From positions 83,434,503 to 83,498,502 of the forward strand of contig NC_057718.1 of the NCBI RefSeq assembly GCF_004010195.1: a stretch of DNA of 64,000 nt. The letters are read 5' to 3'. The position numbers and the translations under genes are program-made. The notes under the pieces were generated by a model, which made no database searches, had not been told where the DNA came from, and worked only from the letters and a program-made list of their open reading frames with translations. Positions 1 through 64,000 of the stretch are shown one piece after another. The stretch is from Chiloscyllium plagiosum. Its lineage: Eukaryota. Within the stretch, counting starts at the first letter, position 1, and every line of letters begins with the position of its first letter.

Positions 1-1720
1 GGCAGTTGCCCCAAGCTTCAGCACGTCCCTCAACACAGTCCTGGATCTTGGAATGTGCCAGTCCACAACACTCAGTCGGGGTCAGCTCCTTCAGCTGGAA
101 GATCAACAGGTTTCAGACAGACCAAAGAGCTTCTTTCACCGAGTTGATGATCGTCTCGGTGTGTGTCCTGGAGAACAGACCGTGAGTCCCGCGTCACGGA
201 GCTGCTTGGGACGAACCTCGACAAACACTCGTCTCCAGACTTCCTTTGCATAGGCACATTTCAGAAGGAGGTGTGAGACAGTCTCGTCCCCTCCGCAGCC
301 ACTTCGAGGGCAGCATGCGGTGCGGCAGAGAGTCCGGCGTGCGTAAAGGATCTCACAGGCAGAGCCCTTCTCACCACCACCATGTCTTGGTGCGTGTTGG
401 AAAGTTCTGGTGATGAGGCATTCTGCCAAATGACTGACAGTCTGCTCAGGGAACTGCTCGACAGGATCTGCTCTTTCCTTTTCCCAAAGGGTCTCAAGGA
501 CACTGTGCTGACCACTTCCTGATGGACCTGTGGTCAAAGGTGTTTTTCTTCATAAACTTCTCTATGAAGGACAGGTGATACGGAACGGTCCAACTACTTG
601 GAGCCTTCAGTGACAGCGAGGCCAGGCCCATCCTTCACAACACCGGGGACAGGAACCTCAGTACATAGTGACATTTTGTGTTTGCGTACTGGGGATCAAT
701 GCACAGCTCGCTGCAGCCACAAACAAAGGTAGCTATCAGGGTGAGGAAGGCATTTGGCGTGTTTTTCCCCCCGTTGCCCAGAGCTTTGTACATCGAGTCC
801 CTTCGGACCCTGGCCATCTTTCCTCTCTATACAAAATGGAAGATGGCCCAGGTGACTGCGACGGCACAGGTTCTGCGAATAGGCCAGACCTGTGCCACAT
901 ATAACAACACTGACAGTGCCTCACACCTGATGACCAGGTTTTTTCCCGCGATGGAGAGCGACCGTAGCTTCCATCTGCCCAGTTTCTGCCTCACCTTGCT
1001 GATACGCTCACCCAAGACTTGGCGCACGCCTCAGCCCCTCCGAACCAAATACGCAGCACCTTCAGGTGGTCGGTCCTGATGGTGAAGGGGAGCGAGGATT
1101 GGTCGGCCCAGTTCCCGGAGAGCATGGCCTCGCTCTTGCCTCAGTTTACCTTGGCCCCCGAGGCCCGTTCGAACTGGTCACCAATGCACAAGAGTCTGTG
1201 CATGGACAGCGGATCAAAGCAGAAAATGGCGACGTCATCCATGTACAGGGAGGCATTAACCTACAGGCCCTCCGCTGCCAGGAATAGTCACCCCTCTCAG
1301 GCTCGCATCCTTCCTGATGGACTCGGCAAATGGCTCTATGCAGCACACAAACAAGACAGGAGACAGAGGGCAGCCCTGCCTGACTCCAGATCTGACTGGG
1401 AAGCTATCTGATTCCCACCCATTGATTGAGACTGCACTGACAATGTTGGTGTAGAGCAGTCTGATCCAATTACAGATTCCCTCCCCAAAGCCCATTTTGG
1501 AGATAATATCTCTCATATACATATGTGATATCCTGTCAAAGGCTTTCTCCTGGTCCAGGCTGATGAGGCAGGTGTCCAACCCCCTGTCCTGCACGTAGAC
1601 AATTGTATCCCTGAGGAGTGAGAGACTCTCAGCGATCTTCCTGCCCAGTACAGCACAGGTTTGGTCAGGGTGAATCACCAATCCCAGAGCAGACCTGACC
1701 CGGTTGGCGATGACCTTTGC
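1..1720 (-). mobile_element. Tx1-clade (L1-like) non-LTR retrotransposon, 5'-truncated, frameshifted ORF2
   Basis: ORF 1256-1681 has RT motifs (IHPDQTC, SLDQEKAFDR, GVRQGCPLSP). LYMDDV lies near 1230-1250 and a C-terminal cysteine-rich motif CPRSGCGGDETVSHLLLKC near 260-315. Confidence 0.88.
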
Positions 1721-1744
1721 ACCGGAAGGGCCACTAACTCTGGT

Positions 1745-1920
1745 GCAAGCTGTTCTTTGGTCTGCCCAAAATTTGCTGGTCTTAAATTAAAGTAGTAACT
1801 CTTGAGTCAGTGTTGCAGATTGACACATCCCATGGTCCAGTATTATGTGCTGAGGGATGTACTAAAGTTCCAAGCAAATGCCCAAGTGGTGAAGTGTCAC
1901 TAACTAAGATCTTTCAGCCA
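1745..1920 (+). mobile_element. Diverged Tx1 ORF2 3'-end fragment in opposite orientation
   Basis: ctttggtctgcccaaaatttgctggtctt and tatgtgctgagggatgtactaaagtt match the reverse complement of positions ~10-130. Confidence 0.6.
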
Positions 1921-3116
1921 TAGTACACTGAGCAGATGTAAGTTATAGAACACCAGCCACCATTGTATTAAGCAAAATATTTCTTTTATTTTAACAAATG
2001 TTAAGCATATTTTTAGAAAATAATAGCCAAATTTTAAAAACTTTTGGTTCATGATACTCCAAGCTTTAATACATTTCATTCAAAATTGGAATTTATTCAA
2101 ATATCAACAACTTTGTCAATAGTTCATTGATTAACATTGACATAATCAGTAGCACATACACTGCTTTATTTACCATGATAAATCTTCTGGGAAAAAACTG
2201 CATCTTAAAATGTATTAAACTACATATACTGCAGGCATCAACATTGAGCCCCCCACAGCTGTTACCCCCGTAAGGAACAGTGCAGCTCAGTCACAGGGTA
2301 ATGTAACATAATCTAGTATATACTAACATATAAACAAATCAAATTAACTCAGCTGTTTTGACATCACCAAAATCCAACGTTTCTAGTCACGTCATATAAA
2401 TGACAAGTGCTCATAGAATTTTATCACCTATGAACACAAATATTGCAGTTTAACGAGCATTTAATAGTTACTGCTAAAATTGGGCTACTGTATTTATTCT
2501 TTCAAGGGATGGCATCTGTCGTCCACCTCTAATTCCAGTTGAAATTGATTGGCTTGATCCATCATTTCAAATAACAGTTGAAGGTCAACTACTTTGTTAC
2601 GAATCTGGACTGAACACAGGATGACATATTTGTTCCCTGCAGGACATCATTTTGCAACAATGATAACTTTAAGGTCACTATTACCTGTGGTTTTGATTCC
2701 ATTTTTTAAAAAACATGGAATTTAAATTCCATCAGCTGCTATGGTGAGATCTGAAACCATATTGTACTCATATCCTGACAGCGCCAGCCTAGGCCAGTGG
2801 ATTACCAAAATCAGTGACATCTCCATGACTTCACTATCATTGTTAAAAATAGGGTTAAATAACAATGTGCTAATCATATTATTGGAAAACCACAAAACAA
2901 AGTCTGCACTGATGCAAGTTATATCTTTATTTCAGTAATACCTTTACATTTTACAATCAATCAATCAGGATGCTCACCAACTTTATTTCACAACTAATAT
3001 CATTTCCAGATGTCTTGCAAAACCAATATTTAAGTTATAAAAAATATTTTGTCAGTGCAAATGGGGACCAGTCTTTAAGTGGTAAAACAGCAACAAGGAC
3101 TTGACTTGGCTCTTAC

Positions 3117-3248
3117 CTCATTGGATGCAAGTCGAACATTGGAGGCTGAAGTTCAGCTAGCTCAATACCAGTTATGCCAACTGCCCAGATGTCACATAAT
3201 TGGTTATAACCCCCTTTCCTCTCCACAGCTGCGACCTCTGGGGCCATC
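3117..3248 (-). CDS. MAP4K3: MAP4K3 exon 9 (132 nt), [43 protein letters not shown]
   Basis: ttccctag|GATGGCC...CAATGAG|gtaaga; STE20 signature GTPYWMAPEV formed across the exon 8/9 junction. Confidence 0.96.
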
Positions 3249-6220
3249 CTAGGGAACAAAGTTCATAATTTACACAGATCTGTTGCTTTTAAATTTTCAT
3301 GCAAGATGAATAAAAGCAAAATATTTTCATGATTATTTCTAATCTCACATTTCATTAAATATTTGCAAATGCCTCAAACTTTCCTTCCATTATAAACTCT
3401 ATAGTGATGTACTGTAATTTTGTTAACAAGTAAGTAGTTCACAACAAAAAACATCTCCATTAGGGTTGGTTAATGAGGTGACAGTATTTGCAATGAAATG
3501 TGTCACTCATTCAATAAGCGCTGATGGAGTAGTCAACGAATCACCACCTTAGAGACCACATGGTTTTGCACAACCATGCCAAGTCTTCTAATGCACACAG
3601 CCTCCAAAATAGAAATCAAATGTTCATGGCTTTGCTAGCTATGTAACAGGAAGACACAGTGCAAATCAAGGTGAAACGCAGCAGTGGCAATAACTGCCGT
3701 GTTTCTTGATAAACATCATAAAGTGCATTTCGATACTAAGTATCTTCAAGAGTATTTTCCAACAGGAAAAATAAATCAGTAGAATATGAGAAAGTTATAT
3801 ACATAGCATCTAAAAAAACCTTAAAAGAATTATTTCTTTGAAGGACATTGTGATGAAACTAAAAGTTAACATGTGCATGTATTTTGGTGTAATTTGCTGA
3901 GAGTTGAAGTTGACAACTAATAGAAGGGGAAAGCTACAATATAAACAATTCTAAACAAGATGAAGTTACTCAAAGTTCCTGGGAAATTACCCATTGGATT
4001 TAGGATGAGAATATTCCAGATTGATTCAATTAGTGCTGACAAGTCATTTGAGATAGAAGTGTGTATCAAGCTCCAAACTGCCTTTTGATCCGTAACATTT
4101 AAGGTTCCTGTTGGGAATCTGACTTGCCCATTCTAATACTAATAGGGCATTTCTCCAATAACAATTGGAGCCACAAATCATAACAGCATCCATACTGGGC
4201 ATATTCCTGACATAAGGAACTCAGAAAATATTAAATAACAAGTACCTGCTACGCAGAGAATTCAGCAATCCTTGAATGATAACATTCTTCAAAAACATAG
4301 CAACTTGTTTACTGCTTTGGAACAATGAAATCTTTTTGCCTCACATGACCTCATACTCCAACAAAGGACCAGGAGCTGAAGAGATCTTCTGTCGTTGATC
4401 AATATAAACTGGCTCCTACCCATAAAATAAATTAACTCTCAATACCTCAGCAGTTAGCAAAGTATGTTTGATACTATCATGTAATGAATAATGAAGATCT
4501 TACAAGGTAGGGTAGTTTTTCTTTGTTGTTCAATTATCTTGCTAACATTGCAGAAACTATGTGACTTTCAAAAGATCCAGTACCAGCTGCATCTCTGCTC
4601 GTAACACAATGTGCCAAAAATACTTACCAATATTGGCCAACTGTAAATAGTAGTGAGAGGGTTATCACATGTTTGATACTTAACTAAGCAACTAATGACT
4701 CCACTAATTCCACTACCAACCTAGCTACGTCACAAAATCATTCAACATAATTGTTTTATGACAAACTAAACAGCAAGACAAGTTCCAAGTATCGTAAACC
4801 AAAAAAAAATCAAAACATTAAAACCCTCAATCTTACCTGAATGATGAGCTAGTACATGGGTAGGGGACAATTGCCTTATCAAATAAAATACAATAATCTT
4901 ACAGAAGAACTGGAGTTTATTTTGAAATTATCTGTCCTTGTGGCCCATGGACAAGTATGAATGATAGTTAATTGTGCACAAACAGCTGGTTTTCAGATTT
5001 AGCTCTATTACAATGCAGATATTATAGAATATGCGTGCAAGTTACACATTCTAAAAGGAGATCCAGTAGCACAAACTTTTAATAATTGACACTATAAATA
5101 TTGCTCAATTTCAGAAATCAAAAGAAGAAATGACCCAGATTACAATATCTAATTACCAAAGTCTGTTCAAAATATTCTGCCCAAGAGCAAGCTCTTTCCT
5201 CTTCCCCTCCCTGCTGCAGTCAGATTAAGGTTTGCTGAATTAAGGTTTGTTCCTATTATTAACAAGAAGTTTGGCAATCTGTAATAACTGGTGAAATTCA
5301 TTAAGTTCAAATGTGCCTTCTACAACAACTTATGAATTGGGGAAAAGAAATGGAAAAAAAAATGGAAAAATGCAGCTCCAAGAAAAGTCCAGACCATCGC
5401 ACCTCCAAGTACCAAAGGATAATCCATGTTAACTCTGAAAAAAGACTAAATTCTAGCAAATGCAACTAGTCTCTAGTCACCATTACTTTGATTCCATGAT
5501 TTTGCACAGATCACTTCTAAGAAACTCAACAGTATCTTGACAAACAGCAATTTAGACTTTGTGGAGGACATTATACAACTCAGGGAACAGGCATTTAGAA
5601 AAGGAAGGCCAGTCTGCTTGGTCAGTTAGATATAAAACATCCTTTGACAGTCTCCACAGAAGAGTAAGACAATCCTCCCAGTGTGTTGATCAATATCTCA
5701 AGCAGATTAGTCAATGTCTTATGCCTTTTTATAGGATTCTGGTGTCCATAAAATTAGCAGTTACGTTGCCTGCAAAGTAATTCACTGGTTGTGAAGCACT
5801 TTGAAAGGTACTATGTAAATGAAATTCTCTTTACATATCAGCTTATTCTGATGTCTTCTGAGCAGAAAGCTTATTGGTTTCCTTGGATGTGCAGGTAACC
5901 AGACAGAATGTGGGCAAATACTTTCTGAATACGGGAGAATGACTTTGATACCACAGTTTAAATTAGCGCATGCCTCAATCGTGCAGAAAGAATAAGGAAC
6001 AAAAATTGGTTCAATTTTAAAATGCATTCACTATTATAAAAATATATACACAGACTTCAAATTACCCTGGAAGATATATTGAAGTCTATGCATTGTTTCA
6101 GTGTTCATTGTTGTGTACTTTAATAATACCAAGTTCATCTTATTAGCTACAGTATCAAATAACTTTATCTTCATGAATAAAGATACAAAGAGTATTATGG
6201 AAGAAAAGAACAAATCTTAC

Positions 6221-6293
6221 CAATATGGAGTGCCAATAAATGACTTCCTTTTTGCGATAGTTGCAGTAATCTGTGCAGACACTCCAAAATCAG
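6221..6293 (-). CDS. MAP4K3: MAP4K3 exon 8 (73 nt), [24 protein letters not shown](W) (DFG and activation loop)
   Basis: attgcag|CTGATTTT...CATATTG|gtaaga. Confidence 0.96.
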
Positions 6294-6549
6294 CTGCAAT
6301 GTGAATAATAGGCTAGTAGTGATATTAACGAAATGTAACAATTTTATGAAAAGCAAATGATCTCTAAAGTATTTTTAGATTATAGATCCTTCAGTCTTCC
6401 CTTCTGAGTGATACTTTGGAGCTGTACCTCTAGCATAATGCTAAACTCATTACAGCAACCAACGTGATTTCAGATTATGGTCTGCTGTGCGTGATAAGTC
6501 ACTTGGCGTCTAGTTGTTAGTATTCTTGCCACAAGTCAATGCATATTCC

Positions 6550-6950
6550 TGCATTCCACTCCAGGATTTATGCACAAAGATCAAGGTCAGTAGTCCAGGG
6601 CATTACTGAAGGAATGCTGCACTGCTGATAGAGCTATATTTTGAATAAACTGTTAAGCTAAGGCCCTGCCTGCTCTCTCTGGTAGTTGTGAAAAATCCAA
6701 CAGCACTATTCCAAAGAAAAGCAGGGAAGTAATCCCCAGTGTACTGGCCAATATTTATTTATCCCTCAATCAAATCTCAAAAATAAATCTCATTATTAAC
6801 TCACTGTTTTTGGTATCTTCCCATACACCAATTTATTCCCATATTTCCTATATTTCAAGTGACCTCACCAAACAAAATTCATTGGCCATAAGCATTTTGA
6901 GATAGCCAGTGGGTGATAAAAGGTGCCACATAAATGTATATCTTTTTTCC
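6550..6950 (+). mobile_element. Deu-domain SINE (SacSINE1/AmnSINE-like), decayed
   Basis: aggccctgcctgctctct...cagcactattccaaagaaaagcaggg...ctggccaatatttatttatccctcaa resembles the recalled Deu central domain. Confidence 0.7.
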
Positions 6951-8006
6951 TTTTTAGTATGCCAACTATTGTGGATTGGCAATATTTTAAAACTATACAA
7001 GACAAGCAATGCAGTTTAACGCTTAACTACGTTCTGAAATAGCCAAGCAAATCATCCCACCCAGTAGCAATTAGGGACGAACAAAAAATGTTGGCGTAGC
7101 TCATGCCATCACATCCCACTAAAATATTTTTTTTTAATTGTTATATGACCCCCACATCGATGACTGAGAAGTTTTGGGTCACTAAGAACTATTCATAGAA
7201 ATTATGATTGATGACCGTCAGAATAATCCTTGAACCTAAATATCTGGAGTATAATAAAACTAAACAATTCAAGCATCCTTATTTATATAATAATCAGCAG
7301 TATGTTTTACTCAACAACTCCTTTAGCAGTCTCCATATGAAATCTCATGAAAATCAACTGATTATAAATTTAAAATCAAAAGTGGATGCATCTTGGGAGC
7401 AGTTCATGTTTAAAAATAATAAATATCACTATTCACAAAAGAATCCAATTAATTTTCCATCTTATATTTGCAAGAATTCCTGCAAATCCACATTCAGCAC
7501 TGTCATTAAAAAAAACATTTAATTTGTTGTGGATTAACATTTGTAGAAGTGAAGGTCAAATTCCACCTTGCATAGTAACAGTCAATGAGCCATCTTTCAT
7601 TACTTTCTGTATTTCTGGGACAATAGCTACTTTTCTTTCCTAATTTGAATTAATCCAGTCTTTCTTTCAAACCCTGATGCTGACTTTTATTCCAAGACCC
7701 CTTTTGTAATCTGCTCCACAATAAAATAAAACTTTATTGAATTGCTTGATATACAGCGTAGATGTAACTGGTCAAATGGTCTCCTTTTGTACCATCAATG
7801 CCTATGATTTTATGATTAATATTTTCCATTCCCTCTCAACACCTCCAGGTTCAACTTGTGATCTCATTTTCAGATCCTTGCCTAACAGAACCAACTTCCC
7901 CAGATCTGTGAAAACAATTAAGAGCTCAATTTGATTTGTGCTGAAGAATTCCAATTATCCAATAAGAAAGTTATCAATTCTAAAGGAAAGTAAAATATAT
8001 GCTTAC

Positions 8007-8049
8007 CTAATTTCACATGGCCATTATCTGTCAGAAGGATATTTGCTCC
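8007..8049 (-). CDS. MAP4K3: MAP4K3 exon 7 (43 nt), GANILLTDNGHVKL
   Basis: cttaaag|GGAGCA...AAATTAG|gtaagc. Confidence 0.95.
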
Positions 8050-8417
8050 CTTTAAGTAATGAAAAAGTCCATATTACAAATCAACAGATTTGAATACTTT
8101 TCTTATAGATCTAACTAATTTTATTTATTTTTGTTATAATCTAAGCTGAATAGACTTCAAAACTGGAGGCAGATAGTGTTAAGGTTGACAACGCACTATT
8201 TCAGGCACATCAAATGTTTTCTTCATGGCCACCATCTCCCCAATCTCTTCATTGACTGCTTTCCACAACATATTGCTTTTTTAAATATTTCAGCTGAGGA
8301 AAGCAAAACAATTTTAACTAAGCAACAAAAGAACTGCAAATGGTGGAATTCTGAAACTGTCAGAAATATGTATGACAGCAATTGATAAAGAAAAAAGTAA
8401 CAATGCATTGTGATGAC

Positions 8418-8704
8418 CTGGGGGTTGCAGTGAGATCTTCGTAGAGAGAGGAGGAGAACTTCTTCAAGGCAAGCATTCTTGCAAGAGGTTTCGCAGTAAG
8501 GTTAAAATCAACTAGGCAAAAGTGAGGACTGCAGGTGCTGAAGATTAGAGTCAAGATTAAAGTTATGTTGGAAAAGCACAGCAGGTCAGGCAGCATCAGA
8601 AACATCAATTTTCCTGTTCCTCAGATGCTGCCTAACCTGCTGTGCTTTTCCAGCACCACTAATCTTGACTCATCTCCAGCATCTACGGTCCTCACATTCG
8701 CCTA
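8418..8704. mobile_element. Penelope-derived palindromic repeat (centre deleted)
   Basis: Inverted arms 8514-8607 and ~8620-8704 (agtgaggactgcaggtgctgaagat ... atctccagcatctacggtcctcac); same family as the copies at 41658, 54436 and 62925. Confidence 0.7.
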
Positions 8705-8809
8705 ACAGTAGTTTGTGGCTAGTTTTGGAGGAGGTTGAAGTACCTGACTTCAAGATCCTGAGGTGGTAGTAATAAACAGATTCTTCTTCAAATCATGTGT
8801 TTTTAAGCT

Positions 8810-9260
8810 AGATGACGTGGTATGCCTGGAGATGGTGCAGAGGAGATGTTGCCTGGGATGAAAAGTCTCAGTAATGAGGAGAAACTGGATAGACTAGGAT
8901 TGCTTTTCCTGGAGCAAAGGAGGCTGAGGGGGGAATCTAATTGAGGTGTACAAAATTATGAGAAGCATAGGCAGGATTCTTACAATCTACGCTTTCCCCA
9001 AACATGTCTAAGCCTAGATGGCATAAGTATAAGGTGAGGATTTGGACGGGATCTGAAGAAATATTTTTTAACCCACAAAGTGGCAGAAATTTGAAACACA
9101 CTGCCCGGAAAGGGTGGTAGAGGCAGATACTCTCACAACCTTGAAGCAGCATCTGGACAAGCACACAAATCTTCAGGCTATGAACCAAGGATTAGGATAA
9201 TTCAATGCTATTGGACTACTGTACATAGATATGGTGGGCCGAAGGACATGTTGCCACGCT
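8810..9260 (+). mobile_element. CR1 LINE 3' fragment, decayed
   Basis: ttttcctggagcaaaggaggctgagggggg...attgaggtgtacaaaattatgaga, typical CR1 ORF2 C-terminus. Confidence 0.75.
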
Positions 9261-11199
9261 GCATGACTACGACATTTCTGCAGATGATCGCACATGGCCT
9301 ACGTGAAAATTTGGCTCACAAGTAATGAATGTCAATTTATTAATGATTGACATCATCAATGAAGACTATCAGCCTGGTTTATCCTTCTAAATATGCAGCA
9401 TTTAAAACTCCAACAGTGGCAGTTTGGCAGTCATCACAAATCTCATCTGGTTTCCCCAAATCATTTTGGCATCTTCTTCTTCTTTGTGCATCTCAATATG
9501 TTCCATTCCTCTCCTTTAATGCACTTGTTCTCCAGCATCCACTCAAAAAGACCTTAAGGTTTTCCTACCTTGATATACTCAGTCCTCTTACATCAAGCAA
9601 CTTCTCACTCTGTCATTTAAACCTCCATCAAAAGTCACCTTGTCCTCATTCCATTTCATCACTATTCTCCTTTAAACACTCAAGACAAGAATGTTAACCA
9701 CTATAAGGGCCACCTTTCCATCTTGATATTTCACATGGTCTTAGTTTGCTCCCATCATCTGATCTATAGACCAAGCCTTCTCTGATAAATTTTTTGCATC
9801 CTTCTCACTTCATATTCACTTCCTGCCCCACTTTTTTCTACGTTCACGCCGAGAAAAAGAATACCAAATCATTGGCAACACTACTCCCAACTGTTTAATT
9901 TTTAGGTTTCTGTTCATCATAAAATTCCACAGTTCAATTACACATCTTACCTCCAACTACAACTGCTGTGTTTTCCACAAAAAAACAGAACTCTTTCTCA
10001 CCCTGAGTGCTCCCCTGGTTTAGCCCTCATCCTCACTCCAGCAAGTACAAGATGCATAAAGGGGAAAACATGCATTGCTGGACCACAAAACATTACCAGA
10101 TTGTGCTCTACCCAAACTGTTCATTTCATCACAGTAATCCCAAGATCCATTTTCCATGCTCAACAATCCCCTAGAAAAGTTTGTCCCTTTGCCCTTTCCT
10201 CTCCCAACTGGAAGAAGCTAAAGAATCTTTGCCCCTAAGGTTGAGTCTACTTATTAAGCCTTCTCTGCTGATTTGTAACTTCACCTCCACCTCAGCCCAA
10301 AATCTCTCTTTCCTCTCAGAACCCACTTCCCCTCCAAGCTCATTGTTTCCAAGACCCACTTTCTGCTCTTGACATTACCACCACTAAGATACTCACCATT
10401 CTACTAGTCTTCCTTGCCTCCATTTTGTTAACTGCTCCCTCTCATTGGCATTGTTCCTCCTCCCCTACCAAATTTGCTATCACATCTTCCTCCAACAATA
10501 AATCCTGACCTTTCTATATTTGGAAGGATTTGATGTTGACATCACTGGATTAGCAATCAGGAGGCCCAGCTAACTTTCAGTGGTTGTGATTTCATGTTCG
10601 ACAACAGCAGAAGATGGAACTAAAATGCAATTCATAAAATCCAATTAATTGTTGCAAAACCCATTTTGTTCAGTAATGTCCTGTAGGAAAACAAATTCAT
10701 GGTCATGTAATCAGATCAAAAGGGTGGTTGACTTTTTGCTTTGACCAGGTATTTTTGAATGCAGTTCTCAGTTAAAGAGTAATTAAAGACTGGCATCAGA
10801 CTCTGCCAGCAAGGCCCATAACTTTCCATGAAAGAATCAAAAAAGCCCTCATTTCAAACCTCGCCAAAGACATTCGAAGAGTTGTCACCACCCAAAACGA
10901 TCACTATATTTTTCCACATCTTTCAGTGGTCTGATAAATGGCTTCTGCTTCTAGAGGCCACTGCCAAACATGGCCCTCAGGAGTCTGGACAGTAACTTAA
11001 AAAATTTACAGGGAATGCTGACCATATTACCATGATTGTTTCATCCCTGCTAAAGCATTCAAGCAGCTCCATATAAAGTCACCTGGTGCACTATCCCTTC
11101 TCATCCTGCTTGATTTTTCAGCAGCTTTTCCCACAATTGGGTACAAGGAATAGCCATATTAAAGTTCTATATTACTTGTCAGAGAATCTCCTGCAATCG

Positions 11200-12390
11200 C
11201 TTATAAGACAGAGGGACAGCAGTAGGCCATTCAGCTTAGAGCCTTTTCTACCATTTAATGAGATTATTGCTAACCCTCAATTCAATTTTCCTGCCTTTGC
11301 CCCATAACCCTCAATTCACCTCCTGATGAAAAAAATCTATTGCAGCCCTGAATACTTAAGGAGCCAGCCTCAACAATCCTCTCTGGTAGAGAATTCCATA
11401 GAGTCACCACCCTTGGAAGAAATGTCTCCACATCCTTGTCTTAAATATACAACCCTTGTTCTGAGATCATGCCCTCCCACAAACAAGAACCAATCTTTCT
11501 GCTTTTACCCTGTCAAGTAGCGTATGAAACTTGTATGTTTTAATAAGGTCACCTCTCCTTCTTCTATATTTCAACAAGTACAGGCCCGTCCTACTCAACC
11601 TTTCCTTAGATTAGTCCCGCCAAACCTGGTATTTGCCTAGTGAACCTTCTCTGGACTACCTCCAGTGTCACTCTCTTTTTACTTAGATAAGGAGCTCAAA
11701 TGTATTCATGGAATTCCAGCCATAGTCTGACTCATGCCTGGTTAGCAAAACCTCCCTACTTTTATACCCCATTCCCCTTGAAATAAAGGCCAATATTCAA
11801 GTTACGTTCCTTATTACCTGCTCAACTTGGATGGATAGCTTTTGGTGATTCATGCATGAGGACTCCACAATCCTTTGTTCTGTAGATTTCTTAAGTCTTT
11901 CTTCAATAACATTTAACTCCTCTACTCTGCCTGCCAAAGTGATCTCCTCACCATTTCCCCATATTATATTCCATCTGCGAAGTTTTAACCAACTCGCTTA
12001 ACCTGTTTATACTCCACTGTGTCATCTTCACTACTTGCCTTACTACTTTTTTTTGTGTCATCAGCAAATCTGGCTATTACACATTCACGTGCCTCACACA
12101 AGTCACAAATATATTGTAAATAATGTTGGCCCCAGCACTGATCCCTGTGCACTCCACTAGTTACAGATCGTCATCCTGAAAATGCCCCCCTTTTCCCAGT
12201 TCTGTGCTTTTTATCAGTTAGCCAATCCACTATCCATGCTAATATACATCTCCAACATCCTTGGCTCTTACTTTATTAAGTAGCCTAATCTGTGGCACCT
12301 CATCAATGCCTTCTGAAAGTCCAAACATATGACATCTACTGCTTCCCCCTTTATCTATCCTACTTATTACCTCCTCAAAACAAATTCTGA
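11200..12390 (-). mobile_element. Old CR1 LINE 3' portion
   Basis: Decayed RT motifs on the minus strand (agtggagtgcacagggatcagtgctggg; ttcagaaggcattgatgaggtgcc). Confidence 0.75.
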
Positions 12391-13472
12391 CAAATCTGTC
12401 ACCGGAAACATGATCTCTAGAATATATTAAACAGCTATTCTTAGCGCCCACCTATTTATAATATACAACTGTTTCTCATCAGTATTATCTAAAACATATT
12501 AGGATCCAAACCCAACATCAGCATTCTCTCCCTCTCCTGACCCCTCTACTACCTCTTTATAATTAGACTGTTGTCCAGTACTACAGAAGCTCATTTTATT
12601 GCAGTCAAAGAATAGAACAACTGTCTTTCACCTTGTCACAAATTACAGTTCCTCTTTCTCTGTCTCTTGGGCCACTTTCTCAGGCCAAACTGAACTGTTG
12701 CACCTTACTAGTTCATTACAAATTCCTGCAGAATCTATTGCATTGTAAATTCTAAACAATTCTAGAACTGTATGCAATGTCTATTCTCAACCGTGCTCAG
12801 TAAGATTCAGGAATTTAAAAGGCTAATTTATGCAATTACAGTTGGCAATTACTGTTTGTTGAAACTACAGAATAGAGTTGCCCAACCAGAAACAAAGTCT
12901 GAGTGTGCTGCAAGATAGGAAATTGCTTGCAAACCATCAATTGATATGATAAAAGCCTGAAACACATTCAAAAAATATTGGGATTATTAGGATCTAACTC
13001 AACGTGTTATCAGCATATCCTCTGGTATCTTTCGCCCTTACTTGCTTACAAAGATTACACCTTTAATTGATCTATGCTCATCACTTTGATCATTACTTGT
13101 GACAATAGGTTCAAAATTCTCAGCAATCTTCATAAAAGGCTTCTGTCCTGAATTTACTGGATTTATTACTGACTTTCTCATATTTATGGTTCCTAGCAAT
13201 GAAGATCCTGTGTGGAAACAACTTTTCTACATTCAGACAACAAATCTCTTCATCATTTTAAATACCTCAATTCTGTCTTGCTGCAGCAGTCTCTTCTTTT
13301 CTAGAGGAGATGACCATGATAGTTTCACTTCTTTCATATGTGAACCACAAAACTTTTTTTAGAAAGCTTACATTCTCAGGTTAACTGTAATACTTGGTGT
13401 CAGCGCAGAGAAGATGTTGAGATGGTGAAACTATCATGGTCATTCTAATAGATGAGAGACTTAACAAACAAT

Positions 13473-13683
13473 CAAGGTATTTTTCAATGTATAATTTCAG
13501 TTACATCACACTGTAAACTTTTGCTATAATTCTGTGTCTTACAATTGTGCACTCCACAACCACCTGACGAAGGAGCGGCGCTCTGAAAGCTAGTGCTTCC
13601 AAATAAACCTGTTGGACTATAACCTGGTATTGTGTGATTTGTAACTTTGTCAATCCCAGTCCAACACCATCATCTCCAAATTA
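13473..13683 (+). mobile_element. Penelope-like terminal-repeat fragment with hammerhead core
   Basis: Contains CTGACGA-AGGAGCGGCGCTCT-GAAA-GCTA; the downstream sequence is shared with 36699-36782. Confidence 0.7.
13561..13596 (+). ncRNA. Minimal type I hammerhead ribozyme motif
   Basis: CAC-CUGACGA-A-GGAGC(GGC)GCUCU-GAAA-GCUA-GUG: conserved core, stem II, palindromic AGCU stem III, CAC/GUG stem I. Confidence 0.65.
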
Positions 13684-14084
13684 ATGATTTATGTTCTGTA
13701 TTCCATGATTCCTTTGGTCCATCTCCCTAATTGATTATGCAAGCACCATACAGCTTTCTTATTCCTTCTATCTAGCAAAGTGTAAATATCATTTGCCCAA
13801 GTTGAAATTCAGCAGACAATTACACACGTCATGCTAGGTTAATAATGCTGTACTGTATTTGGTTGCAGTAACAAAGTAACTTCCTCAGCAATGCTCAAAA
13901 GACATGGGGAGGGCTCACAGGGATGATCAAAGAAAACCCAGCCCTGTCAATAGAATGGAAAGTAGCAGTGAGAAACCATTCTTCCAGTTACGGGCTGGTT
14001 CTCTCCTATGCTTCCTGAAAATACATCCGTGCGTGAACTCAGTGTAAGTGAGGGCGCAGGGCAGGCACGCAGGTGTGTGATATA

Positions 14085-14870
14085 GACAGGATGCAGAACT
14101 GGGCTGAGAAATGGCAGATGGAATTCAACCTGGATAAGTGCGAAGTGATGCATTTGGAAGATCAAACTCGAATGCTGAATATAGGATTAAAGACAGGATT
14201 CTAGGTAGTGTGAAGGAACACAGGGATCTGGGTGTGCAGGTACATAGATCCCTCAAAGTTGCCACCCAAGTGGATAGGGCTGTTAAGAAAGCATGTGGTG
14301 TTTTGGCTTTCATTAACAGAGGGATCGCGTTTAAGAACAGCGAGGTTTCGCTACAGCTCTGCAAGTCCCTGGTGAGACCACACTTTGGAATAGTGTATCC
14401 AGTTCTGGTTGCCCTACTATACAAAAGATACAGAGACTTTGGAGAAGATGCAAAGAAGGTTTATCAGGATGCTGTCTGGACTGAAGGGTTTGTCTTCTCC
14501 AGAGAGAAGACCTGATCGAGCGATACAAGATACTGAGAGGAATAGATAGTCAATAGCCAGAGACTCTTCCCCATGGTAGGTTTGACGTGTACGAGGGGTC
14601 ATAGTTTTAAGATATTAGGGGAAAGGTATAGAGCATACGTCAGAGGTAGGTTCTTTACGGAGAGAGTTGTGAATGCATGGAACGCGTTGCCAGTGGTGGT
14701 GGTGGAAGCAGAGTCATTAGGGACATTTAAGCGACTGCTGGACAGGCACATGGAGAGCAGAGAGTTGAGGGGTACGTAGGTTAAGTTATTATATTTTACA
14801 TTAGGATTAAACCTCAGCACAACATCGTGGGCCAAAGGGCCTGTTCTGTGCTGTACTTTTCTATGTTCTA
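14085..14870 (+). mobile_element. CR1 LINE 3' fragment
   Basis: ORFs 14138-14515 and 14573-14779 resemble the CR1 ORF2 C-terminus (RDLGVQVH, FFTERVVNAWNALP); ends in a ctatgttcta tail. Confidence 0.9.
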
Positions 14871-15572
14871 GCAAGGGTGGGCAGACACACACAAGGAGGG
14901 CAGACGCCAGCGAAGGAGTAGTCAGGCAAGCAAGCTACAGCAAGGGAGTAGTGCGCATAACACACACCCAAGAATGAAGGAGGAGCAAGCATGCGCCCAA
15001 GAGTCAGAGAAAGGGAGAGAAGAGCCAGCAAACCATTGCATGGGGAGATGGAGTCCCAGCAAGATGGATGGTGAAGGGTGAAAGAGGATATAAGAGGGGT
15101 GTGGTTGGAGGGGGATCTGAAAGTTTGGTTTAAGGGGGTAGGGGGAATCTACAAGACGTGTCTTGGAAAAGATGGAGGCTACAAGAGAGAGAGGACAGCT
15201 TTAAACCTGTCAACAAATTGATTTTCAGCTAACTAGGATCTAAGAAAACTTTAAATCATTGAGGGAATGCCTTGCAAATAAATATGGACTGTCTACTTTA
15301 ACAATGCATAAAATTCAGGAAAATATAATGGATTCTGCTGCAATCAGTACTATTGATTGCTACATTTAAACCTGACATGCAGTGAAAAGGGAACTAGCTA
15401 CCTGGTTAAACGTTCTGTGTGCTTTGAGCTGATGCGATTGAAATGTATTAAGTTTGACCTCACCAGTCTGCAGAATGACTGTTTAGGGTGATGGATTTTC
15501 AGGTGTAAAAACATCAGTTATTTCGAAATAATTTCTCATGCTAACTTATGTCTATTTGAATAGGCAAGATAA

Positions 15573-15638
15573 TAATGCAGTTTCAAGGAAATTAATGCAG
15601 TTTCAAGGAAATTAATGCAGTTTCAAGGAAATTAATGC
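15573..15638. repeat. Perfect 20-bp tandem repeat, 3.3 copies
   Basis: (taatgcagtttcaaggaaat)3 followed by taatgc. Confidence 0.95.
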
Positions 15639-16567
15639 TTTCCTTTTGTGTTATGGCTTTACATTTAATGGAGAGTTTATTATTGAGGATATTGATGAAT
15701 GCTTCTAATTTTGTTTCTGAGAGTCCATATGTTCACAGAAATACAGAAGGCATTTTTACCACAAGACTGCATCACCTAATGAGGTTAATAAGAATTAAAA
15801 AGTAGTCCTTACGACAATTTGAGAATTTTAAAAATTGACCCATATTCCTCAGTACTATCTCCTTCAAATTAGTGTTGTCTACAAAGTTGAAGTTGTACTT
15901 CAGCTTTTCTGAGACTAAATTATTTATACAAATTATGAATGGTAGCCCTGGTACTGAAATGATTAAATACCACTTTGTAGCTTTTGCCTGACTGAACAGC
16001 TAATCATAACCTGCTACCATAGCCAGCTTACCACTCAGAGTAGAAAAACTGTTCAGATAGCCAAAACATAGCTTACAAGAACCAAAAAGTGCCAGTTATG
16101 TTGGTATGAGGCTGAATTAATTTATCCAATACTGCAGGCAAACCTTTTGGGACTTAATCTACTGTATGGCTTGTTTCCTATTGCAGGCATTCAGTAAACT
16201 CTCAATTAGAACTGAAAGTGGAAGTACTGACTGCATACATGAAGCTTTCAGAAGACAATGAGAGAAAAGTAAACCTCTGAAAGTATAAATATCCTCATAT
16301 CATGAACAAATGTTCAAGTCCAGTATTGCTGATTTTAATTTGGCATAATAGAGCAGTGGGACAAAGATAGCTGATAGTTAGGGACACCTTCATACCTCAC
16401 GATCACACAGAATCACAAGCAATATTCTGACACTAAAGACATCAAATTGATGTCACTCTTCAAATTTTTTCATTCATTGCTCGGTTTTATAAGATTCGCT
16501 ATAAAACTGTTCAACAGATGGCCAATAGACAAGTGAAAAAAGTTACCAGCAGTTCAACTTTATTTAC

Positions 16568-16615
16568 CTTTATGTCTCTGTGCATTTTTCCTTTGTTGTG
16601 AAGATAATATAAACC
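16568..16615 (-). CDS. MAP4K3: MAP4K3 exon 6 (48 nt), GLYYLHNKGKMHRDIK (catalytic loop)
   Basis: ttgccgcag|GGTTTA...ATAAAG|gtaaat; HRDIK motif. Confidence 0.96.
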
Positions 16616-17606
16616 CTGCGGCAAAGGAAAAAAAGTATATACATTGCATTAATGTATAAAACCACTGATTTCAGCTAATCAAACAGATATTAAAAATTAC
16701 ACATATAGACAAATAGTCAAATGCCAATTTCCAAATGCAAATGTCAACTGAAATATTTCTGCTTTATCTCAGGTTCCAGGAAACACTAATCACATTTTTA
16801 GAAAGTCACAAGATGGCACAACTTTACAAATTAGAGCTGAGCAGCTTTAAGATGATATTAAAACATTTCTGCAAACAAATTGGGAGCAGAAATCTAGAAC
16901 ACAAGAATCTAAAAAGCTAAGGCTAGATTGATTGGAGACAGAGTGGCAATATCACTAGATAAATCAGTGGCCCAGGTTAATGTTCTTGGATATCTTTTAA
17001 TCAACTTGTTCAGAGATGTTTTACATATCTTTGGAGCAGGTGGCACTTGAACACAGGCCTCCTAGCTCAGAGATAGGGACCTTAATGCTGCACTACAAGG
17101 CACTAAGGCTCTGAGCATACATTCAAATCCCACAATAATCAGCTACTTTAAATTCATTTAACTAACACAAGTCTGGAATTAAAAGCTAATCTCCATGACA
17201 GGTAGGCATGAAACTACCATCAACTGCCATTCAAAAGCTGCTGCCTTTGTCTGGTCTGGCCTTCATGTGAATCCAGTGTGACTGGCTCTGAGCTATTTTC
17301 TTAAACAGATGAGCAGCCATATAACTCAAGGGAAATTAGAAATAGACAACAAAGACAGGTTTTGCCAATAACATCTTCCCTGGCCCAAAAATAAAGAAAT
17401 TGAAAATCGAAAATATTGATTGATAGATTTATGCATGCAAGGAAATTAGCATTACAGAACCAAGACAGATAAAATGGCATTGCTACAAAACAGTCAATAT
17501 CTAACTAAATGGGAGAGCAGTCTCAAGTGACTTTACCTGCTCCTACATTCTACTTAGAATTAACTGGGGTATTGTTGTAAAGCATTACCTGCAAGCTTAA
17601 ATGCCA

Positions 17607-17945
17607 TTTCATAAAATCCCTACAGTGTGGAAACAGGCTATTTGGCCCAACAAGTCCACACCAACCCTCTGAAGAGTAACCCACCCAAATCCATTCCCTG
17701 ACCCTATTACTCTACATTTACCCCTGACTAATGCACCTAAACTACACATCTCTGAACACTACATGCAATTCATCTAACCTGCACATCTTTGGATTGTGGG
17801 AGGAAACTAGAGTACCCAGAGGAAACCCGCGCCGATAGGGGGAGACTATGCAAACTCCACACATACAGTCGCCAAATGCTAAAGTCGAACCTGGGTGCCT
17901 GGTGCTATGAGGCAGCCGTGCTAACCACTGAGCCACCACACCACC
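17607..17945 (-). mobile_element. HE1/V-type tRNA-derived SINE
   Basis: Minus strand: tRNA-like head (GTGGCTCAGTGGTTAGCAC, GGTTCGA), V-domain (GTGGAGTTTGCA...GGGTTTCCTC), CR1-like tail. Confidence 0.9.
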
Positions 17946-18608
17946 ATAACTGCTAGGATTGGCAATCTATAGGACGATCTGAAGAATCAGAGTTATGGCC
18001 AACTACATCCTTGACAACCATCCATTTAGGTAATTGCCTTTACCTAAATGAAATTAATGCAGCAATCATCTTCACCCAAATCATGTCAGTTAACAGAGCA
18101 CAGACCAGGAATCAGACCTTTGAGTTTTCCAGGTATATATGCCTCAACTATGCACAGGAAAAAGTCAGAGTATTTTTGGAACCAGACAAGTATTTTCAAC
18201 ATAACTTCAAAAAAAACCCTAAATGTATTTTTATGAATTTTCTGCACTAGCCATTCCTACAGCTTTGATAAGAAAGTCAACCTAGACTGCTTTTGTGGCA
18301 TTCATCAAAATTGAACAACTGTTGATTTTCCTAAGCAAAGTTACTTTCCTACATTACAGAAGTGTTTATATATCTAAGTATAGATGTAAAGAGCTTTGGG
18401 GAAAAGCACTAGATAAATACAAGTCATTTTTAAATCTTTTTTCCAACTCGTCAGTCTACACCAGGTCCAAACCCAGGTCCCAAAGATGAAAAGAAATGCC
18501 ATAATCTACTGTTTAATGCCCATACTAAAATTCCTCAATATTCACAGCAAAATTGGAATGGATTGTTAGCTTGCAAAAGATATTTACTGAAAGACTATAA
18601 TTGCTTAC

Positions 18609-18664
18609 CTGTAGCGTTTCCCTACACACATAAGCAATCTGTAGTTCCGATAAGGGTCCTGTCA
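18609..18664 (-). CDS. MAP4K3: MAP4K3 exon 5 (56 nt), VTGPLSELQIAYVCRETLQ
   Basis: ttctaacag|TGACAGG...CTACAG|gtaagc. Confidence 0.96.
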
Positions 18665-19699
18665 CTGTTAGAAAGTTAAGAGAAAATGAAATTAAGGAAC
18701 AACTCTAAAGTAAATCAACAATTTAGGATATTTCCACTAACTGCACTAAATCATAACTTCTGTAAAAAAATTAGAAACAGAGCACAAGCATATGATGATG
18801 CAAGTCCATGGTTTAAGCTTCGCAACTTGTCACTTTATTCTAACATAGTTTATTGTTTGAGGTCCATATCTCCAACTGGTGTCACCATTTTTATTTAAAA
18901 GCCATTGTGCACATCTTTGTCAAGTTGCGCATCAATATCAGAGTTGTGCAGTGGAGTTGTGAGCCGTCATTGCATATCAGTATAACCCCTACCACCCAGT
19001 CACTTTTCCCCCCTTTTTTTCTGACTGTAGGCAAGGAAATGGCACGACACCTGTACATTTGGGCCATTCCAGGAGCAGTACATCTGCCCTGACCTTGGGG
19101 AGAAAAGTGAACTAAAATTAAGAGAAGGAAATTTTGGCCATTTGGCAATGCAATCAAAAGCAGGAAAAGACAAAACATAATCAGCAAAGAGAAACCGAGT
19201 GAAACAGGCAAGGCCAAAGGTGAGTTGCAGGTAGTGTGAGTACTTGATGCCACTACTATGGTCATGGCCATGGTTCCTGGTCTTAGCTTTGTGTGCTTTG
19301 TTTTATTTCTTATCTTACTCAAAGGGGATTTGCAACTGTCACTGGAAGAACTCGGAGCAATCCAGATTTCTCATAATCATCATGGACCAGGACATAAAAA
19401 AACACTCCCAGGAAAGAAAAGAGGCATAAGCAGCACAATACTGCCATTTCATGCAAAAAGTACAAAGTCCTTCACATTTAGCTCTTCCTTCTAACTTTTA
19501 TTGTTGAAGAGGATATTATTTACTAGTATTATAGCAGGGCTGAGATTTCCAATTGATAGTGTAATAAATGCCATCCACTTCACACTCCAGATATGATGCC
19601 TTGGTAGAAAAGCTGCGCAGAGTTACCAGAAATGCTGCTGTTAAATCCACCATGCGAATTGCAAAGTTTTCCCTTCAAGTAATAAGGTATTTCTTCAAT

Positions 19700-21050
19700 C
19701 TTGTACACTGAATCTCTCTCGTCCAGAAAAAAAACAAGAACCACCTAGCTCTTGCTTTAACCTTGATGCCAATGGTAACTTATAGTCATTACACTATAAT
19801 CATGATTGTCACGGAAGAAATTTAGCATTATCCCAGTTTAGGATCCAGTCTCTCAACTTTTCATTTTCTCTTAGCCCTGAAATTTATTTTATTACTCCCT
19901 TCTATGTCTTTCTCATAGAACCATGCACCGACCAAAATCGACTAAATGTCAGTGATCTCGTCTTATCTTGCCTGTAGCTGCTTATTGTGAATTTCTTTTC
20001 ATATCCAAATACCCTGATTACCTGCCACCTCACATGACCACATCATCCTCTTTCAAAACCTGTGTCATCTAGCATGATGAGAATGCTTTCACATGGTTCC
20101 ACTTATCTAATGATGACCAACTAAGATCACTTTTGTTTTTTTTTTACACTTTCTCTTCCTCCTCTCCAACATCTCAAAGCAGAGTTAGTATTAATATGTA
20201 CAGTAACAACACCCAGCCTCACCTCACCACCAGTTCTCCCGATTCCTCCACTGTTACCAGATTGCCTATGCAACACAGTACCAGAAGACAGATAATGTCT
20301 CCAATTAAATATTAGGAAGACTGAAGCCATTTTTTACCATTCACATTCCAAACCTCTCTTCCTCAGCTACACACAGCATCCCTCATCCTGACAACCAAGA
20401 AATTAAGCCATTTGTAATCTTGGTGTCACATTTTATCCAGAGGTAAGCCTCAAATCCCACTCGAACCATCATAAAGAACTTCCATTTCTAGCTCAACACT
20501 GCTCAACTTCTCTCATGTCTCAACTCATCAGCTGCTGAATCCTTATACACCTTTTTCTTAACTTTAGACTTGACCATTCCAACAAGCTGGCTGCTTTCGC
20601 CATTTCTATTATCCATAAACTTCATACTCCCAAAGTTCAACTACCTGTGCCTTGCACCAAACATCAGTTTCCTGCCCACCTTTGCTCTGAACTACATTAA
20701 TCTTGATCAAGCAATGTCTTGATTTTAACAATCCCAAGATTGTTTTCAAATTCCTCCACTATCTCACTCATTATCTCCTTAATCTTATCCAGTTTTATCA
20801 CCCTCTAAGATATTTGGTGTAATCCTGGCCACTTAAGCATGTTGATTTTAAACGCTCCTCCACAGCTAGCTAAACTTTCGGTTGCCTAGGCTCAAAGCAT
20901 TGGAGTACCCTCCTTACACTGCCTAGTTTGCTTTCCTCCTTTAAAAGCTTTAGTTACCTCACCTATTATCTCTTTTTTTGGCTGTTGTCAATTCTTCTGT
21001 GAAGCACCCTAAAATGTTTTTATTGTCTGCTTTATGATATTAAAAGCACA
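19700..21050 (+). mobile_element. Highly decayed L2-type LINE
   Basis: MYSNNTQPHL near 20195-20225 resembles RT motif YADDTQLYL; L2-like 3' region follows. Confidence 0.55.
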
Positions 21051-22048
21051 TTACTGTTGTCGTTCTGAAGCATGTATCACTCACCAGAAAACACAGAGAT
21101 ACCACCTGTTCTTTGGCCTGTCAATGAAACTGGAACTGGCTGCAAGAATTAGTTATTTGTTTCACCAGATGCCATTTCCATCATTTGCTTGACAGCCTCA
21201 CGTCAAACAGAGTACTCTGCCACAAATGGGAATTTCACTCCAACATGTGATTTATAAAAGCTGAATGCCCATGAAGAAATTATACTTATTTTTAAAAAGT
21301 AGATACAGTATGGAATGCACAGCCTAAAGAGTTTGTGGAAACAAAGTCAAAGGCAATATTTGGAAGAGTACTGGATACATATTTCCAAGTAAAACATTTT
21401 CAGAGTAGCAGGGAAAGAGCAGAGGAGTGAAGACTATGTGGACATAGAACTTGCACAAGCATGATCCACCAGATGGCTTGCTTCTATGTTGTATTATTCT
21501 TAAATTCTCTGCTGCACAGTGCTGTTGAACCTTCATATAGCAATGTAAAATCATTAACTCTACAGGTTTTCAAACTGGCTTGACACCAACAAAGGTTTCA
21601 ACGAGGACCATAGTTGTGGCACAGCTGACAAAGTTTCTCATTAATTTGTTGAAAACACAATGCAGTTTTACAATAAAGTTGGTTGCATGAGCAACTAGCA
21701 TTCAGGTGAATGAACAAAACAAAAGAAAGATAAACCACAGTATATGCTATAGTGCAGAATGATTAAAAATATGGAACAGTGCAACTGGTATCAGACAACG
21801 AGCAATACTTGAAAAGCTCAGTGAATAAATAGGGGTCAGGATAGGACAGATTTCAATTCAGGACTTAAATGTGTCAATCTAAGTATGTTACAGGTTTTAA
21901 AGAAAACAAATACTATTTTAACATCAAGACTGCATACATAATACTGAATATAACGAGAGAAACTACAAAACTTCAGTTATAAAACTTAAAAAGGTATATG
22001 AAATTTGCATATATTTCTATCATTTTAAAAAAAGAATTGTATGCTCAC

Positions 22049-22113
22049 CATGATATATATCTTGTAATGATCCGCCTCCACAAAACTCCATACAAATCCA
22101 TAGCTTGTCACGT
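22049..22113 (-). CDS. MAP4K3: MAP4K3 exon 4 (65 nt), [22 protein letters not shown]
   Basis: aaaatctag|ACGTGAC...TATCATG|gtgagc. Confidence 0.96.
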
Positions 22114-22245
22114 CTAGATTTTAAAAAAAAATCTGCATTTTAATGATTCTTAACAACCAGACCTCTATGGTACAGCTCCAAGTGGTGAGAACAGAAGACA
22201 TTAATTTGTTAACATTAAGGGCCAGTCTCAGGATATGGCATAATT

Positions 22246-22375
22246 CTGACAAAGGATCACTGGGCTCAAAACGTAAACTTTGCTGCTCTCTCTACAGATA
22301 CTACCAGACCTACTGAGTTTCTCCAACATTTTGTTTTTGTTTTATGTTTCCAGCCTTTCACAGTTCTTTGTTTTA
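22246..22375 (+). mobile_element. Decayed Penelope-derived short repeat with degenerate hammerhead core
   Basis: ctgacaaaggatcactgggctcaaaacgtaaact...ccagacctactgagtttctccaaca; homologous to 62576-62708. Confidence 0.55.
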
Positions 22376-22387
22376 TAATTTTGGAGA

Positions 22388-22498
22388 GCTCTTGTGGTGC
22401 AGTGGTAATACTGCTGCCTGAGAGACAGGAGTCCTGGGTTCAAATCCCAAGCTGTGTAATAACATCCCTCAACATGAGGGTTGATGAGGGAATATCTA
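22388..22498 (+). mobile_element. Short (~110 bp) tRNA-derived SINE; related copies near 16995-17100 (-), 34885-34995, 48860-48955 and 59690-59775
   Basis: A-box-like tggtgcagtggt and B-box-like gggttcaaatcc, followed by the shared tail gtgtaataacat...ggttgat. Confidence 0.6.
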
Positions 22499-23620
22499 GT
22501 ATAATTTTGAAGTGGCCTTCAAGACCTGACAGGACAGAAAGGAGTTTCATAGATTCAAATATTGTGGAAATAAAGGTCCAGGTATCAGTGAGATTTGGAT
22601 GAACTGAGGAAGAAATTATTTTGTTGTAGTAACATTAGAATCTGCCATGAAACTATTAGGGAGTTCTATTCAGTGGAGTCAGCATCTTTGATACAAAGGA
22701 AGTCAGGGGTTTGGATTGGTGGAGGAATTGAGAGATCTAGGAATTTAGATGATTTTCAGACCACTAGGAGTCATGGAGATCTGGAAACACTGGACAGCAT
22801 GGTTCTGCATTTTTTTTGGGAGAGCGCTGGCCTTTATTGCAAAAAGAATGGAGCATAAAATAGAGAAATCTTGCTAAAACTATGCAAGGCTCAAATTAAG
22901 CTGATGGAGTATCACCTTGGAATTCATTATCTTCCTTTTAGCACATGGAATAATATGAAACAAGTATAATTTTCTAACCTACAGAATTAAACAGCATGGT
23001 ACAGAACTGCCATCACAAAGTTAACAAACAATAAATAAAACAGGGCATTTTTACACTTCTACTTGGAATTACACTTATGAGCTGAACACTACCAAACCAT
23101 TTTCACAACAAGTTGCTATGATGTAAATTGTGTATATATTTAACATAATTTATTATTAATTTTGGTCTTTTGAGTTGGTAACCTTTTGGCTTTCTGTGTC
23201 TCAAGTTAATAATTAACTTGTAAGTATTTCTTTCAAAACAGTTTTTGAGGCCGGGCTTTAGAATGAATAGGTTTTTGTTTGCCAGTAATGGACTTTTTTT
23301 TTGTTGATCTTTGAATTTTTGCAAACAAGGAAGGAAAATAATAAGACTCATGGTTTGTTGGATACTTATGGATTTTTTTTTTCAGCTTAAGGGGAACATT
23401 CAGCTTCGAGAGAGAGAGACTGACCTTAGTTTCAGCTTTACTTTGAGTTGTCCTGTGAAATCCTTGGGATGGGATGGCTGTACATACATGGCTCCCGAGA
23501 AGAATTAGGTTACCTCAGAATGAAGAGTTAGTGCTAGCTCCAGACTAGAAGTGTTAGGCTAAAGCCCTGAAGAGATTATTTAAAACAGAGTACATTTAAG
23601 CTCAGGTGTATGATTGTTCC

Positions 23621-23834
23621 TGAAATAACTCCATGAATCCCATCACCAAGTCACCCTTTACTTACACATGCATAGTTCGGCCAGCTCAGTGCCAGGTCCT
23701 TAGGTGAACAGAACCCTGATCCTCCAGTTTCCATCTGTCAGCCAGAACTCCCTGATTAGGGATGCTAACCTGGTCCAATCAGGGAACTCACATTCTACAA
23801 AGTCTACCTGACCAACCTCATTCCAATCACTACA
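23621..23834 (-). mobile_element. Solo LTR (214 bp) of an LTR retrotransposon
   Basis: TG...CA termini, perfect 5-bp target-site duplication GTTCC (23616-23620 and 23835-23839), polyA-signal-like AGTAAA on the minus strand. Confidence 0.75.
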
Positions 23835-24175
23835 GTTCCAAGAGGAAGCTATTTGCAATTCCACCCTAGGAGTTGAAATCACAAGCGACTTTGATGTAAA
23901 GATTGTACAAGCGATGCTTTGGATACTACATCAGTTGTGTGTTTTGGGTATCCTGTTCAGTTTATTAAGTAGAGTTTTGAGATTAACAGGATTATACTTG
24001 TACTATTGGTTTGAAAGTCTTTGAATTCGTATTAATAGTAGATAGTTTGTTTTATTCTAGTTTACCTTCATTCTTTTGTTTATACAATTCTGGTTAATTG
24101 TTAATTCTGCATGAGATCACTTTTTTTAAAATCAAAACAATATGATCCATTAAGCCAGGTTACTGAGTTCTGACT

Positions 24176-24382
24176 TAGAGTCATAGAGATATACAGCATG
24201 GAAGCAGACCCTTCGGTCCAACCTGTCCATGCCGACCAGATATTCCAACCCAATCTAGTCCCACCTGCCAGCACCCGGCCCATGCCCCTCCAAACCCTTT
24301 CTATTCACATACCCATCCAAATGCCTCTTAAATTTTGCAATTGTACCAGCCTCCACCACATGCCCTGGCAGCTCATTCCATG
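24176..24382 (-). mobile_element. CR1/HER1 LINE 3' end
   Basis: Nearly identical to the 3' end at 29052-29260, including the ctctatgactct tail. Confidence 0.9.
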
Positions 24383-25289
24383 TCCAGTAATAACTTCAGC
24401 TGAGATCATTGCACAAATCAAAATGTTAATTTTTTTATTAAGCAAATTAGGTAACAACACTGATAGGCTACGTGCAAGTTTAGATCAGAGATGTCTTCAA
24501 GAATATTAAATGGTACACATTACCTTGGAATGAGAACTATTAAAAATTTTAATTAAATCTGCATCAATATACTATTTCCTACTTTTACACTGATGTAAAC
24601 TCTAACACCAAACTACTACATAATGTTTAAAACTCTATACCCTGAATTTCATACAAAATCTAAAACACAGATCAACATAGTTAGCTAGACTACAGACAGT
24701 CATTCAATTACAAGTCATCAAGGACCTTTAACATTTATTGGAAACCTTGAAGGATTACCTTTAAGCCTAAATGCATTTCCAACACAACGGTGAGCACAGA
24801 CCAACTGCAATCTCCAGACAATCGAATTGCAATATGTAATTTGGCAACTAATTGAATAATTAGAAGCCTTACCAGATCTATGAACAACGTAAAAGTGGAT
24901 TCTGTTTACATTAACTTTCATAGCTGACATAGGAGGTCTAATACCCAGCTTTACATGCAGCGACAGAGTTATCAGTGACTGCAAAAAAAAGTCACTGCCT
25001 GAAATGACAGAAGAGGATGTGATTTAGCTTTTCAGCCTGATCAGCTAAGTGTTTTGACTTTAAGACATACACAACTTCTAAATTTTTTTTTGTAAATCTA
25101 TAATAGTAAGGTGAAGGATTTTTTAAAATTAATGCTTACACTGAGATGGGTCTCTTGATTGACTTTTAATATTAAGGATTGGTATTCGGTTATCCTGGAG
25201 CAGTGTTTTTGAGAAAAGTGTGCTGCATTTGTTTTTAGATAATTTCTGGATCTGTATATTGTTAAAGGGGGAGAAATGGCTTTTGGTAG

Positions 25290-26392
25290 GGTGATATTCT
25301 CTTCCCATCAGACGTGGGAGGTCAAGGAGAATTTGAATGTTCCTGGACACTATGTCTACAGGAAGTGTGCTTGGTTGCGAATCCTATCAGACCACATGGA
25401 TTGGTTAGAGTGGCATTTAGAGGCAATGAGGAGATAAAAGAGCAAGTGGGCATGATGGATAGCAGATGGAACCATCAGGAAAATGGAGACACTGAAGATA
25501 CAGTCAGGTTGATGGTTGACCTCCAGGTATGGTAGGAGAGGTAGCAGGTAGTGTAGGAGTCTCCTGTGATTTTCCTCAACTCAAATAGGCATACTTTTTT
25601 GGATCCTGTAGGAAAGGATGGTTTCTCAGGAGAGTATAGCGCTGACAGCCAGGTTTGTGGTACTGTGATTGGCTGTACTGTAACTAGGGGTCTGTCAGGT
25701 TCCAAGTAATGAACTGTAATAGGGGACCTTTGAGTCTGGGGCAGATGTTTCTGTGCCATCAACGAGGCATCAGAATGGTGCACTGCTTCCTTGGTGCCAG
25801 GATCAAGAATGTCTCAGAGAATGCAGAATATTCTGAAAGGGGAGAGTGACCAGCAGACAGTTGTGCCTGTTGGTACTAATAACATAGGTAGGGAAAGGGA
25901 TGAGGGTCTGCAGAGAGAATGTAGGAAATCAGGCAGCACGTTAAAAAGGAGGTCCTCAGGAGTAATATCTTTACTACTACCAGTATCACATGCTAGTGAC
26001 AGTAGGTATGGGAGGATACAGCAGATGAACAAATGACTGAGGAGTTGGTGCAGGGAGAAAGGATTCACAGTTTTGGACTATTGGAATGTCTTCAGGGGTA
26101 GAAATGATCTGGAAGAGGGACAGGTTCCACGTGAATTGAAAGGGGACCAATATCCTCATGTGGAGATTTGCTGTGGTTGGGGGAGTGTTCTAAACTTGTT
26201 TTTGGGTGGGGGTAGGAGCTGCCAGAGGTGGTGGTAGAGGCAGGTGCAATTGCAACATTTAGGAGGCATATGAATAGGAAGGATTTAGAGCAATAAAGGT
26301 AAAATGCTGGCAAATGGAATTAGGTCAGATTAGGATATTTGATTGGCATAAACAAGTTGGGCCGATTGGCCTATTTCTGTGCTATATGACTA
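25290..26392 (+). mobile_element. Internally deleted CR1: ORF1 remnant joined to the 3' end
   Basis: SGNH/esterase-like ORF1 motif VVPVGTNNIG (ORF 25791-26036), then an abrupt jump near 26215 to gagctgccagaggtggtggtagaggcagg (CR1 3' end). Confidence 0.75.
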
Positions 26393-27589
26393 ACTTTCCT
26401 TGAAATCATACTGGATACTTTAAACAAACAAAATTCTTCATATTTAAGTTGCAAATTTTGTCAAAATTTGTGTAAAACTGAAATATCATCTTACGTAAGT
26501 TGGGTTGTTAAAGGCATCTTTGCAAAGAAAAACAGAATACTGATGTGGATGATGATTATAATTACCAAAGTCCCTCATTCCAAGGAAGTGCCAATTAGTT
26601 CAGCTTACGAAGCCATCCTCGTAACATTTGGTGTCATATTTGAGCCACAGAAGACCTTCTAAACACGTTTACACCATCTTGAAAACTATTTACTTCCAGT
26701 TCCATTACAAAGCTCAATTTCTCCTGTTTCAATCAGGTGCTGCAGAAATTCTCATCAATATCTTTGTTACCTAACTTTCACTATTTGTACACATTTCTGG
26801 CTGGTTTCCCCACATCCTACTCTCTATAAATGTCAGGTCATCCAAAACTTTTTTACTTCTGAGCCAAATCCACCTCTTTGGTCAAAAGGTCCTGGACTCA
26901 AGCAATATAACCAATTTAAAATTCTCATTCTCATTTTCATTTTCAAAGCCATCTATGGATCTATAATCTCTTTCAGCACCACAACAATCATCACCACCGC
27001 CATCAATTTAGAGGGGCCCACAATGTCATACAATTTGTGTTCCGATAAAATTCCTTAGAACATCTTACTACATTAAAAAATTACAACTGAAGTACCAACT
27101 GTTGCTGTTATCTCGGTTATATTTGTTTTAAGTATACTAGCTGTTACTGATTACATTTATGCCTGTCCTATTTCTAGATATGTTCCTGCCACATGCAAAT
27201 ACACAAAGAGAAATCAGATAGCCTTAAGTTCCATCCATCTCCCTTACAACATAGCCTGCTCAGGGCTTTGGCAAATTAATCTTTAAAGGTAATTATCTCT
27301 CATTTGCAAATCCGTTTTGAACAAAGTAGTAAGTGGGTTTGAATGCTTTTAAGCCAATTTTGTTTATAAACCAATTTAGCTCCAACTCTCAAAAACAAAA
27401 TATTTCAACAGAACACCCTATCTGCAAGCATAGATTTTCTGTTGCTAGATCTGTTATCTCTGAAGTCAACATGATTCCAATCTTTAAGGGCAAATAATTC
27501 CTTTAGTTGTATTTATTCAAATTTCTACTTCTAAATTTAAATTTTTTAAATCTAAAAATTACAAAAGAGAATACATGAATTTGAATTTC

Positions 27590-28250
27590 ACAACACTGTC
27601 CTTAAATATGGAGGACAAAATTGCACCACAGTACTCCAGGTATGGTCTCACCAAAGCCCATACAAATCTGCTAAGACTTCTTTATTCCGGTACTCCAACC
27701 CCTTTGCAATGAAGGCTAACATACAATTTGCATTCCCAATTGCTTGCTACACCTGTATACTAACGTATGGTTTCACCAAAGCACCGTATAATTGTGCTAA
27801 GATTTCTTTATTCCTGTATTTCAATCCCTTTGCAATGAATGGAAACAAAAAATTTGCCTTCCCATTTGCTTGCTGCACCTGCATACTAACAGGGATACAT
27901 CCAAGATTCTTTGGACATCAATATTTAGAAATTTTACACCAATCAAAAATAGAAAAGCAGAATAGTTTCTATGACCAAGTAAATAACTGCGCATTTCCAC
28001 ACAGTTTATTCCATCTACCAACTTGTCACACAATTATATCTGTTTGCAGTATATTCCATCTAGCTTTGTATAATTTGCAAGCTTACATACATTAATCTGT
28101 CCCTTCAAAGTTATTAACGTAGACTGTAAATAGCACTGGCTCCAGCACTAACCCTTGCAGCAGTCCACTAGTTACAGTTTGTCCACTTGAAAAATACCTT
28201 GTTTATGTCTACTTTCTGCTTCCTGTTCATTAACCAATCCTCTGTTTATC
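27590..28250 (-). mobile_element. Old CR1 fragment with an internal ~125-bp tandem duplication
   Basis: 27641-27764 and 27766-27890 are diverged direct copies. Confidence 0.7.
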
Positions 28251-28593
28251 TATTTTCCTGATTCCGTTTAGGTAGGTTGATTTCGATCGGTACTCTGGGA
28301 TATTTATTACATTAAAATATTCTATATAAAAGATAAATTGTGTTGGACATGCACACAAAAGGGAAAGAGCACAACTACAATAAAACTACAGTACCTCTAA
28401 GCTCAACTGTATACGAGTCATCAAAATGTGTCTGACACATTAAAAAGGTAAAGATTTCTTTTCAACTTAATTGTTAGAAATTTTAGTAAATGCAGGTACA
28501 AGCACATGCATAATACAGTATAACCCCTTAAAGACAGATATTACACAAAGAATTGCAAGAAACAAAGTACATCTGTATACTTACTATACATAC

Positions 28594-28684
28594 CTGAGAT
28601 AACTGCCAAAATATGCAACTATGTTTGAGTGTTTACAGTCTTTCATCATAATGATCTCCTGCTGTACAATGGCAAAGTCTTCAC
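28594..28684 (-). CDS. MAP4K3: MAP4K3 exon 3 (91 nt), GEDFAIVQQEIIMMKDCKHSNIVAYFGSYL
   Basis: cctctatag|GTGAAGAC...TATCTCAG|gtatgt; phase matches both neighbours. Confidence 0.96.
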
Positions 28685-29051
28685 CTATAGAGGAAAAATT
28701 TTGCTTAAATAACAGGTAGACAAATCAATTTGGACAAATTAACATTTACTGCAGGGAGAGTCAGCAAGAAGTGAAAACATTCTAGACAGGAGATCGAAAT
28801 GTAGAATGGTTACAGCATTGAAGGTGGCTATTTCACCTGTAATGTTTGAGATGGCTCGGTGAAGGAGCAATGCATTTGGAGCCACTCTTTCGACAGCACC
28901 ATGCACATTCTATCCTCTCATAATGATCCAGATCCCTCTAGAATCTGTCTCCATCACACTCTCACGGGTGGGGGCGTGCTCCCGATCCTAACCACCTGCC
29001 ATGTGAAAATGCTTTTTCCTTGTGTCACCATCATTTTTATGTCTATTATCT

Positions 29052-31700
29052 TAGAGTTATAGAGATGTACAGCATGGAAACAGACTCTTCAGCCCAATCC
29101 GTCCATGCCGACCAGATATCCCAACCCAATCTAGTCCCACCTGCCAGCACCCAGCCCATATCCCTCCAAACCCTTTCTATTCATATACCCACCGAAGTGC
29201 CTTTTAAATGTTGCAATTGTACCAGCCTCCAACACTTCCTCTGGCAGCTCATTCCATACACGTACCACCCTCTGCGTGAAAAAGTTACCCCTTAGGTCTC
29301 TTTTACATCTTTCCCCTCTCACCCTAAACCTATGCCCTCTCGTTCTGGACTCCCTGACCCCAAAGAAAAGACTTTGCCTATTTACCCTATCTATGCCCCT
29401 CATAATTTTGTAAACCTCTACAAGGTCATCCCTCAGCCTCCGATGCTCCAGGGAAAACAGCCTCAACCTGTTCTGCCTCTCCCTATAGCTCAAATCCTCC
29501 AACCTTGGCAACATGCTTGTAAATCTTTTCTGAACCCTTTCAAGTTTCACAACATCTTTCTGATAGGAAGGAGACCAGAACTGCATGCAATATGCCAAAA
29601 GTGGCCAAACCAATGTTCTGTACAGCCGCAACATGACCTCCCAAGTCCTATACTCAATACTCTGACCAATAAAGGAAAGCATACCAAACGCCGCCTTCAC
29701 TATCCTACCTGCGACTCCACTTTCAAGGTGCTATGAACCTGCACTCCAAGGTCTATTTGTTCAGCAACACTCTCTAGGACCTTACTGTTAAGTGTATAAG
29801 TCCTGTTAAGATTTGCTTTCCCAAAACGCAGCACCTCGCATTTATCTGAATTAAATTCCATCTGCCACTTCTCGGCCCATTGGTCCATCTGAACAAGATC
29901 TGAAGTAACCTTCTTCACTGTCCACTACACCTCAAATTTTGTCTCATCTGCAAACTTACTAACTGTACTACTTATGCTCGCATCCACATCATTTTTGTAA
30001 ATGACAAAAAGTAGAGGACCCAACACCGATCCTTGTGGCACTCCACTGGTCACAGGCCTCCAGCCTGAAAAACAACCCTCCACCACCACCCTCCGTCTTC
30101 TATGTTTGAGCCACTTTTGTGCCCAGATGGCTAGTTCTCCCTGTATTCCGTGAGATCTAACATTGCTAACCAGTCTCCCATGAGGAACCTTGTCGAACCC
30201 CTTACTGAAGTCCATATAGATCACATCGACCGCTCTCCCATCATCAATCCTCTTTGTTACTCCCTCAAAAAACTCAATCAAGTCTGTGAGACATGATTTC
30301 CCATGCACAAAGCCATGTTGATTATCCCTAATCAGTCCTTGCCTTTCCAAATACATGTACATCCTGTCCCTCAGGATTCCCTCCAACAACTTGCCCAACA
30401 CCAACGTCAGACTCACTGGTCTATAGTTCCCTGGCTTCTCCTCACTACCCTTCTTAAAGAGTGGCACCATGGTAGCCAACCTCCAGTCTTCCGGCACCTC
30501 ACCTGTGACTATCGATAATACAAATATCTCAGCAAGAGGCCCAGCAATCACTTCCCTAGCTTCCCACAGAGTTCGAGGGTAAATCTGATCAGGTCCTGGA
30601 GATTTATCCACCTTTATGCATTTCAAGACATCCAGCACTCCCTTCCCTGTAATATGGACATTTTGCAAGGTGTCACCATCTATTTCGCCACTTTCTGTAT
30701 CTTCCATATCCTTTTCCACAAAATACACGTTTAGTATCTGTCCCATCTCCTGTGGCTCCACACAAAGGGCGCCTTGCTGATCTTTGAGGGGCCCTATTCT
30801 CACCCTAGTTACCCTTTTGTCCTTTATGTATTTGTTAGTGGGCGGCACAGTGGCACAGTGGTTAGCACTGCTGCCTCACAGCGCCAGAGACCCGAGTTCA
30901 GTTCCCGTCTCAGGCGACTGACTGTGTGGAGTTTGCACGTTCTCCCCGTGTCGGCGTGGGTTTCCTCCGGGTGCTCCGGTTTCCTCCGACAGTCCAAAGA
31001 TGTGCAGGCCAGGTGAATTGGCCATGCTAAATTGCCCGTAGTGTTAGGTAAGGGGTAAATGTAAGGGTATGGGTGGATTGCGCTTCCCAGCATTCCCTAT
31101 ACCTACCAGCCTTTCCTTTCACCCTGACAGGAATATACTTTCTCTGGATTCTTGTTATCTCATTTCTGAAGGCTTCCCATTTTCCAGCCGTCCCTTTACT
31201 TGCGAACATCTGCCTCCAATCAGCTTTTGAAAGTTCTTGCCTCATACCATCAAAATTGGCCTTCCTCCGATTTAGAACTTCAACTTTTAGATCTGGTCTA
31301 TCCTTTTCCATCACTATTTAAAATCTAATAGAATTGTGGTAGCTGGCCCCACTGACACCTCAGTTGCCTGCTCTGCCTTATTTCCCAAGAGTAGGTCAAA
31401 TTTTGCACCTTCTCTAGCAGTTACATCCACGTACTGAATCAGAAAATTGTCTTGTACACACTTAACAAATTCCTCTCCATCTAAACCCTTATCAGTATGC
31501 AGCCCCTGTCTATGTTTGGAAAGTTAAAATCCCCTACCATAACCACCCTATTATTCTTACAGATAGCTGAGATCTCCTTACAAGTTTGTTTCTCAATTTC
31601 CCTCTGACTATTAGGGGGTCTATAATACAATCCCAATAAGGTGATCATCCCTTTCTTATTTCTCAGTTCCACCCAAATAACTTCTCTGGATGTATTTCCA
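29052..31700 (-). mobile_element. CR1/HER1 LINE (endonuclease remnant, RT, 3' end), interrupted by a SINE
   Basis: ORF 29925-30848 with [43 protein letters not shown] 31481-31672 with GLYYRPPNS and MVGDFNFP (APE endonuclease). Confidence 0.95.
30835..31087 (+). mobile_element. HE1/V-type SINE, 3'-truncated, nested in CR1
   Basis: gggcggcacagtggcacagtggttagcactgctgcctcacagcgccagagacccgagttc head. Confidence 0.92.
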
Positions 31701-33430
31701 GGTTAAATCTTCAATCATTGGTTCTCAATCCCTCTGCCATTGGTGACAGTTTTCCCAAATCTATCCTGTCCAGACCCTTCCTGATTTTGAACACTTCCCT
31801 TCAATCACTTCTTAACCTTCACTTTTCAAAAGACAATAGTCCAAAATCTCCAATCAAACCGTCCAACTGAATCGCTCATCCCTGGAACCATTCACCAGAA
31901 TCTTTCCCACTGCACTCATGTGCAGTGGATTTTGTACACTTTAGTAGCTACTCAAAAACAAAAAACACTGACGAGCAGTTCACACATGAAACAGCAATCT
32001 GTTTGTCTCTCCACAAATGCTAGTTGATCTGGCTGCTGTGATAAATCAATTAATTTCCAACAATTACATTTTGGTTTTGGTTTCTAAATGTATTAACTTT
32101 TTTTTGCTATGTTTGTTATGTTGGTTGTCATGTTCTAATTTAAATACTGTGGTGTCCAAGAAACAAATGTTTTCCTTGTGTGTTGTGGCTTTAAGTTTAA
32201 TGGAGTGATGATAACTGAAATGGTGGGTAAGTTGATGAATGCTAATTCAGCTCTTATGAGAGTCCAAAATACCTTATAGATTAATACATATACTGAAAGC
32301 ATCTTTACTATATCACTGTATCACCCAAAAAATGAGTCAACAAAAATGAAAAAAAAGCCCCTGAAAATCAAAATGCAGACTTCAAGAAAAACTCAAAAGA
32401 CCCCTTAGAAAAAAATATTTTGATGCTTGAACAGAGCATCCTGAAAGTACTTATTCGTTCTCAATTCCTTCAGAACAGAAATTAAGACCGACAGTCTAAG
32501 ACACACATTTCAGCATTCTTCATAATGCTAAACATGGATTAGTTTCCATTTGACAGCATCTGTGCACATATCAATCAAGGACAAAAAAAATGAAATGACA
32601 AGTCTTCAATTTTTTTACCCATTTTGAAAGCAACATTATTTATTAGGCTGACTGTCCTTATACTGTATTTCCTCATCTCATTCACCCTTCATTTCCCTGT
32701 GTCATATTTGGAATTCTAGTATCCCAGGAAACATTTTATATACGCCACATTACTAATTTCATTTTATTTTCCTTCTCAAATATTATACACTGCTTAAATG
32801 GAATGAAAAGGCTTCATTTCTAATTGCTGCTTTCACACAATAGAACTGTGAAACATTGCTGGCAATTATATTTTCATCTGCATAGCCATGGGAAGGGAAA
32901 AGAGACTTAAGTCTGATTGTGTTTGAGATACTCAGTTGCTATGTCTTCGTTTCACTTCTTGAAAGTATTCAGGCACAGGCCGACTGATCCAAATGTTTAT
33001 CATGCCTCAGGGATAAGTAGTTGATCACTCAACATTCCAAACAATTTTCTGTTCAGTAGATGGTTTACATCATTGCACAATGCAATGCTGTTGCCACTTT
33101 GCTTTTGGTCCATTAAAGCAGTCTCTGCAAACATCTCTAACTCTTTCAGCTTGTCTGGTTTATACATTGAAACAATCATAGTCAATCTCACATAGCATTT
33201 TGCAATGTCATGGAACATTTGGCTAACCCCCTCAAAAGAACAGTACTAAGAATAGACCTTTCCAACCTGCCAAGACAATTAAACCAAGCAGGCAAATTCT
33301 TCATGAAATAGTAGTTCAATTAAGAGCTGACTAAAGAAAACATGAAATAGAAGCAAAAGTAGACCCACGAGGTTGTTCCACCATTCAACATCATGACTAT
33401 TTCATTTGTGCTTCGATTTCCACATTCCCA

Positions 33431-33880
33431 TTAGTGGGCGGCACGGTGGCACAGTGGTTAGCACGGCTGCCTCACAGTGCCAGAGACCCGGGTTCAATTC
33501 CCGCCTCAGGCGACTGACTGTGTGGAGTTTGCACGTTCTCCCCGAGTCTGCGTGGGTTTCCTCCGGGTGCTCCGGTTTCTTCCCACAGTCCAAAGATGTG
33601 CAGGTTCAGAGAGTCGACACAAATAAGGATGAGCGGAAGCTTCCTGAGCTCAATGGGTGGGTCAGGAGTCGTGACACGAGAGAGATTTACCGCACCCCTA
33701 TTGTGCGAAACCAGTAATGGGGAAACAGGTCAGGTGAATTGGCCATGCTAAATTGCCCATAGTGTTAGGTAAAGGGGTAAATGTAGGGGAATGGGTGGGT
33801 TACGCTTCGGCGGGTCGGTGTGGACTTGTTGGGCCGAAGGGCCTGTTTCCACACTGTAAGTAATCTAATCTAATCTAATC
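33431..33880 (+). mobile_element. Full-length HE1/V-type SINE with (TAATC)n tail, carrying a 120-bp insertion
   Basis: Intact A and B boxes, V-domain, tail gtaagtaatctaatctaatctaatc; insertion at 33606-33725. Confidence 0.93.
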
Positions 33881-36338
33881 ATTTACCTCCAAATAACCCT
33901 AAAATCCCCTGACCAATTATATTCTATCCACTTAAATCTTATAAATATTCAATGACTCACCTCCACCACCATCTGAGGCTAAGAGTTCAAGAATCCCATA
34001 ACCCTCAGAAAAAGTTCTTATCTCTATCCTGAAAGGGTAAACCCAATTTTAAAGCCATGACCCCTGGTTCTGGACTGACCTATAAAAAGGAAACATCCTT
34101 CGCACATTGCAATTGTCAAGACCATTTGAGGATCTTATTCACTTCAAGTCAGCCTTCTCTATTCAAAACGCCAATGAAACCAAATCTCAAGACAACCCAC
34201 TTTTTCCAGGTACCAATTTAGTAATTTTGATGAACAGAAGCCCCCTCAACAACCTCTCAAACTTCCCTGGATATGGGGAGGAACATTACACCCTTGTTCA
34301 AACATGCAGAAAGCAATAAAACTAAGACTCACTTTTTCCTACAAGTGCATTAACTTTCACCTGCTTTTGTCTTGCCTAATTAACTAGCAACTTCCGACAT
34401 GCTTTCTGATTCAACCTATGCTTACTCCAGCATTATCACATGCTAATTTGTTGCAGTGCATCATTCTTAGAATTTAGAAAACAGACATGGTTCCAACCCC
34501 CAAACTATTGGGCACGGTACTTCCTCCCACCACAATACAACGTCAATCAGCACCCATTACTTTCTATTTTCTAAACTAGAAGTTTCTTCCATGCACCCAG
34601 AATGTATCCACAGTGCCACAGCTCTCATCTTAACTAATTGTCTGAATGAAAGTTAAGGGTTGAGGAGATACTGAAAAAATGAGAGCTGGGTGCCACCACA
34701 CACATATAGGAGTTATCCCTTATCCAACCTCTACATTTTTAGGTGGCTCAGTTAGGAGTCTTTCAACTTAAAAGTTCTGTCACTTTAGCGTTGAACCAGT
34801 TACAAGACAGTGTACAGTTTCACAGAAATACCACCGGATGACAGGAAAGTAATCATTCCTTGGAATACAAATTCAATGGAAAGGGCTCTGGTGGAACAGT
34901 GGGAGAGTTCCACTTATGGAGCAGAAGACCTGGGTTCAGGTTCCATTTTATTCTGAAGTGAATAATAACATCCGAGGAAGGTGATTAGCAAGTATCTATT
35001 TACAACAACAGAATAACAACAAAATGCAAGTGGCTAGTCCTGATAAGATAAGGATTGGCAACAAAGTGATGGCCAAAAGAAAAACTGACAAAGCATTAAA
35101 AGAGGTGAAGGAACACTCCACCCTGGGATAACAGAAGCAGCAACACAATCAGTGCACTCTAACCTAGGAAAGGCACATCGAGTAAAATCCTTGGTTCGGA
35201 ATACAGTGCGACAAAAGCACCATCCAGGAAGAAGCCAACCCAACTGCAACAATCTGGTGAAAAAGTATGACAATCATTTCATCTTAAAATAATTCAAGAG
35301 TTCATAGGAACACACCCCAGAATCAGGTCTTGCAGAGATGTTTAGATTGTTATATTGCATAATTTAAATGGTTTTAAAAGTTGCCTCAATATGCATAGTG
35401 CGAAAGTCATTAAATGATCTGTTTTGACCTTGGGACATATGCAGCTGAAGGCAAAGCAAACTGCTGATTTCAGGGACACACAATATCTGGGCAGGAGGAA
35501 ACAACTGCCATTTATCTGCCCTGGACATCCTGCTGCAGGAAGAGAACCATCACTATCTCTGAATTTGAGGTGCCAACTAGAAAACATTCCTATCTGGTTC
35601 ATCAACATGTACATTCTGACCCTAAAAGACAAGCTGCTAACAGTTTTCCCACAGCTATCATTGCTGGAATGGACCTAGCCAATCATTCAACTATGTCACT
35701 GATGCAGCTCGGTGCCCTGGCAGCACAAACAGCAATCTAAAAACTACATCCAGATTCCTGATGGAATCATTAAAACACATCAAGCTACACAGCATCTTCA
35801 GCAGATCTACAGATGGTGAACATGACTAGTCAAGGTCAAACAGGTCCATCCATTCGAGGATAGATTTCCTATTTCTGTCCTGGACAGAGTGGCCAACACC
35901 AAGCCAGAGACCAGTGCCTCCTACTGACCAAGTGTCACTTACAGGAGAACACAAGAATAGCAGGGAACACAGAAGCTTAGATATTAAAATGCTAATCTCA
36001 AAATGAGAAACTCAAGGGACTACAAAATGTTAGAGAATCATGTCCACACCATAATAGTTAAAAGTTAATTAAGGTGAATATCAACAGGGTCTACATCCTT
36101 AAAAACAAAGTGTTTACAAGACATGAGGGAGACAAGTATAAAAACTATCCAGATTCCAGAAAAGCATTCTGAATTTGTTTGTGCTACAGTTAATTGGGTC
36201 AAAATTAAACACAGTCTGTAAGGGGTGAAGAACTAGAAAGTCAGTCTTTTTTTTGCCTTGGAAGCGAAAGTTCCAAGGTTAGCTTCCAGTCCAATGCTCA
36301 GTTTCTTCTTTCAAAAGGTACACAGTCTGGTCTGTGAT

Positions 36339-36782
36339 CATGATTTGGAGATGCCGGTGTTGGACTGGGGTGTACAAAATTAAAAATCACAACACCAGGT
36401 TATAGTCCAACAGGATGGAGGATGGGAAAAATTTCTGGCTGTAAGAGCTGCTCCTTTTTTTGACGTATTTTAGGTGCTGGAGGTGATTTCCTCAAATTCC
36501 AGTAGCAGCAATTACTGTTTTATATGCTGTTGCATTGTTTTGGAACTTTGGAGGCATTTGGATGGGTATATGAATAGGAAGGGTTGGAGGGATATGAGTC
36601 AGGTGCTGGCAGGTGGGACTAGATTGGGTTGGGATATCTGGTCGGCATGGACAAGTTGGACCGAAGGGTCTGTTTCCATGCTGTACATCTCTACGACTCT
36701 GATGAAGGAGCAGCGCTCCGAAAGCTAGTACTTCCAATTAAGCCTGTTGGAATATAACCTGGTGTTGTGTGATTTTTAACTT
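36339..36782. mobile_element. Penelope-like terminal-repeat pieces in inverted orientation, with a CR1 3' end (36550-36700) between them
   Basis: 36339-36413 is the reverse complement of the family seen at 13610-13683 and 36745-36782. Confidence 0.65.
36699..36728 (+). ncRNA. Minimal hammerhead ribozyme core
   Basis: CUGAUGA-A-GGAGC(AGC)GCUCC-GAAA-GCUA with perfect stem II; the 5' stem I strand is replaced by the CR1 tail. Confidence 0.6.
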
Positions 36783-37664
36783 GGTCTGTGATCAGCAGCC
36801 TGGAGGAAGTCGATGCTTGTCCTTTAGAGTCAGCAGTTTCATTCTAATGAACCAGACAGGAGCGCTTTCTTACTTTGCATCTGCTAACCACCACCTCAAA
36901 ATCAGAGATGGTGATGTTGCCTTCCTGCAACAGAATGTTCAGGGCAGATAAATGGCAATTGTTTCCTCCTGGCCAGATATTCTAAGTGTTCCTGCAGAAT
37001 CAGCAGTTTGCTTTGACTTCAGCAGGGTGCACCAAGGTCAAAACAGAGCATTTAATGGCTTTCACGCTATGCATATTGAGGCAACTTTTAAAGCCATTTA
37101 AATTATGCAATATCATAATCTAAACGTCTCTGCAAGACCTGATTCCGGGGTGTGTTCTTGCATTTACAAACTTTTGGAGTCCACAGATTCCCAGTGTTTC
37201 CTGTCCTCTATCACAGATCTCAAATTACAGTACACAACAGAATGCAGACAAACTGCTAACTCTGGGCAAGCTGACAGGGCATCAAATTCAATATGAGTAA
37301 AACAAAGTGATTGTTTGCCTGTCTGTTTGTGAGTGAAGAGAGTGCAATGGGAAGAGCACATAGTTGCTGAAAGGAAAAGATTATGCTGCTGGCCAGCAGC
37401 TTATCAGAACCATAAGAAAAGGCACCATCATCCTCATTGAGGGAAGGCGTCACAGACGGAAACAGACAGACACAGAGACAATAGTGGTTCATTAATTAAG
37501 AAAAGATAGGTCAGCATCCTATAGGATGCCACCAACTCAGAGGCACAACTCTCCAGACGCTGCCCCCACCCCACCATTACATTGGAGAAAAAGCTGTCAT
37601 GGTGAAAATTAGCCTGAAAGCTATAAAATGTTAGTTCTATTTTTAAACTAAATATTGACCATGT

Positions 37665-39030
37665 CCAGACAACCTTGAGCCTGACATCGGTGGTGGGCAA
37701 GTTGTTGGAAGGAATCCTGGGTGCAGAATTTATATATATTTGGATAAGCAAAGACTGATAATGGACAGTCAACATGGCTTTGTGTGTGGGGAATCAGGTC
37801 TCACTAACTTAATTGCGTTTTTTGAAATAGTAACAAAGAGGACTGACGAGGGCAAAGCACTGGATGTGATCTACATGGACATCAGTAAGCCATTCAACAA
37901 GGTTCCTCAGATAGACTGCTTAGCAAGGTTACATCACACTAAATACAGGGAGAATTAGCCATTTGAATACAGAACTGGCCTGATGATAGAAGACAGAGGG
38001 TGATGGTGGAGGGTTGTCTTTCAGATTGGAGGCCTGTGACCAGTCGTGTGCCACATGGATCGGTGGTGGGTTCACTGCTTTTTGTAATTTGTATAAATGA
38101 TTTGATTATGAACAAAGGAGGTATTGTTAATAAGTTTGTAGATGACACCAAAATTGGAGGTATAGTGGACAGCGAAGAAGATTACCTCTAAGTACAATGG
38201 GATCTTGATCAGATGGGCCAATGAGTGGCAGATAGAGTTTAATTTATATAAATGTGAGGTACTGCATTTGGAAAGGCAAATTAGAGCAGGACATATACAC
38301 TTAACGTTAAGGTCCTAGGGAGTCTTACTGAACAAAGAGACCTTGGAACAAACAGGTTCATACCTCCTTGAAAGTGGAGCCTCAAGTAGATAAGATAGTG
38401 AAGGCAGCATTTAGTATACTTTCATTTATTGGTCAAGAGCATGGAGTATCGGAATTGGGAGGTCATGTTGCGGCTGTACAGGACACTGGTTAGGCCACTT
38501 TTGGAATATTGAGTGCAATTCTGGTCTCCCTCCTAGAGGAAAGATATTGTGAAAATGCAAAGGGTTCAGAAAAGATTGACAAGAATGTTGCCTGGGTTGG
38601 AGGAATTGAGGTATTGGGAAAGGCTGAATAGGCTGGGGATGTTTTGCCTGGAGTATCAGAGGCTGAGGGCTGACCTTGTCAAGGTTTCTAAAATCATGAG
38701 GGGCATGGATAGGGTAAATCATTGGGGTTGGTGGAGTCCAGAACGAAATGGCATAGGTTTAAGGTGAAAGGGGAAAGATTTGAAAGGGACCTAAGGAGCA
38801 ACTTTTTCACACAAAAGGTGGTGCGTGTATGAAATGAGCTGCCAGAGGAAATGGTGGAGACCGGTACATTTCCAACATCTAAAAGGCATCTGGATGGTTT
38901 CATGAATAGAAAGAGTTTAAGAGGGATATGGGCCAAATGCTGGCAAACGAGAGTAAATTAATTTAGGATATCTGGTCAGTATGGACAAGTTGGACTGAAG
39001 GGTCTGTTTCCATGCTGTACATTTCTGACT
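37665..39030 (+). mobile_element. CR1/HER1 LINE, RT to 3' end, decayed
   Basis: ORF fragments SQHGFV, DVIYMDISK, NKFVDDTKIGG. Confidence 0.92.
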
Positions 39031-39814
39031 CTGTAATTTGCACATGCAAATACAAATTCAGACACAGAACAGTCAAGTCACACAGAACTGATACAAGTAC
39101 TGAATCACACCTGCAAATAAATGTCAAAAACATGCTTAACAAAGTTTTGTTTGTACCTTGTTATAAAGACAAGTCTGAACTAGCTTAAGTCTGTACCATT
39201 GAAGGTTGAAAGAGAAAAAGCTTAGTGCTAAGACACTAAAAGATTAAATGATCCAAGTAATCTAGAACAACTAAGGGTCTGTGACAGTACTGCAGAGATT
39301 CTCAGCATTGTTAGAATGGGCACCAGCAATGTTGAAATCAGTAAACAGTTTAGGAGGACTGTGTAAAACTGCGAACAGCTTTCCTGATTCCTGACATTTC
39401 ACTACATTATTCGTGAGAGGTCATGTTGGAAAATTACGATGGAAAGCAAGTCACTAAAATTCCTCTGAACTGCAAAGTACTGACTCACATGCAATTGATT
39501 TTTTTGTGTGTATGTTCTAAAGTAGTCTTAGGACTCCAGTGCTATCTAGGCTTCTCTCATTGTGAAGTTGTTAGACCTGCTGAATGTCTCTAGCACTTTT
39601 TTTTATTTCCGAACAGCAGTATTTTAATTTTTTTATATTTTTGTATTTGCAAGATTAGCAATGCTGACAATATCAGCTGTTATTGCCATTACCCAATTGC
39701 TCTTAAAAGCAGGCATTGATGGGCAACATTCTTGAACACCAGCAGTCCATACAGTTGACTGTCCACGCACAGTGCAGTTGCAAAGTTAGTGTGCGCAGCA
39801 GAACTTTGATCTAC

Positions 39815-40400
39815 TGCTCAGAGCATTGAGTATAGCAATGCGAGAGCACGTTAGGGCTGTACATGATATTGGTTAGGTCACTTTTGGAATATTGTGAGCA
39901 ATTCTGATCTTCCAGTTAAAGGAAGGATGTTGTGAAACTTGAAAGGATTCAGAAACAATTTATAAGGATGTTGCCTGGGTTGGAGGATTTGAGCTATACG
40001 GAGAGGCTGAACTGGCTGTGGCTATTTTCCCTGGAGCATCAGAGGTTAACAGGTGACCTTATAAAGGTTTATAAAATCATGAGGGGCATAGACAGGGTAA
40101 ATAAACAAGGTCTTTTCCTGGGGTGGGGGAGTCCAGAACTAGAGGGCATAGGTTTAGGGTGAGAGGGGAAAGATTTAAAAGAAACCTAAGGGGCAACGTC
40201 TTCATGTAGAGGATGATGAGTGTATGGAATGAGCTGCCAGAGGCAGTGGTGAAGCTGGTACAATTACAGCATTTAAAAGGCATTTGGATGGTCATATGAA
40301 CAGAAAGGGTTTAGAGGAATATGGGCCAACAGCTGGCAAATGGGACTAGATTAATTTAGGATATCTGGTTGGCATGGATGAGTTGGACCAAAGGGTGTGT
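39815..40400 (+). mobile_element. CR1/HER1 LINE 3' fragment
   Basis: KLERIQKQFIRMLPGLEDLSY and the conserved 3' UTR. Confidence 0.9.
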
Positions 40401-41194
40401 TACATCTCCATGACAGTGAAGGAACCACAAAGCTACAAGTCAGGTTAGCAAGTGACTTGGAGGGGAACTGGCAAGTAATGATATTCCTAAGACTTTACTG
40501 CACTTGTGCTTCTATGTGGTTGAGGTCATAGCTTAAGAAAGTGCATTCGAAGTAGTCTTGCTGTGTTGTTGCATCGCATTTGTAGATGGTAGACACGAGT
40601 GTGAATATGCATCAGTAGTGGACAGAATGAATGTTTAACAGTGAATGTTATGCAAATCAGATAGACAGTTTTGATCTGATTGTTATCAAGCTATTTAAGT
40701 ATCATTGAAACTGTGCTCATCCAGGCAACTGGATGGCATTCCATTGCAAACTTCACTCGAGTTTTGCAGATGAAAGGCTCTGAGGTGGTAGATCATAAGT
40801 TACTGCAGAATTTGCATCCTTTTACCTGTTTTTTGAGCCACAGTAGTTAAATGACTTGTTCAGTAGTTTCTGGTCAAGGGTCAGCCCCCAGAATATTGAT
40901 GGTGGGAAAGATCCCATGATTGCTGGGGTGAAAAATATGTACAACTCTCCTCTAGTCCTCCTACCAGTGAATTTAAATCTATGCCTGTGATTATTGACCT
41001 CTCTCGCTCCTAAAGGAAACAGGTCCTTCTTTTCACCGTCTAGACCTCTTCTAATTTTATTCACCTCAACTCCATCTACCCTGAATTCCTCTGATCAAAA
41101 CAAACAAGCCCAGCAAATCCAATTTTTCCTCTCAGCCAAAAATCTCCATTCCTGGCAATAACCTTGTGAATTACCTTTTTTTAAAATTATTGGA

Positions 41195-41517
41195 ATCCCT
41201 AGATTCGGCCCAACAAGTCCACAACAAGCCTCAGAAGAGTAACCCACCCAGACGACCTATTTGCCTCCCTTATATCTACCCCTGACTAATGCACCCTACA
41301 AGTCCCTGAACATTATAGGCAATTTAGCATGCCAACTCACCTAACCTGTATATCTTTTGGATTCTGGGAGGAAATCGGAGCATCCAGAGGAAATGCGCAC
41401 AGACACGGGGAAAATATGCAAACTCCACACAGACAGACAGTTGCCAGAGGCTGGAATCAAATCCGGGATCCTGGCGCTGAGAGGCAGCAGTGGTAACCAC
41501 TGAGCCACTGCGCCACC
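41195..41517 (-). mobile_element. HE1/V-type SINE nested in an old CR1 fragment
   Basis: Head gggtggcgcagtggctcagtggttaccactgctgcctc on the minus strand. Confidence 0.9.
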
Positions 41518-41657
41518 CTCTTCTGTGCAAATTCACCATTCTTCTTGAAACGTGTTGACCAGAACTGTCTAGTACTGTAGCTGCACCCTAATTAGGACTT
41601 CTTTTCAAAAAGGTGAATCTACTTTAAAATTTCTTTCTCATGACAAAATTGGAATTA

Positions 41658-41885
41658 CTGTCGAGCGTGTGGTGCTGGAAAAGCACAGCCGGTCTGGCAG
41701 TATCTGAGGAGCAGGAGAATCGACGTTTCGGGCATAAACCCTTCATCAAGAATGTTCATTTCTGATGAAGGGCTTATGCCCGAAACATCAATTTGCCTGC
41801 TCCTCAGATGCTGCCTGACCTGCTGTGCTTTTCCAGCATCATGCTCTCTACTCTGATCTCCAGCACCTGCAGTCCTCATTTGCTC
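41658..41885. mobile_element. Palindromic Penelope-derived mini-element with hammerhead cores and 14-bp TSD
   Basis: Inverted arms centred near 41755; TSD caaaattggaatta at 41644-41657 and 41886-41899. Confidence 0.85.
41762..41789 (+). ncRNA. Minimal hammerhead ribozyme core
   Basis: CUGAUGA-A-GGGC(UUAU)GCCC-GAAAC-AUC; the mirror copy on the minus strand (41722-41749) reads UUGAUGA-A-GGGU(UUAU)GCCC-GAAAC-GUC. Confidence 0.6.
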
Positions 41886-43104
41886 CAAAATTGGAATTAT
41901 TATAAGTTTTGTGATCATTTTTCCAAGCAAAATACAAAACCGATAGAAAATGCAAAATATCACATGGACCAGAGACTTTATGCCAAAATTCAAAGTTTAC
42001 CAATCATTCAAGTTCACGTCATGTAGATGAGATACGCATCGGATCACTCCTAAATCTCATCAGTTTACATTTTAATTCAGTTAGCTCCTTAAAGTTCCAA
42101 AGCTGGTACCTGCTGAGATCTGTCTACAAGTAGTAAATCATAAACACTGTTCTTTTGCAAGATTCCACTGAGTTGCAGAAGTCTGTTTGAGTGATCCTAT
42201 TATCACGTAAAAGCAATTTTTGTAACTTTGTAACCCCAGGGCTAAGAATGATTCTGCAAGTCCGATGACTTTACACTGCTGCTTTGATGGCCTTAATTTG
42301 GGGCAAACAGAAGATGCTACAATCTCCATGAAGACTGTTAACATTTAAAGACAATTTTGAAGTGATTAATAGGAATAACTATCACAAAATTTCATGTCTT
42401 AACTAAAACTTTACCTGAAAAAAATAAACAAAGCATGCACTATTGCCTTAACACTATCGGTGGTCAAGCCTACCATAAACCCAGCGTTCCTCCAACTTCC
42501 TAATTCTACTCAATATGCTACCGGACCTTGAGGGTTCATTTACTCCACTTTATACCACGGTTCTCTGGAATTAATTTGGATTTCTATCACTGATTTAACT
42601 ATTCTTCAAGGTGCAAGTTTTTTTTGGAACCCTTCCACTACCACTTGATTAAAGGACCTTCCAAGATCCCAAAATATTATCAGGTTACAGCTATTGCAGT
42701 GTCTGGTGGCCATCAGCCATTAATATATCCTTTCATAACATTATTTAAATGTGCAAGAGTAAGGAATCTAGGATGAGATACTTAATTGTGATTTCTGCAC
42801 TGATGATGATGATGATGATCAGGTCCACAGCAACCATACAGTAAAATTAATTTCTGCTGTGCAACACCCAAACGATCATGATCTTTGTGAGACTTGCAGA
42901 AGAAATTGCTGCTAATGGTTGGTAGGAAGGCAGAATGAGAAACTGCTGACATCAGCACATCAGACACTTATTCAAGTTAAAACTCAAATGCAAAGAACTG
43001 CATAAACAAATTATTTTAAAAAAAACACTTCAACAGATATTGCCTTATTCATGCAACAAACAATTTATACGCAGGGTGTTCAGAAAAGCAAAATACCCAT
43101 TTGT

Positions 43105-45625
43105 TGAGTCATACAGTAGGGAAACAGACCTATCAAATTAAAGGACCATTCACACCAATTAGATACCCTAAACTGATTAGTCCCACTTGCCAGAATTTGG
43201 CCCACGTGCCCCAAACACCTTCCTATTCATTTACCCATCCAGGTGCCTTTTAAAATGTTGTGATTGAGCCTGCCTTCACTACCTTTGACGGCAGCCCATT
43301 CCATACATGCATCACCCTCTGTGTGAAAAATTGCCCCTCAGCTCCCTTTTAAATCTTTCCTCACTCACCTTAAACCTTTGCTTTCCAGTTCTGGACTCCC
43401 CTGTGTTGGGAAAGACTTTGGCCCATGCCCTTCATGATTTTATAAACCTCTAAGGTCACCCCTCAGCCTCCGATGTTCCAGGTAAAACCATCCCAGCCTA
43501 TTCAGTTTCTTCCCATAGCTCAAACTCTCCAATCCCAGCAACATTCTTGTAAATCTTTTCTGAACCCTTTCAAGTTTAACAATATCTTCCCTATAGAAGG
43601 GAGTCCAGAACTGAATGTAGTAGTCCAAAAGTGGCCTCACTGATGTCCTGTACAGCCCCACATGACATCCCAAATACTATATTCAATGCACTGACCGATG
43701 AAGGCAATTGTGCAAATGCCTTCTTCACCACCCTATCCATCCGCGACTTAATTTTTAAGGTGTGCACCTGCACCTCTAGGTCTGTTTGCTCAACACCATT
43801 CCCTCAGGACCTACCAGTAACTGTGTAAGTCCAGCCCTGGTTTGCCTTAGCAAAATGTAGCACCTCACATTTATCTAAATTAAACTCCACCTGCCATTCC
43901 TTGGCTCACTGGCCCAATTGATGGAAGTTCGTTATATTCTAAGGTAACCTCCTTTATTGTCCACTACACCACCTATTTTGGTGTCATCTGCAAACTTACT
44001 AACCATATCTCCTATATTCTCATCCAAACCATTTGTATAAATGACAAAGCAACAGACCTAGCATCAATCGTTGCAGCATACCACGGGTCACAGGCTCTCA
44101 GTCCAAAAAACAACCCTCTACCACTACCCTCTGTCTCCGAGCTTCAAGCCAATTTTGTATTCAATTGACTACCTCCCGCAGATTCCATGTGATTAATCTT
44201 ACAAACCAGGCTACAACGTGGAACCTTGTCAAACGCTTTGCTGATTTACAAATGCACGTAAACCCTGTCCCTCAGAAACCCCTCCAACAACTTACCCATC
44301 ACTGACATCAGGTTCACTGGTCTATAGTTCCCTGACATTTCCTTACAGCCTTTCTCAAATAATGGCACATTAGCAACCTTTCAGTTTTCTGGCACCTCAC
44401 CCATGGCTATCAATGATACAAATATCTCAGCAAGGGCCCAGCAATCTCTTCCCTAGTTTCCCACAAATTTCTGGGATACATCTCATAGAATCTCTACAGT
44501 GAGAAAACAGGCCATTCGGCCCAACAAGTACACAATGGTTCTCCGAAGAGCATCCCTTCCACCTCACCCCATCCCATCTCTGCACCTCCCATGGCCAATC
44601 CACAAAGTCTACAATTCCTGGATGCAAGGGGCAATTTAGCACAACTAATTCACCCAACTTTCACATCGCTGGACTGTGGGAGGAAACCATAACACCCGGA
44701 GGATACGCACACAGACACAGGAGTGCATGTGCAAATTCCACACAGATAATAACCCGAGGCAAGAACTGAACCTAGGTCCCTGGTGCTGATCAGCTCCCAG
44801 GGATTTATCTACCTTTGTGCATTATAAGACCTCCAGCACCACCTCATCTGATGTATGGACACTTTTCAAGACGTCACAATTTATTGCCCAAATTCCCTTG
44901 CTTCCATGTCCTTCTCCACAGTAAACACCGATGTGAAATGTTTGTTTAGTATTGCACACATCTCCTGTGATTTGACACAGATGGCCTTGTTGATCAAAGG
45001 AGCTTCTCTCCATTGTTACTCTTTTGCCCTTAATGTATTTGCAGAATCTCTTTAGATTCGCCTTAACCCTACTTGGACAAAGCTATGTCATGTCCCCTTT
45101 TTGCCCTCCTGATTTCCCTCGAGTATACTCCTACTACCCTTTTACTCCTCTCGAGATTCATTCAATCCCAGTTGTCTATTCCAGGCATAGGCCTTTTTTT
45201 TTCCTTGACCACAGCCTCAACTTTTCTAGTCATCCAGCATCCCCTACATCTACCAACCTTGCCCTTGAACTAACAGGAACATATTGTCTCTGAACTCTTG
45301 TTATGTCATTTTTGAAGGCCTTACACTTTTCAATTGCCCCTTGACCTGCGAACAGCCTCCCTCAAATCAATTTTTCAAAGTTCCTACCTAATACTGTCAA
45401 AATTGGCATTACTCCAACTAGAGCTTTAACTTTTAGATCAGGTCTATCCTTTTCCATAACTATTTTAAAATTAATAGAATTATGATCACTTGCTCCCCCA
45501 CTGACATCTCAGTCAATTGCTCTGCCTTATTTCCCAAGAAAGAGTCAAGTATTGTTCCTTCTCTAGAGAGGTAAATCCACATATTAAAGAAGGAACTTTT
45601 CTTGTACACATTTAAAATTATAGAG
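43105..45625 (-). mobile_element. CR1/HER1 LINE, decayed, interrupted by a SINE at ~44484-44787
   Basis: Colinear with the 29052-31700 copy. Confidence 0.9.
44484..44787 (-). mobile_element. HE1/V-type SINE, 5'-truncated
   Basis: ggactgtgggaggaaacc...gcaaattccacacaga V-domain. Confidence 0.85.
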
Positions 45626-45639
45626 AGACCAATATAGTA

Positions 45640-48140
45640 CAAACTAAAGTTTTCGTGAGGATCTGTAATTTGGGAGCTGGTTGGATTCATTGTTGCTCTG
45701 TTCGCCGAATCGCAGGTTTGTTGGCAATATTTCATCCATTTTCTAGGTGACATCATCAGTGCTGTGTTGCCTCCGGTGAAGGGCTGCTGCACTGTTCCGC
45801 TTTGAACTTATGTGGTTCCGTTTCAGCTGTTTCCAGTTGGTGCTAGTTCCGGTTTTCCATTGCAGCGGTTTGTATTTTGGGTCTAGGTCAGTGTGTTTGT
45901 TGATGGAGTCCAAGGATGTGTACCATGCTTCCATGAATTCCCTTGCTGTTCTTTGTTTGACCTGTCCTAGCATCACAGTATTGTCCCAGTCAAATTCATG
46001 GTTCATATTGCCCGTGCATACGGATACTAGGGAGAGTTGGTTATGTCGCTTGATTGCGGTTGGTGCTCATGGATGTAGGTTGCATGTTGTCTGCCAGTTT
46101 GTCCACATAGTGCTTAGTGCAGTCGCTGCATAGGATTTTGTAGATTACATTAATCCTGCACAGAGTGGGTATCGGGTCCTTTATTCAAGTGAGCCACTGT
46201 CTGAGAGAGGATGCCAGTTTATATACTGTCAAGATCCCTAGTGGTTGCAGCAGTCTGGTAATCAGTTCTGAAAAGTTTTTCATGTATGGGAGAGTAGCCA
46301 GCGCGTTGTGAGGTGCCTTGTCTTCTTGACGTTGTTTGCCCGCCAGGCATCTGGGGACGAAACTGTGGGGGTATCCATTTTTGGTAAAGACTTTGTATAG
46401 ATGTTCTTCTTCCCATCTTCGCAGTTCCAGGGTGCTGCAGTGTGTTGCTGCTCTCTTAAACTAGGTCCCAATGCAGCTCCTCTTGCAGGTGTTCGGGTGG
46501 TTGCTGTTGCAGCTTAGGATCTGATCAGTATGTGTGGTGTTTCTGTTCATTCACCATTCTGTGTCCTTGTAACCATTATATCTATGAATGGGAGTTAGTT
46601 GTTGTTCTCCTCCTCTCCAGTAAATATGATCCCAGTGAAAATACTGTTGACCTTCTGGTGTGTTTTTAATTTCAACTCTTTTGATTATCATAGAAGTGTT
46701 ATCTACATGTCTGACCCATAGCTTGGGTTGGATCTATGGGAGGGCTCTCTGTTTGAGCTTTTGCATTACTGCATTAGCGATGAGCCCCAAGATGGGTGAG
46801 CCCTTGGGTGTCCCATTGATTTGCTCATTGAAGTATGACCATTGAAGATGAAGTATGTTGTTAGGCATAGGTCAAGTTGTTTTGGTATGTCTTTGTTGAT
46901 TGATTCATATTCGGTTTGTCTGTAGTGGCTGTCCAGGAGCTTTGCTACAGCTTCTTTGACTAAAGTTATGTCACTTGAAGTGTCAAATGAGACTGCCACC
47001 TCGCCTTTGTCGATATTCATGTTCCTGATGTTGGCCAGAAATTCCTGCAATAGAGTGTATGCAGTGTGTAGCTCTGCTAATGAGGTATTGAAGCGTTGGC
47101 TGTAGTTCCTTAGCTAGCCTGTGCATAGGCGTCGCTGTAGGAACACTATGGGTCTAAAGGGGGTGTTGGGTTTATGTACCTTTGTGAGTCCATAGATTTG
47201 TGGGGTGTTCATACCTTCTGGTTTCATACTTTGTAAGTCGGTCTTGGTTACGAGTACATTTTGATGTAGGTTCCATAGTGTGTTGATGGTTCTATTAGCT
47301 AGTACTGGTGTCGATTCAGTTTCCCTCTGTTGGTAGGTGTTGGTATTTGAGTAGTCTCTTAGCCTTTTGAATGCGACCTGTTTTCTCCATTACCACTCTC
47401 ATTCGGCTTTTGTCAGCCAGTGCTATTACTATGTTTAGATTAGTTTAGATTAGATTAGATTCCCTACAGTGTGGAAACAGGCCCTTCGGTCCAACAAGTC
47501 CACACCGACCCTCCGAAGAGTAACCCACCCAGACTCATTTCCCTCTGACTAATGCACCTAACACCATGGGCAATTTAGCATGGCCAATTCACCTGCCCTA
47601 CACATCTTTGGACTGTGGGAAGAAACCAGAGCACCCGGAGGAAACCCAAGCAGACATGGGGAAAATGTGCAAACTCCACACAGACAGTCACCAGAGGCTG
47701 GAATTGAACCTGGAACCGTGGTGCTGTAAGGCAGCAGTGCTCACCACTGAGCCACCGTGCCGCCTGTGTCCTTTCTTAGGACTTCTCTCCTTCACATTCA
47801 AGATGTTAGTTTGTCTTCTTGTCAGTGCGGATGCTATGGCTTGTCTGATGGCCAGCTGTATTTCATCTGTCAAAAACTGCTTGTTTTTAGTGTACATTCC
47901 AGTGCTGCTAGGAAGTCTGCCTTCCTGGCGTACTTGTAAGTGTAATTGTGTCCTCTCATCCGTGCTGCACTCTTGGTGTCTGATTGTTGTCTCTTTGGTA
48001 TGTTTCTTACCCAAGTGTCTTTTGGGGTGTCTTCTTTGTTGGGGGGTTAGCTTGGCTAGTTTTTCTCGCAGTGTCATTCTTTTCTTATATGTGGTTCTGT
48101 TCGGTCCTATGGTAACGGTCTGTTCGAACGTCGTAGTCCA
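45640..48140 (-). mobile_element. Penelope-like element, RT plus GIY-YIG endonuclease, decayed, interrupted by a SINE
   Basis: RT pieces VHKPNTPFRPIV (~47145-47180), AVSFD, LDLCLTTYFIFNG, GTPKGSPI and WVRHVDN; endonuclease NVIYKILCSDCTKHYV (~46100-46150) and HEFDWDNT...REFMEAW...SINK; degenerate hammerhead CUGAUGA...GAAA at 45730-45759 in the 3' terminal repeat. Confidence 0.88.
47435..47764 (-). mobile_element. Full-length HE1/V-type SINE nested in the Penelope-like element
   Basis: Head ggcggcacggtggctcagtgg and (TAATC)n tail. Confidence 0.92.
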
Positions 48141-49074
48141 TTGCTGATTGGTTGAATTAAAGATTAATGACTACTACAAGCTAGTCTCGACATGGTTCAC
48201 AAATACTCTACATAACCTCCCTATTTTTATGCACACAATTCTCTTTGGAATAAACAATAACCTTCTATTCGTTCTCCTGATTACCTGCATACTTACCTTT
48301 TGCGAATCATGCACTGAGATACCTAGATTCTATACCTCAGAGCTCTAATCTCTCACATTTAGATGCGTTTTTTTTATTCTTCTTGTTAATGGAAAACTCC
48401 ACATTTTCCCACATGATATTCCATTTGCTCAACCTTTGCCCACTTACTTAATCAATTTCCCTTTGTATCCTCATGTCCTTTTCTCAGCTTCTCTTTCTAT
48501 CTTTCTTAATGTTTGCTTAATTTGCTGACAACTTTTATTTCCTTCATCCAAGTCATTTACAGTAATTCCTCTATCTGCAAAATCATGAATCACAAATTCA
48601 CCCAACTGCACCAAAAATGTAACAACAAAAATCAACATCCACAGGCAAAACACACATATCCGTGAATTTTTAAACTATTTTTAACAATCTCCACACTCGT
48701 GAATTTCATCATTCGTTGCAGTTCTTAGGAATGGGCTCCTTAGGGATATGGAGGAATGACTGTAAATAATTTTTAAAAGGTTGAGTCCCCAACACTTATT
48801 AGATATGGCCAACCAGAAAATGGTATGTTTATACCTGTTTTCTGTTAGCTAGTTAACTTTCTAACCAGCAGTAGTCAATTCCTACCTCTGGACAAGGAGG
48901 GTACAAGTCCCATCTGCACCACAGCTGTGCAATAACATTGTTAAGAAAATATCTCTAATCATGCCAATGTGAAATCCATTACCATGATCTCGTCTTCTAC
49001 AATAAACTTGGGCAGCTCATCAATTATCAATCCAAGTTGCATATATCCATAGTTCACATTTGTCCACAGTACTT

Positions 49075-49522
49075 GAGGGTACATACATAAGAGAGAAATC
49101 AGGAGGGCAAAAAGGGGACATGAGATAGCTTTGGCAAACAGGGTTAAGGAGAATCCAAAGGGACTGCACAAATACATTAAAGACAAAAGGGTAACAAGGG
49201 AGCAAACAGGGCCCCTGAAAGATAAGCAAGGCAGCCTGTGGGTGGAACAGCAGGAGATGGGTGAGATACTAAATGAGTATTTTGCATCAGTGTTTACTGT
49301 GGAGAAGGACATCTATTTCCTCACAGAATGTGAGGAAATAGATGGCGACATCTTGAAAAATGTCCATATTACAGAGGTGGTGTTGCTGGATGTCTTGAAA
49401 CGCATAAAAGCGAATAAATCCCCAGGACCTGATCAGGTATACCCTAGAACTCTGTGGGAAGCTAAGGAAGTGATTGCTGGGCCCCTAGCTGAGATATTTG
49501 GATTATCATTAGTCACAGGTGA
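49075..49522 (+). mobile_element. CR1 ORF2, left part, split by the ERV
   Basis: ORF 49131-49556 is CR1-like ([16 protein letters not shown]...LVTG) up to the LTR junction. Confidence 0.9.
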
Positions 49523-50175
49523 TGAGGATCTGAAACCTGAATACAGGCTGAGGTAACTAGCTGTTGTCAGGATCAACCGCTTAATAGGTGTTCTTAATAA
49601 CTTAGGTGGCAGTAAAATGGCTCAATGCAAATAGCATGACAAAATGGCTTCTCGGCTGCAAATTGACAAATCTGCTATAGCTGCATAACTGACTAACCAC
49701 AGTCTGCTTCAATAGAGGAGATTAGCAGATAATGTTCCCTTTACAGCATAGAAATAACCAGACTAGATAAGACATTACTGGCCATCCTAACTGATCTTCA
49801 GATGCAGATGCAAAGGCTCGGTTAGTGAGATAAGGGTGGCCTGTGTGTTGGGAAAAAAAAGTTGGTTGCCAGGAAATATTACTGGATCAAGTAACTGTCA
49901 AATAACATAACATCGTGTATCGATTGGTAATTGTTTGATGTACTGTGATAATAGCCTGTACCCTTCTTTAAGTTAAATATAAAAATGTCTTTGTTTTAAG
50001 CCATGCGTGCAGCTCCTCAGAGGAAGACGGGTGCACACAACCTCTGTGTTTCTGGATGCTCTGTACCCGGCCGTTTGAAGTAATAAAGAACCAGATTGAT
50101 TGTGAGTACTTATTGACCGATCACAGAACAGAACAGAGAACCTCCCCCCCCAGCCCGGGGACTCAAATTCGGTCA
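49523..50175 (+). repeat. 5' LTR
   Basis: Starts TGAGGATCTG, ends GGTCA; TATAAA at 49978-49983, AATAAA at 50082-50087; direct repeat of 55955-56852. Confidence 0.9.
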
Positions 50176-50178
50176 AAT

Positions 50179-50188
50179 TGGCGTTGTC
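50179..50188 (+). promoter_or_regulatory. Partial primer-binding site, tRNA-Ser-like
   Basis: TGGCGTTGTC begins after a 3-nt spacer behind the LTR end; one mismatch to the recalled tRNA-Ser PBS TGGCGTAGTC. Confidence 0.5.
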
Positions 50189-50550
50189 TAAATTGATTTC
50201 CAAATTATTCTGTGAAAGACAAAACAAAGAAACATTGCGATATATTATAGCAAGACTGTCAGGGTTTTAGAACGTTGAGGATGTTTTGCAGAAATCATTA
50301 GTCTTGTTGTTCGTTGTCGGGTTGTTGATTAGTGGAGTTTTAGAATTATCTTCTCTGTTGTATCTGTTTGGCTTGTCTGGTTTGTCTGCTATGGTTTTGT
50401 CTGCTTGTTTTGTTTTTTTTTGTTTATGAAATATAGAGGGTGGTTGCTGCTTATGTCACATTAAAAGAAGAAAGCTGGCCAGTAATACAATTCTCTCACA
50501 CTCGGTTAAGCAGCTATTTGCCACAGCCAGGATTTATGAGACTTAACTCC

Positions 50551-50647
50551 CTAACTTTGACTGTTCTGGAATGCGAGTGCCCCACTAACTTTGACTGTTC
50601 TGGAATGTGAGTGCCTCATTACCCTTACAATGTTCCTGTGTGCGTGC

Positions 50648-50695
<48 letters not shown>

Positions 50696-50697
50696 GA
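50551..50697. repeat. 31-bp direct repeat (50551-50581 and 50585-50615) and (GA)n microsatellite (~50650-50697) in the ERV leader
   Basis: ctaactttgactgttctggaatg(c/t)gagtgcc twice; gagaga run. Confidence 0.9.
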
Positions 50698-52109
50698 CTC
50701 AAGTGTTGATTCCCTGCTGCTTGCAGAAAGTTTAACCTTTTGAGATTCGGTTTGAATGCACATTTGCTTGTTGGTGATTGAATGTTTGTATTTTGTTGCC
50801 TGGAGCTTGAGGTCCAGGACTGTTTTGAATTTGATTTGCATTTTGGGGATTTAACATGATTTCTTTTAAGGTTAAGGATCCATCAGTGATTATGAAATGA
50901 AATATTAACCCCTGTTCTTCTTACAAGCCATGACTGCCCTACTGCCAATTTCTAACCAATCACTTTTATGCTTACATGAAAGCTAATCTTATTTAATTTC
51001 AAATCAGTTTAATATGGAGAAAGATGACATTGTAATTTTTTTAAAAACATCTTCTCCTTTGATTCTGCACCATTTGACATCAGTATAAACTTACCCTCAA
51101 ATTCCCTATAATTTCATTCTACTGCCAAAGGTCATTTTCACTCCTCTTACCCTTACGTGTTGTACTAATGAAAGAATTGACTAAAGGAAGTAAAGCAGCA
51201 GCACTAAACCTGGGCCTCAGGTGCATGATCATTCTGTTCCAGGATGACAGCAAGTCTCTGCTCAATTTTTGTTATAATCTAAACTTAACATTGACGAAAA
51301 TCACTTCAGACTTTAACATTTGCTCACTGAGTGGATGAATTGTATGAGCCTTACTTAATTTAGTTAAACTTTGTAAAACTGGAAATATAAAGATAGATCC
51401 AAATATCCCAAACCAACAGCATTGTTTTCAGAAAATGATACTAGCAGATTTAAATTTTTGTTTCAGATTAGTTTGTTTCCACTTAAAGACTGCTGTGTTT
51501 CATTGGTGATTATAGTATGCCAGTCGTAGCTTTATTTTCTATCAATTCCCTTCCCTCAATAAGGATAGAAGTTTCAGTTCAACATTATGTCTTGATAAAT
51601 CATGTTACAAAATTAACATCCTATTTTTAACATCTGTGTCTTTAGATTCAGCAATTATTCATGCATTAGAAGGTTTTTTGTTACCATGTGAGTAGACAAC
51701 GCCTTTTAAGGCAGCTGCAGTCATTTCACGGCCTACAGCATTGTAAATGAGCAATGACTGGTCAGGACCACTTAAGGAACCTAGTCTGGGATTTAAATTA
51801 AAGGACTAGAACCAGGTAATTTTAATGGATTTCAGAGTTGGAAACTATATATTTTACATTTAACTATTGAATACTGGATAAATGAATTTTCAGTTTATAT
51901 TGATGACTTTTAAAATGTCGTAGTCATTTGTTCAGTTTCCACCTCTGAATTAGATATGATGATATTTTTAAAAATTATTAATTGTATTAGACCTGAATCA
52001 CAAAATCAGATGTAATTGGTAGAATTGCTTGGTTTTATTCCTTTACACATTGTCAGTGACCTGTCTCATTGCTTCATGGTTAATTTGAAGCATGACTGCA
52101 TTAATTCGT

Positions 52110-52900
52110 TGCTAATGAAAGAATGGAAAGATACGTTCCTGGCCATTTGATGAAATTCTGCATGTGATTGGGGGATGGAGGTAAGTATAGCAGATGGAAC
52201 TCCCAAAAGCTGGGAGATGTTCATAACTGACTGTAATTGGGTAGATGAAAAAAAATAAAAGGAACATGAGATTAAAAAAATAAAAGGGACATGAGATACA
52301 GTCTAAGGCCACTAAGGCTGAAGAATGTACAAACAGGTTAAAGCAACACCACTGTAAAATAAAGAACTTAGATTTTACTTGGAATCCTGAGCCTATGTAT
52401 GGCATACCGACCCTATTTGAGGATGGGGATTTTAATCCTGGATACCCGCTGAGCCCCTAACATCTCCTGACTGTCCCCAGCACATGCTTCCCCCCCCCCC
52501 CCCCCCCATTACAAATGTCTCCTTCTTTTGAAAATGAAGCATCCAGTCTTCATAGCTGATATCATGGGGACGAGCGGCCTGAGCCATCCTAAACCAGGGC
52601 CTATCCCGGGAATTAGAGCAATGTTAATGAAGCATGTCCCTGATCGCAAGAACAAACCGGCCCAATTTGCTCAATATGTCCAAGGGTGATACAGATGTAA
52701 ATGCACCAAAATTCTGGGAGTGGCTTGTATTATGTGAATATATGTGAAATATGTGGCTGTCTGTCTGATGGAAGTGGTATACAATTGAAAAAATAATCAA
52801 GAAGCTCAAATGACCTTTATTTTAACCCTATGCTTTTGCAATGTTTTCCTCCTGGTGTCACTGACATAATTCAGACAAACAATATGAACTAGGAATTTCC
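52110..52900 (+). pseudogene. Possible gag remnant
   Basis: WPFD matrix-like motif at 52140 and a poly-Pro run ending PPHY (PPxY late-domain-like) at 52490-52512; otherwise unreadable. Confidence 0.4.
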
Positions 52901-52979
52901 AGTCGCAAATGAAGCGAATAGTGGTTTTCTATTGGAATGGCCAGAACCAGACTGAACCATGATGTAAGTTACAGGTAAA

Positions 52980-53940
52980 ACCGATTATATCCAGTGCCCT
53001 TGCGATCCCAAATGCCATGTGCCAGCCCTGACAGGGCTGATTGGGACCAAGTCACTAGGGGTGGAACATACCTCAGATGCCCACCAGCGACCACTAAGCA
53101 ACCTTTTCCTGAGGGGACCCTGGAAATGGGGACAGGCAAACCCCAGTATTACACCTTTGACACTTTAAGCAAGACAGCAAAATCTTTCAGGGACAAATGG
53201 CTGACCCATGCTTTAACTGTGGAAATGTGGCCACTGGGGAATGATGTGTCTTTAATGTTACCTTGGAGCTAATGTGGGGATCGACATGCTTGTGTCCTAG
53301 CAAAAGGAAAATCTGCTAATATACACTGACTCTTAGTTCTGCTTTTGGTGTGACCCACGATTTGGGAGCCTTGTGGGCACATGCAGGGCTTTTAACCTCC
53401 ACGGGGCAGCATAATAGTAATGCTGTTTTGTCCAATCAATCGGGCAGTTATCAAGATGTTCAGCTCACGATACCACTGATAGTTTCCAAAGTAATGAGCA
53501 GGTCGATGCTGCTGCCAAGCAGGCAGCCTTACACCCTAAAGTTCTGGTCCCACTGGGCCCCTAGCAAAACATGGATAGAGACAATATGGGGATAGGTATG
53601 CCAGAGCTGGATAAGGTACAAAATTACAGGGGGAACCCACTGCTGAAGAGCACAAACTATGGCCTCAAATAGGGTACCCCCTCGATACTCAAACCAAAAT
53701 ATGGGTGACCCCTACTGGACAAGTTTGTGTTCCTTTTTTGCTGCTGCCTATTATAGTTGATTATTTGTATTATTGTACATACTTGGGCAAGGAGGGAACG
53801 GTTTATACTCGATTACAATGGACACGTCGCGACCGCCAACCTCGATGGGAGGGGCCCTTTCAGGTTCTCCACACCATCCCTACTGCTGATAAGGTTGCCA
53901 GGCACGTCCATCATTGCAAGGTCATCGCATGTGCCCCATG
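52980..53940 (+). pseudogene. pol: pol remnant: RNase H, integrase N- and C-terminal pieces; RT and integrase core deleted
   Basis: ACVLAKGKSANI/YTDS/AFGVTHDLGALWAHAGLLTSTG (53285-53410, frameshifted), NEQVDAAAKQAA (~53493-53528) and PRWEGPFQVLHTIPTADKV...HVHHCK match gamma/epsilon-type pol motifs. Confidence 0.85.
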
Positions 53941-53964
53941 CAAAGGTGGTGGTGGGGGGAAGAG

Positions 53965-55800
53965 GTGAAGAAAATCGAACTTACCCTGTTATGTGGACTC
54001 GTCGTTATTGACATTTGTGCTCAAGAAGGGACTATTTACCAGTGTGAACCTGAGTAACCAGAGACTGTGTACCATTTAGGCCAAAAAGATGTCATTGTGT
54101 GCTAAGAGACTGATTCCTTCGATGCATGGAATATTACCAAGAATGACTGCTGCAATGGTCAACTGCATCAAGATGATCGGACAGTTTGCTTACAGGACAA
54201 GTCTCAATGGTCTTTACCCTGACAAGGTGTTTCATGCTAGTTTGATTTCAATTGTGCCATGGCGGTCCTAGTAAGCCTTGCCCCTACCCAAAGAGGTCTA
54301 AATCTGCACGCCACAAAAGAGAAAAGGGGGAAATGCCATCTTTCACTAATAATTTCTTTTTTCAAAGTCACAACAAAATATTCAGTTGGGATGAAGTGAT
54401 CTGTTACACCCTCTCATCAGCAAAGGACTCCTTGAGCTGAAAATGTGTTGCTGGAAAAGTGCAGGTCAGGCAGCATCCAAGGAGCAGGAGAATCGACATT
54501 TTGGACAAGAGCCCTTCTTCAGGGATGAAGAAGGAATGCCCGAAACATCGATTCTCCTGCTCCTTGGATGCTGCCTGACCTGCTGCGCTTTTCCAGCAAC
54601 ACATTTTCAGCTCTGATCTCCAGCATCTGCCGTCCTCACTTTCTCCTAAAGGACTCCTTGACCCCTTTCCCCCTCCCAAATCCCAATGACGGAGTATGGA
54701 ACACTTCTAAGACATTTACCGGACATAATGTTTTTTTTCAAATGTACTAACTGCTACTGCTCCCCTGTGGGGCCTCGCATTATTACCGGTGTTCAGGTTC
54801 TTTGTGGTAAGAGTGATGGCACCCACCTTCACTATGAGACTCCTAATGGCACCTCCATCTTCCCAATTGTGGGATGGAAGGAACCAGTCTGGGACAATAA
54901 CTGCATCTCTTACTAAAAGACGTACCTCTTTTTATTGAGCAGCTTTCGCCCTAAGCGCCCAGGGCGACCATACTTTGTAGCCATGGACTACCCATACGTT
55001 TAGGTAGTCACAAAGACAGGCCTGCGTCTTACTGGGAAGCCCCCTCCATTATCTATACCAAACCCGGTTACTATTTTCTCAGCCAAGGCAGAGCGACCAA
55101 CTTCCTTGTTCTTGATGAAATAGGTACTTCCCATGCTGCAACTGTAGGGACACTTTTTCCCGACTACTGTTCCCTGTCCAACAATCTGGGAATGGGGTTG
55201 GGGTTTCCCTCCCACATGTTCAGTTTCACCTGAATTCTGCGTGCATTGGAGAGGTGCTAAGGCCTTGGGAACAGTAAAGCTCAATCTACGGGCTACGCAT
55301 TTCTTAGTACTTTTTCCTTAGGAAGATCTGCAAGAATTATTAGCCATCTAAACCAAAACTATTTTATTTGCAGTCTCACCCTCGTGGGCAACGAGACAGC
55401 CTCGGCCTTAGCAGGAGTTAAGGACATGCTCTCAGAATTACATCTATTTTCCCAGCAAAGCCGGTAAACCCTCAACTACCTACTCGCCAAAGTGGATGGG
55501 GTTTGCGCCATAGTAAAGGGCAAGTGTGTGATGGGGGTTATTGACCTCATTGAGAACATTACCAAGCATTTAGATAACATCCGCACCTTCGTCAATCAAA
55601 TGACAGAAAGCACTAGATGGGGAGATTGAGGTTTTGGCTCATGGTACAATTGGTTGATAAATCTGTCTATGTATATTAGTATTATTTTAATTTGTCTCTT
55701 TGCTGGCATTGCTATTGTTAAATGTATTATTGCCAAGCTAAAATTTTCTGTTGACAAAATCGGCTTCCCCCCAGAAAATGCTTCTTCTCCGTCCAAATGA
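53965..55800 (+). pseudogene. env: env remnant (class I fusion glycoprotein with filovirus-GP2-like TM)
   Basis: Signal-peptide-like start KIELTLLCGLVVIDICA; TM frame 55261-55800 with heptad repeat, immunosuppressive-domain-like R*TLNYLLAKVDGVC, CX6C, Trp-rich juxtamembrane segment and membrane anchor; stops at 55465 and 55627. Confidence 0.88.
54436..54647. mobile_element. Palindromic Penelope-derived mini-element inserted in env, 14-bp TSD
   Basis: TSD aaaggactccttga at 54422-54435 and 54648-54661; inverted arms each with a degenerate hammerhead core. Confidence 0.88.
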
Positions 55801-55942
55801 AGGTGAGGAGGAGAGGTTGCCTACCCCTACTTTGTCTGAGGAGGAGGAGGAGTAGGAGGAAGTATGGCAGTTTCTAGTATCCATTCAATTGGATTGATCT
55901 AATCTAAGCCGTCTCATCCTATGGTGTGGTCATGGAATGACC

Positions 55943-55954
55943 AAAGGGGAGAGA
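55943..55954 (+). promoter_or_regulatory. Polypurine tract
   Basis: AAAGGGGAGAGA directly before the 3' LTR. Confidence 0.8.
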
Positions 55955-56852
55955 CGAGGATCTGAAACCTGAATACAGGCGGAGGTAACTAGTTGTCAGG
56001 AACAACCGCTTAACAGGTGTTCTTAATAATGTAGGTGGTAGTAAAATGGCTTCTCAATGCAAATAACATGACAAAATGGCTTCTAGGCTGCAAACTGACA
56101 ATTCTGCTACAGCTGCATTATTGACTAACCACAGTGCTTCAACAGAGATTAGCAGACAATGCTCCCTTCACTGCATAAAAATAACCAGACTAGATAAGAC
56201 ATTACTGGCCATCCTAACTGACCTTCAGATGCAGCTGCAAAGGCTCAGTTAGTGAGATTAAGGTGGCCTGAGTGTTGGAAAACAAAGTTGGTTCCCAGAA
56301 AATATCACTGGACCAAGTAACTGTCAAATAGTGCAATATCGTGTAGATTAGATTACATTACAGTGTGGAAACAGGCCCTTCAGCCCAACAAGTCCACACC
56401 GACCAGCTGAAGCGCAACCCACCCATTCCCCTACATTTACTCCTTTACCTAACACTATTGGCAATTTAGCATGGCCAATTCACCTGACCTGCACATCTTT
56501 GGACTGTGGGAGGAAACCGGAGCACCCGGAGGAAACCCACGTAGACACGGGGAGAATGTGCAAACTCCACACAGACAGTCGCCTGAGGCGGGTGTATCGT
56601 TTAGTAATTGTCTGAATGTACTATGCGATCATAGCCTGTGCACTTCTATAAGAAAAGTATAAAAATGTTTTTGTTTTAAGCCATATGTGCAGCTCCTTCA
56701 AGGAATACAGATGTACACAACCTCTGTTTCCGGATGTTCTGTACCAGGCCGTACGAAGAAATAAAGAACGAAGCCTTAGAACCAAACTGATTGTGAGTGC
56801 TTATTGACCGATCACGGAACAGAAAGACCGCCCTCCGGGGGTCCAAGGCTTC
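55955..56852 (+). repeat. 3' LTR, interrupted by a SINE
   Basis: Direct repeat of the 5' LTR; TATAAA at 56658-56663, AATAAA at 56760-56765; exact right end uncertain. Confidence 0.88.
56346..56591 (-). mobile_element. 5'-truncated HE1/V-type SINE inside the 3' LTR
   Basis: Absent from the 5' LTR; flanked by the TSD gtgta (56341-56345 and 56592-56596). Confidence 0.93.
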
Positions 56853-57405
56853 GAGATGCTGGAAGACTGAAGGCTGGTGAACGTGGTGCCACTATTTAAG
56901 AAAAGTGGTAAGGGAAAAACAGGGAATTACAAACCGGTGAGCCTGACATCAGTGGTAGACAAGTTGTTGGAGGGAATCCTGAAGAACAGGATTTATATGT
57001 ATTTGGAAAGGCAGCGATTGATTCGGGACAGTCAATATGGCTTTGTGCATAGGAAATCATGTCTCACTAACTTGGCTGAGTTTTTTGAACAAGTTACAAA
57101 GAGGATTGATGAGGACAGAGCACTGGACGTGATCTATATGGACTTCAGTAAGGCGATCGACAATGTTCCTCAGGGTAGACTGCTTAGCAAGGTTTGATCA
57201 CATGGAATACAAGGAGAACTAGCCATTTGGATATAGAACTGGCTTGAAGGTAGAAGACAGAGGGTGGTGGAGGGTTGCCTCTCAGACTGGAGGACTGCAT
57301 CCAGTGCTGTGCCACAAGGGTCGGTGCTGGGTGCACTGTTTTTTGTCATTTATATAAATTATTGAATGTGAACATAGGAGGTATGGTTAGTAAGGTTGCA
57401 GATCC
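56853..57405 (+). mobile_element. CR1 ORF2, right part, continuing the copy split by the ERV
   Basis: Resumes at gatgctggaagactg; ORF 56877-57197 NVVPLFKK...GNYKPVSLTS...YMDFSKA. Confidence 0.9.
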
Positions 57406-58244
57406 ACAAACCCACGTTGACTCTAGCTGATTACCTTGAGCTCATCCAAGTGCCCTGCCATGACATCTTTCAGAATAGCTTTTAATATGTTCCATATCAC
57501 AAATGTTAAGTTAACTAGACTTAGTTTCTTGATTTCTATCCCTCCCTTTTTGAATAAACAAGTTACATTTGCTATTTTCCAAACTAGCAAAGCCTTTCCC
57601 TAATCTAGGGAAGATTGGAAAATTAAAAGCAATGCATCAACTTTCTCACTACACATATTTCATTTAAGATCCTAGGATGGAGTACATGAGGACCTGGGTA
57701 GTTTTCAGCCACAGCTCCAACAATTTACGAAATATCATTTCCCTAGTAGTGAGTGTCGATTTCTCCCTGCCTTTAATTTCCTGACTTCTAGCTACTTCTG
57801 GGATGTTATAGCTGTATCCTCTATAGCGAAGACTAATTCAAAAATATCTGTTCAACTCATCTGACATCTCTTTATTTTCCATTATTAATTCCGTAAACTC
57901 AATTTCTACAGCAGTTTGCTAACAGTTTTTCCCTTCTCGTCTTTACAGAAATCTGACTATTTTCATACTTTTAGCTTTTTTACCTCTCATTCTCTAATTT
58001 GACCCTCATATTAATCCTGAAGTCTTCCTTTAATAGTTTTCATATTCTGCCCAATCTTCTGATCTGCTGCCCAACTTCATGCAGTTACATGATTTTTCTT
58101 CAAGGTTAACATGATCTTCAGTTAACTATTTTAGAAAACTATTGATGATGGATCCTCCCCTTGGAACTTTTCTATCTCTTTCCAAAGTATCTGTGTATTC
58201 TGAAATAATCCCTTTAATGCCTGCTACTGCATCACCACTGACCT

Positions 58245-59490
58245 ACATAGAACAGTACAGCACACAACAGGCTCTTCAGCCCACAATGTTATGCCAACCA
58301 CTGATCCTCATGTATGCACCCTCAAATTTCTGTGACCATATGCACGTCCAGCAGTCTCTTAAATGTCCCCAATGACCTTGCTTCCACAACTGCTGCTGGC
58401 AACGCATTCCATGCTCTCACAACTCTCTGTGTAAAGAAACCGCCTCTGACATCCCTTCTATACTTTCCTCCAACCAGTTTAAAACTATGACCCCTCATGT
58501 TAGCCATTTCTGCGCTAGGATATAGTCTCTGGCTATTGACTCTATCAATGCACCTCATTATCTTGTATACCTCAATTAGGTCCCCTCTCCTCTTCCTTTT
58601 CTCCAATGAAAAAAGTCCGAGCTCAGTCAACCTCTCTTCATAAGATAAGCCCTCCAGTCCAGGCAGCATCCTGGTAAACCTCCTTTGAACCCTCTCCAAT
58701 GCATCCACATCTTTCCTATAATAGGGCGACCAGAACTGGAAGCAGTATTCCAAGTGCGGTCTAACCAAAATTTTATAGAGCTGCAACAAGATCTCACTAC
58801 TCTTAAACTCAATCCTCCGTTAATGAAAGCCAAAATACCATATGCTTTCTTAACAACCCTGTCCTGTGGAACACCACTCACCACTGACTTCCAGGCAGAA
58901 TATTTTCCTTCTACTACCACTCCCTGTCTTCTGTTGGCCAGCCACTTCTGTATCCAGACAGCTAAATTCCCCTATATCCCATTCCTCCTGACCTTCTCAA
59001 TGAGCCTACCATGAGAAACCTTATCAAATGCCTTGCTGAAGTCCATACACACCACATCCATAGCTCGACCCTCATCAACTTTTCTAATCACATCCTCAAA
59101 GAACTCGAAAAGGTTTGTGAGGCATGACCTGCCCCTCACAAAGCCATGTTGACTGCATTTAATCAAGCCATGCTCTTCCAGATGGTCATAAATCCTATCC
59201 CTCAGAATCCTTTCTAACACCTTGCAGACGACAGACGTGAGACTTACTGGTCTGTAATTGCCGGGGATTTCCCTATTTCCTTTCTTGAAGAGAGGAATTA
59301 CATTTGCCTCTCTCCAGTCCTCAGGTATGACTCCAGTGGACAGCGAGGATGCAAAGATCTTCGCAAGAGGCGAAGCAATTGCATTTCTCGTTTCCCAAAG
59401 CAGCCGAGACAAATCTGGTCCGGTCCTGGCAACTTGTCAATCTTAATGTTTGACAAAATTTTCAGCACATCAACTTCCTCTATCCCTGTC
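58245..59490 (-). mobile_element. CR1 LINE (second subfamily) with an internal deletion near 58860
   Basis: ORFs 58972-59412 and 58322-58789; same subfamily as 14085-14870. Confidence 0.92.
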
Positions 59491-61106
59491 CCTTAATCTA
59501 TCATTCGCAAGTTAACTTTAGCTATCTCTGCTTTCTTACTGACCCGGCTAGTATTGTAAACAGCTAGCTTCTTCCCCTCTAGTAAAAACCAAATCCTAGA
59601 AGGTGGAAAACCAGAAAAAAACCCAAAAGGAACACTTCCTTCCCTAACTCCCTTACTCATCAAATTGCCAGCACTCAAAGTTGAGCTAACTGGGCCAGAA
59701 GGCCTGGGTTCAAGTCTTACTTGCTCCAGAGATGTGTAACAGCATCTCTGAGCAGGTTGATTAGAGAAGATATAAACCTGGATGAAATTTAGAATTTAAA
59801 CAGATAATTACACAAATATAAACTACAAAATTTCTAAAAATCTAAATTAAGAACTCCCTTACTCAGCAAACTGCCAGACCTATTCCAAGTCACACTAGCT
59901 AGCTTCCAAATAGATTTTAGCAGAAACTTGAAGTCGATGATCATAAACTTAAAATATTCATAGACTAGTGTAATTTCTCAGTGTGATGGAAGATAAACAG
60001 TTTTTATTTCTATTAAGTAGTTTTTAAGACTGGTAACCTAACGAAGACTTTTAATAATAATGAAAATTAGTGAAAAATAAACATTTTTCACAGAATCATC
60101 TATTCATGAGTAACCTGGGTTTTTAAAAAGATTAATTTGAAGAATTAATAGTTTTAGTTATGTATACTACTCAGTTTTTAAGTATGGCTTTTTTAAAAAT
60201 ATGGACCAGATTTTTTTTTTTTTTTTTAAGTGTGTGCAATTTCAAGTGCCTTCCAAACTAGTACAATTTTGAATGTGACCTAGAGCTCTAATTCAGGTGA
60301 ACTGAATAATTAATGATCCTGTGAACAGAATGGGGAGTAATGGCTTGTATTTAAAAATCATTTATCTTTTGTGTTAGTCATTTTGTTCAGATTATGCAAT
60401 TATAACTTGCAGAAAATCAACTTTTTTGTAATGAATAGCTTATCTTCTTTGTCAGTTTCACATCAATTATCCTGGTGTTTGACATCCACTCCATTTTGAT
60501 TCCAGATGACATTTCCCTCAATCTCAGTTGGTATTCAATTTATTTACAAACATTTTATTTTTGTCTTTGCTTGAACAGTTTTGTTTTCCAGGATTCCATG
60601 CAAGAAGGGTTTTTTAAAATTGAAACAAAAACAAAAATAGAAAATATCATGAAAGAATTACTAACCACATGTTTCATTAAACACATTTTTCCCAACAGAC
60701 AGCGTACAATAATCACTGTCCAACTCATCAGTCATATGAACCAGAATCTAAATCAAAAGTGAACTTGATCATCCATGTTTATGAATAGCCTTAAATACTT
60801 AATCCCACGTGTTGATCACTGTTTGGGTTATACAGCTTGATGCAGTAATGAAATTTATACATCAAATAGAACCAGTTATGATTAGGATACTTGAAGAATT
60901 GGGCCACCAATTGTGTTAGTGCATTATATTGTTTCAAGTTTCTTAGGTTTAAATGAACTACATAAAAAATGTTTGCCCAAAGACTTCAATTTTATTTTGA
61001 ATGCAATATCCAGTAAAGTTCAAAGAAAATGTAACACTTATCCAGAATCTGAAAGAGACAACTTAAAGGTATAGTTTCATTATCTAAAACTAGCTTGATT
61101 ACTTAC

Positions 61107-61164
61107 CAGGCTCCAGCTTAATAACTTTAATGGCTGCCAGCTCTGCAGTATTGACATTCCGAGC
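61107..61164 (-). CDS. MAP4K3: MAP4K3 exon 2 (58 nt), ARNVNTAELAAIKVIKLEP, includes the subdomain II Lys
   Basis: Minus strand reads ttcctctttag|GCTCGGAATG...GAGCCTG|gtaagt. Confidence 0.96.
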
Positions 61165-62575
61165 CTAAAGAGGAAACAGAAAACAGGTTATTAGCATTAA
61201 TCTTCACAAATCCCCAGAAAATTCTCAACAGTCACAATATACTGCATGAAGTTCTGCACTTGGCACTTTCTTGTCCAGGCTAAAACAAATGCAGAATGAA
61301 GAGTCAACAAACAGTGCTTGAGAGAAAGCCATCTCAGCATAATGTTCACCCCAAAATGTAGAGAGTATTATTGCACAAGATGAGACATTCTATTTCAAAA
61401 TAAAACACCAAAACATTTCTCCCTTTTCTTGAACCAACCTATGCAACCATCAGCACCAACTAGTTCACAAGCCAAATTAAACGGATCATTTGTCAAGAAG
61501 ATTTACATTTCTCATCCAAAGATTCTCCCCCCATTTGAATCCTTATCCTGTTGCACAAATAAACTTCGGATTCAATAAGATGATAGGATAACTACTGTCA
61601 GAATCAAGAACTTCCACACAACATAAAGCCCAATTGAATTTCCAGTCTCGAGCTTCTCTACTTCTCTCCAAAAATACACCTCAGCTGTAAAAGACAGGAT
61701 ACCAGCCATTAAACACACAGAAAATAACACAGCCTTAAAAATGGAAACGCCCAGCCAACAGTAAAATTTAAAGCTGCCAGTCACCTTTGTGGTTCAGCTA
61801 CATGACATCCTTGTTTTTGTCATGAGTTCTACTTGCCTGCATCTGCCTGTCCTATGCTGGTGTAGAAGTATCCTGAGACCGCATGGTAATTGCTGCTAAA
61901 AGCGATTTCTAATCTTGAACACGTTGAAGTCACTGTCCACTCCTTTGCACTTCAATTTCACAAATCCATTAGCCATCATGCAAGATGGCCAATGTCATAC
62001 CAAACTGTGACCAGCTGAAGAATAGTTCATGCATGGTTCAATGGCTGGCAGAACATGGATTTAAGTAACCTACACAAGTACAAACACATGAATCTAACTC
62101 AATATGTATATCTGCCTCTTCTGATATTATTTCACGATGCAAAATCAAAAGTTAAAAGAAAATGTAGACAAATGTTTAAATTGTAAGATAAAGTCAATGA
62201 GTCATTTTCAAGTAAACAAGAATAAAACTCATGATCGTTCTGACTCGGTCTTTGTTAACAATGATTTGCTCATGATTCAGCATTTAAATTAGTCTGCCAG
62301 TTAAAAAGGATTTATGACATCTTGGTGACAGAATTTCTAATACAATAGCTGGATAATAAATGCTACTGGCAATTAAAATTAATTTTAACTTGCAAAAGCA
62401 TAAAAACAGTTGAGGCACCCACTGTCAAAACTAAAATCATTCAAGTGAATTACAGAACTGCCGATACCAAGTCCTCCCATCTATTCAATAATATCTTAAG
62501 TCACCAATAGCAGGCAGCTTCCATCACACTTTTTAATTTGCATACCAATTGTTTCCATTCATTCGCTCAGTGAGT

Positions 62576-62708
62576 TCTGAGAAAGGGTCACTGGACCCAG
62601 AATGTTAACTTTGATTTCTCTCCAAGGATGCTGCCCAACCTGTTGAGATTTTCCAGCAATTCCCGTTTTTGTTTGATTTCCAGCATCTGCAGTTCTTTCG
62701 TTTTTTTA
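62576..62708 (+). mobile_element. Decayed Penelope-derived short repeat
   Basis: ctgagaaagggtcactggacccagaatgttaact (degenerate hammerhead) ... tttccagcatctgcagttcttt. Confidence 0.6.
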
Positions 62709-62924
62709 TTCTCTCAGTGAGAATGCCGATTAGTACTGAATTGGGTACAGTTTTGTCCATGTTCAATAAGGACATCAAGATTGCTGAAGCTCAGTTTGAA
62801 TACTACACTTAGCAAAAAAAAACTTTTAACTCAGCAATTTATGCTTGATCTTCATATCCAGAAGGTGAGAAAAATCTAGCTCAATGTACTGAACTACCCA
62901 GTTCACTAAAGCAATAGTTATAAG

Positions 62925-63095
62925 GTGTGGTGCTGAAAAAGCACAGCCGGTGAGGTAGCATCTGAGGAGCAGGAGAATCGACGTTTCGAGCATGAGTTCT
63001 GATGAAGAGCTCATACTCAAAATGTCAACTCTCCTACTCCTCAGATGCTGCCTGACCGGCTATGCTTTTCCAGTACCACATTTTTTGACTCTGAT
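62925..63095. mobile_element. Palindromic Penelope-derived mini-element
   Basis: Inverted arms around ctgatgaagagctcatactcaaaatgtc; same family as 41658-41885. Confidence 0.8.
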
Positions 63096-64000
63096 AAAAT
63101 AGCAAACATGATATTTTACAATGTGTTAGCAAAGCTTACACCAGTGAGATGTGGGATTGAGAATTCCCATTAACGTCAGAGTTTTCTATTCGTAAGCCGT
63201 TGGATTACAGAAGTAGAATTTATTGGCACAGATCTGAACTGTTTAGTCATCATATTACCACAGAAATAAACTACTTACGTATTTAAACTGAATAATCTTG
63301 CAAAAAACAAAATAATTCAGTTTAGCAAGATTTTAAAATAAAATTCTTCCAACAAGCTAATAACCAGATACACAGGGCTACAAAATATTCTTTAATCAAA
63401 AGTTATAGAGATATAATTGGATCCCATCCTAACTCAACCGAGCATACTAGAGGCTGTCAGACAAGATCATAAACACACAGTGACTGCTTGTCACATGTCC
63501 TTCAACACTCCTATTGGTTTCCCATTCATTCCCTAATACTTGAAGACATTTTTGTCAAATGTAATCTTTTTCTTTAACATTTAGAATAATTTAAAATCAG
63601 ATTCTGAGTTGATGTTTTGATGGAAAAGCAGAACTCTTGTTACCGAAGGCCAACACAAAGTCAATTCAGACCTCTAATGTGATGCAAATCTGAGCAGAGC
63701 AAAGGCATGGTGACTTTAAGTCCAGCTAATTACTGTACCAGTACTGTCTTCTCTCACTGTTTGGCAGGCATGGCAATATAGAATTATTGGCATTTCAAAG
63801 CATGCTCAGGACTCAAACTCATTGGTAATGTCTGCTACTATTGAATGCATCAGAATTATAAAGCACTGAAGGAAGCCATTTCATCAATGTATAAAGTCTT
63901 AAATGGTTAGATGTGGAAAGGATGTTTTCTCTTGTGATGGGTCCAGAAGTACAGGTTACTGTTTTAACATTAGTGATCACTATTTTGAGACTGAAATTAG

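Follow-up and report, generated by a model that had tools for sequence, protein, structure and literature searches.

How the filovirus and reptarenavirus glycoproteins arose is an open question in the wider matter of genes passing between retroviruses and negative-strand RNA viruses. In the parts of a Nature Microbiology article of 2024 that are drawn on here (PMC11521997), the ectodomains of endogenous retroviruses (ERVs) of cartilaginous fish are sister to filovirus GP2, forming the sister clade of the ebola-, marburg-, cueva- and dianlovirus GP2 with a posterior probability of 0.83, and they occupy the same context as the locus described below, the place of env in LTR elements that also carry gag, reverse transcriptase (RT), RNase H and integrase. 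Tapajos virus is grouped with Mabuya and Varanus ERVs in that published tree, the ectodomain is described as not detectable in fish filoviruses, and capture from retroelements is inferred there. In a term search of the main text of the article, neither cysteines nor the fusion loop nor GP1 came up. Both directions of exchange are raised in the portion used here of a preprint by Hotzel (10.1101/2021.11.05.467493). The type of family considered here and its GP2 link are already known, and since that link is in print (PMC11521997), the present locus adds one more decayed copy and no new link. An interpretation made earlier from the letters of the DNA (the sequence-only reading) had described a class I shark ERV whose Env TM is colinear with filovirus GP2, and the locus is largely as it was read there.

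The window analysed here, a 64,000-nucleotide stretch of Chiloscyllium plagiosum DNA, contains an LTR-flanked element at 49523-56846 within a LINE, with the following features.

49077..49522, + strand, 5' part of a LINE RT ORF (stop-to-stop ORF 49077-49556, with LINE RT motifs as far as the LTR)
49523..50166, + strand, 5' LTR (direct repeats D5, D8, D9, D11 and D12 and pairwise alignments; TG start, CA end)
50344..53832, + strand, internal stretch without recognisable gag-pro-pol (blastn of the related copy L027 against the window)
53801..53949, + strand, integrase C-terminal remnant (MLVIN_C, E 7.3e-4, 19.6 bits against a cutoff of 29.2, frame-2 residues 1251-1287)
53966..55237, + strand, env SU remnant (colinear with L027 from 53966; stops and frameshifts, several frames needed)
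54436..54647, no strand assigned, dispersed-repeat insertion in SU (gap in L027 colinearity; families D4, D6, D7)
55238..55800, + strand, env TM remnant (translated frames; homologous to family TMs from other loci)
55943..55954, + strand, polypurine tract (purine run abutting the first base of 3' LTR homology)
55955..56846, + strand, 3' LTR (alignment with the 5' LTR)
56341-56600, SINE-like insertion of about 250 nt in the 3' LTR (matches D1-D3; gap in L027 colinearity)
56847..57197, + strand, 3' part of the LINE RT ORF (ORF 56871-57197 continues the LINE RT; junction sequence)

The element is best explained as an old, degraded LTR-flanked class I provirus nested in the LINE, with 55238-55800 being the dead env TM of a class I shark ERV that belongs to the internal-loop TM class, and we put the probability of this whole explanation, loop class included, at roughly 0.9. 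The LINE ORF is split at both provirus ends, indicating a single insertion; there is no clean target-site duplication at the provirus, whose flanks read differently, and no clear TGG-type primer-binding site after the 5' LTR. The two LTRs are 88% identical over 588 aligned columns (K2P 0.13). Positions 270-453 of L027, which is a fuller related copy, match window 50156-50343, and L027 matches again from its position 7126 onward, starting at 53833 and including the integrase remnant (DNA homology over 53833-53949). Positions 454-7125 have no colinear counterpart in the window by blastn, two short matches at 54435-54647 falling on the repeat inserted in env, and no Pfam domain was found in three frames of the 50344-53832 stretch. 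That repeat is also present at 41667-41890 and 62925-63078. Upstream of its env, L027 encodes a gag zinc knuckle (zf-CCHC), RVT_1, RT_RNaseH_2 and RNase_H (Pfam), and its RT piece is closest to the MoMLV RT (E 6.5e-12). The assignment to a class I ERV made by the sequence-only reading is thus borne out by the LTR pair, the polypurine tract, the integrase remnant and the affinity of the L027 RT. A tblastn search with a full family Env (P0004) placed its residues 4-102 at 53980-54258 and its residues 335-587 at 55030-55770.

The TM remnant, on the + strand throughout, retains the following elements.

55238, + strand, first fusion-loop cysteine
55369, + strand, second fusion-loop cysteine
55390-55398, + strand, NET sequon
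55465-55467, + strand, in-frame stop TAA
55504 and 55525, + strand, cysteines of the CX6C motif
55555-55563, + strand, NIT sequon
55627-55629, + strand, in-frame stop TGA, followed by a Trp-rich membrane-proximal region
about 55654-55734, + strand, membrane anchor, after the Trp-rich region
55798-55800, + strand, terminal stop TGA, the end of the remnant

The protein string previously read from 55351 is exact in translation, with its stops at 55465 and 55627. Its authors' starting point for the TM, 55238, is the first fusion-loop cysteine, and the frame differs from 55261 onward; because the two lie in different frames, a frameshift is placed between about 55275 and 55290. Comparison of three frames with open family copies locates frame changes near 55160-55170 and near 55275-55290, and shows that the basic cleavage motif of other family copies has been lost from this one. 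The fusion-loop cysteines at 55238 and 55369 flank a hydrophobic segment and are in different frames. The immunosuppressive-domain (ISD)-like motif before the cysteine loop matches the filoviral and retroviral motifs column for column, and is broken in this copy by the stop at 55465. The copy is non-functional, its TM having two in-frame stops and, near its start, at least two frameshifts, and the provirus has decayed further through loss of the cleavage motif, the repeat in SU and the absence of gag-pol.

The element is a member of a large and diverse ERV family of cartilaginous fish. At least 151 copies of the family are present in the same genome (scored matches, from 2012 first-look candidates), and other sharks and rays, at least five of them, have named relatives (Mobula, Heterodontus, Pristiophorus, Hemiscyllium and Rhincodon). 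The loop-closing cysteine is found in 29 of the 34 family rows, and in 24 of these 34 the upstream cysteine is present as well, generally 40-44 residues away and up to 60 in a few rows. Elsewhere the pair is seen in mammalian filoviruses (3/3), Tapajos virus (1/1), CAS virus (1/1), Anolis-type ERVs (4/4) and alpha-like ERVs (3/3), and in none of 119 other gamma-type hits. The third cysteine of CX6CC forms the disulfide between SU and TM. It is present in 112 of 114 ordinary gamma-type hits and all three mammalian filoviruses, as against none of the 27 family rows, in which the residue after CX6C is I, V, M or T. Lacking a third cysteine after CX6C, the family would probably either do without the usual SU-TM (GP1-GP2) disulfide or make it elsewhere.

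From this anatomy, we infer that an intact Env of the family would act as a class I fusion protein, cleaved between SU and TM at the basic site. Its TM would begin with an internal hydrophobic fusion loop, closed by a disulfide that joins cysteines 40-44 residues apart, and continue with a long HR1 helix bearing one N-glycan, the ISD-like motif, the CX6C chain-reversal loop, an HR2 with the second N-glycan, and the Trp-rich membrane-proximal region ahead of the membrane anchor. TLV_coat (PF00429, cutoff 22.5 bits) scores 24.1, 22.7, 35.2 and 35.5 bits in open family members and 16.3 in P0011, with no match in the window copy at E up to 10; Ebola-like_HR1-HR2 (PF22307, cutoff 27 bits) is passed by P0004 (30.9), P0005 (27.6) and P0008 (28.1) and scores below cutoff in P0002, P0003, P0011, P0220 and P0225, as in the window copy (17.5). 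Some open family Envs thus pass both profiles, and the window copy fails every Pfam threshold. The GP1 profile Filo_glycop (PF01611) gave no match at E up to 10 in any of six family proteins, with Mengla GP as positive control at 249.6 bits, and no other Pfam domain was found in the SU of these six at that limit. On the family SU the ESM Atlas returned an Avian_gp85 cluster at 0.92 and then TLV_coat clusters, which we treat as a language-model lead.

The ungapped alignment with Ebola GP2, which the sequence-only reading had proposed, holds against the Ebola Zaire structure 6F5U_B (P0206, which bears an engineered change), with 27 identities in 77 residues from NQNYFIC. Both sequences have cysteines at offsets 6, 51 and 58, both have N-x-S/T sequons at offsets 13 and 68, and Ebola GP2 has an extra cysteine at offset 59 that the window TM does not. 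In 2000 shuffles of the window segment the best ungapped match never exceeded 16 identities (mean 10.4), and a second Ebola GP2 construct (P0209) was matched by BLASTP at 31% identity across 113 columns (E 2e-14). The spacings that had been called exact are therefore real, but they are generic to gamma-type TMs, as an ordinary shark TM of that type (P0025) aligns without gaps in the same register with 23 of 77 identities, both sequons and the CX6C spacing. The colinearity with filovirus GP2 is mostly generic, and only the cysteine at 55369 and the NQN motif preceding it set the window TM apart from ordinary gamma-type TMs.

Among solved structures, the window TM is closest to a filovirus GP (9x3j_A, 1.2e-13, the matched segment of which reads as in Mengla virus GP) and then to Marburg (1e-9), and an open family copy also matches a filovirus GP (2.9e-13). 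The family profile finds filoviruses at 8e-16 to 1e-12, CAS at 1e-7, syncytin-2 at 3e-6, MLV at 2e-3 and ASLV at 0.025, the ASLV TM being a weak match throughout the PDB comparisons (E 0.015-0.34). When searched against 1.84 billion proteins, the best match of the profile outside the family is Tapajos virus GP (81 bits), followed by CX6CC Envs of sharks and fish at 79 and 72.6 bits as against mammalian filovirus GPs at 61.3, 56 and 50, such that about 30 ordinary CX6CC Envs rank above the GPs of Mengla, Marburg and Sudan viruses. By BLASTP an ordinary CX6CC Env reaches 62 bits and a filovirus GP 54 bits, and the family is 34% identical to a Scyliorhinus Env. The filovirus-first ranking is thus dependent on the reference set, true for solved structures and false for a broad protein library; its strength against the PDB is partly a sampling effect, and sequence similarity alone does not single out filoviruses. 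A word-index homology search comparing P0001 with longer proteins gave 313 candidates, none at E <=1e-3, and one with the Tapajos GP TM region returned only itself. An AF2 model of a natural family TM ectodomain (pLDDT 75) is ranked by Foldseek closest to post-fusion Ebola, then Marburg GP2, syncytin-1, CAS GP2 and other retroviral TMs, a ranking that discriminates weakly, with no match at E <=1e-3; the AlphaFold model of the full-length Env P0004 from a 24-row alignment (mean pLDDT 47, pTM 0.26) left SU unmodelled and is unusable.

In our careful tree, which is unrooted as to the direction of exchange and was built without the Varanus, Mabuya and tarsier ERVs, the family forms a clade (97/93, starred), and a class comprising the family, filoviruses, CAS virus, lizard ERVs and alpha-like ERVs is separated from 24 ordinary gamma-type TMs (90/85, a branch that is not starred). 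The proposal of a filovirus/reptarenavirus-type fusion subunit is upheld at this level of class, by the internal cysteine-flanked loop together with the tree. Ordinary TMs do score as well as the mammalian filoviruses or better, but in this tree the family does not nest among them. Tapajos virus GP is sister to the family clade (99/84, starred), a placement that is not robust since grouping Tapajos with the Anolis-type ERVs instead lowers lnL by only 0.79 (AU p 0.49). The ERVs of cartilaginous fish, the Anolis-type ERVs and Tapajos group together (94/70), all of them without the third cysteine. Direct sistership of the family to mammalian filoviruses was not recovered, and neither was it rejected (AU p 0.09). 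Two rows, P0019 and P0032, are labelled shark in the trees without a host name and lie at the base of the 'chondrichthyan' clade. A quick 156-row tree from which the loop columns were left out has an unresolved backbone and does not recover the loop-class split.

Could this be an ordinary gamma-type ERV TM with a generic likeness to filoviruses, in which an extra cysteine pair arose independently? The ungapped alignment of P0025, with its sequons and CX6C in register, the ordinary Envs that outscore three filovirus GPs, the unresolved backbone of the quick tree and the absence of the filoviral third cysteine from the family are all compatible with such an origin. We consider it unlikely, as a pair 40-45 residues apart is found in 24/34 family rows and in 12/12 rows from filoviruses, CAS virus, lizard ERVs and alpha-like ERVs as against 0/119 others, the NQN...C motif is common to the family and Marburg, Mengla and Ebola, and the careful tree splits off the loop-bearing TMs, with which a published tree (PMC11521997) agrees. 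Still less credible is a non-retroviral endogenous filovirus element, a GP mRNA copied in by LINE machinery, to which we attach very little weight: the best solved-structure matches are filovirus GPs and the locus does lie within a LINE, but that LINE is the interrupted host and not the carrier, more than 150 copies exist, gag, RT and RNase H precede env in related copies, and Filo_glycop gives no signal in the six proteins at E up to 10. An LTR-less element of this sort was rejected, given the LTRs, the polypurine tract and pol, of which the upstream integrase remnant is what the locus itself retains.

A different matter is the direction in which the loop-bearing subunit travelled. That an ancestor of the ERV captured it from a filovirus-like RNA virus is one of the two directions in the Hotzel preprint, as far as it is used here, and the unrooted tree is consistent with it. 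We nonetheless regard this capture as improbable, if a little less so than an ordinary TM, because TMs of alpharetrovirus-like and lizard ERVs are also in the loop class, which sits next to a very large gamma-type radiation of retroviruses, the family SU looks retroviral and not GP1-like (by the language-model lead only), and the cited parts of PMC11521997 infer capture from retroelements, the ectodomain being undetected in fish filoviruses. Returning to the provirus reading, the internal loop places the family with alpharetroviruses, filovirus GP2, reptarenavirus GP2 and some lizard ERVs in a single TM class. The suggested link to a filovirus envelope stands in respect of the loop class (90/85) but not of the third cysteine (0/27) or the SU, where no GP1 signal was found in the six proteins searched. 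This shark ERV family ranks among the closest retroviral relatives of GP2, and donor scenarios must explain the missing inter-subunit disulfide cysteine in the family, Tapajos virus and Anolis-type ERVs. One doubtful but conceivable scenario, should the split by the third cysteine be real, is that the donor of Tapajos GP was a retroviral lineage without the third cysteine of CX6CC, and that Ebola/Marburg-type GP2 came from a different, CX6CC-bearing donor; in that event the published origin from the shark ERV lineage would not hold, and the shark family would rank as a cousin of mammalian filovirus GP2 instead of its closest surviving relative.

The GP2 of Ebola, Sudan, Marburg and Mengla viruses resembles the family in its internal loop closed by a cysteine pair (45 residues apart versus 40-44), and Marburg, Mengla and Ebola have the NQN..C motif. 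The HR1 sequon, ISD-like motif, CX6C and HR2 sequon are common to filovirus GP2 and the window TM, ungapped over 77 residues with 24-27 identities, and the post-fusion hairpin of GP2 is the best Foldseek match of the family model (none at E <=1e-3). The family differs from filovirus GP in having no third cysteine, in the lack of detected homology to GP1 (Filo_glycop) and in being carried by an LTR retroelement. The GP of Tapajos virus (Tapjovirus), a snake filovirus, likewise has the loop cysteine pair and no third cysteine, but has CX7C in place of the CX6C of the family. CAS virus GP2, representing reptarenaviruses, has the loop pair at a spacing of 45 residues and lies in the same tree class, but keeps the third cysteine, is on a long branch and matches less well (profile E 1e-7). 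The alpharetroviral 'avian gamma-type' TM (e.g. ASLV), as defined in the part used here of 10.1101/2021.11.23.469661, has an internal cysteine-flanked fusion loop as in the family. The loop pair is present in alpha-like rows P0107, P0130 and P0138, which unlike the family keep CX6CC (3/3), and the tie between the family SU and Avian_gp85 is by the language-model lead only. Ordinary gamma-type TMs (MLV p15E, syncytins, and CX6CC Envs of sharks and fish) have the ISD-like motif, the CX6C loop and both sequon positions in common with the family, but carry an N-terminal and not an internal fusion peptide, together with the third cysteine (112/114) and without the loop pair (0/119).

The peptide quoted in the sequence-only reading, which had described a retroviral env transmembrane (TM) remnant at window 55238-55800 colinear with Ebola GP2, was obtained exactly by translation from 55351, and the in-frame stops it placed at 55465 and 55627 are present as TAA and TGA. 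Opened at 55261, the TM frame spans 180 codons and closes at a terminal TGA at 55798. Database GP2 sequences were used in place of the Ebola sequence quoted in that reading, and the gap-free alignment with 27 identities over 77 residues from NQNYFIC was reproduced with P0206, the Ebola Zaire GP2 of the engineered construct PDB 6F5U_B; in 2000 shuffles of this comparison the best ungapped identity was at most 16. A second Ebola GP2 construct matches the window TM by BLASTP with 31% identity over 113 columns (E 2e-14). The window TM and P0206 share three Cys positions (offsets 6, 51 and 58) and two sequon positions (offsets 13 and 68), and P0206 has an extra Cys at offset 59. The spacings had been called exact, which is true against Ebola GP2, but they are not filovirus-specific: a gamma-type TM from Scyliorhinus falls in the same ungapped register (23/77 identities, with both sequons and CX6C aligned), and such spacings are therefore a general property of gamma-type TMs. 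What is special to the window TM is Cys 55369, together with its upstream partner and the NQN motif preceding it.

We counted three features in 167 aligned rows. The loop-closing Cys is that at the 55369-equivalent position, the Cys pair requires a second Cys 35-60 residues upstream, and the third Cys, directly after CX6C, is scored among rows with both CX6C cysteines present. The family is the group of cartilaginous-fish endogenous retroviruses (ERVs) to which the window copy belongs.

Table. Cysteine features of aligned TMs (loop-closing Cys; Cys pair; third Cys).
Family: 29/34; 24/34; 0/27
Mammalian filoviruses: 3/3; 3/3; 3/3
Tapajos virus: 1/1; 1/1; 0/1
CAS virus: 1/1; 1/1; 1/1
Anolis-type ERVs: 4/4; 4/4; 0/4
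Alpha-like ERVs: 3/3; 3/3; 3/3
P0019 and P0032: 1/2; 0/2; 0/2
Other aligned rows: 1/119; 0/119; 112/114

The Cys pair of the family is predicted to close an internal disulfide-bonded fusion loop of the 'avian gamma-type' or filovirus kind.

Against solved structures, where retroviral TMs are mammalian and avian only, the window TM is best matched by filovirus GP 9x3j_A (1.2e-13), whose matched segment has a reading identical to P0052, named Mengla virus GP by its sources. Marburg and Ravn GP2 follow at ~1e-9 and Ebola at ~1e-7, with syncytin-2 at 7e-4, ASLV TM at 0.34 and MLV p15E at 1.4, and the order is unchanged with an unbroken family copy or a 17-row profile. When the family profile was run with full HMMER against 1.84 billion representatives, 585 matches reached E <=1e-3, the best beyond the family's own members being Tapajos virus GP (81 bits). 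It is followed by about 30 Envs, mostly with an ordinary CX6CC and including a Stegostoma 'PABLB Env-like' protein (79 bits) and a Scyliorhinus 'syncytin-A-like' protein (72.6 bits), which rank above Mengla (61.3 bits), Marburg (56 bits) and Sudan (50 bits) viruses. By BLASTP the window TM scores 67 bits with Tapajos virus, 62 with the Scyliorhinus Env, and 54 with Ebola virus. The filovirus-first ranking is in part a sampling effect.

Three open family Envs (P0004, P0005 and P0008) exceed the cutoffs of two Pfam families, with 22.7-35.5 bits for TLV_coat (cutoff 22.5) and 27.6-30.9 bits for Ebola-like_HR1-HR2 (cutoff 27). The remaining family Envs clear one of the two cutoffs or none, and the window copy reaches neither. 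Filo_glycop (GP1) gave no signal in six family proteins at E up to 10, and a language-model look-up offers a lead that the family SU may be nearest to the Avian_gp85 and TLV_coat clusters. AlphaFold modeling of a full family Env was unusable (pLDDT 47), and a natural family TM ectodomain was modeled as a helical hairpin (pLDDT 75). With this model no Foldseek match reached 1e-3; post-fusion Ebola GP2 was at the top (2.2e-3) and Marburg GP2 next, followed by syncytin-1, CAS GP2, and the PERV, MPMV, XMRV and ASLV TMs.

The 3.56 Gb C. plagiosum genome contains at least 151 scored TM matches, drawn from 2012 first-look candidates, with 37-74% identity to the window copy. Named TM relatives are found in Mobula birostris, Heterodontus francisci, Pristiophorus japonicus, Hemiscyllium ocellatum and Rhincodon typus. 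Members P0006, P0010, P0222-P0224 (H. francisci) and P0012 (H. ocellatum) are annotated as 'syncytin-1-like' or 'ERV group FC1 Env polyprotein-like', and open env frames of the family are therefore listed as host genes in genome annotations. Upstream of its env, L027, a fuller related copy from another locus, carries a gag zinc knuckle, RVT_1, RT_RNaseH_2 and RNase_H; the best match of its RT fragment is MoMLV RT (E 6.5e-12), with foamy virus and HIV RTs behind, supporting the class I label proposed from sequence alone.

The TM lies in a badly decayed provirus whose LTRs occupy 49523-50166 and 55955-56846. Over 588 aligned columns the two LTRs share 88% identity (K2P 0.13), a divergence of ~30-130 My if neutral rates between 0.5 and 2.2e-9 per site per year are assumed, which do not come from this host. 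The provirus splits a LINE reverse-transcriptase ORF, which ends at 49522 and picks up again at 56847; the break (49077-49522 and 56847-57197) is clean, with an in-frame TGA just past the junction. Further features are:

55943-55954: polypurine run adjoining the 3' LTR
54436-54647 (~54440-54650): dispersed-repeat insertion in the env SU, a gap relative to L027 (repeat families D4, D6, D7)
56341-56600: SINE-like insertion in the 3' LTR

Colinearity with L027 is confined to 50156-50343 and 53833 onward, so that the window copy lacks ~6.7 kb of gag-pol; the sole trace of pol is a sub-threshold MLV-integrase C-terminal match near 53801-53912. A (GA)n-type microsatellite at ~50580-50720, translated as RE and SL runs, lies inside the 3.5-kb stretch replacing gag-pol. 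The env gene starts near 53966-53980 and is legible only across several frames. Two frame switches around the TM start, near 55160-55170 and 55275-55290, put the first fusion-loop Cys (55238, where the sequence-only reading began) out of frame with the rest, and the basic cleavage motif of other family copies is not preserved. Copies of the D4/D6/D7 repeat lie at 41667-41890, 54440-54650 and 62925-63078, and in the pol region of L027 (3640-3745); its halves give similar peptides on both strands, so that it looks palindromic or MITE-like. The SINE-like repeat (D1-D3, D10; ~250 nt) has four copies in the window (41184-41517, 44495-44721, 47465-47764 and 56359-56592) with 65-91% identity to a reference copy, and that inside the 3' LTR must have inserted later than the ERV.

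A quick tree of 156 rows and 115 columns, with loop columns omitted, did not resolve the backbone. In a careful tree of 59 rows and 166 columns, with the loop included, 35 loop-bearing TMs stand apart from 24 ordinary gamma-type TMs (90/85), the family is a clade (97/93), and Tapajos virus is its sister (99/84). Mammalian filoviruses lie within the loop class and do not adjoin the family (85/26, 93/57, 94/70). Constraining these two to one clade is 12.5 lnL worse (AU p 0.09), and their grouping is therefore not rejected; placing Tapajos virus with Anolis-type ERVs is 0.79 lnL worse (p 0.49). Our trees thus fit the published topology without improving on it. Of the two joint signs that were to count against the sequence-only reading, one is seen: scores of ordinary ERV TMs equal or exceed those of filovirus GPs. 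The other is absent, as the family does not nest among these TMs. Two short TM-like proteins, P0019 and P0032, sit together (100/99) at the base of the family clade, and their hosts could be other than cartilaginous fish.

Retroviral elements of Chiloscyllium, Scyliorhinus, Amblyraja and Leucoraja have been reported to hold matches related to filovirus ectodomains, as sister to those of ebola-, cueva-, marburg- and dianloviruses (posterior probability 0.83), and filoviruses and reptarenaviruses were inferred to have captured retroviral ectodomains three times independently (PMC11521997; Nat Microbiol 2024). Filovirus and arenavirus GP queries also cross-match ERV glycoproteins (PMC11089739), a catalogue of anamniote gamma-type Envs covers six cartilaginous fish and also treats CXnC variants (10.1101/2021.11.23.469661), and preprints by Hotzel treat SU/GP1 structural homology and transfer in both directions (10.1101/2021.11.05.467493, 10.1101/2023.10.07.561363). 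The original observation was thus accurate and the proposed link between retroviral and filoviral envelopes sensible, but that link was already known, and the copy studied here is a dead element of a type already published.

The residual novelty is the third-Cys character and its distribution over the loop class; the terms cysteine, CX6CC, fusion loop, disulfide and GP1 are absent from the main text of PMC11521997. Loss of the third Cys is common to the shark family, Tapajos virus GP and four Anolis-type ERV Envs (P0021, P0028, P0067, P0077, P0082), and it is kept by Ebola, Marburg and Mengla viruses, CAS virus and alpha-like ERVs. This distribution could bear on which retroviral lineage gave which filoviral GP2. 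In filoviruses and gamma-type retroviruses the third Cys makes the link to GP1 or SU (10.1101/2021.11.23.469661). SU and TM of the family would presumably associate non-covalently or via another Cys pair, since a third Cys follows CX6C in filoviruses, whereas in the family the residue after CX6C is never Cys.

Follow-up and report, generated by a model that had tools for sequence, protein, structure and literature searches.

We analyzed a 64-kb stretch of Chiloscyllium plagiosum DNA (hereafter, the window) in which an LTR-bounded provirus occupies positions 49521-56824, and the fusion-loop stretch described below falls within its decayed env. The 5′ LTR (49521..50133, forward strand), which sits inside a LINE fragment, pairs in self-BLAST with 55953-56345 (88%) and 56592-56824 (79%). 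The polypurine tract and 3′ LTR, recognized from the sequence and by self-BLAST, span 55943..56824 (forward strand; the LTR itself is 55953-56824), with a repeat insertion at 56341-56592 dividing the LTR in two. The K2P distances between the 5′ and 3′ LTRs were 0.10 and 0.16 for the two blocks; dating from these distances with a per-generation shark rate (PMC10587355) was dropped, as the resulting age was implausible. Because the flanks of the provirus (49168-49522 and 56853-57403) match neighbouring segments (30835-30499 and 30500-29946) of a single LINE copy in the window, we conclude that it integrated into a LINE. Reverse transcriptase fragments (Pfam RVT_1), probably from LINEs, were also present at 1259-1786 and 29928-30875 (minus strand), and no tRNA genes were found in the 64-kb window.

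The gag-pol region (50200-53800) is short and badly decayed, with most of the reverse transcriptase and the integrase core apparently gone. We take 53100-53560 to carry RNase H-like motifs; Pfam gave no match in five of six gag, RNase H and integrase read-throughs, this segment included. A pol remnant at 53801..53911 (forward strand) resembles the integrase C-terminal domain (Pfam MLVIN_C, E = 2.1e-5), its 24.6 bits falling short of the curated cut-off of 29.2. The env gene follows from about 53980 to 55800 and is disrupted by stops, frameshifts and an inverted-repeat insertion; this copy is a dead, multiply broken fossil from which no protein is made. Contigs from three organisms covered 54650-55950 (428, 538 and 392 contigs, most at 85-95% identity), and these hundreds of contigs indicate that the env family is multi-copy.

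The env reading begins with a signal-peptide-like start and a Cys-containing N-terminal extension, now broken (53980..54258, forward strand; tblastn with residues 4-102 of the intact relative P0004, E = 2.4e-5, and residues 22-59 of P0014, E = 1.6e-8). A motif scan identified a furin-type RHKR at 54309..54320 (forward strand), which shares a frame with the SU core start downstream and marks the boundary between extension and SU core, not the SU/TM site. An extension of about 100 residues that contains Cys and ends in a basic motif before the SU core begins was observed in the window (53980-54320), P0004 (1-140) and P0115 (45-160); in P0008, P0012 and P0106, SU begins directly after the signal peptide without such an extension. 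The SU core start (54327..54437, forward strand; tblastn with P0014 residues 112-148, E = 1.5e-6) has one conserved Cys (54402) and lacks a CXXC. None of the six family relatives scored, P0115 being outside the count, had the CXXC isomerase motif at the SU start. Pfam returned no match for the SU piece of the window, and in the ESM Atlas the N-terminal extension and SU fall in generic Env clusters without a structure. An inverted-repeat, MITE-like insertion of no assigned strand (54434..54650), detected as a self-inverted match with copies at 41668-41890, 62926-63095 and 8513-8705, interrupts SU. The C-terminal strands of SU are read in frame 1 at 55039..55159 (forward strand; tblastn with P0004, P0006 and P0007), with a frameshift at their end.

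The initial annotation proposed that two cysteines at 55238 and 55369, about 44 codons apart and separated by one frameshift near 55260, enclose a fusion loop. Both codons were confirmed, at 55238 in frame 2 and at 55369 in frame 1; they lie 131 nt (43.67 codons) apart, which corresponds to 44 residues across the break, and the peptide SVSPEFCVHWRGAK followed by GLGNSKAQ...NQNYFIC reads as originally given. The break at about 55260 was also recovered, but it is not the only one, as a second lies at about 55155-55160. Based on tblastn against relatives, 55039-55159 is read in frame 1, 55160-55260 in frame 2, and 55261 onward again in frame 1. The second frameshift, at about 55157, thus places the first Cys within a 100-nt frame-2 island flanked by two breaks. 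According to the alignments of relatives, this island (55160..55260, forward strand) comprises the SU end with an extra Cys (55175), a broken SU/TM cleavage segment (PTC) and the first loop Cys (55238). One independent contig (run X12, record 13) matched 55106-55319 with a single difference and no gap, indicating that the frameshifts are real and not assembly errors; among the variants listed, paralogous contigs vary in length at 55154-55157.

Such an arrangement raises the question of whether the first Cys appears only by chance, in a frame that is not that of the gene, with env running in frame 1 throughout and carrying in-frame stops. In favour of this reading, no stop interrupts frame 1 between 55012 and 55230, a Cys codon of that frame occurs at 55255, and one gapped tblastn hit joins frame 1 over the whole segment. 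However, when 55160-55262 was compared with ten elasmobranch-type relatives, frame 2 scored above 1000 of 1000 shuffles against nine of them (for P0005, 40 of 1000 shuffles were as high), whereas frame 1 did so against none; in frames 0 and 1, at least 22 of 1000 shuffles scored equally high in each comparison. Against the more distant Tapajos, Mab-Env2, Mengla and Marburg sequences, frame 2 of this segment gave no signal. An ungapped alignment to P0109 further equates Cys 55238 with the first loop Cys of that relative. The shuffle comparison and this alignment refute the frame-1 reading, which we regard as almost certainly wrong. Frame 2 is the homologous frame of the first Cys, and intact relatives hold both cysteines in one frame.

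With the first Cys assigned to frame 2, the window contains a Cys-bounded internal fusion loop of 44 residues across the break (55238..55371, forward strand), with Cys spacing as in relatives and a hydrophobic core at 55291-55323. The segment GYAFLSTFSLG is the hydropathy peak within the frame-1 part of the loop, although the peak is modest (Kyte-Doolittle 0.96 per 11 residues) compared with 1.1-2.0 in the loops of intact relatives, where it lies 13-22 residues past the first Cys. Relatives were collected by phmmer using the frame-1 TM piece with stops written as X, which yielded 99 hits. Named proteins among the best hits were Envs of Heterodontus, Mobula, Pristiophorus, Hemiscyllium and Chiloscyllium, followed by the Tapajos and Mengla virus GPs. 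A profile search added Leucoraja and Scyliorhinus Envs, and a word-seeded search for longer homologs, itself a weak search, found none. Judged by these relatives, the host would be a shark or ray. Long env ORFs of the family are annotated as uncharacterized in the genomes of skate (P0109/P0111/P0112), catshark (P0115/P0117) and sawshark (P0012/P0108).

Among 41 family rows, 15 had no immunosuppressive domain (ISD) anchor and 4 were truncated, leaving 22 usable, of which 20 show both cysteines. This count becomes 19 of 21 after P0014 is dropped, in which the gene model carries a deletion and the apparent first Cys is there by chance. Considered as clusters, both loop cysteines lie in one frame with a spacing of 40-44 in 11 of the 13 elasmobranch-type clusters that reach both positions; P0017 is without the second Cys, and P0011 is without the first owing to a short deletion. 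The spacing is 44 in the window, P0004, P0005, P0109 and P0115, 45 in the Mengla and Marburg GPs, and 36-38 in five avian-type hits. The two cysteines also tend to occur together: a Cys 36-51 residues upstream was present in 20 of 21 phmmer hits with the second Cys versus 10 of 46 without it, counts drawn from the 99 hits after excluding 32 that lacked the anchor or were too short, and in which related rows are not independent. Of 13 family representatives, 10 have no Pro in the loop core, but all five avian-type hits and both the Mengla and Marburg GPs have one. An AlphaFold2 model of P0004 had a mean pLDDT of 48.6 and drew the loop mostly as helix, and Foldseek with this model gave no match at E <= 0.001. 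Two further proteins were noted in passing: P0101 of the pocket mouse (Perognathus) has an avian-type Cys-flanked loop with CX6CC, and the Anolis Env P0060 has a 49-residue loop without the third Cys.

The absence of an intact furin site just upstream of the loop, as originally reported, was borne out, since no R-x-x-R occurs in any frame from 54960 to 55320. Among the relatives, 10 of 13 representatives carry an Arg exactly 7 residues ahead of the first Cys, and the other three are gene models cut or altered at that place. Only 3 of the 10 with this Arg (P0006, P0007 and P0109) carry a canonical furin-type R-x-x-R at the presumed SU/TM site; of the remaining seven, six have a basic P5 and then three residues that are not basic, and the seventh has a dibasic end. 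The suggestion that PTCS is a decayed basic site thus holds for its position, with PTC in the window filling the cleavage columns of the relatives' Arg without a basic residue, but mostly fails as regards an R-x-x-R motif in the family. As to whether both cysteines and an upstream R-x-x-R share one frame, the cysteines do in 11 of 13 clusters, but most relatives have no R-x-x-R. Given its presence in only these three relatives, cleavage at the presumed site is something we infer. We presume that the non-canonical motif of the relatives resembles SKI-1/S1P sites. Ebola GP can do without its furin site, which the authors of that work tie to the internal loop (PMC11294727), and this fits the relaxed cleavage motif of the elasmobranch family.

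No cleavage site was found directly before the hydrophobic stretch; the relatives' basic residue is 7 positions before the first Cys, and the core begins 18-26 residues after the Arg. This position of the site, read from the sequence, together with a core well downstream, indicates that the fusion element is internal. An RSAR at 55324 was considered as a cleavage site and rejected, lying inside the loop past the core with no counterpart in relatives. An ordinary gamma-type TM with an N-terminal fusion peptide would instead be cut inside the loop just ahead of the core, leaving the first Cys on SU. The lack of R-x-x-R at the upstream site in most relatives would agree with such a cut, as would a single Arg within the loop shortly ahead of the core in P0004, P0005 and P0115. 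However, the 40-residue subgroup has no inner Arg, the upstream Arg keeps its fixed distance in 10 of 13 representatives and is canonically furin-type in the three named above, and 36 of the 46 hits without the second Cys are also without the first. We consider this alternative very improbable, and an internal loop closed by the two cysteines remains the preferred reading.

Downstream of the loop, 55372..55530 (forward strand) contains HR1 with an N-glycan sequon (55390), the ISD with one stop, and CX6C (55504-55527); the Pfam match to Ebola-like_HR1-HR2 (E = 0.0036) is below the cut-off. The sequon at the HR1 start is shared by the window and the family rows, P0017 excepted. The ISD of the window aligns with that of filovirus GP2, and intact relatives match both TLV_coat and Ebola-like_HR1-HR2 in Pfam. 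The TM membrane anchor (55663..55731, forward strand) was identified by translation and aligns with the anchors of relatives. The cytoplasmic tail, at about 55760-55890, breaks near 55764; beyond this break it is read in frame 2, includes an acidic stretch and resembles that of Chiloscyllium P0015.

The third Cys of CX6CC is missing from the window and from all 25 family rows having the motif. In Ebola virus, this residue forms the C53-C609 link (PMC3347318, PMC11294727). Without it, SU and TM of the family are probably not disulfide-linked, and we regard the family as a variant that would function in the manner of the avian gamma-type/filovirus-type Env, without counting it as a member of that type. 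An extra Cys lies near the SU end, about 20 residues upstream of the first loop Cys (55175 in the window). As a Cys-Pro, it is found in 9 of 13 family representatives, in Tapajos GP and in Mab-Env2, and the extra Cys is absent from all seven Cys-loop proteins that retain CX6CC. We slightly favour an intra-SU bond between the N-terminal SU Cys and this SU-end Cys, combined with non-covalent association of SU and TM. The number of SU cysteines is even in three family members and odd in three, and this mixed parity lends the proposed pairing no support. In the P0004 model (pLDDT 48.6), the SU segment 196-392 matches the GP1 core across 83-90 residues with a Z of 3.9-4.8, which is under Z 5 and serves only as a lead; if it holds, SU Cys190 would lie close to where C53 sits, with Cys390 at the adjacent end.

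The same cysteines could in principle be wired differently, with the SU-end and N-terminal SU cysteines bonding both TM cysteines, so that inter-subunit bonds replace the third Cys and the internal fusion segment is left unclosed. Four conserved cysteines allow three pairings that no structure separates, and the extra SU Cys, so close ahead of the first loop Cys, is present only where the third Cys is missing. Nevertheless, the loop cysteines have the position and spacing seen in filovirus and avian-type proteins, which pair them and have no extra Cys. Both loop cysteines are also retained in the Anolis Env P0060, where the third and the extra one are missing. In the weak structural match, the ends of the P0004 SU core (196 and 392) coincide with the two ends of the GP1 core, bringing Cys190 and Cys390 close together. 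We therefore judge this alternative wiring improbable and retain a loop closed by its own two cysteines.

To place the family among known Envs, we compared the TM piece of the window with the PDB. Filovirus GP2 was the best match (E = 1.2e-13, compared with 6.7e-4 for syncytin-2 and 0.34 for ASLV TM), and its columns correspond one by one to those of the window at the second Cys, at the HR1 glycan site and in the ISD. The intact relative P0109 matched GP2 at E = 1.9e-17, the similarity beginning about 10 residues before the second Cys, and the first half of its loop had no detectable sequence similarity to GP2. The first Cys therefore corresponds to Ebola C511, which together with C556 closes the EBOV loop (PMC11294727), by spacing and not by alignment. 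The family also resembles Ebola, Marburg and Mengla GP1,2 in loop length (44 versus 45 residues), the HR1 glycan site after the second Cys, the ISD, CX6C, a surface subunit without CXXC, and a weak fold match between SU core and GP1 core (Z 3.9-4.8, from a low-confidence model). In contrast to GP1,2, it has no third Cys, and hence no C53-C609 equivalent, its loop core is usually without Pro, the first half of the loop is unalignable, and its context is retroviral.

In a 40-row TM tree, the TM piece of the window sits with Envs of sharks and rays, within an elasmobranch clade of 14 rows (94/94; subclade 95/91). This clade is weakly linked to Tapajos GP, Mab-Env2 and one other Env (73/97). The free tree did not place it with Mengla and Marburg, the two such GPs sampled, and such a placement was not rejected either (p-AU 0.407, with the bootstrap not fully settled). 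Nino Barreat and Katzourakis (2024, PMC11521997) placed cartilaginous-fish ERV ectodomains as sister to Ebola, Cueva, Marburg and Dianlovirus GP2 (posterior 0.83), and also paired Tapajos GP with lizard elements. Our family is very likely the same clade as their cartilaginous-fish elements. The two agree in host group (theirs from Chiloscyllium, Scyliorhinus, Amblyraja and Leucoraja; here with Leucoraja and Scyliorhinus relatives), in LTR-bounded ERV context and in filovirus GP2 as best viral match, while two Leucoraja protein ids were not found in the supplements searched. Their section on these elements treats the heptad/ISD ectodomain only, without the fusion loop, the cleavage motif or the missing third Cys, and in the text searched the word "fusion" occurs only in the reference list.

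The avian gamma type (ASLV and other alpharetroviruses) was defined in a study that in 2013 gave the Cys-closed internal fusion loop as a feature of avian retroviruses only (PMC3758190). Cys-flanked fusion peptides have since been described in bat CHIRalphaEnv (PMC13568524) and frog AnERV3/AnERV6 (10.1101/2024.07.05.601823). Our family shares with this type a fusion peptide flanked by two cysteines a few residues past the cleavage site, the HR1 glycan and an SU without CXXC. It differs in its longer loop (40-44 residues versus 36-38 in the five avian-type hits), CX6C instead of CX6CC, a mostly non-canonical cleavage motif and a separate clade in the TM tree. Tapajos GP, which ranks above the Mengla and Marburg GPs in phmmer, and Mabuya Mab-Env2 have both loop cysteines, no third Cys, the extra SU-end Cys and a single N-terminal SU Cys, as in the family, but their loop is 38 residues long, they have one or two more residues inside CXnC, and they carry an R-x-x-R site. 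A fish Env survey (10.1101/2021.11.23.469661) includes a subtype called CXnC and, in a supplementary figure, a map of Cys-flanked peptides, which may already cover this family. We found no description of a Cys-bounded loop in sharks or rays in the literature searched, which lay mostly outside the subscription journals.

Taken together, the stretch is highly probably the SU/TM junction of a dead cartilaginous-fish ERV env of avian-gamma/filovirus-GP2 type with a Cys-closed internal fusion loop. The Ebola/ASLV-like architecture put forward in the initial annotation is thus supported at the sequence level by relatives in which the two cysteines share a frame and a basic residue precedes the first by 7 positions, and by a second Cys aligned to the loop-closing Cys of filoviruses. 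In a working ancestor, the precursor would most likely have been cut after that basic residue, as judged from relatives. By homology to EBOV C511-C556 and to ASLV, the two cysteines would form a disulfide closing the 40-44-residue loop, whose Gly-rich hydrophobic tip would insert into the target membrane, and HR1 and HR2 would then fold into the class I hairpin. The N-terminal SU Cys, which links SU to TM in Ebola virus and ASLV, would here, slightly more likely than not, pair with the extra SU-end Cys. ALV requires low pH (PMC9967133), and by analogy the chances that entry was triggered by low pH in endosomes are about even; no sequence feature predicts such a trigger here, and the loop has 0 to 2 His residues depending on the protein, giving no sign of a pH sensor.

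The loop architecture and the filovirus link of the clade are already known, and the family adds anatomy, not a new system. It is set apart by having this loop in a cartilaginous-fish host, by CX6C throughout the family together with the extra SU Cys, and by the relaxed cleavage motif. The known range of the Cys-closed internal fusion loop, in 2013 avian (PMC3758190) and later extended to bats and frogs, now includes cartilaginous fish. More tentatively, and against our own leaning, shark and ray ERVs may keep the whole donor-type envelope behind filovirus GPs (a GP1-like core, the Cys-closed loop and the heptads) along with a further Env architecture, in which SU and TM associate non-covalently, the freed SU Cys is clasped to the new SU-end Cys and a non-furin protease cleaves the precursor, a wiring common to Tapajos GP and Mab-Env2. 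The occurrence of the loop in a clade of ERVs that has been put forward as the sister of Ebola/Marburg GP2 suggests that the loop arrived with the ectodomain and was not born in filoviruses. Loss of the third Cys throughout the family would provide natural gamma-type Envs that function without an SU-TM disulfide, which bears on the purpose of that bond.
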